Source: Tetramitus jugosus (Eukaryota; Protista; Heterolobosea). Taken from it: a stretch of 64,000 nt of DNA. This document shows positions 1 to 64,000 of this stretch, piece by piece. The notes under the pieces are model-generated. The model made no database searches. It was not told the origin of the DNA and saw only the letters and a list, made by a program, of their open reading frames with translations. How positions within the stretch are numbered: position 1 is the first letter of the stretch; each line of letters opens with the position of its first letter. The position numbers and the translations under genes are program-made. The stretch lies in assembly GCA_937625935.1 (NCBI GenBank), contig OW569386.1:355932-419931 (forward strand), written 5' to 3'.

Positions 1-294
1 CTCGAATCAAAGTACATTCAACAACTTCGAAGCGCTCAACTATTGTTCGACAATATCAAATCTGAACTGGAAAAGGTCCAATTGTCGACAGAGAAGGCCA
101 AATCCGATCGAGCTATCGCTCTTCAAGACACTGAGAAACTACTGAAGCTGAGTGAGAACCTCAAGGAAAAATTGAAGCTCAAGGAACAGGAATTGAGCTC
201 TGCAAAGCGTGATGCTCAACTTCACCAACAGCACTCTGACGAATTGCAAGAAAAGCTCGTGAAACTCACGAGCGCTTTTCGCTCCATTTCTTAA
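1..294 (+). CDS. 3' end of a coiled-coil protein (5' truncated by the window)
   Basis: Frame is open from base 1 (LESKYIQQLRSAQLLFDNIK...) to TAA at 292-294; heptad-like E/K/L/Q composition. Confidence 0.7.
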   Translation, partial: LESKYIQQLRSAQLLFDNIKSELEKVQLSTEKAKSDRAIALQDTEKLLKLSENLKEKLKLKEQELSSAKRDAQLHQQHSDELQEKLVKLTSAFRSIS

Positions 295-497
295 CGCGGA
301 AAACAGTGATCGGATTTTTTTGGCGCCAAGATTTTTCGGTTCAACCTTTTTCTGGTGAAAAATATTTTATTTTTTGGCCACGAAAGAAAGCAAAAAAACG
401 AACAAAGACGAACCAAGCGCCCTTAAGTCTGCGATCACTCTAATACACAACTAGATCATTGTTGATTGAGACTAATGATATCCGATTCGAGACGATC

Positions 498-3419
498 ATG
501 AAGCCAAACGATTCCAGACAACAGTCAAAAAACCATCATCATCATCACAACCATGGCAAAAATATCTTATTGGAACTATTGAATGACTTTGATTCGGATT
601 CAGAGAATGATGAAGATTTTCAAATGCCAGACGAAGAGATTGAAGAGAAGAGTGAAGATGCTGTGCTCATGAGTGAAGATGAAACAGAAATCAACCAAAC
701 TGATTATGAGCAACAACAACAACAGCAACAATATCAATTAGATGTGGAGCAGCAACAAACTGCAGCATCATACATGGGACATCCGAATTCATACATGTTT
801 ATCGATGCAGCAACTGCGGCCGCTGCACAACAGAGTGCAATGATCAATACGTTTCAGCCTGCATATTATCAGAATGTGTTAGTACCTGGTCCAGATGGAT
901 ATTCCATGGCAACTGTAGTCATACCTACACAAACGACCTTTCCTTTTGCAATGACGACGACTGATACGGCATCTGCTTCGTCACCCATGAATACTACCAG
1001 TGCAGTTGCAGCGGTATCATCATCAGGTACATCATCGTCTTCTTCTTCTTCGGCAATGACTCCTTTGGAGGCAAATGGTGCAGTGTCGAGTTCGCGTGAT
1101 AGCACGACGAAAATTACAACACCTAGTAAGAGAGTGCACTTTGCTCAAACAACATTGAATGATGAGCAAGAAGATGATGATTTTGTGTTCGATAGGCCCA
1201 TTACGTCACAAGAGTTATCCGATTTGTACATTGATTCGTTTTTCACTGCACTCGAAGAAGATGAACAAGAGGATTTTGATTATGCCCCGAATACGGATGT
1301 GCTTCAGAGTAATGATGCTGAAGAATATCGGTTGGATCCTATTCCCTTGAAGGAAGTTGCTTTTCTGTTGCGTGATTCAGGGGGAGATGTCAATGATACG
1401 GAAGGTTCTTCTGTCCGCAGTCCACTCACACCGAAACGTGCCAAAAAGAGAGTGGATCGCTCTCCGTCACCACCACCGCGGCCTCATTACGTTCCAGAAA
1501 CACTGTTCGATGACGCAGATTTGAAACGATTAAAGGAACAGATTGCAACGCATCATCAACTACTGCTGCAGACATATAGTTTGTCCTATTTGGATCAGAT
1601 GTGTGATAGTCAGACTTCAGCCTCTGCAGGAGGAAAACCGAAACCACTGTATGATCATACTGCGAGTGCTTCGATGAACAAGACACAAGCGAGTACAGTG
1701 TCAACGTCCTTGTCTAATGCCACAAAGTCAGACAACGGTAACAACAAAAATAATACTGCATATTTCTCCTCGTTTTTGCACTCTGGAGTCATACCCATGG
1801 TGAATACAGGCAAAACAAATGATGTATTACCAAATGTAAATAATATGATGTTCCAGCAGAGCAATACAAGTCGCAACGATAATCGGAATCAAAACAATCG
1901 ATTCAAGCAAAAGAAGGGGAAAAAGAAGAAGAAGCACCAAAGAGAAGAGAATGGTGAATCATCCAAACTTGTTGATTCTAGGTTAGTTCACGAGAAAGTG
2001 AAATCAATGATACATAGCTTGCACAATCAAGCAAACACGAATCATCGTGTCAAAACCGGATACGAGAAGAGTGTGTGGACATATAGGCATCGATATGACC
2101 GGGCACCAACATCGCCCTCACCCTCGCCTACTTCAGTGCAAACCATTCTGCTGTTAGCGATACCAGCATATCTACAAACTGTCGCCAACTATTTCATTCG
2201 TGCGATTGAAACGTCGGATATTGAGTATTTAAAGGAGAAATTAGGAGAATTATACAACGAGTATAATGTCTTGTGGCCGTATCGAGAGTCACTGCCCAAT
2301 TTTGCAGAAGGATATCCATACAAGGAGAAATCAAAACTAGGAAGACTAAACTTTACGAAACCAGAGGACAAGCTTCTCGTGCTAGGTTTGGAACGGTTTG
2401 GTGTCGGCTCATGGCGCAACATTCGTGACTCACTGCTCCCCACGAAAACAATTGCCCAGCTACAGCATCGATACAAGAATATGAGTGCTGGCAAGGCACC
2501 CATGGAAGACAATCCAATCAAAGAGTTTTACATTAATCGGAAGAAGCCATTAACAGACGAGGAATGGAACAAGATTGATCTGGGTATTCAAAAGTATGGT
2601 TCCAAATCTCAAAAAGCATGGGAGGACCTGACCAAGGAATTCTTTCCATACACTAGGGACGCCACGTTCGTTAGGGATCAATGGCTACAGAAATACGAAC
2701 CAGATAAGTACCGTCAAGAACAAGAGAAGAGAAAGGATGCAGCCAAGAAGAGAAAGAGATCAGACAGCGACATTGAAGGTAGAATCACTCCTGTGCAGCC
2801 CCAACCTGGCAGCAGCTATCACCAGGTGAGCGAAAGCGCTATCAATGGATCCTCTTCACATCACCACCCACTCAGTCAACCCATGCCCACGGAAGAAGAA
2901 CAAATACCGAATGACATACTGATGATGTCCCTGCCTTCTCTGCCTTCACTCCCCGGTCTACCAAACGGTGACTCCTTGTTGGCTCTCACTTCCAATTCGG
3001 CTCACAAAATGATGCCTGCTCAGTCCACTGATTCCAAACAGGAGGAACAGCAACAGTCACCACAGCAGCAACACCAACAACAACAACAAGAGATAGTTTG
3101 GGAAGTGGAGGAGTTGTCTGATCAGGATGACGATGATGATGCTAGCATGGGACATGAGATGACTGACAACAGGAACAGCAACACTGGTCATCACTATCAA
3201 GACAATATACCTGATAATGTCATGGTGATCAATGGTCAAAAAGTGACGTGGACACTGGAGGATGATCGTAAGATTCTGACAGCGTCTCTCAAGCACCAGG
3301 GAGGCAAAGAGAAGATATGGCACGAATTGGTGGAACAGAGAGTGATCGCGAACAAGGATGTGAACATGATCACCAAACGATACGAATGGCTCATTAAGCG
3401 GTTGCAGTGCAACTTGTAA
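498..3419 (+). CDS. GON4L: GON-4-like / DUO3-like Myb/SANT transcriptional regulator
   Basis: Motifs LKEQIATHHQLLLQ, FTKPEDKLLVLGLERFG...LLPTKTIAQLQHRYKN...DNPIK, a second Myb repeat LTDEEWNKIDLGIQKYG, and C-terminal SANT WTLEDDRKIL match the GON4L/DUO3 layout. First ATG is 498; the ORF track starts at TTG 459. Confidence 0.75.
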   Translation: MKPNDSRQQSKNHHHHHNHGKNILLELLNDFDSDSENDEDFQMPDEEIEEKSEDAVLMSEDETEINQTDYEQQQQQQQYQLDVEQQQTAASYMGHPNSYMFIDAATAAAAQQSAMINTFQPAYYQNVLVPGPDGYSMATVVIPTQTTFPFAMTTTDTASASSPMNTTSAVAAVSSSGTSSSSSSSAMTPLEANGAVSSSRDSTTKITTPSKRVHFAQTTLNDEQEDDDFVFDRPITSQELSDLYIDSFFTALEEDEQEDFDYAPNTDVLQSNDAEEYRLDPIPLKEVAFLLRDSGGDVNDTEGSSVRSPLTPKRAKKRVDRSPSPPPRPHYVPETLFDDADLKRLKEQIATHHQLLLQTYSLSYLDQMCDSQTSASAGGKPKPLYDHTASASMNKTQASTVSTSLSNATKSDNGNNKNNTAYFSSFLHSGVIPMVNTGKTNDVLPNVNNMMFQQSNTSRNDNRNQNNRFKQKKGKKKKKHQREENGESSKLVDSRLVHEKVKSMIHSLHNQANTNHRVKTGYEKSVWTYRHRYDRAPTSPSPSPTSVQTILLLAIPAYLQTVANYFIRAIETSDIEYLKEKLGELYNEYNVLWPYRESLPNFAEGYPYKEKSKLGRLNFTKPEDKLLVLGLERFGVGSWRNIRDSLLPTKTIAQLQHRYKNMSAGKAPMEDNPIKEFYINRKKPLTDEEWNKIDLGIQKYGSKSQKAWEDLTKEFFPYTRDATFVRDQWLQKYEPDKYRQEQEKRKDAAKKRKRSDSDIEGRITPVQPQPGSSYHQVSESAINGSSSHHHPLSQPMPTEEEQIPNDILMMSLPSLPSLPGLPNGDSLLALTSNSAHKMMPAQSTDSKQEEQQQSPQQQHQQQQQEIVWEVEELSDQDDDDDASMGHEMTDNRNSNTGHHYQDNIPDNVMVINGQKVTWTLEDDRKILTASLKHQGGKEKIWHELVEQRVIANKDVNMITKRYEWLIKRLQCNL

Positions 3420-3515
3420 AAATTTTAGGCATATTTTTATGGTGTGCTCCATTGGAGAGTGTGTATGGTGATACATTTTGATCTTTTTATATTACAATGA
3501 CTTCTCGTGATCGCA

Positions 3516-3779
3516 TTAAGCAGCCATGTTATCTGGTGTAGACGTGGATCTCTGAGTTCTCGAATCACCAACAAACTCCTTGTCTATTGCTGGAATATCA
3601 CCTCCCTTGGTGGTGGGAACATTCTCGTCCAGTTCATTGTACGTTCCACCGTGAAGATCAGGATCAATGATTCGATCGTTCAAGTTGTACTTGAGTTTTG
3701 CTTCTTGTAACAGTTCTGTTGCCTTGTTGTGTCTACTGGGATGAGAAGTCTCATCCATTTTGTTGTCCGGTTCAACCAT
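3516..3779 (-). CDS. Small hypothetical hydrophilic protein (~87 aa)
   Basis: ATG at 3779 after an A/C-rich leader; protein-like composition; fills the gap between neighbouring genes. Confidence 0.55.
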   Translation of the reverse strand: MVEPDNKMDETSHPSRHNKATELLQEAKLKYNLNDRIIDPDLHGGTYNELDENVPTTKGGDIPAIDKEFVGDSRTQRSTSTPDNMAA

Positions 3780-4016
3780 GGTCTTTAATTTTGTCGTTTG
3801 TGTTCTTTTTGTTACCACTTCGTTTGTAATCGTATTGTATCCGATGTGATCCTTGTGTGGGATGATTTTATTGTTGTATTAATACCATGAAACTAAATCA
3901 ATCTAATTTGAGAACAACCGAGAGTTTACAGTTCGACCAAGGAAGGAATTCTTCCGCCACCAGAACTAATTCAGCGAACTTCTCCGTTTTCGAAACAAAG
4001 AAAAACGAGTTCGAAG

Positions 4017-4991
4017 ATGGATAAGCATCAATTTGATGTTGACCAGGAACTGAATCTGGCTGATGATGCAAAAGAAGAATACTTGACACTCAATATTTAC
4101 GAGTTGTTGTCATGTGATCTCCAAATGTACATGTTAACATTCTTGTCCATTCCTGATCTGTACTCTGTTGCGTTGAGTAACTCACATGGTGCATTCTTGG
4201 TGCTGAGTTCTGAAGCTGATGAATATGTTTGGAAATCGATGGCTGGTCACCTCGGTATCCACATGGCTGTTGACAATAATGGACAAATGTTGATTCGAGA
4301 TGTGTCACTACCAACAGGTGAAAGCTTGGTTGAGGATAGCAATTGTCCACCACCAGAAACAACCACCAAGTGGAGAACCTTGGTTTATTCAAACATGATC
4401 AAGTGGGATCCAGAGACAAGAACACCAGACTCTACGCTTGTTATGCACAATAACAATAAGACCATATCATGTGAACGTCCTTCCGGGTGGCAAACGATTC
4501 GAGCCACCAAAATTCTAAAGATGGGAATGGTTCACTGTTGGGAATACGTTTTAGAAGATCACGATAATGGAGATTACAATTTGTATCGAATGTTCGTAGG
4601 TATTGAGAAAAGTACTTCCGCATTTACTGAAGAAGGAGCCAATAAGATTATAGGATACAGCAGCGAAGGGATTGGCTACAATATTGGTGAACATTCCATT
4701 CACAGAGAAAAGACAACTCACACTGGAGAAAAATCTATTCTGCACAAGAAGCAGTTCAATTTCAGCACAGGTGACACGATTGCAATCAAGCTCGATTTAC
4801 TCTCAGAGACTGCTGCCATGCATCTCTTCAAGAACAATGAATACTTTCACACGATTACAGACATTCCCACCCAAGGAATCGAATACTATCCTGCTATTTC
4901 AATCATCGGACGTCATCGAGTTCACATTCGAACCAAACATTCATCCAATCTCAAGGTATCAACAACAAGAATTGACGAAGAGAGTGTGTAG
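4017..4991 (+). CDS. F-box + SPRY domain protein
   Basis: F-box LLSCDLQMYMLTFLSIPDLYSVALSN...VWK; SPRY motifs GMVHCWEY, MFVGI, FSTGDTIAIKLDL, HLFKNN, YYPAISI. Confidence 0.85.
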   Translation: MDKHQFDVDQELNLADDAKEEYLTLNIYELLSCDLQMYMLTFLSIPDLYSVALSNSHGAFLVLSSEADEYVWKSMAGHLGIHMAVDNNGQMLIRDVSLPTGESLVEDSNCPPPETTTKWRTLVYSNMIKWDPETRTPDSTLVMHNNNKTISCERPSGWQTIRATKILKMGMVHCWEYVLEDHDNGDYNLYRMFVGIEKSTSAFTEEGANKIIGYSSEGIGYNIGEHSIHREKTTHTGEKSILHKKQFNFSTGDTIAIKLDLLSETAAMHLFKNNEYFHTITDIPTQGIEYYPAISIIGRHRVHIRTKHSSNLKVSTTRIDEESV

Positions 4992-5047
4992 ACGAAATGA
5001 TGAGTCTCAATCCAGTTAAGAGCTGCTAGTCACGAAAGCTCAAATAT

Positions 5048-6212
5048 TTATTTACCACCAAGCACCTTTGGGAGCACCCCGCCCAACACTCCTCCAGTTA
5101 TCAGTACTACCAGAGCAATCAAGGCAGCGATCACACCAACAACAACCAAGAATGTGCAAGAACAAGCCCTGGTCTTTGACGCCATTTTTCGGGCACTCTT
5201 CAGATTACTGATTCCCGACTCCACATATGATATACTCCTCTCAACGTTGTGCTCTATATTGTCCAATAAATCACCTTGCATCTGTAAAAGTGCGTGCATA
5301 TCCTGAAACATTTCGTGAAGCTCCTCCATGGATTCTTCCAATCTGACCAAGTCATCATGTGTTTCCTTAATTTGATTATAAGTCGCCTTTATCGTGTGAC
5401 CATCAGCTGCATCCAACCTCTGAGAAAACACTGTTTCGAGTTGAATTTCGCCCTTGTCCACCTTTTCTTTAATCTCCTTCTCGCTCATTTCATCTCCCAC
5501 GGCTACCTTAACTAACCGCACCAAATTATTCTTGTAGCTCTCTTTGTGATCCACCTGTACATCATTGTATACGGTCATTGCTGAAAAGAATTCCTCTGTT
5601 AGTGATGCATGCTGGTTCTGTCGAATTCGTACCTCAGAACTATTCTTCTTCTCGGAATTTAGCTTCTTATTGTCTTCTCCCATCTTGTTCAGAGCCTTCT
5701 TCGTCTCTGATAGATCGCTCTGCAATCGATCTTCTATTTCTTTGGCATCCTGTTTCATTTCTATTCATTGAATATGTCACACACATGCTATTCGAAAAAC
5801 AACCCATATCAACAAACAGTAGTCACTTACGCTTGGATTTCTTATCACTCTGAGTCGATGATTCCATCTTTTTATATTGCTTTCTTAACAGCTCAGTGTT
5901 CGTCTCTATCCGCTCAATCAACTCCTTTACTTTGCCTACTTCAGAGTAGAAAGCATCGAGGAACATGGAGTCTTCAGGTATGAGTTTTCCATTGTTGTAC
6001 CCTCCACTTTGATTCTCCAGGTCTTGATTCATGATATCATCGAATTCAATCTGATCTAAATCATCATTCTCATATTGGCCTTTGCGCTACATTCAACAAG
6101 TAGTCAGTCAAATGATGTTAGGAATTAAGTGCTTTTAGAACTCCTCATATGAACTGGAAAACGATTACCAATGAACAGCACATACGCTCAAATCTTTCAT
6201 ACGGTCCTTCAT
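5048..6212 (-). CDS. Plasma-membrane-type syntaxin (Qa-SNARE), 3 exons
   Basis: N-peptide MKDRMKDLS, Habc helices, SNARE motif HDDLVRLEESMEELHEMFQDMHALLQMQGDLLDNIEHNV, C-terminal TM. GT-AG introns at 6185-6087 and 5830-5761 join the exons in frame. Confidence 0.92.
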
Positions 6213-6410
6213 TTCTAGATATTCAGTTCACTATTTGCTTCTGTAGCACTCACACGTTTTTAGATGAAGTTCGGGCCATCGAAATTTTTCCAAGAATGAA
6301 AATATCAAAACAATTGTAGATGAATAAACGGGCGCGCGGATTTCTCAAGAGATTCGAGGGTGAGTGATCTAGAACTCATGTGTATTTGTTTTAGAAGTTG
6401 CAAAAGTGCT

Positions 6411-9024
6411 TCAGAAGAAATCATCCACAGTGTAGGCAGCGTTTGTGCGTGGTGCATGACCATTCTTTGGTGTCTCATCGAATTGAGCCACAAATGTGTG
6501 ATCGTCCACTGGTTGTTGAGGTACGGTGGGACTTTCAACCTTTTTGCTTCTATCCAATGCCCTAGGATTAAATCCTCCACCACTGGAGCTCACAGGTTTC
6601 GTTGGCGCTGGCTTTTGGGGTGGCTGCCATTTTGGTTGTGTCTGGGTTTGCTGCTGCGGTTGTGGTTGGACGGGTGTCCTCATGGGTTGCTGCTGTTGCT
6701 GTTGTGGTGCTTGCTGTCGAGAAACAAATTGTTGTGCTTGCTGCTGTTGCTGCTGTTGCTGTTGTTGCCTAAATTGTGATAATTGCTGCTGTTGAACAAC
6801 CTCGGATGGTTTTTGAGGCAGAATAACCTTACCCGTGGACAGTCTCTGATTCACAAGCACAGCAGCTTCTGAATTCACATATGAAGAGGAAGAAATAGGC
6901 TCAGATCCAGAAGATCTCTTACCGAACGCACTGTCAATCGATGTAGTCGTAACAGTTCTATGATCAGATTTCGTCAGCTCCATTGCTCCAAAGGATGTTC
7001 TCAATTGTTGCACTTTGGAAGTGCTGATTGTTGCTGATGCAGAACTTGTCTTTCGTGTTGGTTGAAACACCGATGAGGTAATGGAAGCATCATACGTTGC
7101 TGCTGATGGAACCACAGTTGTCGTTGTTGTCGGAGACGATGGCATAATAATTGGAGAATTAGAACCACTGCTGCGAGAGCTGCTTGTGCTATTGCGGTTG
7201 TTCGAACTTGTGTCATCAAACGGACTCTCATCATCCAAATCAATCAACTTTCCATTGCTCGTATTCCTCTTCTGTGCCAACAAGTGCTTGGGCACGGGTG
7301 GAGGAGCGGCCGACGACGTTGCAGAAGTAATTTTCGCTGGTCCGGACTGTGAGTATGACACATTGAAGGAAGCAAACACTGGCTTGTGATCACTGAACCT
7401 AGACTCTGAACGATTGTACACTTGTTGCACGCACTTTAAATTCTCATACTCTACATTGCGATAAAAGACACGATCGGTCCAACTTGGTATTCTGTCCTTC
7501 TTCTTCTTGACTGTGCCCAAGATGATTTTGCTCGTCGATTTCACTTTTCCAATCTTTTCTGCGTTTCGTTCGCTGTCGTACACATCGGAGCCTGTAATGT
7601 ACTTGTACGTGGGCGCAAAATTAATATCACCTTCCACGAATCCTAACTTGTGCAACTGTAAATGATCCTTCTTCAACTCTGTGGACAATTGATCAAATTT
7701 GAGCAGGAATTTGAGTCGTCCATCTTCAATCTTTTGCTGAATTTCAGCCGTGTTCCAATTGCCTACACTATTATCAATACGATAATTGAAATCTCCAAAC
7801 ACAAATGTGAGTGGATGATCAGAGACAGCTATGGCATGACCAGTGTACGGATTCACAAATCGTGTCGTACTCAATATACTGTTCAAATTGTTGTTTCGCG
7901 CCACAATATTTTTCTGATGAGCCGCCAAATGACAATTGATAAAGCACAGGCCTAGATCATGAAGATCGAAACGAACAGCGATCGATCCCTTGTTGCCCAA
8001 CACACCGGACAAACCTTCGCGAATAATACAGTTTTTCACATTGTCAATGGATGGAACGAGCTTTCTCTTGACAAACACAACGAGGCACAGACCAACGAGT
8101 TGATGAATACACAGCATTGTATATTCTTCCTTTTGCTTGGAGAAGACTGTTTTGAGTGTGTGTTCCCACTTTAGCTTTTGATCCGTTTGTTCCGTTACGA
8201 GAGCTTTACCAGTCATTTCCACTTCCTAAAAGCAATCAACATACACATACACACACATACATGATTGTTAGCTATTGACAACTACAAAAAAAATGAACGA
8301 CAACAACATGATATCATTCATCACAATAAAACATGAAACCAACAAAAAAAAAATATGAACGACGACTCAAACAAGAAAAAAGAAAAAGCAAACGTACTTG
8401 AAATCCAATAGCATACACATCAGCACACCTCTGATCCAACAATAACCACCTTTCAATATCACTAACAAGTGAATTCTTTGCTCTATATTCTTGTTCTTCC
8501 AATCTCAACGTTTCATTCATGGCCAACACATCTTTGAATTTATTCTGTTGTGGTTGTTGTGATTGTTGACTTGTCATGACCACATCACCATTACTATTGT
8601 TAGTATCATTATCATCACTATCACTATCACTACTCATATCATGATTGTTAGTACTATTATTGATATAGTTGTTATTATTGTTGTTGTTGTTGTTCATATC
8701 AAAGTCACTTCCATCAACTGTATATTCTGTTGTAGTTGTTGATGATAGATCATCTGTTGAAAAATCAAGTTGTGAATCAAAATTGTTATAGTTGGCAGTA
8801 GAGTATCTCTTTCTATAAAAATCACTTGAGCTATTATAGCTTGAACTACTACTACTATAGCTACTATAGCTACTGTAGCTACTATTATTATTGTTGTTGT
8901 TGTTGATGGTGTTGTTGTAAGCAGAGAGATGAGTTTGATGAACAATTGTTTTTCGAACTTCTTCTACTGGTTCTTGTGAATTGACATTCCATGTACCTAC
9001 GATAATGTCCAACTGGAATGACAT
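6411..9024 (-). CDS. Inositol polyphosphate 5-phosphatase (synaptojanin/OCRL-type catalytic domain) with low-complexity tail, 2 exons
   Basis: GTWNV, DVYAIGFQ|EV, GNKG, NCHLAAH, GDFNYR, PTYKY, PSWTDRV, SDHKPV; a phase-0 intron at 8397-8226 joins GFQ to EVE. Confidence 0.93.
8555..8925. repeat. Coding trinucleotide low-complexity tracts (poly-Asn/Ser/Asp)
   Basis: (TTG)n/(TTA)n/(CTA)n runs on the + strand encode N/S runs in the 5-phosphatase. Confidence 0.8.
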
Positions 9025-9613
9025 GATGACTTACTTTGATAAGTTATGATGATGAGTTTTTTTTTTTGTGGTTGTTGTTGTTGGTGGTGTGATTTTGAGT
9101 GGCCGAACTTGGTTGTGGGGAGAAATTTTTTTGGGGTGACCGTCTGTCCCAATTCAAATGAACTTCTTGTTGTGAAGGGAAGAGAGAGAAGCTCTGTGTG
9201 TAGATGCTATGATATTGCTTTTTTATTTTTTTGTTTTGTTGATGATGTTGGATAAGTGTTGGTTTGGAATAGTCACTTGTCAGGAACGGAAGACAGAATC
9301 CAATGTCTTCACGCTTGACAAAAAAAGAGTTGATGAATCCGCCAATCTATCAATGACAGGAGTTTGTTCTGATGAAAACGAAATCCAAAAACAAGCCAAA
9401 AACTACACCCTATTTATTTGGATTTGTTTGTCCTAATGGGATGATGATGTCTCTTGGATATTTGGCTCCTTCGCGTTCGAAGCAAGGCCTTGTTTGGAAA
9501 CGCGCTCAAGCAAAGTGACGTGTACGCAAAAACATCGGCGCATTGTCAATGCTCCTTCACACGCAACAGTAAGATTTGAATCAGTAGTCGTCGACGTTGG
9601 TTGACTTTTTGTC

Positions 9614-10192
9614 TCAACGATTCTTGTTGTCTTCTTCTCTGCGCTTCTGTGGGTTCATAACAGGAGAGCGACCACCACCGTCAAACATTTGATGAAAGCT
9701 ATCGAGGTCCAACTCATTCCATTGAGTTGAACCAGTCGTAGCATTGGCTTGTCTTGTTCGACGCATGGCTGCAGCTTCGGCTTCATCGTCCTCATCTTCA
9801 TTGAAATCAAACCGACTCAAGCTCGCATACAACACACTTTCATTGTCAATCGTAGAATTGTTCATATTTGCCCGATTTCCGCCGTTTGCGCCGCCCGTAG
9901 AGCCACCACCCGAGGAATTGGCGCGAACATTGCCAGTTTCGTCATCAAAGTCGATGAATCCTTCAAACTCGTAGGAAAATGTGCCATGGCCACTGGTGCC
10001 CAACAGAGCAATTCTCTGGACAATTTCATTGGTGCATCCAGGCAAAGACAATTGAACTTCTCTCAGAGATGATTGAAGCAAGCCATTAATATCCACTTGA
10101 TCATCAATCAGTCTCTCACTGATCCACTCACCGTCAACAATGTCAATCAAGTCATCCATGGGACACACAGAATGAATATCACTGTCTGACAT
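9614..10192 (-). CDS. ANAPC13: Anaphase-promoting complex subunit 13-like protein
   Basis: N-terminal MSDS...LIDIVDGEWISERLIDDQVDI and C-terminal QWNELDL match the two conserved Apc13 blocks (LDLIDDAWREDKLPYEDV / KWTDLAL). Confidence 0.7.
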   Translation of the reverse strand: MSDSDIHSVCPMDDLIDIVDGEWISERLIDDQVDINGLLQSSLREVQLSLPGCTNEIVQRIALLGTSGHGTFSYEFEGFIDFDDETGNVRANSSGGGSTGGANGGNRANMNNSTIDNESVLYASLSRFDFNEDEDDEAEAAAMRRTRQANATTGSTQWNELDLDSFHQMFDGGGRSPVMNPQKRREEDNKNR

Positions 10193-10392
10193 GTTCCGTC
10201 CTCACAACAATGATTTCTTCCGTCGTATTTGTGTTTTTCTTGTTTTGCGCGCCAGAATGGGATTCTACTCTCCGACTTGAATATCTCCTACTCGGTCTTT
10301 CCTTTGTACAAAAGCACAAATAAAACAAACTCAATGAACACGTCATACAACAACAACAACTACAACAAAGCCACAACAGGAACAACAAGAAG

Positions 10393-12309
10393 ATGAAACG
10401 TTCTCAATCACAAGTTCAACTTGACACTCGAAACAACACATTCTACCAATCCTATTTTGGTAAAACAGATCATCTCTTGCAACAACAAATTCAAAAGAAG
10501 CAAAATTCTCCGACTGTCGTTTCATTTAACATGGATCAAACTTATCACCCACATCCACATCATCATCATCATTCTCGTTCTCCATCAGGTAGTTCCACAC
10601 CAATCATGTCATCATCATCATCTCATTCTTCACCACGACAATTACAATCTCCTCCTCCTTCTCACCTCTTTGCTTCACACACTAACAATAGTAATAATAA
10701 TAGTAGTAATAATAGTAGTGAAGGTAATGATGATGATGATGATGATGGTGAGAATGGTGGTGATAGAAGAATGAGTGTAGAGTATGATCATCATGGAGAA
10801 TTGTCATCATTTGTTGATCACTTTAATAGTAACAATAACAGTAATCAGAGTAGTCATAAGAATGATAGTGATGATAGTGATAGTGATAGTGACAATGATA
10901 ATTTTCATCACTTTAACAAAACATCAAGTCATCAGATCAACAATAATAATAATAATAATAATAATAATAGTAATGATGGTCAATATCAATCTTATTATTC
11001 ATCGTCCTATTCACCTCGACCTACCTTTAACAACACTAACAGTAATAGCAATAATCCAACTCTTATCATACCCAATCATAACCATACCAATAACAACATG
11101 AATAACAATAATAGTAATAACAATAGTAGTAGTAACAATCTAATGACAAGTCTAAATACGACCATACCCAGTGTATCAACCGTCATTGATCTGTATGACA
11201 TGTACGATGAACTGAGACAAGATTACTTGTCCATCAAGAAACAATTGGCGAGTCTAAAGCTCGAAGTTCGAGGTGTTGCAGAAGAGAGCAGCATGTGGAC
11301 ACTCAAGTACTCTCGTCGCTTCCTCATTACGTCCAACATTCTACTATCGAGTTATCTCCTATCGAACCGTATACTTCAAATATTGAATGATCACTCTAGG
11401 AGCTTGTTGAGTTCGGTGATGAATCCTTTTGGTTGGTTATTGTCAAGTTTCAAGAGCAGTCGGGGTGCTGCTGCTGCTGCTGTATCGAAAAAGGTCAATG
11501 GTGTGGGCGTTGGTGTGGGTGCTGCCGCGGCGAGCACGGGAAAGCAAATTATTCAAAACACATTGGGTGCATTGGTGGAGCGACCAGAGATTTTATCGTC
11601 GTATAGCGCCTTCAAAAAACAGTTTCTGAGGCGTGGAAGAAGTGCTCATCATGCTTCGTCGATTGGTGTGGGTAGTATGGGTAGTGGTGCAAGTGCTGTG
11701 ATTGGTGGTGGTGGTGGCAGCAGCGTAGGTGGTCTGAGTACTGGCACAAATACCTCATCGATTCAAATTACAATCGTAAAGCTCATTTGGCGCCAATTGG
11801 TATTGGCGGGGTTATTGCTGTTTAGCTCCTACTGGGTGGGTAATGCTAGGACTGCATGGAAGCGCAAGATTGGTATCGTGATGTCCTTCTTGACCAATAT
11901 GCACTTGGCTCTCACATCTGATGTGAGTCCATGGACCATTTACTTTAACATGTTTACACTCTTGTTGTACATTACTGCACGGCACATGAAAAATCAACCA
12001 TTGCCACAAGCACTGCAAACGATTCGAAAGAGCTTATCAATGAGCAGTTTCCAATCCTCTGCGACCAAGTCATCCAACTTTAAGAAGATGCAACACAAGT
12101 TGCTCAAGGACAGTGGAAAAAACAAGAAGCAGCTCCTCAGTAGCAGTTATCAACATCTTCACGATGGTGAAGACGATGATGATGAGCATGGAAAGTTCGT
12201 GGCACAGGAGTGTGAGAACTACAAGGTCATTAATGTCAACTATGGTACGAGTAGTTCAACGACTCCGACCACTGAAAAGGAAACAACTGTGGATCTCAGT
12301 CATGAATGA
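10393..12309 (+). CDS. Hypothetical membrane protein: N/H/S-rich N-terminus, short coiled coil, several hydrophobic helices
   Basis: 638-aa ORF; YDELRQDYLSIKKQLASLKLEV coil; hydrophobic segments such as LVLAGLLLFSSYWV and IYFNMFTLLLYIT. Confidence 0.8.
   Translation: MKRSQSQVQLDTRNNTFYQSYFGKTDHLLQQQIQKKQNSPTVVSFNMDQTYHPHPHHHHHSRSPSGSSTPIMSSSSSHSSPRQLQSPPPSHLFASHTNNSNNNSSNNSSEGNDDDDDDGENGGDRRMSVEYDHHGELSSFVDHFNSNNNSNQSSHKNDSDDSDSDSDNDNFHHFNKTSSHQINNNNNNNNNNSNDGQYQSYYSSSYSPRPTFNNTNSNSNNPTLIIPNHNHTNNNMNNNNSNNNSSSNNLMTSLNTTIPSVSTVIDLYDMYDELRQDYLSIKKQLASLKLEVRGVAEESSMWTLKYSRRFLITSNILLSSYLLSNRILQILNDHSRSLLSSVMNPFGWLLSSFKSSRGAAAAAVSKKVNGVGVGVGAAAASTGKQIIQNTLGALVERPEILSSYSAFKKQFLRRGRSAHHASSIGVGSMGSGASAVIGGGGGSSVGGLSTGTNTSSIQITIVKLIWRQLVLAGLLLFSSYWVGNARTAWKRKIGIVMSFLTNMHLALTSDVSPWTIYFNMFTLLLYITARHMKNQPLPQALQTIRKSLSMSSFQSSATKSSNFKKMQHKLLKDSGKNKKQLLSSSYQHLHDGEDDDDEHGKFVAQECENYKVINVNYGTSSSTTPTTEKETTVDLSHE
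10680..11140. repeat. Coding (AAT/AAC/GAT/AGT)n low-complexity tracts
   Basis: For example (AAT)n near 10942-10968 and (GAT)n near 10729-10746. Confidence 0.8.
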
Positions 12310-12800
12310 AATGGATGACAAAATTGACAACGAATGGTAATTACATTTTATTGAATGTGTCTTCAGAACTCTGAGTGCACAAATCAAGCAGGAGATCTCT
12401 CTGCGGAGTGCTCAATTCGGGAGTTGCACTGCTACAGTAACAAGTCAATTGTTCGCCGATTCAAGTCCAGATAACAAGGACTGTCAATCGTGTGTTTCCG
12501 TAGTGCTTCCGATACTAACTCCAATCGGAGTTGGTAATTGGAAGTCACATGTACAGTAAATAGGAGCAGCACAAGAAAAATCAATGCATTTAGAATCTTG
12601 TTCTTGTGCACTGCTAGATTTTGGGATAACAGGAATACAATGTCACTTCGGTGTGTCCACATGTCTTTTGTTCTTTCTTGCATTTGATCGGATTTTGATC
12701 AATGAGTTGGTTGTATTGCTCTGCACACACGAATGGGCAAGATCATAATTTTATCTCGGAACAAGATCTCATGGATGGCACAGAGAAAGTCGTTCTGTCT

Positions 12801-14822
12801 TTATTTTTGACTAACAAGACCCATTGATCTCACATCAGCGAATATGTTTTCAGGGTCAAACTTTGCCTTTGCTTTCTTCAGTTCACTCCACAACTGTACG
12901 CCATATTGTTTTTGCCAGTCGATTGTGCACCAGCCAGGGATAAAATTGGTTGGATACAACGACGCGTGAACCAAATTGTTCTCAAAGCTCGAACTTTGAC
13001 TAAATTTTTCCCAGACAGCCCTATTGCTGTTCATTTGGAAGTTTAATCCTTCATCGGATCCTGTTTGTTCGTCCCTTCCGAGACACATCAAATAAACCCA
13101 TTCATCTTCCTTTCCCTGGTTTTCTTCTCCGTTGCTGTGAGAAATGTTAGGATAGGACAAGAAGGATTCATTGTTGCGACAACAGACATCTCTTCTCAAT
13201 GGATAGAAGCCAATGTGACCTCCACCTTGATCCTTCATCAAATCCAATCCATTCAACGTCTCTTGCAAGTAATGTCTAGCAGTGTGCTCCGTAAAGATAA
13301 TGTTCAACCAGCAATGTCTCTTGGACCATGATCCTATGTGGTTCAAGAATGGAATCGTCACCAAATTCAATCGATCATCCCAAGCTAGTGTGTCCATGTC
13401 CGAATGAGCATAAATCAGAGCTTTTATGCCTCTGTTGCCTTCTTCTCCCAGCTTGTCATTGATGGCTTGCACTGTCAAAGCATGTTGTGCTTCATCGGTG
13501 CCAAATCTTGTCGAGAGCTCTAGCATGTACACCCATTTTTGTTCACTTGCCTTGGAAGCCAATTGTTCAATGGCTTCATCACACTGAGAACCACTGGTAT
13601 TGCCAGACATGGCCATTGCTTGAATAGTACCAACTTGATTTGCCATGACAAAGGTCTGAAGGGTCAAAATGCTCTCTCCTCCCCTAGTGTTCAACTCATT
13701 CTTGTTGTCAACAGCAACAAATTCATCATAAATGACATTCATGCTGTCCAACAAGTCATTCACATGCTCAAAGACAAAGTGATAGACTCGAGTCATCGCA
13801 TCATGCGGCTCCAGCTCAAGCTTCAACTTTGTAATCACTCCAAACTGTCCCATACCACCTCTCACCGCACAAAACAACTCTTTGTGCTCTGTTCGCGAGC
13901 AAATGACAACTCTACCATCGCCCAACACCACTTCCAACTGCTCTACATTGTCAATGCACGGTCCATGCTTGATATTATCACCTCCGAATCCTCCAATCGC
14001 AACTGTGCCTCCCACAGTCAAATTCAAATAATCAGGTATGGTTCTCGGTCTCATCCCATATCGCTTTGAAGTAGCTCTGAGCACTTGAAGCCACGTACAA
14101 CCTGCTTCTACCCAAACACTCTGAGACGGAGAATTCTTCTCCTTGCTCTTTTCGTCATGTGTTGGTTGACTAGGACAATCATCATCCAGCAAAACTCGAT
14201 TCATGTGAGACATGTCCAGCAAGACACAAAAGATCCAATTGGATTCATCATCTTTTGTCGGCAACAATGACGATAACTTGTTACTAGGTAAGACTTGAGA
14301 AGCACCACAAACATTTCCTCCAGCTCCTCTCACAACCAACTGAATTCTCCATTTTCTTCCCTTCTTCTTCTTCTCATGTTCAACAACATCATCATGTTTA
14401 GCTTTCTGTCCTTGATTGTTGAACTCGAACAAAAATTGAACCAACAACGCAACGTCGCTTGTTTCGCACGGAACAAACACAATGCGAGGCACCTGATGAA
14501 CAATATGTCCATAATCTTCTGCATACTGACGCAACAATTGTCTCTTTTGCTCACCTTGTCGTTCATGAATGATTCTTCCCTTGAAATCCTTCATCTTCTG
14601 CTTCTTGTCGTCGTCATCATGTTCACAACAGTCATCGTCGTCATGATGATGATCAAATGCCCTGATGAGTCGTGTGAGAATATGTTCTTCTTCTTCATTC
14701 ACAGGAGTGGTTGTTGGCTCATCTGTGATTTCAAAGTCAAATGGGTCAAATGCATGAATGACTTTAAAGCATGAATCTTGCAGTGCTTGTTCTTGTTCTT
14801 GTGGTGGTTGTTCTTGGGTCAT
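12801..14822 (-). CDS. Cytokinin dehydrogenase-like FAD oxidoreductase (VAO/PCMH fold)
   Basis: AEDYGHIV..VP, WVEAGCTW, DYLNLTVGGT..IGGFGG, HGP.IDNV.QLEVVLGDG, GGMGQFGVITK, HCWLN (CKX HPWLN), W.KQYG..W......KAKFDPENI. Confidence 0.85.
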   Translation of the reverse strand: MTQEQPPQEQEQALQDSCFKVIHAFDPFDFEITDEPTTTPVNEEEEHILTRLIRAFDHHHDDDDCCEHDDDDKKQKMKDFKGRIIHERQGEQKRQLLRQYAEDYGHIVHQVPRIVFVPCETSDVALLVQFLFEFNNQGQKAKHDDVVEHEKKKKGRKWRIQLVVRGAGGNVCGASQVLPSNKLSSLLPTKDDESNWIFCVLLDMSHMNRVLLDDDCPSQPTHDEKSKEKNSPSQSVWVEAGCTWLQVLRATSKRYGMRPRTIPDYLNLTVGGTVAIGGFGGDNIKHGPCIDNVEQLEVVLGDGRVVICSRTEHKELFCAVRGGMGQFGVITKLKLELEPHDAMTRVYHFVFEHVNDLLDSMNVIYDEFVAVDNKNELNTRGGESILTLQTFVMANQVGTIQAMAMSGNTSGSQCDEAIEQLASKASEQKWVYMLELSTRFGTDEAQHALTVQAINDKLGEEGNRGIKALIYAHSDMDTLAWDDRLNLVTIPFLNHIGSWSKRHCWLNIIFTEHTARHYLQETLNGLDLMKDQGGGHIGFYPLRRDVCCRNNESFLSYPNISHSNGEENQGKEDEWVYLMCLGRDEQTGSDEGLNFQMNSNRAVWEKFSQSSSFENNLVHASLYPTNFIPGWCTIDWQKQYGVQLWSELKKAKAKFDPENIFADVRSMGLVSQK

Positions 14823-15091
14823 TGTTATGGTTGGTTGTTATGCTATCTTTTGGAGGTTTACTTCTTTCGAAAACACACACATAATAGTTTTAACACACAC
14901 GATTGTGGTGGTTTTCATGGCTTTTATGGGAAACGATGACAAGTCCAATGTCAAGGGAGGACCAAAGATATGTCCGGGTTGTTTTTAGAGGAGACAAGAA
15001 TACCCGCTGAACAAAAAAGAGCAACGAGCGCGCCGCTAGACAGTTCTGTAATCCAGAAAAAGTAAGTCAATAAGTCAGAACGCTTGTACAT

Positions 15092-16481
15092 ATGTTAGTA
15101 TCGAATAGAGTGACAAGAGTGATCGTTGGATCCATCTGTCTGTGGTTGGCCTTTATGTTTTCCTCTGTCCAAGGGCACGACAATGGCCTGGCAAGGACTC
15201 CACCAATGGGTTTCAACAATTGGAATCAGTATGCAGTTTTCTTTCAACTTTTTGTACAACCATTCCCACCATAACTCGAGTAAGGATGTAACTAACTGAT
15301 CATTGGGCAATGGCAACGCTTGTATTCTCAGATTTGGATGCAATATCAATGAAACAATCATTATTCAAACAATTGACTCCATGGTCAAGAGTGGATTGAG
15401 AGACATTGGATATCGATATGTGAATATTGATGATTGCTGGGCCATGATGGAAAGAGATCCTAAAACCTTTAGAATGATTCCGGATACTGTTCGATTCCCC
15501 AATGGTATCCATGCACTGGCCAAGTATGCTCACAGTAAGGGCATGCTCCTCGGTCTTTACAGTGATGTTGGATTGAAAACATGTGCAGGATATCCTGGAA
15601 GTTATAACTACTTTGAGATTGATGCCGATACGTTTGCAGAATGGGAAATTGATTATCTGAAGCTCGACTATTGTCACACGACCGATGACCAACAGAAAGA
15701 ACCTTGGAATGACTACTACCGCATGAGTAAGGCGTTGAACAGTACTGGAAGGCCGATGGTCTCTATTTGCAACTGGGGAGTGAAGGCGCCTTGGGAATGG
15801 GCACCAAAGATTTCCAACTTGTGGCGTACCACTGGTGATACTGCTGCGAATTGGCCAGCAATCATGAGTCTCTTGGATGCCAATAGAGAATTGTACAAAT
15901 ACTCTGGACCTGGAGCTTGGAACGATGCAGAGATTCTGGAAGTAGGTGTCAAGACAGATTCTGGTCAACTGACTCCTACGGAATCAATGGCTCATTTCTC
16001 TCTGTGGGCAATGTTGAACTCTCCACTACTGCTCGGAAATGATTTGAGGGATTTGAGAAGCATGGCACCTTGGGTTTTCGATATCATTACAAACAGAGAT
16101 GTAATCGCCATTAACCAAGATTCATTGGGAAAGCAAGCATACATGGTATCAGAAATTATCAAGGGAGTCAACATCACCACAGGTGAATGTCTCCTCAAGT
16201 CAAACTCGTGCATGAGAACAGAAATTTGGGTCAAGCCATTGTCGAACGATGCATTTGCTGTTGTATTGTTCAATCGAGCAGGCAGAGTTGAGAACGATCC
16301 TTACTTCGGAATCACTGATGTTGAACTCTCGTGGAGAGATCACTTGAAAATTCAACCTCAGAGTGAGTTCTACATCAAGGATCTTTGGGCTAGAAGATAC
16401 CTGGGTATTGTGAGAGATAGTTTGAGTGTTTCTGTTGCTCCTCACGGCGTAGCCATGTTCCATATGACACCAATGGTGTAA
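15092..16481 (+). CDS. Secreted GH27 alpha-galactosidase / alpha-N-acetylgalactosaminidase, 2 exons
   Basis: Signal peptide, DNGLARTPPMGFNNWN, VNIDDCW, DYLKLDYC, WRTTGD, HFSLWAM.NSPLLLGND; intron 15229-15331 gives NNWNQ-FGC. Confidence 0.95.
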
Positions 16482-16568
16482 CACATTGTGATATAAACTC
16501 GTGTAAATAAATTGTATTCATTTGTGAACAAGATGTACAATGCAAGAATCTAGGAAGGTAATCTGTAT

Positions 16569-17594
16569 TTAGGGCCGAAATATTGGCGTGCTGGTCGAGC
16601 GGGCAACACTGCTTCTTTGACTTTTTGACGTCGTGCTCATTCTCATGCTGTCACTTCTCAAACTGACAGAACTTCTGGGAGTACTAGTAACACTACTCCT
16701 ACTTGATGATGTTCCTGTTCTTTTGGTCGCTTTGAGTCTGGGTAGAACAGGTATCTCTCCTACTAACTGTTGAGGGAACATGTCGACCATTGATTGCAAT
16801 CCTCCTGATAGCAAATACACGTTGTCGAAACCTTTTTCGAAGAACAAGTTCCCCATAGGAGCAGCAATCTTCTCATCCCAATCATAAATTACAATGATTT
16901 TATCTTTACAATTTTTCTATACAATTAAGACATCTTATTGTAAGTCATGTCTACGCTCAATAGGTTAATGTTACAATCATACAAAACTATTCAAATACAT
17001 ACAAAAGCCAACAGTTCTGGAGTTAACGCATTCACCGATCGAGAAAGTCTTGGTGCTTCGTACAATAGGGCTCCTTCTATATGGCACTTGGAATAGGCTT
17101 CTGAATCTCTCACATCCAACAGCAGCATCCTATGGTGAATCACTTGATTTACACGGTTCGTCTTTCTCTGTGTCAACATCTCCTGATCACTTATCATATC
17201 ATCAGGTATTAACAGTTGTGACTCTCTATGGATCAAAGTACTTGGTTTTTCTTCGTACAAGCAATCTTCATCTTCGCCATGTCTGAGCATGACAAACTTT
17301 GCTAGCTCAGCATTCTTGATTCTCTCAAAATTCTCCAGTCTTCTGAACCGAGCATCTTCAACCAAGATGGAAACGGTGAACAAGGATCATTCAAACAACA
17401 ATAATAGAACTAGAATATTAGTAAATAATAAGAATTTCCTTGTACATACTCACAAAGCTCTCTCCTCCCTTCTTCTGTAAGAATTTTTCAATTGTTAAAC
17501 CAGAATCGATCGTAGCTTTTACATGACTGTACCGAGCAGTTTTGGGTACTTTCTTGTTGAGCACATCCTTGTCACCAATTGGCTTGCCAATCAT
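16569..17594 (-). CDS. CEP41: Centrosomal protein 41 (rhodanese domain), 3 exons
   Basis: KKVP...RYSHVKATIDSG, LLLDVRD..AY..CHIEGA, RLSRSVN...PELLAF, KIIVIYD.DE.IA, FFEKGFDNVYLLSGGL. The ORF pieces 17418-17612, 16991-17383 and 16569-16856 are consecutive exons. Confidence 0.85.
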
Positions 17595-17697
17595 TGCATT
17601 TGAAATAAACAATAGATAGTTGGAGCTAAAAACAACGGTTTTTTGCGTTTATTCGTCCGTAGCTTCGGCGAAAAGCGAACAGTTTGAGCGGGCAAAC

Positions 17698-19410
17698 CTA
17701 GCAGAACTTCCTGAAGCCCATTGAGGCACCAGACTGAATGTCAAGAATTGTTCTGTAGACGCCAGTTCCCAGCATAAACATGCAGGAGACAACAATTGTT
17801 CCTACAACAATAAATACAACAAGTGAGGCCTTGTTGTACTTCTTGAGCAACTTTCCGATCAAATACTGACCCATCATGCCAGATCCAATACCAAACACAA
17901 TGTACCACAATCCATAGTCCCATGGAATAGCACCAATGATACTGAATTGAGCAGCAGTACTCGATGAAGTGAAAAAGATCATGAAAGAACTGGTGGCGAC
18001 CGATACCTGTGGAGGAACACCCATTGAAAGAAGAAGCGGCCCTGTGACCATACCACCTCCAATACCAAGCAATCCAGCAACCAAACCTGCACCCATAAAC
18101 AAAAATGGCAGCAAGACACTATTGCGTCTGGTCCAGTGAATATCGCCGTCTTCAAACTTGTAACCCGAAGCAACCTTCTTCTTGTACATTGAATGATAGT
18201 ACAATCCAATGAGCATACTGTAACCAAACAACAGCGGATACTGAACGAACCATAGAACCCAATAAATAGGACTGCACTGTTTGATTCCAATGAGACTCGG
18301 TGCCTTCTTACTACCATTGAGTAAGGAAACAACAAAAACAACAATCCATGCAAGACTCATGAGCACCAAGAGCAATATTGGGTATTGCTGTTTCTCGAGA
18401 TCAGGACCAAGGATTGCACTCGTTTTTGATGTCTCCTGCAACTCCTGCTCCTGACTCTGCTCCAACTGAGAATCATTAAACTCTGCATTGTCTTGTAACT
18501 CTTGCTGACTCATAGTGTTATCTTCAACTTCCCGTTCTTCCTCTGCTTCATCACTGTCTCGAATTGGAGATTGGCTGCGAGTAGCTGCAGCTGCTGCTGC
18601 TTCATTCTCCTTCCGTCTCAGATCTAGTCCCTTCTTTGTTGTTTTGTACGTCGTGTAGCTCGTAATAGTAAACAGAGCAATCACAAGGAACCAGTTAGGA
18701 ATCACCGTGTTCAACATGACACCAAGTGCCGAACCGCACAAGATGATTGGTTGAAAAATGAGTGCAGCCGTATAGTTGATCACTGGTCTGTTGGGCGCTG
18801 TTGGATGCTTATTGGGTGCAAGCATCAAAAAATTCGCAATCGCACAACCAAAAATCATCACCGTAGACAATGGAACGGCCACTTGTGCGGAATAGCCACC
18901 AAGGAGCAACATGGCAGGCACATAGATGCCTCCACCACCAATACCTGCACTCGCAGCAAATGAACCACCAATAAAGCAAACAGCTGTAATAGCAATGTCT
19001 TGCCATCGAATAGGCCACAAATTCTTCTTGACACATTGTTTGACTTGTTTGGTCACCACAGTGTTTGGCTCCTCATCCAAATCATCTAGTGTCATATATT
19101 GGTGATTGTCATTAATCATCAAAGTAGTTTGATTCAAGTGAATCGTAACAGATTGACAAAGACTAATGGTGCCTCTCTCGCATTGAGAGCTACTCTCACA
19201 GCTCATGCATTGATTATTGAGGCAGATATATTGACCATCGTTACAATCACTTGATTTTTGACAAGTTGTGTTGTAATATGGATCTATCGTCACAACAGTT
19301 GTGGCTGCAGTCGTGCTGTGCGTCACCTGAAATAAGATGACGAAGAGCGCAAGAATGCAGAAATAAATGTGCGACTTTGAGAATAACTCGATGCTGCCTC
19401 TTGCTGTCAT
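17698..19410 (-). CDS. TauE/SafE (sulfite exporter family) membrane protein with N-terminal Cys-rich module
   Basis: AASAGIGGGGIYVP, AVPLS, GLVAGLLGIGGGMVTGPLLL.MGVPPQVSVATSSFMIFFTSS; first ATG is 19410. Confidence 0.9.
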   Translation of the reverse strand: MTARGSIELFSKSHIYFCILALFVILFQVTHSTTAATTVVTIDPYYNTTCQKSSDCNDGQYICLNNQCMSCESSSQCERGTISLCQSVTIHLNQTTLMINDNHQYMTLDDLDEEPNTVVTKQVKQCVKKNLWPIRWQDIAITAVCFIGGSFAASAGIGGGGIYVPAMLLLGGYSAQVAVPLSTVMIFGCAIANFLMLAPNKHPTAPNRPVINYTAALIFQPIILCGSALGVMLNTVIPNWFLVIALFTITSYTTYKTTKKGLDLRRKENEAAAAAATRSQSPIRDSDEAEEEREVEDNTMSQQELQDNAEFNDSQLEQSQEQELQETSKTSAILGPDLEKQQYPILLLVLMSLAWIVVFVVSLLNGSKKAPSLIGIKQCSPIYWVLWFVQYPLLFGYSMLIGLYYHSMYKKKVASGYKFEDGDIHWTRRNSVLLPFLFMGAGLVAGLLGIGGGMVTGPLLLSMGVPPQVSVATSSFMIFFTSSSTAAQFSIIGAIPWDYGLWYIVFGIGSGMMGQYLIGKLLKKYNKASLVVFIVVGTIVVSCMFMLGTGVYRTILDIQSGASMGFRKFC

Positions 19411-19764
19411 TGTTTGTTTGTTTGGTAAACCCGAGAGAAATGAAATTGAAGTTGTTTTTTTCACACGTGTGGATTATGCCTAAGCTCCAAGAGTACGCGC
19501 GCAAGACATGTCCTTCCATACTATCATCGCATCACAATCTCGTTGGCCAAGACTGGAAGATCGCACGTTTCGCTGGACAAAAGTTGTGCGCAGAGACCAG
19601 AACAAGAAGATGACAAAGAGCAAGTCGGAGTTTATTAAGAACAGGTGAAAATTCAACCAATTGGTTGACGTTCTCAGTCAACCAGCGAAATTGACAATTT
19701 GGTGAAAATTCGAAAAAAAACAAAAAACAAACTTACGTCCATCAACAACACATAGCCAAAAAAT

Positions 19765-20286
19765 ATGTCAAGCAAGACTGCTCAAAGAGTCCAAACTTTT
19801 GGAAGAAAGAAGAACGCCATCGCTGTTGCTCAATGCAAGGCTGGAAAGGGCTCCATCAAGGTCAATGGTATCCCTCTTGAATTGATCCAACCTGAAATCA
19901 TGGCATTCAAGCTTTTCGAACCAATCTTGCTTTTGGGTAAGGAAAAGTACCTCCAAGTTGATATTAAGATCAGAGTCAGAGGTGGTGGTCACACTGCTCA
20001 AGTTTTCGCTATCAGACAAGCTATCGCTAAATCACTAGTTGCTTACTATCAAAAGTGTAAGTTTTTCATTGCTTTTCGGGATTTCGCAATTATTTTCAAA
20101 TTTGAATATTTTTACTCACTGATTGTTTTCTATCTTTTAGTCGTTGACGAGCAATCCAAGAGAGAAATCAAGGATGCTTTGATGAAGTACGACAGAAGCT
20201 TGTTGGTTGCTGATCCAAGAAGAAGAGAACCAAAAAAGGCTGGTGGTCGTGGTGCTCGTTCTCGTTTCCAAAAGTCTTACAGATAA
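19765..20286 (+). CDS. RPS16: 40S ribosomal protein S16 (uS9), 2 exons
   Basis: [61 protein letters not shown]; an 84-nt intron at 20057-20140 restores YYQKFVDE (145 aa). Confidence 0.97.
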
Positions 20287-20445
20287 ACGCTTTATTACTG
20301 TTTGCTCCAAAATCTGTGTATTGGAATACAATTATCATTATGTTGTCTCAAGCGTGCATTCATATTCTTCTTTTTGTTTTTGTCATCTCTTTCGCTTTCT
20401 ATTCCCGGTTTCTTAGGAAGTCCAACTCACAAAGAAAACAAAAAA

Positions 20446-22068
20446 ATGGGTGCACGACCATCAACCCAGAACCTCAAATCTGATGGCTATGGCGTTCAGC
20501 AATCAACACAACCGAAAGATGGAGTGCACTGCGATCAATCGACCCCTGTCGCCACCTTGTTCACGTTTGGTAACAATTATCATCATCAGACATCGGTGGA
20601 CAATAAGAGGGAGTTTGTGAAGGAACCAACAGGGGCCGAAATCAACCTGGATTCCTACTACAGTCATCTGCGGCTGCAAGAGTATCGCCACCCGCCATCA
20701 TCATACAATAGGGATCGCTTTTGTTGGTCCAATGTGACACACATGTCATGCAGCTTGTTTCACTCAGTGATTGTTCTCAACAACAGATTTTTGTTTGGAA
20801 CAGAGAAAGCGTTGAATGATTCTTTGTGTGGTGTTGTTTCGGGTCAAGGATTACAAAACGTGTTCTCTGGTGGTTGTTTCCAGTACATTGGTCACATGTG
20901 GAACAAGGATATGATGGCAGTGAAGTCCGTCATCACAAACGTTGATTGTACATGCATTTTGTATGATGATTGTAAAACGATTCAAGTGTGCGGATACAAT
21001 GTGTACGGTAAGTTGTTTCATCCAGTCGAGAGTGGGTTATTGCCTGTGACGACAATTACGGTGCCAGATCACGTCAAAGAACAAGTTTGTGGTGATACGG
21101 GTGGTGGTGGATTGGTGACACACCTCCTCATATCTAATACCTTCTCGATTGTGGTGTTTGATGGGCGATGGATCTATGCATCAGGTAGAAACTTACATGG
21201 GGAGTGCGGATTTGGTGAAAACGGTTTATATCAGTGGCACAGTGTCCTGGATGCTCAAACGAGTAGTTTTAGGACGAGCGCGATTGAGCAAGGCATAAAG
21301 TTTGTCGCATCAGGATTGAATCATACGATATGGACGCTGGGAGATGAAAGTGTGTGGACTAGTGGTCTCAATCGTTGTATGTGATATGAGTAGTTGGTGA
21401 ACTGTTTTGTGTTATCATTTTGTTGTTTTTGGTGCTTATTGCTCAAATTTTATCTCTCTGTGGTGTTCATGTGAATACATTAGGGGGACAGCTAGGCATT
21501 CGTAAAGACGAAACTGGAGGTTCACCGGTCAAGTGTTTAATCCAAAAAGAGTCGTATAAGACTGTAACGGCAGTTGCGTGTGGTAGCGAGTTTACAACCA
21601 TCATTCTTGATGAATGCAAGCTCTATGTGTTTGGGCGTTTGAGTGCCAGGAATTTTACATGCCACCCATTGTTAGTCACGATTCCTCTGATGAGTAGAGA
21701 GTTGTTAACTGGAGTTCATTGTGGAGCCGAGCATGCTATTTTAGTAACGAGTATGTATTATCTCAAGACAACATTTTACGCGTTAAGAATCAGTTTTAAT
21801 TGTGACTCTTTTCATAAATGATGAAGATAAGGGACACCTATTCTCATCTGGTTCCAACTCTGATTTTCAAACACAGAACGAAACTTGCGATCTGGAGGCA
21901 TTTTATCCACTTTGTCCTGATATCTTCACTTCATGTCACGAGTATCCCATGGTATCGAGTGGTTCCTACTTTACTGCGATCCTAAGAACAAAGGCTGGTA
22001 GTATGTTCTCATCACGAGATTATACGAGATTACCTTGGTCCGATATAGCAATAGAGACACTGACTTAA
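20446..22068 (+). CDS. Divergent RCC1/BLIP-II repeat protein, 3 exons
   Basis: FTFGNNYHHQ, VCGYNVYGKL, ASGRNLHGECG, VASGLNHT, VACGSEFT, VHCGAEHA. Introns 21377-21483 (SGLNR-WGQLG) and 21751-21826 join in frame. The MGARPS N-terminus could be myristoylated. Confidence 0.8.
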
Positions 22069-22189
22069 GGATTTAAACTGGAACATCTCCTTAGTCTTTG
22101 GCTCCATTTCTCCGCGCAGACTATCTTATTAATCTATTGTATTCCAAGAGGCCCAATTCTTGGAAAAGCTGAAGCAGGGCTAACGTTTC

Positions 22190-22485
22190 AACTTGGACAT
22201 TGAAACTGTTGAAAGATGAAAGTTGCGACGTTGTATGAAACATATGACAACGTCACAACCTCATAGGCATGAAGAAGCACAATTGATTCAGAACAGTTTA
22301 TGTCGCCGGTAGTAACAGTGGGTCCACTTCCACCACCTTTGTCATTCCCTTGAACGGCGATATTTAAATCGCAGGTTGCAATGCTAGAGGAGGGTTAGGA
22401 GTTGGAGATACAAACAATCGGACAGCGGTCGAAAAGCTTCCAAGAATCAACCAGACAATGGCAGTGACGGCTGCTACCGGTCCTT
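22190..22485 (-). pseudogene. Possible remnant of a secreted-protein gene
   Basis: Manual translation gives a hydrophobic leader (AAVTAIVWLILGSFSTAVRLFVSPTPN), then after a frameshift SSIATCDLNIAVQGND...QCPS*; no start codon. Confidence 0.25.
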
Positions 22486-22686
22486 ATCACTCTGTTCTTG
22501 GCTACTGTGACTCCATTCCCACTCAAACTGGCAAAACAACCTCTGGGCAATCAAGAAAGAGAATCAACTCATTAACTTGGCATTCCTTTTTGAAGAAATT
22601 TCCCACTCTCTCAAATACAATCAACCCACCTCAATACCCCGCCGTAAAAAACGATCAAGTTCCAAACAAAAAGAAGACTCAAAAAA

Positions 22687-24639
22687 ATGGATCATCGTGA
22701 TAATTCTCTCATGTGTGGTGAGATCACTGTCAATCAAGTTCCTTGCTTTGTTTATCTTTACCACGAGTTCATTGAGATTTATCGCGTGGTCAACTCACTT
22801 ACTCTGACGACTCCTTTACAAAATCAAGGAAAAAATGCAGGTCAACCAAGAAAAGTATTTTCTTCTCCCAATGAAATGAATGACAAAGGAACAATGATGA
22901 TGGAACATTGGATGAAACTAAATGTTGCTAATGTTCAACTTTTCAATCAGAGTGAAACTGTGAGTGGTAGCAGTGATGAACCCAAAATTTTGTTCTCAGT
23001 GAAGGTGCAACCAGAAATTGCTGATATGGATGGTAGAGATGATAGTGAGACGAATGAGGTAGTTGTTGAGACATATGATTTTCGATTATCGGCTCAGAAT
23101 CGCTGCGAGGAACCACTGTGGATTCAAAGTATGAAAAAAGTGTTGGCATGGAGTCACAATATGAATCAAATGGTCATTCCCGAAGAAATTTTGATCCAAA
23201 TTATGCAATGGATGAACGCACCAGAACTATTGTTGATTATGAGTCGTTTGTCGACACATTTGAACGAATTGAGTCGGTTGGACTTGTTTTGGAGTCATTT
23301 GTATCGTCATCAATGGCCACGTTGCCTATTGAAACATGACCTGAACTTTTTTAAGGACATGTTGCATGTTCCGTGTCTATCCTGGAAAGAACTCTTTTAT
23401 TATCGATATACGAGAGAGAGACATGCAGTTCTGTTGATGACCATGTACGACCGAGTGGAACCAAGTAAAACTGAATCGACTCAAGATGAAGAGAAAATTT
23501 TACAAGATCTGAAGCGCTATCAGATACTGGCAGAGGAAGCAACATTTATTGGTAAGATATCGGATTCTATTGAACTACCACCACAATCTGGGCAAAACAC
23601 TGTTGAAATGACGTCTGAATTCCAGTTCGAAAAACTTTTCTTGGCAGTATTGGTCATTGTTGTGTTTGAAGAGCTGTTGGAGGCTAAATTCAATGTGCAT
23701 CTGTTGAGACAATATGGAATCAATTTCCGAAGACTGAGATTGCCATCTCAGCACAGTGAACAGGAGGAACAATATATACTCAAAGTTATTAATTATTATA
23801 TTGACAGTTGCGACGGCTGGCTCTCAAAAGCAGAAGAGTGTTACAAACTGACTAAAGTTAATATGCCTCTTGACAGATGGATGAGTGATATGATTGATAA
23901 CTGCTATGTGAATCTATATCCAATTGTCTCTCGACTTCCAGAGAAATATCAGCTACGAATGCTCACCATTGTCCATTCGTTTATGGATCGAATTCTAAAT
24001 CATGAGAAATTGACTACTCTCCAGCTCTTCTTACTTGGTTGTGTGCAGGAAAAGCGTGGAAAAGTCTCTCCACCGCAACAAGGACTACAACTATTTGATG
24101 AGGCCTTTTCATATTATGAACGAGCGTCGGACTCTCCAGGAACCAACGTATATGCTACTGTGGCTCTAGTTGGACTAGGTAGTACGATGGTTGAAAAATT
24201 ACAAGTGAATGTCGATCTATACAGAGAGAGTCACGAGACCGATGAGCATTTGAGAAATGAAATCAACAAACTATTTATTCAAGGTCAAGCAATACTCAAG
24301 AGACTTAAGGCGATCCTTGTCGGACGCTGTATTGCACACTTGACACTCTCTCGCCTGCATTCCATCATGTATGGTGTGAAACTCACGGAGGACGGAGTAG
24401 ATCACGAGAGAAAAGCACGCAGCTATCTCACCAAGTCGCTGTCCGCTCCTGGAACATTGCACCCCATAGTCGATGTTCGAAGTTTTGAATCGGTGAAACA
24501 CTTAGATTGGTTCCAAGAATTGTTGGTCAAGTGGAATGAAAAGATGGCAAGTCAAGCACCGAAGCCTCAACCCTCACAAATTAATTCAATGCTTGGTCAG
24601 GTAAAAGCCCAGCCAACCACAACAACGAAAATAAACTAA
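22687..24639 (+). CDS. F-box protein with possible PH-like N-terminus and helical C-terminus
   Basis: F-box IPEEILIQIMQWMNAPELLLIMSRLSTHLNELSRLDLFW; YDFRLSA...LWIQSMKKVL resembles the end of a PH domain. Confidence 0.8.
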   Translation: MDHRDNSLMCGEITVNQVPCFVYLYHEFIEIYRVVNSLTLTTPLQNQGKNAGQPRKVFSSPNEMNDKGTMMMEHWMKLNVANVQLFNQSETVSGSSDEPKILFSVKVQPEIADMDGRDDSETNEVVVETYDFRLSAQNRCEEPLWIQSMKKVLAWSHNMNQMVIPEEILIQIMQWMNAPELLLIMSRLSTHLNELSRLDLFWSHLYRHQWPRCLLKHDLNFFKDMLHVPCLSWKELFYYRYTRERHAVLLMTMYDRVEPSKTESTQDEEKILQDLKRYQILAEEATFIGKISDSIELPPQSGQNTVEMTSEFQFEKLFLAVLVIVVFEELLEAKFNVHLLRQYGINFRRLRLPSQHSEQEEQYILKVINYYIDSCDGWLSKAEECYKLTKVNMPLDRWMSDMIDNCYVNLYPIVSRLPEKYQLRMLTIVHSFMDRILNHEKLTTLQLFLLGCVQEKRGKVSPPQQGLQLFDEAFSYYERASDSPGTNVYATVALVGLGSTMVEKLQVNVDLYRESHETDEHLRNEINKLFIQGQAILKRLKAILVGRCIAHLTLSRLHSIMYGVKLTEDGVDHERKARSYLTKSLSAPGTLHPIVDVRSFESVKHLDWFQELLVKWNEKMASQAPKPQPSQINSMLGQVKAQPTTTTKIN

Positions 24640-24684
24640 CTGTAACTTAATTATTCTGCAGGAGATATACCAATATTTATTCAG

Positions 24685-27468
24685 TTATTCATGTTGAGGT
24701 CTTAGAGATGAGAAAAGATTGAAGTAAACTGCCAGGGCGCACAAAAGAACAACTAAGGCAAAGATATAGTACCATTTCTTGCTTCCTTGTGTTGTTCTTC
24801 TCTCGAACAATCCCTTCTTGATTTCCTTGTAATCAGCAGCCAATTGAATACTTTGATTTTCGAGCAACAAGTATCTCTCAAATCTAAATTGCTTCAATCC
24901 TGTGGTAGAGTCGATTGAGCCCAAATTGACAGGCTTCAAACCTGCGGTTTCACTAACACCAGAGAAGAATCTAGACATTGCACCTCCACCGACAGCCTTT
25001 GACTTCTTCAAAAATTGGTGAGATCCAGATTCGAGTTCCGCAGTTTGATCTAGCAACCTGTCCAGTTTTTCACCTCTGTTCAAAATAGAGGAAAGATTAC
25101 CATCCAACATCGATTGTACAGAACCTTGAGGAGAAGAGCGGAAATACTCAACTTCCTTGATATCACCTACGAATTCTGAAAAGTTAAAGTCTTTGGGGAA
25201 AAAGAGACTCAGGTTCATAATGTTGATGGGTGAATCGAATTTGGCGAGATTCAACTTGAAAGTTCCTCGTCCTTCCAACTTGTCAGAAGGTACAGTAAAC
25301 ACAAACTCTACGAGCATCGTATTACATGCATCCTTCTTATTCAATGGAATCAAAATCAATTTCGTGTCCTTTTGTGCTTCGGATGACGGTTTGACTGATT
25401 TTTCATCAACAGTGGTTGACCAGACTTCTGCACTCTTGTTCAATCGAATTCTCAAGTATTGCTTGGCAGTATTTCTAATGTACATCTTGATCTTGTGCAA
25501 CAACTTTCCAGATGATAGTGTAATATCGTAGACACATGTTTCAATACAAGCACACAAAACTTCTACATCGTCATGTCTTGTCACATTCAAGTGAAGTTCA
25601 TGACCCTTCTCCAAGAATCGATAGCTGTGCAAGATTGGATATGGCGACAGTCTTTGAACATGAGGAAGTTCAGTTGAGTCAATCTTTCTCAAAAACTTTC
25701 TTCCTTCTTCCTTGATTTCGACATTGGTTCTGGCGACAACGGCAATTGTTCCCGTTTCTCTGGTTACGTTTTGTGATGTCATTGATGGAGCAAAGACCTT
25801 GGCACTTGTTCCACCCATCTCCAGCTCCGTATTGATCTTAAGGTTCAATGATCTTTCGACGCCATACTTGAATTGGATCTTCAAGATTTTCTTCGAATGA
25901 GAATTCTGCTTGTTCAATTGTTCAGCATCATCCAAAGAGAGTTCATCTTCTGTCTCCAATTCCTTTTGATCATAGACACTCCAATCCTTGATATTACCGC
26001 CGCTGACGGACAAGACCTTGAATGGAGCTCCATAAGGATCAATCATAATCTCCAACTGATTCAAACTTCCATTCACAATGGAGTAATCAAACACGGCAGT
26101 AGATCGAACGAGTCCCTCACCAATGGCGTGTAAAATGTTTTGCTGAGAAGTCAGAGTCAAAGGCAATTGAACTTTCTTGTCGCTGTCCTCCTCAATCTTG
26201 ACCACATCGGGCATGAGCAATGGAATGGCCTGTGCTTTGATCTTTGGTGTCCAATTGATAGTCAAGGTACGAGTAGGTGGATAGGAACAAGTGACTTGAG
26301 TGAAGCATCGTGAGTCAAGGTCATCCTTATCGCTGTTACCTGTGGATATCTTCTTCTTTTGAACGTAGAGAGCTGGTGATACCTTGACTTGGACATCTTC
26401 ATGATGAATCTTAAAGTCCAATTCGTTCTTGACAGCTTGAGAGGCAAAGTAAAGAACAATGGATCGAGGAGAAGTCGAAAAGTCGTCACTCTGTGCCGAG
26501 TAGGATGCAAAGGTTGATGATTTGCATGTCGACTGTGATGATTGTTGAGATCGTTCAATCGACACGTCAACCACGAGTTGAATATGATACAGTCCTGGCT
26601 CGCCGCACAACATGACAATCGAGTTATTCAGAATACCGATATGGCACGCAAGATCATCCATATTATCATTCAATTGTTCACTTGAATTCTTTGTTTCTTC
26701 TGCTTCTTCTTGCTTCTGCTCTGGTTCACTCTTTTCATCTTCAGCCAACAATGGTTGTTGTTGACGTCTAATGAGGCACTTCTTGAGAGACACATTGTTA
26801 CAGATTTGTTCCAACAGTGAAACCTTTGTCCAATTCTTTCTCTTCCACTTTTTGCCCACGGAACCAAATCTCTTTCTCCACAATTCCTGTTGATATCTCA
26901 CAATGACATTCTCCAACACATCAACATAGAAATCCAATGTGAAACAAGCACCCATATGCTTCTTGATCACTTGTTCAACATTCTTGTTGCTGCTATCGCC
27001 ACTCGTATCGTTTCCAACTGAACTCAACTCTTCACCCGAAACAACAATCTTGTTGATAATGTACGGTTCTTGAGCATCGACATTGGTCATGGCAGCACTT
27101 GCTCTCATTGCAAACTGCTGCAACCACTTTTGTTGTTTATTGTGTTGCTCCAACACCTTGAGGAATGAGTCCAAGCTTACAGTAACTGTTGGTTCATTGG
27201 CAGCAGCAGCTGATGAGGCAACCACTTGTGTTGTTGGACCTGCTGATGAGGCAGCTACAGTGTAGGAAGAATGAGGTGGAGGTGGAGCTTGAGGAGCCTT
27301 TGACCTCGCATTCTTTGGCTTACCGAATAAATCACCACCAGATGGTTGAGCATCACTCCAATCACCATCATCTTCATCATAAATGCTCTCTGAGACGCAC
27401 GTCTTTCGAGTGACCCATGGGTTAGAATTGATCTGTCTGTCTAAAGACTGAAGAAATAGTTTTTTCAT
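24685..27468 (-). CDS. Large tail-anchored beta-rich protein (paralog A) with embedded R-SNARE motif
   Basis: Colinear similarity to 27753-30593; SVQSMLDGNLSSILNRGEKLDRLLDQTAELESGSHQFLKKSKAV at ~24991-25125; C-terminal TM WYYIFALVVLLCALAVYF. Start is taken as ATG 27468. Confidence 0.85.
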   Translation of the reverse strand: MKKLFLQSLDRQINSNPWVTRKTCVSESIYDEDDGDWSDAQPSGGDLFGKPKNARSKAPQAPPPPHSSYTVAASSAGPTTQVVASSAAAANEPTVTVSLDSFLKVLEQHNKQQKWLQQFAMRASAAMTNVDAQEPYIINKIVVSGEELSSVGNDTSGDSSNKNVEQVIKKHMGACFTLDFYVDVLENVIVRYQQELWRKRFGSVGKKWKRKNWTKVSLLEQICNNVSLKKCLIRRQQQPLLAEDEKSEPEQKQEEAEETKNSSEQLNDNMDDLACHIGILNNSIVMLCGEPGLYHIQLVVDVSIERSQQSSQSTCKSSTFASYSAQSDDFSTSPRSIVLYFASQAVKNELDFKIHHEDVQVKVSPALYVQKKKISTGNSDKDDLDSRCFTQVTCSYPPTRTLTINWTPKIKAQAIPLLMPDVVKIEEDSDKKVQLPLTLTSQQNILHAIGEGLVRSTAVFDYSIVNGSLNQLEIMIDPYGAPFKVLSVSGGNIKDWSVYDQKELETEDELSLDDAEQLNKQNSHSKKILKIQFKYGVERSLNLKINTELEMGGTSAKVFAPSMTSQNVTRETGTIAVVARTNVEIKEEGRKFLRKIDSTELPHVQRLSPYPILHSYRFLEKGHELHLNVTRHDDVEVLCACIETCVYDITLSSGKLLHKIKMYIRNTAKQYLRIRLNKSAEVWSTTVDEKSVKPSSEAQKDTKLILIPLNKKDACNTMLVEFVFTVPSDKLEGRGTFKLNLAKFDSPINIMNLSLFFPKDFNFSEFVGDIKEVEYFRSSPQGSVQSMLDGNLSSILNRGEKLDRLLDQTAELESGSHQFLKKSKAVGGGAMSRFFSGVSETAGLKPVNLGSIDSTTGLKQFRFERYLLLENQSIQLAADYKEIKKGLFERRTTQGSKKWYYIFALVVLLCALAVYFNLFSSLRPQHE

Positions 27469-27752
27469 TTTGTGTGCTAGGCAATCCGTGTAAGGTCGTT
27501 TCTGTGTTGTTCGTTTTGCTTTCTTGAAAGCTTGTGCCAAAAGAACTTTGTCGACGAATCGAGTTCCAAACTCAAAAATTTTTTGTTCGCCCCTGATCTC
27601 TGCATTCTGATGGGCACGAACTTCACTGGAGGAACAGAACGTAGAATCGCCCAAGTTCTTTGTGAGCGAAAGAACAAACCACAAAAACAACAAAGAACAA
27701 GTAACAAGCAACAACAAACCAGTAGAGTATTCCTTGTTTATTTGTGAAAAAA
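27469..27752. promoter_or_regulatory. Putative bidirectional promoter between the two paralogs
   Basis: 284 nt separate the divergent ATGs; an A/C-rich leader precedes each start on its own strand. Confidence 0.5.
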
Positions 27753-30593
27753 ATGGACCCACAATCATCGTCTGCCAATACAGCTACAACTGCTGCTGCT
27801 GCTGATCTCAATTGGACTGAAAAAGACTCTGTCAAAGTTCCAGTCTCACAATTCCTTCCCTTGTTGACCTCATTCGATGAATATCAAGATAAACTGTCTC
27901 ACATTGTCGATGGAGAACAATCAATGAACCCGTTGGACGACAGCAGTCAACCACCTGCGACTCACTTGGTTCAAGAGTTGAGAATTGGCGGAAAAACGAA
28001 TATGCGCCAAAATTTTGTACAGTTCGATTTGGAGTTCCGTGTGAGTGTTCTGGTCGATCACTACAATACTTGTCCATTGATTCCCATTTCCAATTCGATT
28101 ACAGTGCTGGACTCTCGCGTTCAATTGTTGAAATGGGTGGAGAATAGCAAGAACAACAAGAATACCAATAAGCAAACAAGCACATTGTCGGCAAGTAACA
28201 CTGCATCAAGCTCATCCAGTGATGATGACAATAATGAACAACAAGATATGCAAGTGTTGCCCAACTATTTTGATAGTGTGGTTGATAGCAACGCAACAAG
28301 AGAGGCATCTGATGAAAAGAATGTGCCATCTTCCTCGACAAAGTCACCTCTGGACACTCACGGAAGAATCGGGATCGTTTCTGCTTGTCACTCTCTCATC
28401 TCTCGTGGAAAGGGACTCTATTCCATTTTCTTTACCATCTCTGTTCCATTTTTGACCAAACAGAAGAGAAGTGTAGAAATGACGTTGCCACGTCAATCTG
28501 TTGCTGCTAGAACTAGAATGACTGATTTCTCTATTCAAGGCGATATGCAAGTTCAAGTTGAACCTAGTACATACCTAGAAACAAAGGTAATTACCAAGGG
28601 AGATAGCAGCACTACGTCCAACAACAGTATCAACAATGCACTCCTGAATTTTGATGACGATGAAGATGATACTTTGGATGAAACCATCGATTCACATGAA
28701 ACTGTTATCGTAGAATGTATTTTACCTTCTGTATCTCATCTCACAATCTATTGGACTAAGAATGAACCAAAGAAGGAAGAAACAGAAACACCTGATAAGA
28801 AGGTGGAGCAAGTCAAGGAAAGGAAGCCATTGACTGTGAATGTTGATCAATATGCACTCCATTCTGTGGGAGGTGGAATCGTGAGCACCAGTGTCGATTT
28901 CAATTTCCAGATTCACAATGGGTCCTATGACACCTTCTACATTTCCATGAACACACCAAAGAAGAGTGATAAGAACATTAGAGTTCTGCGCGTTGAAGGC
29001 AGAAACATTAAGAAATGGGAGATGAAGAAGTTGAGAAACAATGAGAATGCAACAGCTAGTGATGCAACATCCGAGTCTGGCATTTCAAACGCCACCTCCA
29101 ATTCATTCCTCACTGATTCTACACTATCGTCTGCGCTGGGTAACTCTCTTGAACAGAGCATTTGCAAAGTCACACTTGAGACCGGAGTGGAAGGTAACTA
29201 TCAACTAAAGTTGTTCACAGAGGTTGATATGGATGGTGAGAGTGCAAAGGTGCACATACCTACTTTTGCCTGTCTTAACGTCAATCGTGAGAAGGGTTTC
29301 ATTGGTATCGAGGCAACATCAAGCGTCGAGATTAAAGAACTCTCTTCAAGACTGACAACAAAACTCGACACTAGAGAGTTGCCATCTGAGATGACAAACA
29401 AGGCTTCTGATCAATTGATTCTAGCGTACAAGTTCCTTCAATCAAAGGGTGTTTCTCTCTTTGTCGATGTGAAGAAGCATGATGACGTGTCTGTATTGGT
29501 AGCTGTGATTGAAGAAGCTTACTATGAGGTTACTTATTCCGAGAGTGGTCACTATTTGTATCGCGTGGCATTGAAGGTGAAGAACTCGAGTCAGGATTAC
29601 ATTAAGGCTAAATTCTTGGACATTAACGATGATTCAAAGCAGATTCAGATTTCATTATGGAGTACAACTGTAGATGGAAGTGCATCGCGTCCAGCTCGAG
29701 ACAAGGAAGGATTTATCCTCATCCCATTGAAACGTTCCTCCAGCGAAACAGTATTCACTGTTGAAATGTTCTACTTGTACAACAACCACTCGGCCATTGA
29801 GGGAAAGGGAAGCCTGGAACTCTTCTTCCCTACATTCAACACACCGATCACTCGAGGTTATTACAATGTCAACCTTCCAGACGACTTCAACTATGGAGAG
29901 TTTGAGGGAGACATTAAGGAGTGTAAGAACTGGGAGAAGTACCCATCTGTACTTGGTACAATTGCATATGAAAAGCAAAAGCTTGCGTACAATAACAACA
30001 ACAATAACGCAAGAATGCCTGTACAAATGCAACAACAACAACAACAAATGCAACAGCAATACGCTATGCCGCAACAAATGCAATACGCACCTCAGCAACA
30101 GATGAACTACAATGCCATGAACATGGTCCAACCACAAATGGCTCAACAAATGAGAAACGCGCCAAGACGACCACTATACAATATCAATGCCAACTTCAAT
30201 GAAGATGACGATGAGCAATACAATGACTCCGGGTCTGACAATGACGAAGAAGATGAAGCCCTTTCAGAGTCTGACGAAGAGCTAGAAGAAGGAGGTGAAG
30301 TGAACATCTCGAACAACTTGAAATCCTCTTCCGTTGTTGGTGTACTGCCTATTGTATTGAACTCTGTGAGCAATGGAAAGAATTTCAAGTTTGAAAAGTT
30401 GCTTGTTTCTGAAACTGAGCCATCACAGCGTCTTCATGTCGAATTCAAGCAGATTGTAAAGTCATGGAGAGAGAAGAGAACTTTGTGGAGACAAGACCTG
30501 GCTGCTTGGATGAAATACAAGAGATACTTGTTTTTGGTGGTGATTCTGCTTGTGGTTGTTGCGATTGTATCTCGCTTCATCAGAAGACATTGA
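27753..30593 (+). CDS. Large tail-anchored beta-rich protein (paralog B) with Q/N-rich and acidic insertion
   Basis: 946 aa from ATG 27753; shared blocks with paralog A; C-terminal TM YLFLVVILLVVVAIV. Confidence 0.85.
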   Translation: MDPQSSSANTATTAAAADLNWTEKDSVKVPVSQFLPLLTSFDEYQDKLSHIVDGEQSMNPLDDSSQPPATHLVQELRIGGKTNMRQNFVQFDLEFRVSVLVDHYNTCPLIPISNSITVLDSRVQLLKWVENSKNNKNTNKQTSTLSASNTASSSSSDDDNNEQQDMQVLPNYFDSVVDSNATREASDEKNVPSSSTKSPLDTHGRIGIVSACHSLISRGKGLYSIFFTISVPFLTKQKRSVEMTLPRQSVAARTRMTDFSIQGDMQVQVEPSTYLETKVITKGDSSTTSNNSINNALLNFDDDEDDTLDETIDSHETVIVECILPSVSHLTIYWTKNEPKKEETETPDKKVEQVKERKPLTVNVDQYALHSVGGGIVSTSVDFNFQIHNGSYDTFYISMNTPKKSDKNIRVLRVEGRNIKKWEMKKLRNNENATASDATSESGISNATSNSFLTDSTLSSALGNSLEQSICKVTLETGVEGNYQLKLFTEVDMDGESAKVHIPTFACLNVNREKGFIGIEATSSVEIKELSSRLTTKLDTRELPSEMTNKASDQLILAYKFLQSKGVSLFVDVKKHDDVSVLVAVIEEAYYEVTYSESGHYLYRVALKVKNSSQDYIKAKFLDINDDSKQIQISLWSTTVDGSASRPARDKEGFILIPLKRSSSETVFTVEMFYLYNNHSAIEGKGSLELFFPTFNTPITRGYYNVNLPDDFNYGEFEGDIKECKNWEKYPSVLGTIAYEKQKLAYNNNNNNARMPVQMQQQQQQMQQQYAMPQQMQYAPQQQMNYNAMNMVQPQMAQQMRNAPRRPLYNINANFNEDDDEQYNDSGSDNDEEDEALSESDEELEEGGEVNISNNLKSSSVVGVLPIVLNSVSNGKNFKFEKLLVSETEPSQRLHVEFKQIVKSWREKRTLWRQDLAAWMKYKRYLFLVVILLVVVAIVSRFIRRH

Positions 30594-30831
30594 ATGAAAT
30601 AAAAGCTTTATAACTTTATAAAAGCTGTTTGTTCATAAGAGGATTTGTTATTTATGGAACGAGAAATCTCCGAATGCCCTGGACTTGAGCTAAAAATAGG
30701 GAATGTCTGGTGAGCAACAACAACCACACACACAAAAAGAAGACAAGAGAGACTGAACAATTGATTGAAGACCTTGTTCACCTTGAGAATTGATTTTTCA
30801 TTCAGTAGCAGTAAGGGTTAATTAATTAGGA

Positions 30832-32865
30832 ATGCTCGTACAAATGGCATCACATGTTGACGATGCTTCTAACAATTGTGGCAGCAAGAATAAGAATGAG
30901 AATGTGGATTCTTTTGGCAGTGTCATCTCTAGTGGAGGTGCAGTACAAGTCAATAAGAATGATGACATGATTCACTCTCATCATCCTCATCCTCAACCCA
31001 TTCTCTCAACAAGGACAACCACATTGAATGAACAAACATTTCCAATTTCACAATCGAAACCTGCAATGAATCATACAGATCCTGTGCAATATCATCATTC
31101 TGTTGGTGATAATATGGGAATGGTTGACACGGATTATCGTGTCAGTGGTGGTAGCAGTAGTAGCCATGTTAGTAGTAATGCTAACTCATCCAAGCACTTT
31201 TCTCATTTGCCATCTGTTGCGCAGTCGAATTTGAGATTTCTGGTTTCTGAGCTCAACAAGCGCAAAGGAACGAGAATACGTCTCAAGAATCGAAGTGTTT
31301 ATTGTGTCTTGTTCAGTGTAGAGCTAGTGGAGAGACAATTCAGAGGCAGTTTTCTCAAATTTAAACTATTCTATCGTGGTTATGTATGGAAGGCTCCATC
31401 TATCGTCTTTGCACAAATGATCAAGGATCAAGCACACTTGGACAAATCTATGGGTTCGTCTGGCGTAGCTCCATTGAACTCTCATGGTCTAGGAGATGCC
31501 CAGTGGAGAGTGAGACTCAACAACTCATCTACCAATCCAAGTGAATTTGAGTGGATACGATTGTATGAGAGCATGTCGTCCCATGTTTTGAGTGGTCGTG
31601 CAATGGTCGATGTCAACAGAATACCTCCAGAGACCTCAACCGAAGAATTTTCATTCCTTCCTGATCCCCAGTTTGTGAATCTGAGCTTTTGTTTTTCGTT
31701 AAGACTTTTGGAATCGATTAACTATGTCATGGATAGGGGTGAACTCGATCAAAATAGTTCACTGTACCCAAATCTGCAAAGTGTATCTGAGAAAGCTTCA
31801 TCAAGGCAAAGGCCGAGCAATGCAGGAAAGCGAAAATCCCTTCTCCAACTGTCTCATCTCAACACATTGAATACCACAATCGATCGAACTATGCACAACA
31901 ATCGTGAAAGTAGCAGCAGTAGTGATGACGCAGATCAGGACAGTGAAGACTCTGATGACCAAATGAAGATCGATGACGATGAATGTGAACCTTTAGAGGG
32001 ATCTACTCCAACCAAGAAACTCAAAGAAACTCAAGAACAGCTGTTTTCAATGACCATCTCTTCTCCTCATCCGACTAATCATGAAGCAGCGTCTCCTACA
32101 ACTCCTCTGCTAACTCCATCTCTCGTGTCTGGATTGCCCTCCTTTGCTGACTTTGCAAATTTCTTCAAGGCACAAGTAGACCTCGGTAGTGCTTCTACTG
32201 CTCCACCACTGTGTACTATACCCATACCAGACATTGAGTCCACCCTTAATAATGGTAATCATCTTGTATCTTCCATAACATATGATGAAAAAGACGGAAG
32301 CCCAGCAGTACCATCAACGACTGATGAAGGTAAAAAGAAGAGAAATCGCTCTGGAAGAACCAAGCAAACCAGGAGCGCTCCTACAGTTGAAAGTGTTGCT
32401 GTCCCTGCTCTATCGAACGATTTCCTTCCAGATTACTCCTCACTTGCTCAATTCTTTGCTCAGGACATGACAGCTCCCAATACCCATTCGAGTCTGACAC
32501 CGAGCACATCGACTGACCCTGTCAGTGACACTATCATATCGACATTATCTGCTTCGGAGAATGCTCATGTTGAAACAAATCCTAGCAAAGAATCATCTGA
32601 ACCTTCTTCTAACTCGAAAGTGAAATCGAGATTCGTGAAGCGAGATCGGAGGAAAACATCGGGTAATGCAACACCCACATCACCTGCCATGCGTCCTTCT
32701 TCTCAAGTGTTTGAAGTACCAATCTCTCAACAAGTCAAGCCAGGGGTTGTATCGACTACTATTCCGAACATACGACCCACCATTCTCCTGTTATCTACGC
32801 CAGATACGCCAATAACTCCATCTAGTCGGTCCACATCTCACCTACAAAGTAATGAACAAAGATAG
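30832..32865 (+). CDS. Hypothetical protein, likely nuclear: one globular region plus a long S/T/P-rich disordered tail
   Basis: 677-aa ORF; basic NLS-like KKKRNRSGR and KRDRRK. Confidence 0.75.
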   Translation: MLVQMASHVDDASNNCGSKNKNENVDSFGSVISSGGAVQVNKNDDMIHSHHPHPQPILSTRTTTLNEQTFPISQSKPAMNHTDPVQYHHSVGDNMGMVDTDYRVSGGSSSSHVSSNANSSKHFSHLPSVAQSNLRFLVSELNKRKGTRIRLKNRSVYCVLFSVELVERQFRGSFLKFKLFYRGYVWKAPSIVFAQMIKDQAHLDKSMGSSGVAPLNSHGLGDAQWRVRLNNSSTNPSEFEWIRLYESMSSHVLSGRAMVDVNRIPPETSTEEFSFLPDPQFVNLSFCFSLRLLESINYVMDRGELDQNSSLYPNLQSVSEKASSRQRPSNAGKRKSLLQLSHLNTLNTTIDRTMHNNRESSSSSDDADQDSEDSDDQMKIDDDECEPLEGSTPTKKLKETQEQLFSMTISSPHPTNHEAASPTTPLLTPSLVSGLPSFADFANFFKAQVDLGSASTAPPLCTIPIPDIESTLNNGNHLVSSITYDEKDGSPAVPSTTDEGKKKRNRSGRTKQTRSAPTVESVAVPALSNDFLPDYSSLAQFFAQDMTAPNTHSSLTPSTSTDPVSDTIISTLSASENAHVETNPSKESSEPSSNSKVKSRFVKRDRRKTSGNATPTSPAMRPSSQVFEVPISQQVKPGVVSTTIPNIRPTILLLSTPDTPITPSSRSTSHLQSNEQR

Positions 32866-32939
32866 TATTTTTTCCATCTCCTAACTTTCCTTGATTACAC
32901 TCCTACTCGACTACCGATCATGCTCAAAGAGTTTACCAA

Positions 32940-33036
32940 TGATGTTCCCACTGCAGCTTTAATAAATACAACAAGGACAAATAGGCCTACTCTGAGTCCC
33001 ATACCCAATACCACCACCAAGTTCCTCTTCTTCAAT
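32940..33036 (-). pseudogene. Partial duplicate of the TM-coding segment of the adjacent gene
   Basis: AAGAAGAGGAACTTGGTGGTGGTATTGGGTATGGGACTCAGAGTAGGCCTATTTGTCCTTG versus AAGAAGAGGAGCTTGGCGGTGGCATTGGGAGTAGGACTCGGTGTAGGCCTACTTGTCCTTG (~33285-33345). Confidence 0.7.
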
Positions 33037-33149
33037 CTAAACTGGCCCATTTTCAATAAGTTTGACAGTATTATAGATTATGAATTTTTTATTACGTTGT
33101 CAGGAGATTGGGGTGACAAGTGAAGTAGTACAAGTGTCAGTGAATGAAA

Positions 33150-34094
33150 TCACTTTGAATCACAGATTGTGAAACAGAACAATATCACGCCCAAAAGTTC
33201 GAGGATCGAGGTACAGAAGTCGCCAAAACCACGACCAAACACCAAAGTTCCCACCACAGAGACAACAACGATAACAACAATGGCAAGGACAAGTAGGCCT
33301 ACACCGAGTCCTACTCCCAATGCCACCGCCAAGCTCCTCTTCTTCTTCGCCTGACACTTACTAAATCTCTGCGAAAAGTCAATGTAAGGTCCATAATAGC
33401 TATTCGCATTCATATCATTCACTTGAATGTGAACTTGATTCGATGTCTTGGAAACAACAGTCATATTTGCACCTGGCAAAAGATAGGTGAAGATATCAAC
33501 AGTAGAAACCGGTTTGTCGAATGTTGGCAAATTAAAGTACAAGGACCATTGTGGCAGCGATAGTGATGGATGATAGTAGGGCATGAGCACTCGATTAAAC
33601 TTTCCTAAGGAGCCACTTGCACTCAACGTCACCAACATTCCTACAACAGAGTAAGTATATCTCAACGTAATCACAGCATCGCTCGAAATCACATTTTGGA
33701 AACTTGTAGTGATGAGTGCTGCCTTGACTGCCAGAAACGGATCGGCCTGACTCACATAAAACTGTGAGATGGTTGCATTGGCATCGCCAATCGATGAAGA
33801 TTGAACCGTTATGGCAAGGTTGGTAATGAGGTCAACAGATCCTACCTTGTACGATATAGTGTACGGTACATAGTGATCAATTGTTGAGATGGAATCGGAG
33901 GCAGAGATACTGTAGGTGACATCCTCTCTGACCAGAACATTGCAAGTTCCTTCGCTTTCAGTGGGCACGACTACGGTGGTACTCATGTCGTTGATGCTGA
34001 GACATGTGACATGTTGCTGTGGTTGAAATAGTAAGACCAATAGAATCACAACAAGAGACAGACTGAACAATGATGGGAACTTGAGATGTTGCAT
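33150..34094 (-). CDS. Type I membrane protein (signal peptide, beta-rich ectodomain possibly DUF2207-like, C-terminal TM)
   Basis: MQHLKFPSLFSLSLVVILLVLLF signal; VLVREDVTY...ITLRYTYSV beta pattern; TM LAVALGVGLGVGLLVLAIVVIVVV. Confidence 0.75.
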   Translation of the reverse strand: MQHLKFPSLFSLSLVVILLVLLFQPQQHVTCLSINDMSTTVVVPTESEGTCNVLVREDVTYSISASDSISTIDHYVPYTISYKVGSVDLITNLAITVQSSSIGDANATISQFYVSQADPFLAVKAALITTSFQNVISSDAVITLRYTYSVVGMLVTLSASGSLGKFNRVLMPYYHPSLSLPQWSLYFNLPTFDKPVSTVDIFTYLLPGANMTVVSKTSNQVHIQVNDMNANSYYGPYIDFSQRFSKCQAKKKRSLAVALGVGLGVGLLVLAIVVIVVVSVVGTLVFGRGFGDFCTSILELLGVILFCFTICDSK

Positions 34095-34447
34095 TTGTTT
34101 CTTTGTGGGTGTTGTCGAACTTTGAGGATATCTCCCGCTATGGTACAACAGCTTTGTGTACCACAAACAACTCACCCAAGTTCGCTCCTGTGAGATGGTG
34201 TCAGTCATTCGAGCATGAAATTGGAGCTGTCACTGGTTTCCCGCGCTTCTGTTCGTACAATTGATATTGCCCGATCCATGTTCTCCGTTCTCCGTTGTCT
34301 AACGGATAACAATGGACCTAAAGGAAGCTCCGAAAATATCTCATCCACAAAAGCAACATCTAACTCACCAAAGGAACAACATCTATTCATCCCTATTATT
34401 ATTATTATTATTATTGTTGTTGCCAATATAGTCACACAGTCTTGAAA

Positions 34448-35122
34448 ATGAACATTACACTCAAACGGAAACGTGAATACTCATCAGAAGATTTCTATCA
34501 GTTTGATGATGAACTGAGTCACGATGCAGCTCAGCAGCTACACCACGATGAGAACAATAATTTCTTTAGCAACAACAACAACAACAACAATATATTGACA
34601 CAGCAATCAATAATGTATGGAACGATGGAACAACCACCTAGAAAAAAACCCTTTTACAACGATCACCTTCAAAAAATCAATCAGAATCTGAGCGGTGCTC
34701 TTTCTGATTCGACACTGCTCACCACAACAACAGCCTTTCATAATCACCACTCATCATCAGAGCTCAATCATTCACCACCTTGTCCCTCCAGCAATCCATC
34801 ATCCCCCACCAACAGCACTCCTTCTTCACCAATCACTATCCCTTCTCATTCTCATCATCATCCATTGAGCTATCATTATCCACTCTCATCATGCAATTCA
34901 CCACCACCACCACAGCATACACGGTCATCACACTATAGCCATGCTCCATATCCTTATTCCAACAGCAACAGCAGTACACTATCACCCTTCTCATCCAAGT
35001 TGAGTTCACTGAATGGAGATGCACAATTATTGGCAAAACTAACAAGAGATTTGAGTGAGGCCAATCGGAGGAGAGACAACGCAAAGAGAAGATTGCAATT
35101 TTCTGGTCATCCGACCACGTAG
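34448..35122 (+). CDS. Hypothetical low-complexity protein
   Basis: 224 aa; LKRKRE and PPRKK basic motifs; S/P/H-rich; C-terminal short coil ending AKRRLQF. Confidence 0.7.
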   Translation: MNITLKRKREYSSEDFYQFDDELSHDAAQQLHHDENNNFFSNNNNNNNILTQQSIMYGTMEQPPRKKPFYNDHLQKINQNLSGALSDSTLLTTTTAFHNHHSSSELNHSPPCPSSNPSSPTNSTPSSPITIPSHSHHHPLSYHYPLSSCNSPPPPQHTRSSHYSHAPYPYSNSNSSTLSPFSSKLSSLNGDAQLLAKLTRDLSEANRRRDNAKRRLQFSGHPTT

Positions 35123-35306
35123 TTCATCTGGTGAGGTGTCCTTTGACTCACAACGGACAAATTCGTGTTCAGAAATAGAAGCGGATTAATAAAAAATACC
35201 GACATCATTTTTCACACATCCCGCAGTAGTGTCAAGTTTTTATCCAAACACCAAGAAACCACATAAACAACAACAATCATCCAAAATTCGATAACACACA
35301 ACAACA

Positions 35307-36347
35307 ATGAGCGGAAACAACAACTACGAACACATTTTATTCGGCATGTGCAACCCATTGCTCGATATCTCTGCTGAGGTACCAAGCGATGTGTTGACCA
35401 AGTACGATGTCGCACCTGCTAGTGCCATTTTGGCAGAGGAGAAGCACAAGCCAATCTATCAAGAACTCGTTGACAACTACAATGTCGAGTACATTGCTGG
35501 TGGTTCTGCTCAAAATGTTCTCCGTGTCTATCAATGGATGATTCAACAACCAAACAGCGCCACATTTGTTGGTTGCGTTGGTGATGATGCATTCGGAAGA
35601 CAATTGAGAGACAGTGCAACAAAGGATGGACTCAATGTTCAATACTTGGTTGACCCTGCTGTTCCAACCGGTACCTGTGCTGTGTTGGTTGTTGGTAAGG
35701 AGAGAACTCTGATTGCTAACCTTGCTGCTGCCAATGAGTACAAGCACGATCACTTGCTCACTGATGACATTCAACAATATGTCAACAAGTCTCAATACTT
35801 TTACATTTCTGGCTTCTTTTTGACTGTCTCTCCAGAATCCGTCATGTTTGTTGGAAAGCATGCTGCTGAGAACAACAAGTTGTTCATGATCAACTTGAGT
35901 GCTCAATTCATTGTCTCTGTTTTCAAGGATAGATTGTTGAGTGCTTTGCCATATGCTGACTTTTTGTTCGGTAATGAATTGGAAGCCAGAGAGTTCTCCA
36001 AGGTCATGGGTTATGAGACTGATGATGTTGCTTTGATTGCTGAGAAGGCATCTCAGTACGAAAAGGTGAACCAAAAGAGAGACAGAATTGTCGTGTTCAC
36101 TCAAGGCCCAGATCCAGTTGTCATTGCTGTCAATGGCAAGTCTCACTTGATTCAAGTTCCACCTGTTCCAACTGACTTGATCAAGGACACCAACGGTGCT
36201 GGTGATGCTTTTGTTGGTGGTTTCTTGGCTGCTTTGATCAAGGGTAAGGATTTAGACGAGTGTGCTAGAGCTGGAATCTATTCCTCTGGTGTTGTGATTC
36301 AACACTCTGGATGTGTCTTCCCTCCTCTTCCTGACTACAAGTTGTAA
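35307..36347 (+). CDS. ADK: Adenosine kinase (PfkB family)
   Basis: GMCNPLLDISA, YIAGGSAQN, PTGTCAV, YISGFFLTVSPES, NLSA.FI, DTNGAGDAFVGGFLA. Confidence 0.97.
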   Translation: MSGNNNYEHILFGMCNPLLDISAEVPSDVLTKYDVAPASAILAEEKHKPIYQELVDNYNVEYIAGGSAQNVLRVYQWMIQQPNSATFVGCVGDDAFGRQLRDSATKDGLNVQYLVDPAVPTGTCAVLVVGKERTLIANLAAANEYKHDHLLTDDIQQYVNKSQYFYISGFFLTVSPESVMFVGKHAAENNKLFMINLSAQFIVSVFKDRLLSALPYADFLFGNELEAREFSKVMGYETDDVALIAEKASQYEKVNQKRDRIVVFTQGPDPVVIAVNGKSHLIQVPPVPTDLIKDTNGAGDAFVGGFLAALIKGKDLDECARAGIYSSGVVIQHSGCVFPPLPDYKL

Positions 36348-36720
36348 AGTATTTTACGCTCCCACATGCTATCACTTTTCTTACAATTTCATTGATCTTT
36401 GTTCTTTTTTGCTCCGCATCAATTGGCAGACCACGAAAACCCCACATGACAAGAAAAAAGAAACAATTTCATGATAGTGCAACATCGATTTTCATTCGTG
36501 CCGAAGCAATCGGAAGTGAGATAGTGTAACCGATCTCATCGATGGAGCCTTTGAAATTAGGTATGTCCGCGTTTGGTTCGCGGATTTGTTGAGCTCTCGT
36601 TTACGGTCGGAACCAACCCATACGCGACGATATTACCGACTGTAGTTTGTGGCACAGTTTGCTCAGTTTCAAGAAACCAATTTGCGCGTAGAGTCGAATC
36701 ATTAGAAGATTATCGTGAAG

Positions 36721-39700
36721 ATGAAGGCAAGAGCTTTCAATTTTCTCTTACTCGCTGTTTGTACACTATTACTCTTGTTTTCTCTCAGGGAAGGTTTGTT
36801 CATCTCTTCATTTGCACATGAATGCGAACTCAGCGGGATTAACTAAGAACTTTTTCTCATTCAATTAAATATAACGATAGTGGAGAGTCAATCATGTAAC
36901 GGCACAGCGAACACTGATACAACAGTTTGCTCATCTCATGGATTTTGTGTCAGCGAGGATTATTGTATCTGTCACCCTGGATATAGGGGCACATTTTGTG
37001 ATGAAGAACAATTGGGATATGCTTTCAGTGCTGGCTGGAATAGCAAGGGTCAATTAGGAGACACTTTTACAGTCAATAGGCAAACAACCATTCGAATTCC
37101 TGGATGGTTTTCATTATTAAGTTTGGCTGCTGTATCTGCCGGGGAGGGATACTCGATGGCATTAACTACTTCGGGTGACGTGTACACTTGGGGAGATAAC
37201 AGTTATGGTCAATTGGGCACTGGAGATTCAGCTAGTCGCCTCGAACCAACGCTAGTGCTGAAAGGAGCATTCATAAAGGTTATAGCTGCCTGCGCCGTGC
37301 ATTCAATCGCTTTAGCCAAAAACGGTTCTATTTACACATGGGGAACGAATAAGATTATAACCCCAATAGATACTGATAATGACCATGCTGGTATTCTCGG
37401 TCATGGCACTTTCGATGCTTACGCAGCGCTAAGACCAACCATTATTTCTGCATCTTTACCAACGAATTTTATCTCTGTGGGATGTGGAAGGTATCATTCC
37501 CTGGCACTGACGACAGCTGGAGGACTCTATGTTTGGGGATCGAATTTGGTAAATCAACTTGGAGACGGAGGAACAGGAACAAATCTAGCTATTCCCACTC
37601 CATCTGACTCTCGATACGTTGTTAGTTCTTTTGCAGCTGGTGAATATCATTCTCTGATTAGTACCATTGAAGGCAAAGTTTATTCTTGGGGCTTGGGAAC
37701 AAGCGGTCAATCTGGTGTTGTGGATTCCATGGGAAATCCTATGGCAGCACCTGCGACTCCCAGACTAGTATCGGGATCTTTGGTAGGAAAATTTGTAGTG
37801 TCAGTGACAAGTGGAAGATTTAGTTCTCTTGCGAGGTGTTTAGACGGAAGTGTTCATGTATGGGGAAAGAATACTGATTACCAACTGGGAGATGGCACAA
37901 CAACTCAAAGGAATGTTCCAGTTCAATTGACTGACATGAGTTGGGTTACTAACTTGTTCGGTGGATCGCTGACAGATACAATTTTTGCCACAGTAAATCA
38001 CACTGGATTGTACGCCTGGGGAAAAAATTCGTACGGCATCTATGGTACAGGAGTCACTGGAGTTATCTATAGAGTCCCAACTGCCATTCCTGATCTCTAT
38101 TCGGGTGCTTATGCTACTCAAGTCGCTCCAGGAAGTGACCATGCACTATTCTTAATATCTGGTATAACATGCTTTGCTATCATGGCAGGAGACGAAAATG
38201 TTTGTGCGTCACATGGCACTTGTGTGGCCATGGATCAATGTCAATGCCACACAGGTTTTACAGGATTGGATTGCTCTCTTCCTTTCTGTTTTTTGAAAAA
38301 TTCATCAGACGAGACAGTATGCAACGGTCACGGTCAGTGTCTGACCACAGATACATGCGTTTGCTATCATGGATTTTCGGGAGATGAATGCGAGGAGGCA
38401 ATTAGTGGTGTAATGTATGGTTCTGGTGATGACTCTGAAGGACAGTTAGGTGATACAAATAGTGGAGCAGGTCTCTATCAATACGCTACGATTGTTTCAA
38501 ATGGATTCTTTAAAAAATCGATTACGATGCTCGATGCAGGATACAAATCTTCACTAGCTATCTCAGGTGGAAAACTATATGGTGTAGGATGGAACTACTT
38601 GGGGAAACTGGGTAGCGGGGCGGCTACGAAGCCATCACCGATCATTATTGATAATGGCTCATTATCAGGAAAGATAGTCGTTGCTGCTTGTTCAGGATAT
38701 GACTTCTCGTTAGCACTCGCTATTGATGGTACTCTTCACGCCTTGGGAGGAAACTCGCAGGGTCAATTAGGAACAGGAGTTACCACTGCTTCCACTACAC
38801 CAATCCAAGTAGGAGGCTTACTACCATATGAACAAGTCGTTCAAGTGAGTTGTGGGTATCAACATGCCGCAGCTCTAACACTGAATGGTACAGTATTCAC
38901 TTGGGGATCCAACTCAAATGGTCAGATCGGAAATGGAAAATCCGGAGTCAATGTTCTTCTACCCTATCAGGTCTATATTTCTGGAGTTCTTTACACACGA
39001 CGTGTTTCAATGGTCGTGTGTGGGCACTCTCACACGATGGCGCTCGTGTCTGATGGTAACGTTTACACTTGGGGAGCAGGAAGTTATGGACAGTTGGGTT
39101 TTGGATCATTCCCAGCGGCTCAAGTTTTGCCTGTTAAGATAATAGATGGGATCACAAGCACCAAGATTATATCTATTAGTGCTTCCAGTTTCGCGTCCTA
39201 TGCAGTGGGATCAGATGGTATTGGATACGCCTGGGGCAAAGGCTCTCAGGGTCAAATAGGCAACGGTGAGTGGGTCAACAAGAATATTCCCACAAAAATT
39301 AGTATCACACCATCTGAGCCGATCAAATTCATTAGTAGTGGAGTCGGGCAAGTGGTAGGCGAAGATTCTCATGCCATTGCTATTACGGTGAATGGTACCG
39401 CATGGACTTGGGGACAAAATACTTACGGACAGTTGTCTGATGGCACAGCAAATCCTGCATCTATTCCTGTACGGTATAATTCAATGTATCCATATAGGCG
39501 TGTTGTATCGGTATCTGCTGGTTTTTCTCATACACTCATTACATACAATGCAACTGACTCTTGTTATGGAGTATACATGGATGAACCTCACACATGCTCA
39601 TATCATGGAGATTGTATCGGGTTGGATACGTGTAACTGTCATGCTAACTATACCGGAGATGATTGCAGTATTTTCAAATGCTTTGATCTCATTTTTAATG

Positions 39701-42700
39701 CTTCTACTGTTTGTCATTCTCGCGGCAAGTGCATCGCTCACGATACTTGTGTATGCCAAAATGGTTATACGGGAGATGAATGTGAATTTGAACGATTTGG
39801 AGTCGTGTATGCCGTGGGAAAACAAGATGCGAATTTTCAATTGGGAGATGATGATCTGGTACCTGCTTCGATTGCAGTACCAACCACTGGTTTACTAATG
39901 GATACATTTGTCACCACAGTTGAGGCAGGAAAAGATTATTCGATTGTTCTTGGCAGGAATGGTTATGTTTATACATGGGGTTCGAATTCCTTTTCCGTTA
40001 TTGGCGATGGAACATCGATTGTGAGGAGAAAGCCGTATATTGCATTTACTGGTAACGCTATCTCGATTTGTAGTGGGGGCTATCATTCACTCGTTGTTAA
40101 TTCCGATGGTAAAGCATATTCATGGGGAAGTACTCGGACTTATAATGCGTTTACTGTTTCTTGTGGAAACGGTTGGACCACTGAGGTACAATGTAATTAT
40201 GGAGTGCTGGGTAGAGGAGCAATAGGAGTAAGCATTTTACCCACACCAGATCTCGTGAGCGCACCAACAGATCAACACTTTACTCAGGCAGCGTGTGGAT
40301 TGGGACACTCGGTTCTGGTCACTGATGACGGGAAAATCTGGACTTTTGGACTCAATTATATGTATTATGGATCCCCTGGTTATAGTGGCGTCGGTGCAGG
40401 TTACATTGGCCCCTCAGCTTCTAGTGGATATGTACTAACTCCCTATAATGTTCTGGGGCGATTAAAATTTAACAAGATTATACAAGTGGCAGCTGGTGAC
40501 TTCCACACACTGGCACTCGGTTCACACGGTGAGGTGTATTCTTGGGGACGAAATACTGTTGGTCAGTTGGGCGATGGTACCTCTGTGAGTAAAGCTACTC
40601 CCATACTCGTCTCCAAAGTGATTGGCAAACTCACTGTAGTGTTTGTTGCCGCAGGAAAACAATCTTCCTATGCTATTACCTCCACTGGTGATGTTTATTC
40701 CTGGGGACAGAACACTCTCGGACAATTGGGAGATGGAACAACTGTCAATCGGTTCTTGCCCGTGTTGCTCACCTCCTTTAAAAATGTCAATATCGTGCAC
40801 ATCTCGGCTAGCAAGCTGACTAATTACGTGCTTGCTGTAGCGAAGAACGGATCTGCATATGGATGGGGAGATAACACTCAATCTCAAATTGGGGATGAGA
40901 CTACTACCAACACATTGTATCCAGTATCTGTGGTCAATCGGTCCAAGGTCAGAAAAATAGTTCATGCAGCTACTTCCGAGTTTCATTCTCTATTTCTCTA
41001 CAATGGCACTTTTTGTTTTGGGAAGCTTTCAGATGATCCGTACGTTTGTCATGGTAGAGGAAATTGCAGTGATACGGATGCATGCCAATGCAAAGAAGGG
41101 TATTTAGGATCCGAGTGTGAAATATCCATGTGCTTTGGGTTGAATTCTACGGATGATTCAGTTTGCTCTGGACATGGCTATTGTGTTGGCTACAATAGTT
41201 GTTCATGCATCAATACACATACTGGAGCACAATGCGAGTTAGAAGTGTTCGGATTGTCCTTCTCGATGGGATCGAATGCCAAGTATCAATTAGGAGATGA
41301 CTACTACGACGACCGAGCATTTCACGTGCAAACATCTTATCCTTTATCGAACGTGAATCTCGTTCGACTAGTTCATGCAGGTAACAGGGCATCCCTTGCT
41401 ATATCAAAAGTTGGCAAATTGTATACTTGGGGAAATGGCGATTATGCTCAGATTGGAGATGGTACATTTGGTATAAATCGAAATAGGCCCACCCCGATTT
41501 TGACCTCAAAAACATTTAGGAGTGCCTGCATGGGTAATACCTATGGAGTGGCAGTAGACGAAAGTGGCCAGGTGTGGGCATGGGGATATTCTATTATGTC
41601 AACAAATCCTCTGCCCTATATAGCCTGCTATGTCAATGGATATCCACAGTATTGTCCAAATACAGGCCTAACATGCGGCTGCGTTGTTAATCCAGAAAAG
41701 ACCGGTGTTCTGGGAAATCCCTCGCATTACTATTATCAAACTCCTGTACAAGTGCTAGGTTTGCCATCCATTTCGTCTGTTGCTTGTGGTGTACATCATG
41801 TTGTAGCATTGGCAGAGAATGGAACGGTTTGGAGTTGGGGAAGAAACGATAATGCACAGTTGGGATATGTTCCTTCCAAGGAGATCAGAGCCCCTATGCA
41901 AATAGGAAATGTCATCTCCCAGGGAGGTGTATTGGGCAATATTAAACTTATTTCTGTTGCTGCTGGACAATATCACTCGCTTGCTCTAGGAGAGCATGGC
42001 GAAGTTTATGTATGGGGCTATAACAATGTTGGTCAGATTGGGGATAATTCTCTAGTAACAAAGTATAACCCAAGACAAGTCATGAGAACGATTTTGGCTG
42101 AGCCCATTACAACGATTGCTGCCGGTTGGGGTTCTTCATATGCTCTTTCATCTTCTGGAAAGTTGTTTTCATGGGGGTCGAACACTGGAGGTTTGCTCGG
42201 TGTATCGTCAACAGTGCCTAATGTTAATGTCCCAGTGTCAGTTGATTCGGTTTCAGACATTACTGGAATCTCAGTCTCTCTCGACGCGAGTTATGCATTA
42301 TTGGTGACATTGAATGGCACAGCATATGGTATGGGTTCTAACAATGGATTCTTGCTGGGAGACGGTTCCACTTCTGCCAAGAATTACCCTTCACCGGTTC
42401 ACAACTCATTTGATTCCCGTAGAGTTGTTGGAGTGGCAGCAGGCTTAGATCATTCTTTGTATTTATTTAATGACACCTATTGCTTTGGTGTGTTAGCAGA
42501 TGATTCTCTCGTATGCTCTTCTCATGGTTATTGTCTCGATACAGATGATTGCATTTGTGAAGCAGGGTACACATCATTGAACTGTAGTGTTCCAGTATGT
42601 TTTAACATTACGGCGCAAGATCCAAATGTTTGTAATGCACATGGACAGTGTCACGTTCCCAATATCTGTCAATGTAATCCTGGGTACGTCGGACAAGAGT

Positions 42701-45700
42701 GTCAGTATCAAGACCAACGATTTTTGTTTTCATCAGGAGAGAACACTCACTCTCAACTCGGTGATGGTTTCTTTGTTGAGAGAAACATTCCTAAACAGTC
42801 AAGTATCTTGGCCAAAAAATTGTTCCATTTTATGAGTGCAGGTGCTGGATACTCCTTCGCAGTTAATTTTCACTCTGGTGCTTATGCATGGGGTTTGAAC
42901 GATGTTGGCCAATTGGGGGACGGATCAATCACGAATCGATACTTCCCTACACCAGTACTAAAGAATATTGATGTGGTGAGTCTCAAAACCTGCCAATATC
43001 ATTCTCTTGCACTGGATTCCTCTGGAGTCGTTTGGTCATGGGGGTCGAACTCTAATGGTCAGCTAGGAGTTGGAAATTTAGTGAATTCTCTGACTCCTGT
43101 TCAAGTACAGGGATTCACCAATATCACTATCAAGGCCATCGCTTGTGGTTTGTATCACTCAATGGCGCTCTCAACGAGCGGTGCAGTGTACACTTGGGGT
43201 AGAAGCAATGAAGGACAATTAGGGAACGGAAACACTGCCACACCGCTCACAACTCCATTCAGAATAACTCATAATTTCAACATTTTACGGATAACAAGTA
43301 TAGCTGCGGGCAATTATCATTCACTCGCTCTATCAGAGGATGGATCGATATTTGCTTGGGGTGCAAACAGCATGGGAAATCTGGGCGATGGAAAAGTAAT
43401 AGATCGAGTCGTGCCATTCAAACTTACATCCCTCTATGGTTATCCACTACAACAAAAGAGTATTCTTTCTGTTCAGGCATCCAGCGATGCATCATACGTT
43501 TTATTGTCTGACAATACAATTTATTCATGGGGCAAAAATAGTCAAGGCCAACTGGGGCTCGGTTCAGTCGTTCACCAACTGTTTCCGACGGCTGTACCTC
43601 TATCTCTTGATTACTCGATACAAACAATGTCCGCCAGTTATTCAGGTAATTTTATCGTGGTTTTGATGTCAAACGGTACTGCTTATGCATGGGGAGACAA
43701 CAGTAAAGGCCAGCTAGGAGATGGAAGTTTTACGAACAAACAATCACCAACAATTGTCCAAAATTCCATTCCGCAGAGATATATTACGGAGGTATCATCA
43801 GGATCAACACACACTCTTTATTTGTATGCGGGCACAGCATGTTTTGGTATATTATTCGATGATCCAACTGTTTGCTCATGGCATGGAAATTGTACGGCTC
43901 AGGACACATGTGAATGCGAAAAAAGTTATGGTGGAAGAGATTGTAGCGTAGCTCTGTGTTATGGAAAGAATGCCACTGATCCTGATGCATGTTCATCTCA
44001 CGGTCGTTGTATTTCGTTGGACACTTGTGTGTGTCATCAAGGATTTTCAGGAAAGAATTGTGAAGTGTCTGGATATGGTTACCTATTCGCCTCGGGTGAT
44101 GACAGATCCTCGCAACTCGGTAACAGAAACATTGGTATCCAATCGTCAATACTTCAATCCAGGTTGTTCATAGGCAAGGTCTTCAATTTTATTGTCGCTG
44201 CCTATTCATACACATTAGCAAAGGCGTTAGATGGTACAATTTATGCTTTTGGTGACAACAAATACGGACAGTTGGGTGATGGTACTTTTAACAATACACG
44301 AAGTCTTCCTGTTCAAATTTTGACTGGTGAGAATATTGTTGGTATGTGTGGAGGTTATTCACATGCTATGGCCTTGGATGATACAGGTCGTGTGTTTGCT
44401 TGGGGATCCAATATGTTTGGGCAGATTGGAAATAATGGAACCTTGGCTCACAATATCTATCTTCATCCGACAAGGGTGATGTTAGATGTTGAAATTGTCG
44501 CGATTTCATGTGGTATGCACCATTCCTTGGCTCTCAGTTGGAACGGTACAGTGTATACTTGGGGTATCAATACAAATGGAGAGCTAGGAGACAACAGTTT
44601 GATAAACAAAAACATACCCGTTCAAGTGGGTAGTTTGCTTGAAGACAAGCGAATCGTATCGATATCTTCCGGTGCCTCACACTCAATGGCTCTTGGTTCT
44701 GATGGAACTGTTTATACTTGGGGATTGAATAGTCGAGGGCAACTCGGTGATACTACCTTGACGAGTAAAATTATTCCTGTTCAAGTTTCGGGCCTTATTT
44801 ATGGAAAGCCAATCATTTCAATCTCTGCAGGTGAGCACTTTAGTTCTGCTCTTTCATTCGATTACAGAGTCTATACCTGGGGCGCTAACGATGCCGGGCA
44901 ATTGGGTGATCTGACATATGTGGACAGGAAACAACCCGTTCTTGCCTCGGGATTGCCCGATGATGCAGAAGTTGTTTCTATTAGTGCCGGTGGTCGTTAC
45001 ATGATCTCAATGACAGCCAATAGCTCCGTTTTCTCCTGGGGAAATAACATGTTTGGTCAATTGGGCGATGGTCTGTTCAATATTTCAAAAGTTTCTTCTC
45101 CTGTCCAAGCTGTTAATCAGTATGAATACACATATGTAACCTCCATCGAGGCTGGATACACTCACTCCACATACCTCCATAATGGTATAACATGTTTTGG
45201 AAAGTTTGTTGAAGATCCGACAGTGTGCTCAACGAAAGGAAATTGCACAGCTCATGACTATTGTGTGTGCGAGCCATATTACAACGCTTTGGACTGCAGT
45301 ACTTTTTACTGTTTCGGTTTTAATGCCACAGATGAGGGTGTTTGTTCCGGACATGGTTTTTGTGTTGCTGCTGACTCGTGCGTTTGTAAGCCTGGTTTCA
45401 ATGGAATTCGATGTGAAAATAAGATATCCGGATATGTGTTCGGAATTGGAGATAACAGCAATGGTCAATTAGGTGACAGTTATACGATCCCTCAAGTTGA
45501 TCCTACAGAAGTCACCGGGGCTTTGCAGGGAGTGCGCACAGTATTTATTGCAGCTGGTATAGATTTCACACTGGCTGTCACAATTAATGGAGAGATTTAT
45601 GGATGGGGTTTGAACAACTTTGGACAATTGGGCGATGGAACGACATTAACCCGATATAGACCCTCTCTTGTCAATAATCTTACGACTCAAATTACAACAG

Positions 45701-48700
45701 TGTGCGCTGGATCAAAACATTCGGCTGCTGTCGATGTTTATGGTCGTGTGTTTACTTGGGGCGCGAATAGTCGTGGCCAATTGGGCAACGGAAAAGTTTC
45801 CATTGGAGCAACAACAGTTCCTCATCTTGTGCGTGGTATCATTGAAAATCAAACAATTGTATCTGTCGTTTGTGGTGAAGAGTTTACTCTTGTGTTGAAT
45901 AATTTAGGCGAGATTTATGGCTTTGGAGATAATGCTGTTGGTCAGTTGGGCGATGGTTCGAACGCTGTTCAAACGCTTCCAGTGAGAACTGGTATTGGTA
46001 TGATTGATAATATTCCCATGGCCGCTATTTATGCTGGATATAAACATGCGTTGGCTATTGGACCTTTTGGAGTTTTGTATGCCTGGGGCGATAATTCCGC
46101 TGCACAATTGGGAGATGGAACTACATTTGGAAAGTATTCACCCATTCCGATCCTAACTGGTCCTCTAAGAGGCAAAATTATCATATCAGCAGCTGGCTCA
46201 AAGGAAAATTCCTATGTAGCTACAATTGATGGTTCCTTATTCTCATGGGGAGGGAACTTTTTTGGTGAGATAGGAGATAACTCTAGTAATATTCAGTACA
46301 AGGCCACTCCAACCAATATTCAAACAGGAACAAAGTCGATACGAGATTTGTTCGGGGGACAATCCAACGCTTTTGCACTCTCTGTGAATGGAACGGCCTA
46401 TTCTTGGGGTATCAACAGCTATGGACAGCTCGGCTCCAGAACAAAAGTGCAACAAAATTCACCTGCAACAGTCGTCAACCACTACACGGATCGTGTTATC
46501 TCTCTGATTGCCGCAGGAAATTTGCACACTACATTCTTGTACAACGCAACAGCATGTTTTGGGTTTTTGGCAGATGATGACAATGTTTGTTCGTCGAGAG
46601 GAGTTTGTGTGGACAATGATCGTTGTGAATGTTTTCAAGGATTCCAATCTTATGATTGCAGTGTTGTCGTTTGTAACGGTAGAAACAGTACTGATCCTAT
46701 GATATGTTCCGGTAACGGAATCTGCATTCCAAATGACACATGCATATGTCAGGATATGTGGACAGGTATTGATTGCGAGACGGTACCTTTCGGATATCTC
46801 TTTGCTGCGGGACGAGATCAAGATGGTCAATTAGGAGATGGACGAAGAGCTGATAGTAGACAAATGGTCAAATCGAGAACCATCAGTATTGATAGGAAAC
46901 CATTTAGATACATTTCAGGAGGCCTTTCGTTCTCCATTGGTATTCTGAATGATGAAGAGATTCGTTCATTTGGTTCAAATGACCAAGGACAGCTGGGTGA
47001 CGGAACCACTAGCACAGCCATCAATCCAGTATTGTTGCAACTTCCATCAAAACAAAGTCTAAAAACGATTGGTATTGGCAGCAACTTTGTCATTGCCGTA
47101 GACACCAACAATACGATTTATGGTTGGGGATCGAACGCAAACGGGCAACTAGCCCTTGGATTTGCGGGAGAATTTAGAAGTACACCTCATGTTATACCAG
47201 CTCTTCAAGGTTTTCATTTTGTCCATATTTCCTGTTCTATCAATCATTGTTTGGGATCTACATCCGATGGTCAAACCATCTCCTGGGGTTCTAACAATTT
47301 TGGTCAATTGGGGGACGGTACACTCAGTTCAACAAAAACCAGCTATCTACCATACAGGGTATTAAGCATCTTGGCAATCAAAAAATCTGCAATGGTATTT
47401 GCTGGCTATTATCACTCGATGGCTCTATCCATTGACGGTATTGTCTATTCATGGGGTGATAATACGCGAGGACAACTGGGAAACAATGTGACATCAACAA
47501 CACCTAGACTCTTACCATCTATCGTTCTTGGTTTGTCCAATGAGTTGGTAATCTATGTGACTGGTGGAGAGTATTTCTCTTGTGCCTTGTGCAAGAGCGG
47601 AAGAGTGTATTGCTGGGGTAATAATGCTGATGGGCAATTGGGTGATGGAACAACCAACACCAGAACTCTTCCTACGCTTGTATCCTCTCTCTATTCCGAA
47701 AATATTACACTTATTCGAGCTGGTAGATCTTTTGTATTGGCTCAAACAAGTTCTGGATTAGTGTATTCCTGGGGTTCGAATAGCAATGGCCAATTAGCAT
47801 TGGGAAGTTCAAGTAACAGAATATTAACTCCAATGATAGTCGGAAACTACTCCAATCGGTATAGTGAGTTCATTGGTACTGGTGCTTTCCATTCAATGAT
47901 TATATTCAATGGCACTACGTGCTTCAATGTGCTCCAAGATGATTCAGATGTTTGTTCGGGTAATGGTACTTGTCTGGACTGGGACACGTGTTTCTGTAAA
48001 CCAGGATTTTCAGGTGTCAACTGTGAGTTCACATCTTGCTCCGGTATCAATTCAACGAGTCCAACAGTCTGTTCCGGACATGGAGAGTGCAAATACCTCA
48101 ACACATGTATGTGTTGGGAGGGGCAATATGTGGGAAATGAGTGCCAGTATGAAGCCTGCTTCGGAAAGGGCTCAAATGACCCTCAAGTTTGTAGTGGTTT
48201 CGGAAAGTGTTTATCTCCAAACAATTGCACATGTGATCCAGGATACGTTGGTCACAATTGTCAGTACGTTGTTTGTCATGGAAGAAACACATCAGATAGC
48301 AAAGTTTGTTCTGGAAATGGTTTGTGCTACACGCCTGATAATTGTTTATGCTACAACAATCCTGCACCAGGATATACTGGAGGTAATTGTTCAGCAGCTC
48401 GATGTTACAGTCGTTTTGTGGATAGATTGACAGGAGTTGAATCCATTATTCAATATCCTGAGTCCACCTTGTCGTTGGATGTAGATCTCAGCCTTGTTTG
48501 TTCTCGTAACGGATATTGCAACACGCCGAACAAGTGCACATGTAAAACAGGTTACACGGACCAGTACTGCTCCACACCAATCTGTTTCAATATAACGGCC
48601 ACCAATGCTACTGCATGCAACTATGGAAAGAATGGAACTTGTGTTGCTTACGACAATTGTACATGTTTGACGCGATTTGATTCTGATGGGTGGTGTGTTC

Positions 48701-51700
48701 CTCTGAAATGTTTTGGAAAAAATTCGACAACAGATCCTCCAGCATGCAACAACCATCTTTCTCGTGGTAATTGTTTGAATGTAGATTTATGTGCATGTCA
48801 AAAAGGATATGGAGGTTTGGAATGCGAGCAAGCTATTTGTAATAACATTCTGGAGTACAATACATCACATGTCTGCAATGGAAGAGGAACTTGTGATCAA
48901 CCAGATATCTGTACTTGTCACTTGGGATACAATGGAACAGATTGCCAGTACGTGAATTGTTATGGTAAATTAGATGTTGAGAGTGCCGTTTGTTCTGGCA
49001 ATGGAGAGTGCATAGGACCTGATTCCTGCGAATGTCATGAAGGTTATGCGGGTAGCAAGTGTGAGTTATTCATATGTTATGATAAATTGTCTAACGTCTC
49101 GGATGTTTGTAGTGGTTTTGGTAAGTGTGTTGCACCGGACACATGCGAGTGCAAGTATGGTTATTCTGGTTTAGAGTGCTTCTATCCAAGTTGCTTCGAA
49201 GTTAATTCGACCGAAACTTCTGTATGTACTTCTCAAGGTGTGTGTTACAAGCCAGATAAATGCAATTGTACAACTGGATATGTAAGCAGAGATTGTAGTG
49301 TTCCAACATGTTTTGGCATATGGGGCACGAATAAGACTGCATGTTCGAATAATGGATTCTGTGTTCTTCCAGACGTTTGTGAGTGTGTTCCTAACAGAGT
49401 CGGTCAAGAATGTGAACTTAACGTTTGTTTCGGTAAGAATCAAACTGATGAATTCGTGTGTAGTGGTAACGGAAGATGTGTCAATCCAAATCAATGTAAA
49501 TGTTCGTCTGAATATACGGGTGCCGATTGTAGTGTGCCAATTTGTCACGGAATAGCAGCGTCTGACAACAGAGTTTGCTCTCGAAATGGAATTTGTGAGA
49601 AGCCAGATCATTGTGTTTGTTCAGAGGGAAGGATAGGACAAAGATGTGAATTGAATTTATGTTATTCATATAACGAAACTGATGTGGCAAATGTTTGCTC
49701 AGGCAATGGTAATTGCTATGCATATGATAAGTGTAATTGCTCAGATGGATGGGCGTCCAAGGATTGTTCAGTTCCCATTTGTTCAGGAGTATTAGCAACT
49801 GATAGGAGTGTATGTTCTTTCAATGGTCGTTGCGTACATCCTGATACTTGTAATTGCACAGACAAGAGAACAGGTTTAAATTGTGAGCAAAGTGTATGTT
49901 TCGGATTTAATCAGAATGACAAATCTGTTTGTAGTTCCAATGGAAAATGTGTCTCGCCTGATACTTGCAATTGTAACTCAGGAAGAACTGGAATTCAATG
50001 TGAATTCAATGTCTGTTATGGATTGAACGAGACAGATTTGAATGTATGCAGTGGAAATGGTCAGTGCATATCCCCTAATCGATGTAACTGCAAAACAGAG
50101 CATCATGGATGGGATTGCAGTAATCCTGTTTGTTTTGGTACACCATCAGTAAATGCGAGTGTGTGTTCCAGAAGTGGTCAGTGTGTGTTGCCAGATACTT
50201 GTGTTTGTAGTGCAGGTAGAACGGGTCTAAATTGTGAACTGAATATCTGTTCTGGACGAAATGAAACAGACGTGTCAGTGTGTAGTGGGCATGGTCGTTG
50301 TGTGAGTCCAAATATTTGCCATTGTACTGATGGATATACAGGAAATGATTGCCAGTACCCAGTTTGTTTTGGAAAACTGTCAACGGACTCAGGTGTGTGT
50401 TCAAAGAGTGGTGTGTGTACCTCTCCTGACAATTGTGTTTGTCATAATGGCCGAACTGGAATATCTTGTCAGTTGAACATATGTTTCCAAGTGAACGAAA
50501 CCAACGAATTTGTCTGCAACGGCAATGGTGTGTGCAATGCTCCTGATCATTGCCTTTGTAACAGCAATTTCACGGGATTTAATTGTAGTGTAAGGGTGTG
50601 TCAGACTGGTTATGCTGGCCAGAATTGTGAGATTATTATCTGTGCAGGGAAACTCTCCAATGATTCCACGGTGTGCAACGGACATGGTAGTTGCATCAGT
50701 CCTGATATGTGTCAGTGCACAGATATGTACACAGGTAGTAATTGTGAAGCCATTCAGGATCAATGTTCTGGAAACTTCTTACTCGTTAGCATTTTGGATG
50801 GCAAGGGAAATCAAAATATTTCATTGGTTGATTTCGCGTGTGGTCGGGTCGCCTACACCTTTTCTGTGCCTGTTTCCTCACAGATCATATACCATCCATC
50901 CTTAAAGAAGTATATTCTGTTCCGTAGTGGAGCATTGTATACGATTGATTCTGCTGGAAAGAGCCCGCCACTATTCTTGAGGTCTCTGTCCGCTAATGTC
51001 GAATCGAGTGCGATTTATACCAATGATGCAGATTTTATCAGCATTGTATCATACGAGGAGCACATTAAGATCTATCAAGTCAGCCTTTCTAAACCATCAG
51101 AAGACAAAACATACACGGATAGAAACTTTTTATCTATACCTACATATAGAGACAGCAGATTCATCACTCGTGATTCTCTTGGAAACTACTTTGTTTTCGG
51201 TCAAAACACGGCGGAAGAAATATGTATTGTTCAGATATATCCAAATGGTATTTTCTCTGTAATTGCTCGACTGCCAGAAATGGGAAATAGTGTTCATGCT
51301 CTCTCTTACATTGGAAGGCGTTTGTACGTCGCAACAAAATCTCGATTCTACTTCCTATTGTCAAGTGGATCATTAGCTCCCGAAATGGACTTATTGAATG
51401 GGTTTATCACAAAGAACAAGGTCGAGACTAATTTGAATATTTACTTTAATGATCCTAAGTCAGAGTATGTGATGTGGTCTCGCCGAGACAGATCTCTCTC
51501 GAACTCATATATGATGTATCCTCCGTCTCTTAAAGGAAAATCCTTCAAGATAATCGGTGACTTTAAACCCCAGTTAACAAGTATTGATCCACCATACTTA
51601 TCCACAAGCAAAAACCAACCCGTATCTCTTAACGGTCAATTCCTCCAAATAGGAGATTTCTCAACTGTCACTCTGTACAGTACAAGTTCCAAATTCCAAG

Positions 51701-53391
51701 TTGATGTGAAATTGCTTGACTGTGATATGTTTGATCTTCAGGGTGATGTTTGCTTTAATCCAGAATTCGATTGGGATCAAGGTGCCGGTGAGATTGAGCT
51801 CAATGTTCAAATCAACGTTCTTGGCTCTGCTTTTACAACATCAGTCGGAAGTACGAGTGAAGAAGCAGGTATAATAGGCGGATCTGGGTTCACATTTACA
51901 AAGTACACACCGACTGTTTCGAGAATATACCCCACTTCTGCCACTCTAGGTGATACTGTCAAAGTGTATGCCCCTTTTTTCAACGTAGGTGGCAATGTAA
52001 GCTGTGTATTCCGGTATAATGACACATCAGGAAACGAGTTAATGATTGTTTCGGATCCTATTATCGTGAGTCGAAAAACTATTGATTGCTTGGTGCCTGC
52101 TTTCCAAAATATTCTTCCTGATGACGTAGTTACAATCACGGCTCAAATGGAGGGTGATGAATACCACCGGAAGTATACTCCCGCGTTCTTCCATTTTACC
52201 AATACTGATAAGCACTTACTATACGATTCATTTGATGAAGAAACCACATTTATGGATCATTTCACGATATCTGACAATTCTTACACGCAATGGATTTCTT
52301 ATCAGCAAGAATCGAGCAGATCTTTTATCCAATATTTCTCTACCCTTACTTCAGAATCACCAAGAAGCAGCTTTGTTGCCAAGAATGTATTATTGTCTCG
52401 GACTGATCTTCACGTTAGCGTTGGGTTTATGTTGTTGGAAGGTATTGGAAATCTACTAGAATTGTGGCTCTCTTCCCCTACAGGCGCGTTCGTTTATGGA
52501 GCGGTAGTAAGAACTAACATCGGTTCCAAACTTCAATTGGTGTACAAGGTGGGAGGAATACAAGGACGCCATGAACAAGATTGCAGCATTTTCGATAATC
52601 AACCATACATGTTAGCACTCAAACTAGTTCGACCTGAAATAGAGAGAATGAATGATAATCTGGATGCTTTTGTTGAAATGTTGAAACAAAATGGTACAAA
52701 GAATGCTCCTGACGAACCTTGGCGCATCGATGTTATTCTCAAAAAACAACGACATATTCAATGTACCCTTTCGATAACACCTAGTGTCTCAGCTGTAGTA
52801 TTTAATGAGAGTATCATTAACAGTTCTATCAAAGTCGGACAGAGTTTGTTAGATACCAGTGTGAGGAGCATTGGTCAACGTACTGAGACTCTTAATGTGC
52901 TGTTGGACAGAGTATGGGTCGGTTGTCAGTTCGAACAGTACTGTAACAACACTATTATTCCCAAGACATGGACGCAACCAGAGAACATTGTTTCCTATGG
53001 GAAGAGTGTTGTCGTGGCTCTCTCTTCGGGCTTGGGTACTTTGTTTTTCCTGATGTTGCTTGCAGTTGTGGTACCAATCATCATTTTCTTCGTTTGGAGA
53101 TATCTCAGGAATCTGAAGAAGCGTAAAGAAACGGCAAAGTTGGATGCCTGGAAGTTTGAGTTTGTGTTAGACAAGTCTGTATCGTCGTTGGATGATACTT
53201 CTTTCTCTAGTGTTGCTCGAAAGATGTACAAGGTTGAAAATGGTGACGAGAATAAGTTGAATAATTATCTCAAAAAGAAAGCACTAAGGCACTATCAACC
53301 AAATATCATGGATTATGAAATGAGTGATGTTATTACTTCATCTTCTGGAACAAAAAGCGACCAGAGAAGTGATATACCTTTTGTGAAGTAA
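36721..53391 (+). CDS. Giant (~5,530 aa) type I surface protein: signal, EGF, 8 RCC1 propellers spaced by EGF pairs, ~23-EGF stalk, IPT/TIG-like region, TM, short tail
   Basis: Signal exon 36721-36793 (MKARAFNFLLLAVCTLLLLFSLRE) joins through GT-AG intron 36794-36880 in frame to VESQSC. Repeated WG.N..GQLGDG blades; C..C...G.C....C.C..G..G..C repeats; TM LGTLFFLMLLAVVVPIIIFFVW. Confidence 0.93.
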
Positions 53392-54093
53392 TGGACCACA
53401 AATCTGATCTTGTCCAAGTACTTAAGGTTCCAACAACCAATCCCACATAAAACAATCCATTTTTCAAAAATTCTGATGTTGTTGGGTATCCTTGTACACC
53501 TCCTTTTGTTTCTTCCAGTAAAGATGAATCGAAGGAACAATAAGATGGGTCAAAACTCAACGAAGAATAGCTGGTCCTCCCATCCCTGACTCACATTATC
53601 AATGATTATTTCAGAAGAGCCAAGCTAGCAAGGGTTTTGTCAGTCAAGGCTATTGTTAGTTAGTTCGCGAGAAAGGTACGGTCCACCATTTTGATAAGAA
53701 AGTAGGAGGTGAACACAGAGAAGTGGTGATAATGAAGTACAGATTTGAATCTTCACTCCTGACAAGTCATTTGATCAGCTGGAGAATGGTTGTGACAATG
53801 AAGTCTCTATTACTATTGTTGCTTATATAACACATATTGTCGGCCTGGATACAATTTACACATATTTGATGAGTCATGAGAGCCTTGAGTGATTAATTTC
53901 AAGGTCGCCACACTATGATCACCTCGGTTGACATTAGTTCCCGCTAGTGTTGGTAGACAAGGAAATGTGCCCCCATTCTCATTAAACAACTGAACCACGC
54001 CACCACCATTGAGCCTGCGAGAGTTGGGGAGCCCCATTCAAACTTGCACGGCAATAATTGGGGTCACTTAGCGACATTTATTGACATCAATAA

Positions 54094-55876
54094 TTAGTTA
54101 AAGTTGACCAAGTTGTAAACTCTCTCCAAACCAGGATTAACTCTTGACACATGGTTTCTTGGAGACCTGGTAGATACAGATATAATAGCTGGTCTGTTTT
54201 GTGCTTCGTGAACAATTTTGTAATACGTTTCATCATTACTTGAAACCGCATTGGCAATTGTTCCATTCAGCATTTGACAGAAAGGTTTGTCAATCGAGTA
54301 TACTACTTCTTGTGCGCCAGTTTCGCCAGAAATCTTGACCAGACTCCATTGGGAAGTCCTAGTAATTGGTAGAGCGGGAGCATGTCCAGGACTCAATGCA
54401 AGCAATTCGTGATTCTTGACATCATAGAACACCTCACTCCATGCATAGTCCTTGGTCGAGTTAATTTGAACGTGACGATAAGACTGAGGATCATTCAGAT
54501 TGACGCTATAGAATCTTTGTGGCATATCAACTCCTTCATGCTCATGTCTAGTCAACATGATCATTCTATGTTGGTCTGGATCATATGCGCTATACAAAAA
54601 GTCGACATAGGAGTTAATATCGTCCTTAGGAATGGAGACAATAGGTTTAGGATCAACTTCTCCATTTGTTTGAATTTTCACCAAACGCCATGTATTGGTA
54701 CTAAAATCGAAACTCCATGCATAGAGAGCATTCTCTGAATCCACATAGGTCAAACTACTCACAGCAATCTTGTTATCCAATTTGAAACTGTTGACAACAC
54801 CTGGTTTAGATCTCTCAATCATTATAAGCAAATCTGGATGAGCGTCTGGGTACTGGAAGTCAGTGTCAGAGTATGCCAAATAGTAAACTCTTTGATTTCT
54901 TGTATCAACAGCTGTTACACCATTTGAAATTCTCATCTTGTTCAATGGACGTGTCAATGAAATGAACCGACCATCGCTGATTGTATACTTGGACAAGTCA
55001 GTATGAAGAGCAATGTTGGCTGTTTCTGGATCAACAGTTACTGCTTGGAGCTGTCCATCAGTAGACTCATAGAGTCCAAACAAGTTTGAGTTTGAATTAG
55101 CCTTGTTGTTTCTTATCTCTAATACATCTCTTGGAACAGTTTTCTTTCTTGATGCTTGTTCTACAAGAGGTCTCTCTCCCAATGATTTGACAATTCTAAC
55201 ATCAGAGCATTGATGAAAAGCAGCAGGTTCCTCAGGCTTGTGAGACACATACCGAACTTGAATTACACAGTGATCACATTGAGCAAAGTCTCTTGGAATA
55301 GTCACATCAAGTGTGTAATTGGTTTGAGCCCATTGACGAGCAGGGTAATAGTCTGTTACGAAGGCCATTGGAGTAAAGCTAAGTAAAAACAAATAAAATC
55401 ACCATGAGTTGACTAAGATTAAATGTTCCTAAAGTAGTAGTAGAAGACAACAACATACTCTGATTGTTGAGTTGGGTCAGTGTTTCTAGAGATGGAAACA
55501 GACAAGTATCCAGTATTACCAATCGAATAATGATTCAAGTTTTGTTGGAAAGAGATTTTAAATGGCTTGGAAGAATCAATCTCAGTTGCTACGTGACCAT
55601 CAAAATTGATGCCACCACACTATACAAACAACAACAATTTAAGTTCAACCAAACACCACACTTTTCACACACAAATAGGCCTATAAATTATCACAAAACA
55701 ACCACACATACTGGCACTTTTGGTCTAAAACATTCGTTTTGTGCAATGTCACCGTTGAAAAAAGCTCCTCTTTGTCTTGGAGCGTACACGCACAGATGAG
55801 CATTGACATGGGTTGTCAGAGCGAATATGGTCGCGAACAGAGCCACAACGATCAGAGAAGAAGAAACAAATGACAT
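54094..55876 (-). CDS. Secreted LPMO-like (histidine-brace) domain fused to a probable beta-propeller, 3 exons
   Basis: Exons 55876-55712, 55619-55459 and 55378-54094 splice in frame: signal...HVNA|HLCVYAPRQRG...C...PCGG...FQQNLNHY...VTIP...C..CVIQVRY...AFHQCSDVRI, then repetitive beta-blade sequence. Confidence 0.8.
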
Positions 55877-56109
55877 GTTTTTTGTTAGTTTATTTAGTTT
55901 TGTTGAGTTCTGTTCAGAGAAATCATTCCCGGAGTTTGAGGAGTTGACAGCAAATTGAAGCCAATCTCCGTTAGCCTTAAGCATGACACGTATGATGACT
56001 CAGTAGTACTTTTTTCTGAATTTTTGTTTTGAAAAGATTGTATTTCCGCGAGTCCCAAAGAGGAAGGGAGAATTTGTTCACAAAAAACTGAGTTCGACCT
56101 TCAGAAGGC

Positions 56110-56760
56110 TCACCCTCATAATGAAGCGTGTTCTTGCAGATGCTCCAATTTTTGATCTGAGAGATTGTGTTCTCAACAATGATCCTCACCGAAGCCCAAT
56201 CGTTGTTGAACTCCTCTTCTTCCTTCGTTAAAGCCCTTCGTGGTTTCTTTAAGTTTACGACTCTTGCATGTTATATGCCTGAGAAGGCTGGATCACCGCC
56301 AATATATTCATCCTTTTGTAAATGCTCTTCGAACCTGACGTGCTCTGTCGCGTACATACTAGCGTCATTGTGAGCCCCATTGTAAGTGGGAGCGTCCAGA
56401 TATTATATTCACCTCTGATCCCCTCCCTACCTGTTTTGAATAAATTTGAATAAATTCGAACGTTACATTAATTCTCCGACTATGATTGGGATCAAGAGAC
56501 CCCTATGAATAAGTTTTTGAATAAATTTCTCAGACACTCTCCCTAGGGGCCCGTAAGAAATATAATCTAGACACTTCCAGTATCACACGCACTGTTTTTG
56601 GAGGCATACCAATCAGTTTCGTAAATGTATGTTTGTTTTTTCCAGAGAATGTACTCTGCTAAAATAGTTTGTTTTGTCGATATATCTTGATCTGTTGCTC
56701 TGAATTGTCAATAACCATCACTATCACCTTTTCTCTCCACATGATCGATTCCTTCAATCG
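56110..56760 (-). mobile_element. Decayed PIF/Harbinger-ISL2EU-type (DDE_Tnp_4) transposase
   Basis: Manual translation: VMVIDNSEQQI...*QSTFSGKNKHTFTKLIG, [insertion], TYNGAHNDASMY...YIGGDPAFSGI*...KKPRRALTKEEEEFNNDWASVRIIVENTISQIKNWSIC. All three catalytic motifs are visible; there are two in-frame stops. Confidence 0.85.
56388..56578. mobile_element. 191-bp MITE-like insertion inside the transposase
   Basis: Left end GGGAGCGTCCAGATATTATATT; right end reverse complement GGAAGTGTCTAGATTATATT; flanked by AGT at 56385-56387 and 56579-56581; transposase homology resumes on both sides. Confidence 0.65.
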
Positions 56761-58164
56761 AGCACCTCTTCCAACAACAGCTTCAACAACTTCCAACAAT
56801 TGAGATTAGGTTTCTGAAATGATTGAAGATAATATCGAGTGTTTGGTGGTTGTATTGATAGCATCAAGATATTGAGATCTGAAAATGAACAATGGGATCT
56901 TCCAAACAATAATTCCTTCGCATCCGCATGAGAAATATCGTCAGTTACTTTTTGGTGTCCAAAGCACCTTCCTCATCACTCTCATTTTCACTACTTTCTG
57001 CGTCAGAGGAAACTGGAGAACGAGTTGTCGTAGTGGTTGCAACGTCGTTTCTTCTTCCTCTTCTTCTTGGTATTTTCTAAAATTCGTAAGAACCTATTGA
57101 CAGAAAAACGAGAGTTAGAATGAAGTCATTGTGAATGAAGCAAGTTGTCCATTTGTATTGAATGAGCAGTTACGATGCACAGGAACAACTGCGCTTTTAT
57201 CGGTTCACGTGTCCAAACCAGTGTTTGTTGCTTGTTCCCATGACTGCTTCAAGGAACTTCTCAAGATGGTGTGTCAATTGCAAGCTGGCAACGTTTTCAG
57301 TTCCTTGAATCCTGCGTTTGATTCCATTGAGAGAATCTGAGTCCTTTTCTTTCGTTAAATATTCCACCGTGCAGAAGCACTTCTCAGTGTCACCAGTTCG
57401 AACCTTGACGACTCCTTTTGCGTGACTATTCTTCCCACATGATCACATTTCGTTGTTTTCTTTGTTTCTTTTGAACTCTCTACTCATCTCACTGTTCTTC
57501 TTGGCTCTTGAGTGTTGTTACTTGCTTTGATACCTTGGGTACCTGTTGCAGTTCATGTTTTCTTACGCAACCATACAGTAGGCAAAGTTGTGAGGGACTA
57601 TCAAGCCAACCGATGCAGGATTGAAATAAGCTTCATCTCGAAGTTGTGTCTGCAGTGAATTTTGAGGTGCGAATACGCTGGTTGAGCCACCTGAATTTCG
57701 ATTAATATGTGTTTGGGTCCTCATTCTTCTCTTTTTGGAGCGAGAAATAAAATATGTTGTTTGGTGCAAGGCAGCGATTTGTTAAGTTTTCAAAACTCGA
57801 AATCAATCTTAAAACTGGAACACCATTTCCACAAAAATGAGGAATCGAAGAAACAATGGAAAAAGTTACAAAAACCAACGCTTTCGGAAATACACAACTT
57901 CCAAGCTGTTGGGGATGGGTGAAAGTGGTAAAATAAAGAAAAGTTCCATTCAATTTATTGTTGTTCTTCGCCATCCAAGCGTTGCAACAAGCGGTCCTTG
58001 TGAGTGTCCTTGTGAGCTTGCTTAATCCTTGAATGCCTGGAAGAAAATTCATCTTCTGTGTGAAAGCTTGATCACCTTCAAGAATTCTCATACATGAAGC
58101 CATAACCATGGTTTTCATCTCTTCCATTCTGTCGCGAGATTCCTCTTGGCGCCTGATCTTGTTT

Positions 58165-58187
58165 GGGAGCGTCCAGATATTAGATTC
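58165..58187 (+). repeat. Second copy of the MITE terminal sequence
   Basis: GGGAGCGTCCAGATATTAGATTC, 22/23 identical to 56388-56410. Confidence 0.75.
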
Positions 58188-58959
58188 GGGATAGAACGAT
58201 GGTATTTTCAGTGTCCAACAGAAATTGTTAAAAAAAGCATGTAACTTTGGTACCAAAGTGAATATTTCTTGTTGAAATACACTCGGTAATCCTCACAGTT
58301 TTGTGCAAAAGTACGGAGATGGTATAGATTAGTGTTGTGGTGGTGACGGTAGATGCATTGCGGTGAGTGCAGTTTGAAAATCGTATTTTTGATAGTACTG
58401 CAAATATCTTGTTTTGTTTGTTGATTGAAGTTTAGCAAACTTGTTGAATGTTTGAAAGAAAGAAACAAACATGATTAATATTCAACTCACATAGTTCGCA
58501 CGAATTGATGAAAATATCAATGGATGTTCATTGGTTACATTGGTCATGATAATCCCAATACTGTAGTTCGCTTCTCATCGCATGGCTATGATTATACATA
58601 CATCTCTGACTTCCGTTTGATATATTTGATTCTGATCGTACAGCGTATTACGCATATCATGGACGAAGTGAAGAATAAGATACAGGGATATTGTGGCAAA
58701 CTACAGAACCTACACCCGTATTTCAGAATTGATAATAATTTGGAAGAATAGTGTTTTGTATACAGAGGAATACATTACTCCCTTTTGTTTCGCATTCTGC
58801 AATATCTTCCTACCATACTTTTACTGAGCGTTCAACAAAATTATACAACGAACAAAACCAAACCATCGCAGATAAGAGCTTGATTAATACACGGCTTTTC
58901 CAATTATTTTTTCTTCATTGACTATAATCATAACGTCAGAAGCACTTCCATAACATCAA

Positions 58960-59135
58960 CCGATGCTCAAGAACATGGGCAACATGATGGTGGAGTTCGT
59001 TTTCCAAAACTCCCAAATATGGTGGGTCGCTCATGAAAATTGGTTTCGTTCAAACTGAACAAAAGAAAAACAGCATATAGGGCTAAAAATAATTCAAAAG
59101 CAAGGACGTGAACCACGCCCAATTTTCCTAGCACC
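58960..59135 (-). mobile_element. Possible Mutator (MULE) transposase remnant
   Basis: C*ENWAWFTSLLLNYF*P...KPIFMSD followed by His/Cys-rich sequence resembles the MULE E..W.WF..L / p.f.sD / C..H motifs; heavily degraded. Confidence 0.3.
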
Positions 59136-60095
59136 CGGCAGAAAAGGGTTCTCTTCAATGACCAACACCACCTTCACCTCAAGGAAGACAAAGAGAAATG
59201 CGGAATCTCTCCGACAATTGCGAGAACTTTGTCTCCCTCGGTCAACACAGACCACAAGGATTTTTTGAGGGATGTCAGTCGTCCCGCTTGCAAATTTGCA
59301 AACTCACTATCTTCCATATTCCCCTTTTTTCTTTGGTTCATTTTTGTATGATTAGATAGCTGGAATGATGATCTATCTTTTGTTCTCTGATGATTCATTG
59401 ATTTGAAGCTTCCTCTTTTGTCTGGATCAATTTGGAGAATTTTTTTCCGACGTGACTTAACGGTAACCTCAAATTTGATTGATATCGATTGATTATTGAT
59501 CCATGAGTAAGTGCGTGTTTAAATATAGCAGCTCTTCGATTATTATCGGTTACAGACCTTATGTTCATGCATTGTTGTGTTTGTTGATGTTTACTTTTGC
59601 TACTTAATGGGATGATGTTAGGATTGAATAAAGTCATATGCCACACTTTGTCTTCGTTTGATTGTCTGTGTCAGAATCAGCAAGAGAGCATTATCATAAA
59701 TAGAAGCAATTGGAATTCTTCAATTCTTTCAGATGGTTCTTGCAATGAATTGATGGATGAGAAATGTTGAGTAATCCATCTATCATAAGATTTGGGACTC
59801 TCCTTATTAACTGGCATACTGAAAGTCTCATCCTTCAGAGGGTAAAAAATGTTTATGCTGAGAGACGAAAATAAATATTGACAGTATTTCCACTGAGGAA
59901 CTTTATTAGTATATCCAGAAGACCCTGTTAACAAGAATGTCGACACAGGAAGAGTATCTTCCGCATGAATGTCCAATGGAGGAATATCCAATTATTTCCT
60001 TTCGTACACTTCATTATACTTATGAAAACAAGTTCAATCAATCAGATCTTCCAAGCGAATAAAGTGAGATCAAGAAATTCGATTCAGCAGGGAGC

Positions 60096-60106
60096 AAAAC
60101 AAAAAA
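60096..60106 (-). terminator. RNA polymerase III terminator
   Basis: TTTTTTGTTTT on the - strand begins 2 nt after the discriminator base. Confidence 0.8.
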
Positions 60107-60107
60107 T

Positions 60108-60203
60108 CTCCCATACCGGGACTCGAACCCGGGTCTTCCGGGAACTTTAGCAATCAGCTGGGAAGTGAAAGCCGGATATCCTAACCAGCTAGACTATATG
60201 GGA
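60108..60203 (-). tRNA. trnE-TTC: tRNA-Glu(TTC) with a 23-nt intron at 37/38
   Basis: TCCCATA/TATGGGA acceptor stem, D loop AGCTGGTTA, TCCGG/CCGGA anticodon stem, TTC at 60169-60167, intron 60165-60143, T arm CCGGG-TTCGAGT-CCCGG; 73 nt mature. Confidence 0.95.
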
Positions 60204-60230
60204 AGATATTCCTATTATTCGAGTAAATAA

Positions 60231-60660
60231 TCAGAAAGTCGAGAAAAAACGAACACACACCTGTTGTTCGTGAGTATGAGAATCCACGCTTCCCCAGCAC
60301 AAGTTGGACAACATTGTCACATCTCCACACATCAGCAATTCTCCTCTCTTATTACACTTCATACATAAATTGGAATGAGAATGATCTTCATAATTGTATT
60401 CATCGTATTCGTTTTCTGTATCATATCCTTCACTGTCTGAATCTGAATCTGAATCAGAGAAGCATCCAGAATGCAACTGGGAATATGATATGGCTACTCG
60501 TTGTCTCTGAGTATTAATGATATTGCTAGTATCAATTTCATCGTTACTCTGATTACTTGCAGATCTGAAAGTACGAGTTGTTGTTTTCTTTCTTGGTTGC
60601 GAGGTTATTGTTCTCTTTCGTTTTCCAGTTGTCAGTTTTCTTTTTCTTCTTAGCAGTTGA
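60231..60660 (-). pseudogene. Remnant encoding basic tract, acidic tract and a PHD-finger-like motif
   Basis: RRKRKLTTGKRKR...SDSDSDSDSEGYDTENEYDE...LCMKCNKRGELLMCG, then CDNVV after a frameshift. Confidence 0.5.
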
Positions 60661-61058
60661 TTTAAGTTGATTTACCTGTTAGCTGTATAAGTTGCAATGT
60701 ATATTCTTTCACTGATAATTCGTTGTCTGAGTTTGGCTGTGTGGAATGAGAAGTTCAAAATGTTGCTTTGTGCTGGCTATATCTACATTGTTATTCTCAC
60801 ATCCCGCAAAAACTACTTGATGTGTTGCTAATATATCTTCTTTTGAGTCATGTCGTTTGTATTTTTCTTTTCCAAAATTGCTTATGCATATTAGCTCAAG
60901 AACCACCAACTCACACGTAGTATGAGAGCGAAGCGGGCAAGAGAAAAGGTTCTCGTTGCTCAGTTGGGATTTGGTGGAGGGACAGAGTCAGTAAATCATG
61001 GCAAAAGGTTAAAGGATGATATGCAATGTAACTTTCGAGTCGATAAATCTTTATTGCT

Positions 61059-61740
61059 TTAATATTCAATAGATTCTCGAATTTTCCTTCTCCTTTCTTC
61101 TTTCTTGACCTCATCATTCTTTTTCACTTGTACATATCCTCTACAGAGCTGATCACGCAGTCTAACCAAAAAGTCCTGCTGGGTAAATCCCTCAGGCAGA
61201 ACACGATTGTATTTGCGACAACCGTATGTATAGTAGATCCAACTATTCACAAGGACCATCTTCAACATTGCATAGAATCAACAACGTCTCCAGGAAGCAT
61301 TTCTATGTAAGGGCTTTTCATTGACCATGTTGAAGGCATCAACATGACCCATCCATTCTTTGTGAAATCATCTGCAATTAATGGAACATTATCTAATCGC
61401 TGTTTTCCTTTATGATCTGTATGTCTGAACCACATCATTGGCATGGAGATTCGAATAGAAATTTTTTGGCTTCGATCCTTTATCCTTCCATGACGTGCAC
61501 ACAAAAGACCCTGGCTTGTCGTTGAAAAATAGTGTAAATTCATATTCGTATCGTCAATAGTGTATGATGAATGAATCACCAAGCGATTGGTTTGTTTGTA
61601 TCATTGGTTGTTGAGATTGCCCATGTAACATGACCATCACCAATCTTGATGGCATGTGTGATTCAAGTCCTTGATATCATGGAGGAGTTGAATCAACGAT
61701 TTGGTAGCGTTTCGTTGAGTGTATGGTACCAGAATCACAA
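61059..61740 (-). mobile_element. Decayed piggyBac-family (DDE_Tnp_1_7) transposase, C-terminal part
   Basis: VPLIADDFT/[frameshift]/WMGHVDAFN...HRNASWRRC*FYAMLKMVLVNSWIYY...QQDFLVRLRDQL matches P....YN..MGGVD..D...W....F..ld....Na.i.Y...F...L...L; TGA at 61280-61278. Confidence 0.8.
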
Positions 61741-62246
61741 GTTGTGTTGTTCAATTGGTTTGTGCATGCTTCATCAACGAAAAAGTTTTTCGTCAAGATC
61801 CAACAAACAAAATTACTCTGTGCTTAATGATCGATGATGAATGACACAGAGAAGAAAATAGAGTGGTTCAAGCAAATGAACCCACAGAAGTTCAATGAAG
61901 CATACCGTACACCCGAGAGAACAGCAGCGATAATAGGGCTCATCCTTGGACCGCATGCGACTAAGAAGAATGCTGTCCAGTATATTCACACTTCAAAAGA
62001 TATTCAAATACAACTGGGTGTTAATTCACGTGAACTTACTGCAGCAAGTAACGTATACAAACGTACATTTCTGTGTATGAACGATGAATAGAATTCGAAT
62101 ACACCAGAGCCACCACGCAAAATAACTAGAGTATCATCAGAATCAGACTTCACAACTACTACAGTGGCAGCATTGAATACTCCACATACACACGCCTCGC
62201 AAGTGTGCGATAACTCCCAGATACATACAGAGACTATTGTTAATAC

Positions 62247-62268
62247 TGGGTTGGGTTTGGGTTTGGGG
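62247..62268 (+). repeat. Interstitial telomere-like tract
   Basis: TGGG TTGGG TTTGGG TTTGGGG, same orientation as the terminal array, ~1 kb inside it. Confidence 0.7.
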
Positions 62269-63245
62269 ATACATCCTGGATTCCCCAACCTAAGGAAACG
62301 ATTTCCTTATATGGTAATTTTTTTTTGAGATTTTTTATTGCTCTAAGAGCTTCAGCTGGTTGAGACGAAGAGATTGGCATTGTTTTCAACTCGATTTGAG
62401 CTTTATCGGCTCGTAGAGCCGATATATCTGTGCTGTATTTAACAGATTTTTATCGGCAACAGTGTTAAAACTGCAACAGATTTTAGACGATTTTGATTCT
62501 GTACTGGAGATAAGACGTACTAGTGACAAATGATTTCTTTGTTTTAGATCAGAGTATTGGGACATTATTTGATCATTTTTAACATGATTTCCTACTAACT
62601 ATATTTTTTGACTTGATGTCTTATGACTTGATTTTTCTGAAATTTTGACTGACTTGATTTCGCGTTTTTAGGAATAGAATCGACAGTTTTTATTATAGAA
62701 TCACGGTAGAATCAGATATTCTATCTATTATTGAGACCTTTCGCTTTAAAATCCTGTAAGTCAGTGAAATAGTGAAGTTTCAAATCTGAATCTAGCTTGA
62801 AGATCCAACGGGTCAGAAATACAGAATACTAGCTTTTCTGAATGACAATTCAGATTTATAGATGTAATAGACTGGAAAGCTTTTTCAAAAGTTCTTCTTC
62901 TAAGAGATTTGAACTCTGACAGTATGAGAACTCAAATTTTGTGTTTTTCTTGAATGCAGAGTTGAATACCCAGACCCAACCCATCATAACTGAAGAGAAG
63001 TAGGAATAATTACTCATTCAACATATATTGACTCACTAGATTGCTTCAAAAACATCCAGATGTTGAGCATTGAATGAGAGAATATCCGTTTTCGACAAAG
63101 AGTAAGGAGTGAAAGTCAAGAGATGGATAAAGAAATGGAATGAGTGATTTGAGCTTTCATTAATCTTGTTTGATCAGATTTTAGATGGCAGATCGATTCT
63201 ATTTTGAATTTGGATGAAGTTTTTGATTTTTGAGAAGAAAGTTGA
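62269..63245. other. Non-coding telomere-associated sequence
   Basis: AT-rich; no ORF of 60 aa or more in any frame beyond 62288; abuts the telomere. Confidence 0.6.
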
Positions 63246-64000
63246 TTTGGGTTTGGGTTTGGGTTTGGGTTTGGGTTTGGGTTTGGGTTTGGGTTTGGGT
63301 TTGGGTTTGGGTTTGGGTTTGGGTTTGGGTTTGGGTTTGGGTTTGGGTTTGGGTTTGGGTTTGGGTTTGGGTTTGGGTTTGGGTTTGGGTTTGGGTTTGG
63401 GTTTGGGTTTGGGTTTGGGTTTGGGTTTGGGTTTGGGTTTGGGTTTGGGTTTGGGTTTGGGTTTGGGTTTGGGTTTGGGTTTGGGTTTGGGTTTGGGTTT
63501 GGGTTTGGGTTTGGGTTTGGGTTTGGGTTTGGGTTTGGGTTTGGGTTTGGGTTTGGGTTTGGGTTTGGGTTTGGGTTTGGGTTTGGGTTTGGGTTTGGGT
63601 TTGGGTTTGGGTTTGGGTTTGGGTTTGGGTTTGGGTTTGGGTTTGGGTTTGGGTTTGGGTTTGGGTTTGGGTTTGGGTTTGGGTTTGGGTTTGGGTTTGG
63701 GTTTGGGTTTGGGTTTGGGTTTGGGTTTGGGTTTGGGTTTGGGTTTGGGTTTGGGTTTGGGTTTGGGTTTGGGTTTGGGTTTGGGTTTGGGTTTGGGTTT
63801 GGGTTTGGGTTTGGGTTTGGGTTTGGGTTTGGGTTTGGGTTTGGGTTTGGGTTTGGGTTTGGGTTTGGGTTTGGGTTTGGGTTTGGGTTTGGGTTTGGGT
63901 TTGGGTTTGGGTTTGGGTTTGGGTTTGGGTTTGGGTTTGGGTTTGGGTTTGGGTTTGGGTTTGGGTTTGGGTTTGGGTTTGGGTTTGGGTTTGGGTTTGG
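63246..64000 (+). repeat. Telomere, (TTTGGG)n, ~125 units
   Basis: Uninterrupted hexamer array to the window end with the G-rich strand running 5'->3' toward the end. Confidence 0.97.

Follow-up and report, generated by a model that had tools for sequence, protein, structure and literature searches.

A head-to-head gene pair of Tetramitus jugosus encodes tail-anchored proteins of a large undescribed family, one of which carries an R-SNARE motif in an internal loop

The gene pair and its transcripts

The window analyzed here is a 64,000-nt stretch of a contig from the heterolobosean soil amoeba Tetramitus jugosus (GenBank assembly GCA_937625935.1, contig OW569386.1, positions 355,932 to 419,931). 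It contains two long genes, here called A and B, that are transcribed away from each other. The features relevant to this analysis are as follows, with coordinates counted from the first nucleotide of the window.

24685..27468, minus strand: gene A, 927 aa, intronless
27469..27752: divergent spacer between A and B, 284 nt
27753..30593, plus strand: gene B, 946 aa, intronless, paralog of A
27094..27186, minus strand: A aa 95-125, a strand-like short motif and a helix before domain 1
26245..27069, minus strand: A domain 1, aa 134-408, predicted beta-sandwich of the aminopeptidase-N N-terminal type (Z 10.8)
25582..26157, minus strand: A domain 2, aa 438-629, predicted beta-sandwich
24826..25563, minus strand: A domain 3, aa 636-881, predicted beta-sandwich of the M1 aminopeptidase N-terminal type
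24991..25122, minus strand: R-SNARE (synaptobrevin) motif, A aa 783-826, layers -4 to +8
25075-25077, minus strand: zero-layer Arg798 of A
24709..24771, minus strand: A C-terminal transmembrane (TM) helix, aa 900-920, preceded by a basic stretch
29940..30335, plus strand: B loop at the site of the A SNARE motif, Q/N/M-rich, then an acidic tract
30525..30581, plus strand: B C-terminal TM helix, aa 925-943, preceded by a basic stretch

An initial annotation, made from the nucleotide sequence alone, had described two intronless genes separated by 284 nt. This description is supported by RNA contigs from four runs, which cover both genes without a single splice joint. All eight of the A/B peptide pairs that it quoted are present in the translations. 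It had also proposed that the two proteins align from end to end, which is true of most of their length. In a BLASTP comparison the two are 30% identical across 583 aligned columns (E 3e-58), with a second matching block past the loop, and a single family profile extends in both proteins from domain 1 as far as the C-terminal region. Two parts fail to align, namely the N-terminal ~90 aa of A and the domain 3 loop. Searches of the 26.35-Mb genome with a single query, and also with a 120-row profile, recovered A and B as the only family members, and therefore their adjacency is not a product of chance.

The reading frame of A remains open upstream across the spacer and would encode 1027 aa if counted from position 27768. 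Transcript ends rule out a start at that position. Because the longest transcript begins at 27517, the ATG at 27468 is taken as the start of A. This transcript is a 2,972-nt record from a near-identical strain (97%) that spans A from 27517 onward. Positions 27518-27693 within the spacer have no RNA contig coverage and are likely to be the shared promoter region. Both genes are present in the same RNA runs, in which contig depth is uninformative on co-regulation, and the records that carry them are mostly soil metatranscriptomes. A comparison of three A/B spacers revealed no conserved promoter motif beyond chance. The closest named relatives of the two proteins come from Naegleria and Willaertia.

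Several other features of the window deserve mention. A 650-aa F-box protein is encoded at 22687-24639 on the plus strand, convergent with A and with the two stop codons 45 nt apart, and A transcripts extend beyond 24667, toward or into this gene. One 5,503-aa open reading frame occupies 36880-53391 (plus strand). The last segment, 62001-64000, has a very strong GC skew (0.52) and a negative AT skew, of the kind seen at telomeric or simple repeats.

Predicted fold

The AlphaFold2 model of A (mean pLDDT 76, pTM 0.55) predicts three beta-sandwich domains followed by the TM helix. Its best Foldseek match is ribophorin I (E 6e-11). Domains 2 and 3 together align with the two luminal domains of ribophorin I over 323 residues (Z 16.1), and the rmsd of 21 Å over both domains means that their relative orientation differs. 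Over 145 residues, domain 3 alone resembles the N-terminal beta-sandwich of M1-type aminopeptidases (Z 13.2, rmsd 3.2 Å). A bacterial member of the family yields these same two structural matches. To judge from its homology to A, B probably adopts a fold of the same three-sandwich type. The element at aa 95-125 of A is also found in B and in bacterial members, and we consider it a candidate dimer contact.

The model of A contains no helical zinc-peptidase catalytic domain of the M1 or M61 kind, and its matches to these peptidases cover only their N-terminal sandwich. The coat-like complex suggested by the initial annotation finds no counterpart here, since the model has neither a beta-propeller nor an alpha-solenoid, and the C-terminal domains of AP mu subunits match it only weakly (Z about 6). 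A search for WD40 repeats in A also gave no match. At the level of sequence, the 120-row family profile retrieved no solved structure, and identity to ribophorin I is 8-12%. The cores of A, B, and the bacterial members are covered by no Pfam or NCBIfam model. Feature matches in the ESM Atlas all scored below 0.9; some had no name, and the rest owed theirs to fused accessory domains. The proteins had been assigned to an uncharacterized family, and these profile searches bear that out.

An R-SNARE motif in the domain 3 loop of A

The initial annotation also predicted a role in membrane trafficking. A link of this kind is supported by a feature that was not part of its claim about the pair: a synaptobrevin-type R-SNARE motif in a loop of domain 3 of A. 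The motif scores 31.3 bits against PF00957 (Synaptobrevin), above the curated cut-off of 26.4, and aligns with PDB chains of VAMP8 and Nyv1. Among the 15 matches in this genome it scores much like the tomosyn-like gene L023 (32.2 vs 33.7 bits), which the genome encodes along with 13 conventional R-SNAREs. When an HMM was built from these other 14 proteins, A scored 34.0 bits, and none of 2,000 shuffled versions of the loop exceeded 8.5 bits. Its best-scoring relatives are the VAMP7-like proteins of the genome.

A retains Arg798 and layers -4 to +8, matching the R-SNAREs of its own genome. It does not have the full 16 layers (-7 to +8), as Glu, Arg, and Gln stand in place of layers -7 to -5, at the end of a strand and in the linker. 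The loop that holds the motif (aa 783-844) is disordered in the AlphaFold2 model (pLDDT <50), as would be expected of an unassembled SNARE motif. Layer +8 lies at residue 826 and the TM helix begins at 900, which leaves 74 residues and two strands of domain 3 between them. An assembly chimera was considered as the origin of the motif and is ruled out, because transcripts span the motif and three other lineages carry it.

Among about 170 family proteins, the HMM built from the genome's R-SNAREs matched A, P0001 (its copy from the same species), P0003, and P0028, and no others. A near-canonical motif (46.7 bits) occupies this loop in a fourth carrier lineage, L032, and 17 of 32 residues of that copy are identical to a canonical VAMP7-like protein of the T. 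jugosus genome. L032 and L033 are spliced genes that were searched and placed exon by exon, with the exons left unjoined. The zero-layer Arg and layers -3 to +1 are kept in all four carrier lineages. The motif is absent from P0002, the closest ortholog of A, whose core is 77% identical. Naegleria and Willaertia also lack it, and thus it is dispensable.

Trees built without the loop place all four carriers in the A clade, where they do not form a single clade of their own (AU p 0.0004). The simplest account is one gain followed by at least two losses (one in P0002 and one in Naegleria plus Willaertia), with several gains as the alternative. The motif is truncated differently in different lineages, and in P0028 its pattern is lost after about layer +3; these differences would also fit slow decay. 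No SNARE motif was found in bacterial members. Loops similar to that of B, which are Q/M-rich and acidic, occur in its orthologs and in many other eukaryotic members.

Some further observations concern R-SNARE-like sequences elsewhere. In P0030 (L030), a short stretch of the loop after the domain 3 strand resembles the middle of the R-SNARE motif, with an Arg at the corresponding position, and gives no HMM score; it is possibly an older R-SNARE remnant. In P0139, a distant Cys-tailed member, aa 228-250 of the same loop are weakly like the C-terminal half of an R-SNARE (2.3 bits, not significant). T. jugosus itself also encodes three divergent longin R-SNAREs, C37, C10, and C43 (L018, L019, and L020). 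The zero layer is Asn in L018 and Thr in L020, and L019 and L020 have Cys-rich tails in place of a TM helix.

A large family in protists and bacteria

A matches 1,704 clusters at 50% identity, and the family is found in both protists and bacteria. Its eukaryotic range includes Amoebozoa, Discoba, Metamonada, and centrohelids; the named members belong to dictyostelids, Paramoeba, Anaeramoeba, Pharyngomonas, Chasmostoma, and Pterocystis, and most others are unnamed. The resemblance to proteins of myxobacteria, acidobacteria, and planctomycetes that the initial annotation pointed to is genuine, since Myxococcota, Acidobacteriota, and Planctomycetota are among the nearest structural clusters. Bacterial members also come from Elusimicrobiota and from Deltaproteobacteria MAGs. 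We found no literature describing the family, its fold, or its locus tags in a search of largely open-access papers. The family is therefore large and, in the literature searched, undescribed. In this respect the earlier notion of an uncharacterized family stands, but the family is not confined to the A/B pair and is widespread in protists.

The eukaryotic members form one clade relative to the bacterial sequences sampled (SH-aLRT 100, in a tree without an outside root). Within it, A and B fall into separate clades, each fully supported. The duplication that produced A and B is thus eukaryotic. Direct descent of A and B from the first and second modules of bacterial proteins was considered and is ruled out by the single eukaryotic clade.

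Two groups of members have unusual architectures. In P0009 (Paramoeba aestuarina), P0010, and P0035, about 18 N-terminal residues read like the N-terminal tail of histone H3. As three separate records share this feature, it is perhaps a genuine fusion and not an artifact of assembly. In bacterial members of 2,100-2,700 aa, such as P0070 and P0074, two TM helices seem to lie in the variable domain 3 loop of the first module, and domain 2 is duplicated.

Membrane anchoring and gene pairing

Hydropathy analysis places one TM helix near the C-terminus of both A and B, after basic residues, and neither protein has a signal peptide or another N-terminal hydrophobic stretch, as had been noted initially. 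This is the arrangement of tail-anchored proteins. Across 83 eukaryotic members, the C-terminal end is a TM helix in 33, a CaaX box in 23, and a CC or CxC ending in nine, and just two have an N-terminal hydrophobic stretch. Bacterial members carry signal peptides and often have extra TM helices. Prenylation is a cytosolic process. The interchange of TM and prenyl tails within the family thus supports a cytosolic body, as the initial annotation had proposed. We infer with strong confidence that the bodies of A and B face the cytosol, opposite to those of bacterial members.

Linkage of the two genes is preserved in some relatives and not in others. In Willaertia magna the A and B orthologs are head-to-head and 289 nt apart, and a metagenome contig has the same arrangement with a spacing of 158 nt. 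No flanking gene is common to the window and these two loci, and one Willaertia neighbor gene maps to a different contig in T. jugosus, so the pair alone was kept. No partner lies beside the A orthologs of N. fowleri and N. gruberi or the B ortholog of N. gruberi. The same is true of the three family members in run ERR14790941 and of P0003, and linkage is absent in Dictyostelium purpureum and D. cf. discoideum. The EukProt dictyostelid entries P0076 and P0125 belong to different dictyostelid clades and bear consecutive numbers (gene7738 and gene7739), and so these genes may be adjacent; P0076 is 1667 aa long and may be a fused model.

In bacteria, seven of 12 loci contain two full tandem paralogs and one more contains a fragmentary pair. 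Some of these pairs are co-directional operons in which stop and start codons touch. There are also two-module fusions, with at least nine chains of ~1,500 aa and more than 20 that are longer. Single-gene loci exist as well (L036), and the bacterial loci show no conserved neighbors that hint at function. The first and second modules are not two clades, and hence pairs arose more than once. Such recurrent pairing is circumstantial evidence for a homodimer that has repeatedly become a heterodimer.

A proposed role and its rivals

Our working model, offered with somewhat less than even confidence, is that A and B form a heterodimeric scaffold at a membrane, in which A serves as a decoy or regulatory R-SNARE that is itself membrane-anchored. 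Their complex would be tail-anchored to an endomembrane on its cytosolic side, and each subunit would be a non-catalytic rod of three beta-sandwich domains. The family would work as a dimer of modules that was duplicated and retained as pairs several times, in bacteria and in Heterolobosea, and the exposed variable loop of the membrane-proximal domain would be its lineage-specific business end. In A, the VAMP7-like motif of this loop would zip with Q-SNAREs. By an estimate from residue counts, the flanking linkers (about 25 aa) would be just long enough to bridge a helix of 44 residues (about 66 Å). A probably does not drive fusion, because it is without layers -7 to -5, its motif is pinned at both ends, and that motif lies 74 residues from the TM helix. 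Rather, it would hold Q-SNAREs as a local decoy or placeholder, in the manner of tomosyn but based in the membrane, and its action is presumably inhibitory. Among the parts of this model, SNARE binding by A is probable, and an A-B dimer is favored to a similar degree. A broader history is more speculative. An exported two-module scaffold of bacteria might have turned cytosolic early in eukaryotes and spread among free-living protists, to become in Heterolobosea a heterodimer of which one subunit captured a VAMP-like helix as a loop that gates fusion at a specific membrane. The same reading would make A a third, unrelated class of regulatory R-SNARE, a suggestion that is equally tentative.

Other explanations can be offered for the arrangement and orientation of these proteins. 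A and B could act separately, for example as homo-oligomers, with their layout a remnant of an inverted duplication that is kept only by a shared promoter. This seems doubtful, if far from fanciful. Linkage has been lost in several lineages, dictyostelid paralogs are mostly unlinked, and genomes this compact commonly contain divergent genes with little space between them; however, Willaertia shares just the pair while its neighbors differ, and the bacterial operons with touching codons and the two-module fusions also weigh against separate action. Very improbable is a luminal or extracellular body like that of bacterial members and ribophorin I, with a role as a folding or glycosylation accessory. 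Ribophorin I is indeed the best fold match and bacterial members do have signal peptides. Nevertheless, 81 of the 83 eukaryotic members lack a signal peptide, CaaX and CC ends stand in for the TM helix in 32, a SNARE motif makes sense only in the cytosol, and the low identity to ribophorin I is accompanied by the failure of the profile to match any solved structure.

The main rival to the regulatory R-SNARE reading is that the complex has a structural or other role unrelated to SNAREs and that the motif of A is a decaying passenger, a VAMP7-like fragment that landed once in a tolerant loop. Loop length and content are hypervariable across the family, most members never had the motif, two or more A-clade branches are missing it, and the truncations vary among lineages. 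Even so, the motif is recognizable in four lineages with cores that are 44-64% identical where compared and loop flanks that cannot be aligned, and the L032 copy is still close to a canonical VAMP7-like protein at 17 of 32 residues. We regard the passenger explanation as possible but rather unlikely. An improbable alternative is that A acts positively, either as a tether or priming SNARE in a trans complex with Q-SNAREs of another membrane or as a working v-SNARE. A has a TM anchor where tomosyn has none, its layers -4 to +8 are intact, and its anchor and motif share the membrane-proximal end. In VAMPs, however, zippering is coupled to the bilayer, whereas in A the residues and strands that separate layer +8 from the TM helix would uncouple the two. 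The N-terminal layers that start zippering are also missing from A, and the genome already has its conventional R-SNAREs and a tomosyn-like gene.

If the regulatory reading of A is true, this protein may hold back or direct membrane fusion by a means not previously described, and it would represent a new architecture, in which a tail-anchored protein presents a synaptobrevin-derived motif on a loop of one of its folded domains. Natural orthologs with and without the motif supply a built-in control. More generally, the analysis draws attention to a large undescribed family, whose Dictyostelium members are open to genetics, and to an apparent switch in orientation from exported proteins in bacteria to cytosolic proteins in eukaryotes.

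Comparison with known systems

The bacterial members of the family are homologous to A and B over the whole module, are predicted to share their fold, and also occur in pairs. They differ in being exported, in often having extra TM helices or fused modules, in their co-directional operons, and in lacking a SNARE motif. By fold, A also resembles ribophorin I (RPN1/Ost1), the N-terminal domain of M1 aminopeptidases, TAF2, and VIT domains, and like ribophorin I it has tandem sandwiches ahead of a TM helix. Identity to these proteins is just 8-14% without a profile match, and the model has no zinc-peptidase domain. Ribophorin I has two domains where A has three, and the eukaryotic members lie on the opposite side of the membrane. 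A has neither the signal peptide nor the sequence signature of ribophorin I, and no Pfam or PDB profile of that protein matches it.

Few SNARE mimics have been described, the best known in eukaryotes being tomosyn, amisyn, and the CD225 proteins (PMC11730294). Like the CD225 proteins IFITM3 and PRRT2, A would be a membrane-bound SNARE mimic. The motif of IFITM1-3 is without N-terminal layers and still binds Q-SNAREs (PMC11730294). CD225 proteins are small and their motif is weakly similar, whereas A has a clear synaptobrevin homolog within a 900-aa unrelated fold. The motif of A has its closest relatives among VAMP7-like proteins, and like VAMP7 and other longin R-SNAREs A has a tail anchor. 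It differs from VAMP7 in having no longin domain, an N-terminally truncated motif, and 74 residues with two beta-strands between the motif and the TM helix, where in a fusogenic v-SNARE the anchor follows at once.

Tomosyn, which is non-fusogenic, joins t-SNAREs in a four-helix complex, and it has WD40 propellers and a C-terminal motif with no membrane anchor (PMC8377282). A is like tomosyn (STXBP5) and amisyn (STXBP6) in being a large scaffold with an R-SNARE motif that is not beside a TM helix. Unlike tomosyn, it is built of beta-sandwich domains, carries its motif in an internal loop, and is tail-anchored. It has neither of the two hallmarks of the Tomosyn/Lgl/Sro7 group, the WD40 propeller and the unanchored C-terminal motif, and the tomosyn-like gene of this genome (L023) is a separate gene. 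Neither A nor B is a tomosyn, a VAMP, a coat protein, or a ribophorin, and A may work like a regulatory R-SNARE.

Follow-up and report, generated by a model that had tools for sequence, protein, structure and literature searches.

An Internal R-SNARE-Type Motif in a Tail-Anchored Beta-Sandwich Protein of Tetramitus jugosus, Probably a Non-Fusing SNARE Binder

Introduction

The genome of Tetramitus jugosus, a soil amoeboflagellate related to Naegleria, raises a question of both function and descent: How did a segment resembling the VAMP/synaptobrevin motif come to lie in an internal loop of a protein that is no member of any SNARE family, and what could it do there? The gene in question, which we call gene A, is located in a window of 64,000 nucleotides (the whole stretch of DNA analysed here, from contig OW569386.1), to the coordinates of which all positions below refer. 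The original prediction, made from the letters of the window alone, held that an R-SNARE motif had been grafted into one of two paralogous genes, and took the product to be a new kind of membrane-anchored SNARE decoy or regulator. To our knowledge, proteins that carry R-SNARE motifs without fusing membranes are few (tomosyn, amisyn, and the non-fusogenic complexes of Sec22b) and come mostly from animals and fungi. The architecture encountered here, an R-SNARE motif borne by an internal loop of a tail-anchored beta-sandwich protein from a protist lineage, is new. In the following we present the evidence that leads us to regard gene A as probably encoding a non-fusing binder of SNAREs, and not an essential one.

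Structure and Expression of Gene A

The coding sequence of gene A extends over positions 24685..27459 of the minus strand and specifies 924 amino acids plus the stop codon. Its mechanically defined open frame is longer, 1027 codons from 24685 to 27768, the upstream part of which overlaps the start of the divergent neighbour, paralog B. Transcript-like contigs begin at the methionine of position 27459, and a protein from a separate sample (P0001), encoded on a 2.8-kb contig (L003) that is collinear with window positions 27494-24660 at 98.4% identity, is likewise 924 residues long and 99% identical to the product of gene A; hence, the methionine at 27459 is most likely the true start. A hydrophobic stretch in the upstream extension (27460-27768) was considered as a candidate signal peptide and rejected, given that the transcript-like contigs start downstream of the extension, that the latter overlaps the beginning of paralog B and that no ortholog possesses such an N-terminus. 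The product has no signal peptide and, by hydropathy scan, a single C-terminal transmembrane segment (24712..24774, minus strand), which corresponds to the helix of residues 894-918 in the AlphaFold model of P0001 and is followed by the last 8 residues of the protein. Among named proteins, the nearest in sequence come from Naegleria fowleri, N. lovaniensis, and N. gruberi; all are annotated as hypothetical and are 40-43% identical.

Gene A is real and expressed: a contig from oligo-dT RNA spans positions 24763-27064 gapless and with no joint. The stretch is present in 20 public runs from 15 studies, 9 of the runs being on record as RNA; these matches are contigs, which document presence and continuity, neither expression level nor strand. 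A further contig from JGI data (L048) is, like L003, collinear with the whole of gene A, at 97.7% identity.

Identity of the R-SNARE-Type Motif

The segment of interest comprises 44 residues (24991..25122, minus strand), corresponding to residues 883-926 of the open frame and 780-823 of P0001, and covers layers -4 to +8 of an R-SNARE motif. Its match to the Pfam Synaptobrevin family (PF00957, gathering score 26.4 bits) reaches 31.0 bits (E 2.2e-7) when the whole open frame is searched, 36.3 bits (E 5e-9) with the last 204 amino acids, and 28.9 bits with P0001, and corresponds to profile positions 14-57 of 89. No Q-SNARE and no coiled-coil family among the other Pfam models matched the segment at E values up to 10. 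Of the solved chains, those of endobrevin/VAMP8, Nyv1, VAMP4, and Ykt6 match the motif best. In a gap-free alignment to endobrevin all 13 layers from -4 to +8 are identical or conservatively replaced, with arginine at the zero layer (codon AGA at 25075..25077, minus strand, residue 898 of the open frame); moreover, agreement with brevins holds position by position for the signature Arg-Gly-Glu-Lys-Leu-Asp as well as for layers +3, +5, and +7 with their small or hydroxyl residues. The complete motif of 16 layers (-7 to +8) is not present, as layers -7 to -5 are absent: glutamine occupies -5, and proline and glycine lie upstream.

These results bear out most of the sequence reading in the original prediction, including the peptide, the zero-layer arginine at 25077-25075, the gapless fit to the R-SNARE pattern, the degenerate N-terminal layers, and the profile score that it proposed to obtain. 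The boundary it gave, 25128, has to be shortened to 25122, for the difference consists of two codons specifying Gln-Gly.

How specific is such a match? We scanned PF00957 over the six frames of the whole genome (26.35 Mb) and found 15 matches, namely 13 ordinary R-SNAREs, one tomosyn-like gene, and gene A. All are of the R-SNARE type, and the profile therefore yields no evident false matches in this genome. The tomosyn-like gene encodes a WD40 protein of 1186 amino acids with a C-terminal motif, and its PF00957 score (30.1 bits) equals that of gene A. A profile built from 14 R-SNARE motifs of the same genome gives 27.7 bits with the motif of gene A, and identity to the resident R-SNAREs ranges from 27 to 37%. 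Judged by its sequence, then, the segment is a bona fide R-SNARE-type motif of the VAMP7/VAMP8 kind, situated at a non-juxtamembrane site of a tail-anchored protein.

The Host Protein and the Loop That Carries the Motif

The body of gene A matches no Pfam family, WD40 and Lgl included, and Pfam, the ESM Atlas feature search, and Foldseek against the PDB returned no informative name for its core. A family profile built from 14 members was searched against 1.8 billion proteins. At E<=1e-3 it recovered 6072 cluster representatives, of which 2205 remain at E<=1e-30, and gene A shows similarity to the profile over its full length. Many of the matches are multi-repeat proteins of at least 2000 amino acids, and the named members are hypothetical proteins from metagenome-assembled genomes that bear the labels Acidobacteriota, Verrucomicrobiota, Deltaproteobacteria, Pseudomonadota, or simply bacterium. 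The eukaryotic members form one clade in the maximum-likelihood tree (support 100/99). With its body, gene A belongs to a large family that is uncharacterised and either bacterial in origin or allied to bacterial proteins, most of its members being bacterial. The AlphaFold model portrays beta-sandwich domains strung one after another (pLDDT 65.5 on average, with values of 80-90 through most of residues 330-770), for which Foldseek found in the PDB only Ost1/ribophorin I, PIG-T, and integrin alpha legs, at TM-scores of 0.1-0.34; at the level of the predicted model, these likenesses are those of generic tandem beta-sandwiches.

The motif lies in the variable loop of the last beta-sandwich domain (24940..25167, minus strand; residues 765-840 of P0001), with about 15 residues of the loop flanking it on one side and 17 on the other. 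The loop is modelled at a pLDDT of about 30 in both AF2 models, the motif segment having very low confidence in each; the second model, which is limited to the C-terminal 365 residues, places a lone helix of low confidence over residues 782-809. From the geometry, the flanks could span the length of a 44-residue helix, thereby allowing it to extend. Downstream of the loop comes a conserved core block (24784..24939, minus strand), kept across the family in the alignments, in which two beta-strands (residues 855-865 and 872-879 of P0001, pLDDT 73-86) rejoin the last domain and are followed by a basic juxtamembrane stretch. The motif is thus confirmed to sit between two conserved core blocks, as had been proposed, and its separation from the anchor is somewhat larger than the roughly 65 residues first estimated: 72 residues intervene between layer +8 and the transmembrane helix, the two confidently modelled strands among them, so that the anchor does not come directly after the motif.

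Loops of 53-145 amino acids occur at this place in all 14 family members compared, bacterial ones included. Paralog B (27753..30593, plus strand), which is arranged head-to-head with gene A and shows 30% identity to it over 583 amino acids (E 1e-57), shares the core and the tail anchor; its loop has 145 amino acids, Q/N-rich and acidic, and contains no SNARE motif, nor does Pfam recognise any family in the protein. As to topology, bacterial members of the family are secreted proteins that begin with signal peptides, whereas the eukaryotic ones have none and terminate in a tail-anchor helix, replaced in P0046 by a CaaX box. We infer from this difference that the eukaryotic proteins are membrane-bound and face the cytosol, the side on which a SNARE motif would be able to work.

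Orthologs and the Age of the Motif

In evolutionary terms, the central issue is whether the motif was acquired recently, as the word grafted implied, or is a legacy of the group to which gene A belongs. Partial forms of it were found at the same loop in two orthologs. P0003, which is 53% identical to gene A and encoded on a 20-kb eukaryotic contig, retains layers -4 to +4 with the arginine, having lost +5 to +8, and scores 21.2 bits with PF00957. In P0070, which is only 31% identical, layers -5 to about +3 are recognisable, arginine included, and the C-terminal half is degenerate; this protein scores 23.6-26.3 bits with PF00957 and 33.3 bits with the R-SNARE profile of the T. jugosus genome. 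The identity of the motif between gene A and P0070 (about 32%) is the same as that of the whole proteins. Conversely, the closest ortholog of all, P0002 (67% identical), has suffered a deletion of the N-terminal half together with the zero layer and keeps the part that aligns with the C-terminal portion, while in the three Naegleria orthologs the centre of the motif, zero layer included, is missing. Residual similarities in the Naegleria loops are suggestive of, at most, weak remnants of the flanks of the motif.

In the maximum-likelihood tree, gene A and its orthologs form a clade with support 100/100, here called subfamily A, within which gene A and P0002 are sisters (100/100) and P0070 is the sister to the other six proteins (88/84). 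In this tree, the carriers P0003 and P0070 bracket the orthologs from which the motif is missing, P0002 and those of the three Naegleria species. Since partial motifs occupy the same loop and the carriers bracket the non-carriers, the motif is ancestral to subfamily A and was eroded later. The simplest history is a single gain at the base of subfamily A, with different deletions thereafter in different lineages. We also considered whether a resident VAMP gene had recently donated the segment, and rejected this: the low identity to the resident R-SNAREs argues against it, the best of them being only 37% identical over 43 residues. With the loop long and variable throughout the family and the partial motifs located at the same site, to call the motif grafted is misleading.

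Our search for additional orthologs did not widen this picture. A word-based search with P0070 returned P0070 alone, a query with the C-terminal 190 amino acids returned nothing, and a scan of metagenome loci recovered the same species only.

Proposed Mechanism and Alternative Explanations

What, then, could the motif do? Fusion requires that the zippering force be transmitted through a short, stiff link into the transmembrane anchor, and assembly of the SNARE bundle nucleates at the N-terminal layers. The link of gene A has 72 residues with a folded element in it, and the nucleating layers are missing; no zippering force would therefore reach the bilayer, and a fusogenic role is very unlikely. 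By analogy, a non-fusogenic role akin to that of tomosyn or amisyn would be the most economical reading. In the interpretation that we favour, and to which we give roughly even chances, gene A contributes a membrane-anchored, R-SNARE-like module that may engage Q-SNAREs as a decoy or tether. The tail-anchored protein, facing the cytosol, would offer the R-SNARE-type segment from the disordered loop of the last domain of its beta-sandwich chain; the segment would fold into a helix upon binding and take the R position in a bundle with Qa, Qb, and Qc partners. With Q-SNAREs of the same membrane, the protein would behave as a tomosyn-like competitor or decoy, and with those of another membrane as a tether comparable to that of Sec22b and syntaxin. 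We have also predicted the complex of the P0001 loop (residues 765-836) with a Qa of the Syntaxin_2 type (L020), a Qb of the Vti1 type (L031), and a Qc (L024) of the resident repertoire: it scored 0.88 in three runs, a score that is non-specific, for it was 0.00 with the partner swapped and 0.78 with the Qc chain swapped and the partner kept.

The main rival to this interpretation follows from the ease with which relatives have lost the motif. Its function must have been dispensable in several lineages, given the deletions in P0002, Naegleria, P0003, and P0070, and with a motif that is old but labile within subfamily A, an indispensable new regulator becomes harder to argue for. It is conceivable, therefore, that the ancestor of subfamily A had a working motif that has since become dispensable, and that T. 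jugosus merely keeps the least eroded copy of a decaying relic that no longer engages SNAREs. We consider this possible, if on balance doubtful. It would account for the fact that the deletions, each particular to its lineage, have taken away different portions of the motif (the C-terminal part is left in P0002, the N-terminal half in P0003 and P0070, and possible flanks in Naegleria), for the bracketing of non-carriers by carriers in the tree, and for the lack of the N-terminal layers, about -7 to -5, in every carrier. The source run additionally contains a second form of precisely the motif stretch (24916-25135) that is 7% divergent, which suggests relaxed constraint or allelic divergence. 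Against such decay, 13 consecutive layers are intact in T. jugosus and agree with endobrevin. Furthermore, across the three carriers (gene A, P0003, and P0070), among them orthologs only 31% identical, the layer positions have been kept together with the Arg-x-Glu, the arginine being invariant, while the remainder of the loop is unalignable, as one would expect if a SNARE-type helix were under selection. Three strains differ within the motif by one synonymous and one Lys-to-Arg change, though two changes are too few for a dN/dS test.

A different possibility is that the likeness to R-SNAREs is fortuitous, an amphipathic heptad helix having arisen within the disordered loop, for instance for self-association, and resembling the brevins by chance or composition. 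Across the family the loop is indeed variable and disordered, the match, a short one of 44 residues, exceeds the cut-off by just a few bits on the full protein, and no resident R-SNARE that might have been the donor exceeds 37% identity. We nevertheless find convergence improbable: the curated cut-off is passed, PF00957 picks only genes of the R-SNARE type from six frames of 26 Mb, and the agreement with brevins extends to the Arg-Gly-Glu-Lys-Leu-Asp signature and to the residues at +3, +5, and +7. Neither Q-SNAREs nor other coiled-coil families score with the segment, and three orthologs match independently. As for a chimeric assembly or mis-joined contig that would have put a VAMP fragment into an unrelated gene, which the original prediction had itself contemplated, it deserves practically no credence, since independent contigs from many studies span the motif (those of four runs from four studies, including a soil metatranscriptome and groundwater DNA, cross both of its borders, the RNA contig of 24763-27064 among them), L003 and L048 are collinear throughout gene A, and orthologs bear the motif at the same site.

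The binding of Q-SNAREs by a non-fusogenic module stays our preferred explanation. From the original prediction of a SNARE decoy or regulator it retains the non-canonical motif of R-SNARE type and, as the most economical inference, a role outside fusion; it does not retain the recent graft. If Q-SNAREs are bound, gene A would provide an independent example of SNARE regulators evolving through domain capture, the orthologs would offer a natural deletion series (full motif, N-terminal half, C-terminal half, none) for asking which layers suffice for regulation, and a very large unannotated family would become accessible to functional study for the first time. More tentatively still, subfamily A might constitute an ancient class of R-SNARE proteins, so far overlooked, that are anchored in membranes without fusing them, and in which a scaffold of beta-sandwiches of bacterial origin presents a truncated R-SNARE helix from a loop, to clamp or sequester Q-SNARE acceptor complexes or to build SNARE-based membrane contacts. 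We hold this broader proposal to be speculative and rather unlikely; were it true, the repeated loss of the motif in Naegleria and in the species of P0002 would mark the rewiring of a trafficking step.

Comparison with Known Systems

Among established SNARE proteins, the brevins and longins (VAMP8/endobrevin, VAMP7, Nyv1) share with gene A the layer residues from -4 to +8, the arginine at layer 0, and the tail anchor. Fusogenic R-SNAREs, however, have all 16 layers and a transmembrane segment within about 10 residues of layer +8, whereas gene A has 72 residues with two beta-strands in between, lacks three layers, and possesses no longin domain.

Tomosyn has a VAMP-like domain that sequesters syntaxin, inhibiting the formation of SNARE complexes (PMC2568027). 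Gene A resembles proteins of the tomosyn/Sro7 type (STXBP5) in combining a large non-SNARE body with an R-SNARE-type motif that is not placed for fusion. The resemblance ends there: tomosyn is soluble, is built of WD40 propellers, and ends in a full motif at the very C-terminus, while gene A has beta-sandwich domains, a tail anchor, and an internal, loop-borne motif without layers -7 to -5. The traits that define the tomosyn/Lgl group (a WD40 double propeller, a C-terminal motif, no transmembrane segment) are consequently not those of gene A. Amisyn (STXBP6), a small regulator that competes with VAMP for Q-SNAREs, has its R-SNARE-like motif at the C-terminus and no transmembrane segment. Unlike gene A, amisyn has a PH-like N-terminal domain, lacks a transmembrane anchor, and is metazoan; the protein is named in PMC8377282.

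Two further systems have in common with gene A the association of a SNARE-like segment with a membrane protein. In proteins with the CD225 domain, such as IFITM3 and PRRT2, a SNARE-like segment interacts with cellular SNAREs and regulates fusion (PMC11730294). These, as gene A, are membrane proteins of a non-SNARE family, but what they carry is a short mimic, which escapes the Pfam Synaptobrevin model and resides in small proteins of different taxa. Finally, the contacts between Sec22b and Stx1 at sites where the ER meets the plasma membrane exemplify R-SNARE action that tethers without fusing (PMC7928305). Sec22b is, like gene A, a membrane-anchored protein with an R-SNARE motif, and it pairs with a Q-SNARE across membranes. 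In contrast to gene A, it is a canonical longin R-SNARE that is also used in fusion, its non-fusogenic state being set by its partners and not by its architecture.

Sequence Variation and Probable Promoter Region of Gene A

Across positions 24916-25135 of the window, sequencing run X1, which probably represents the source sample, contains a second contig alongside the reference form, from which it differs at 16 letters and through the loss of 3 nt at 24991. The two forms have depths of 51.6 (reference) and 36 (second) in this run, and the second form, about 7% divergent, coincides exactly with the SNARE loop of gene A, the variable loop that hosts the R-SNARE-type motif. A comparable bubble is seen in the same run near 26976-27013, in the stretch at about 26948-27067; the 1.9 kb separating the two divergent patches is identical there.

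At the other end of gene A, the mechanical open reading frame has a further 103 codons ahead of the probable start (27460-27768, minus strand), overlapping the start codon region of paralog B and including a signal-peptide-like hydrophobic stretch. This extension is probably untranslated, which would leave gene A and paralog B with a common divergent promoter of approximately 293 bp.

Members of the Host Family

The tandem beta-sandwich family to which gene A belongs, including P0014 to P0159 among its members, comprises thousands of proteins, many of which are multi-repeat forms with lengths of at least 2000 aa. A small number of members were checked by name and are bacterial; the family has neither a Pfam model nor an informative name. 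Among eukaryotic members, P0046 (748 aa, from a Logan contig) ends in a CaaX box, CVLM, in place of the tail anchor, which is evidence for placing the eukaryotic clade on the cytosolic face. Residues 1-20 of another member, P0007, a Paramoeba aestuarina MMETSP transcript, resemble the N-terminal tail of histone H3, and this sequence may be a chimeric transcript assembly.

SNARE Proteins Encoded in the Same Genome

Two syntaxin-like open frames, at L025:673-1620 (plus strand) and L027:1489-2079 (minus strand), have CaaX-like C-terminal boxes (CIMM, CSLM) replacing the TM helix at their end. Several R-SNARE frames likewise carry Cys-rich or CaaX-like tails, loci L014, L015, and L016 also belong to this group, and all such frames may encode lipid-anchored SNAREs. 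The syntaxin named in the original prediction, located at 5051-5758 (minus strand), is of the plasma-membrane type, its best solved relatives being syntaxin-1A and Sso1/2; genes of the Syntaxin_2, Vti1, and syntaxin-6 types occur in the genome as well. The genome also encodes, at G000:C6:349901-353461 (equivalent to L047:302-3862, plus strand), a protein of 1186 aa without TM that combines WD40 beta-propeller matches with a C-terminal Synaptobrevin motif (30.1 bits): This is a tomosyn/Sro7-like gene.
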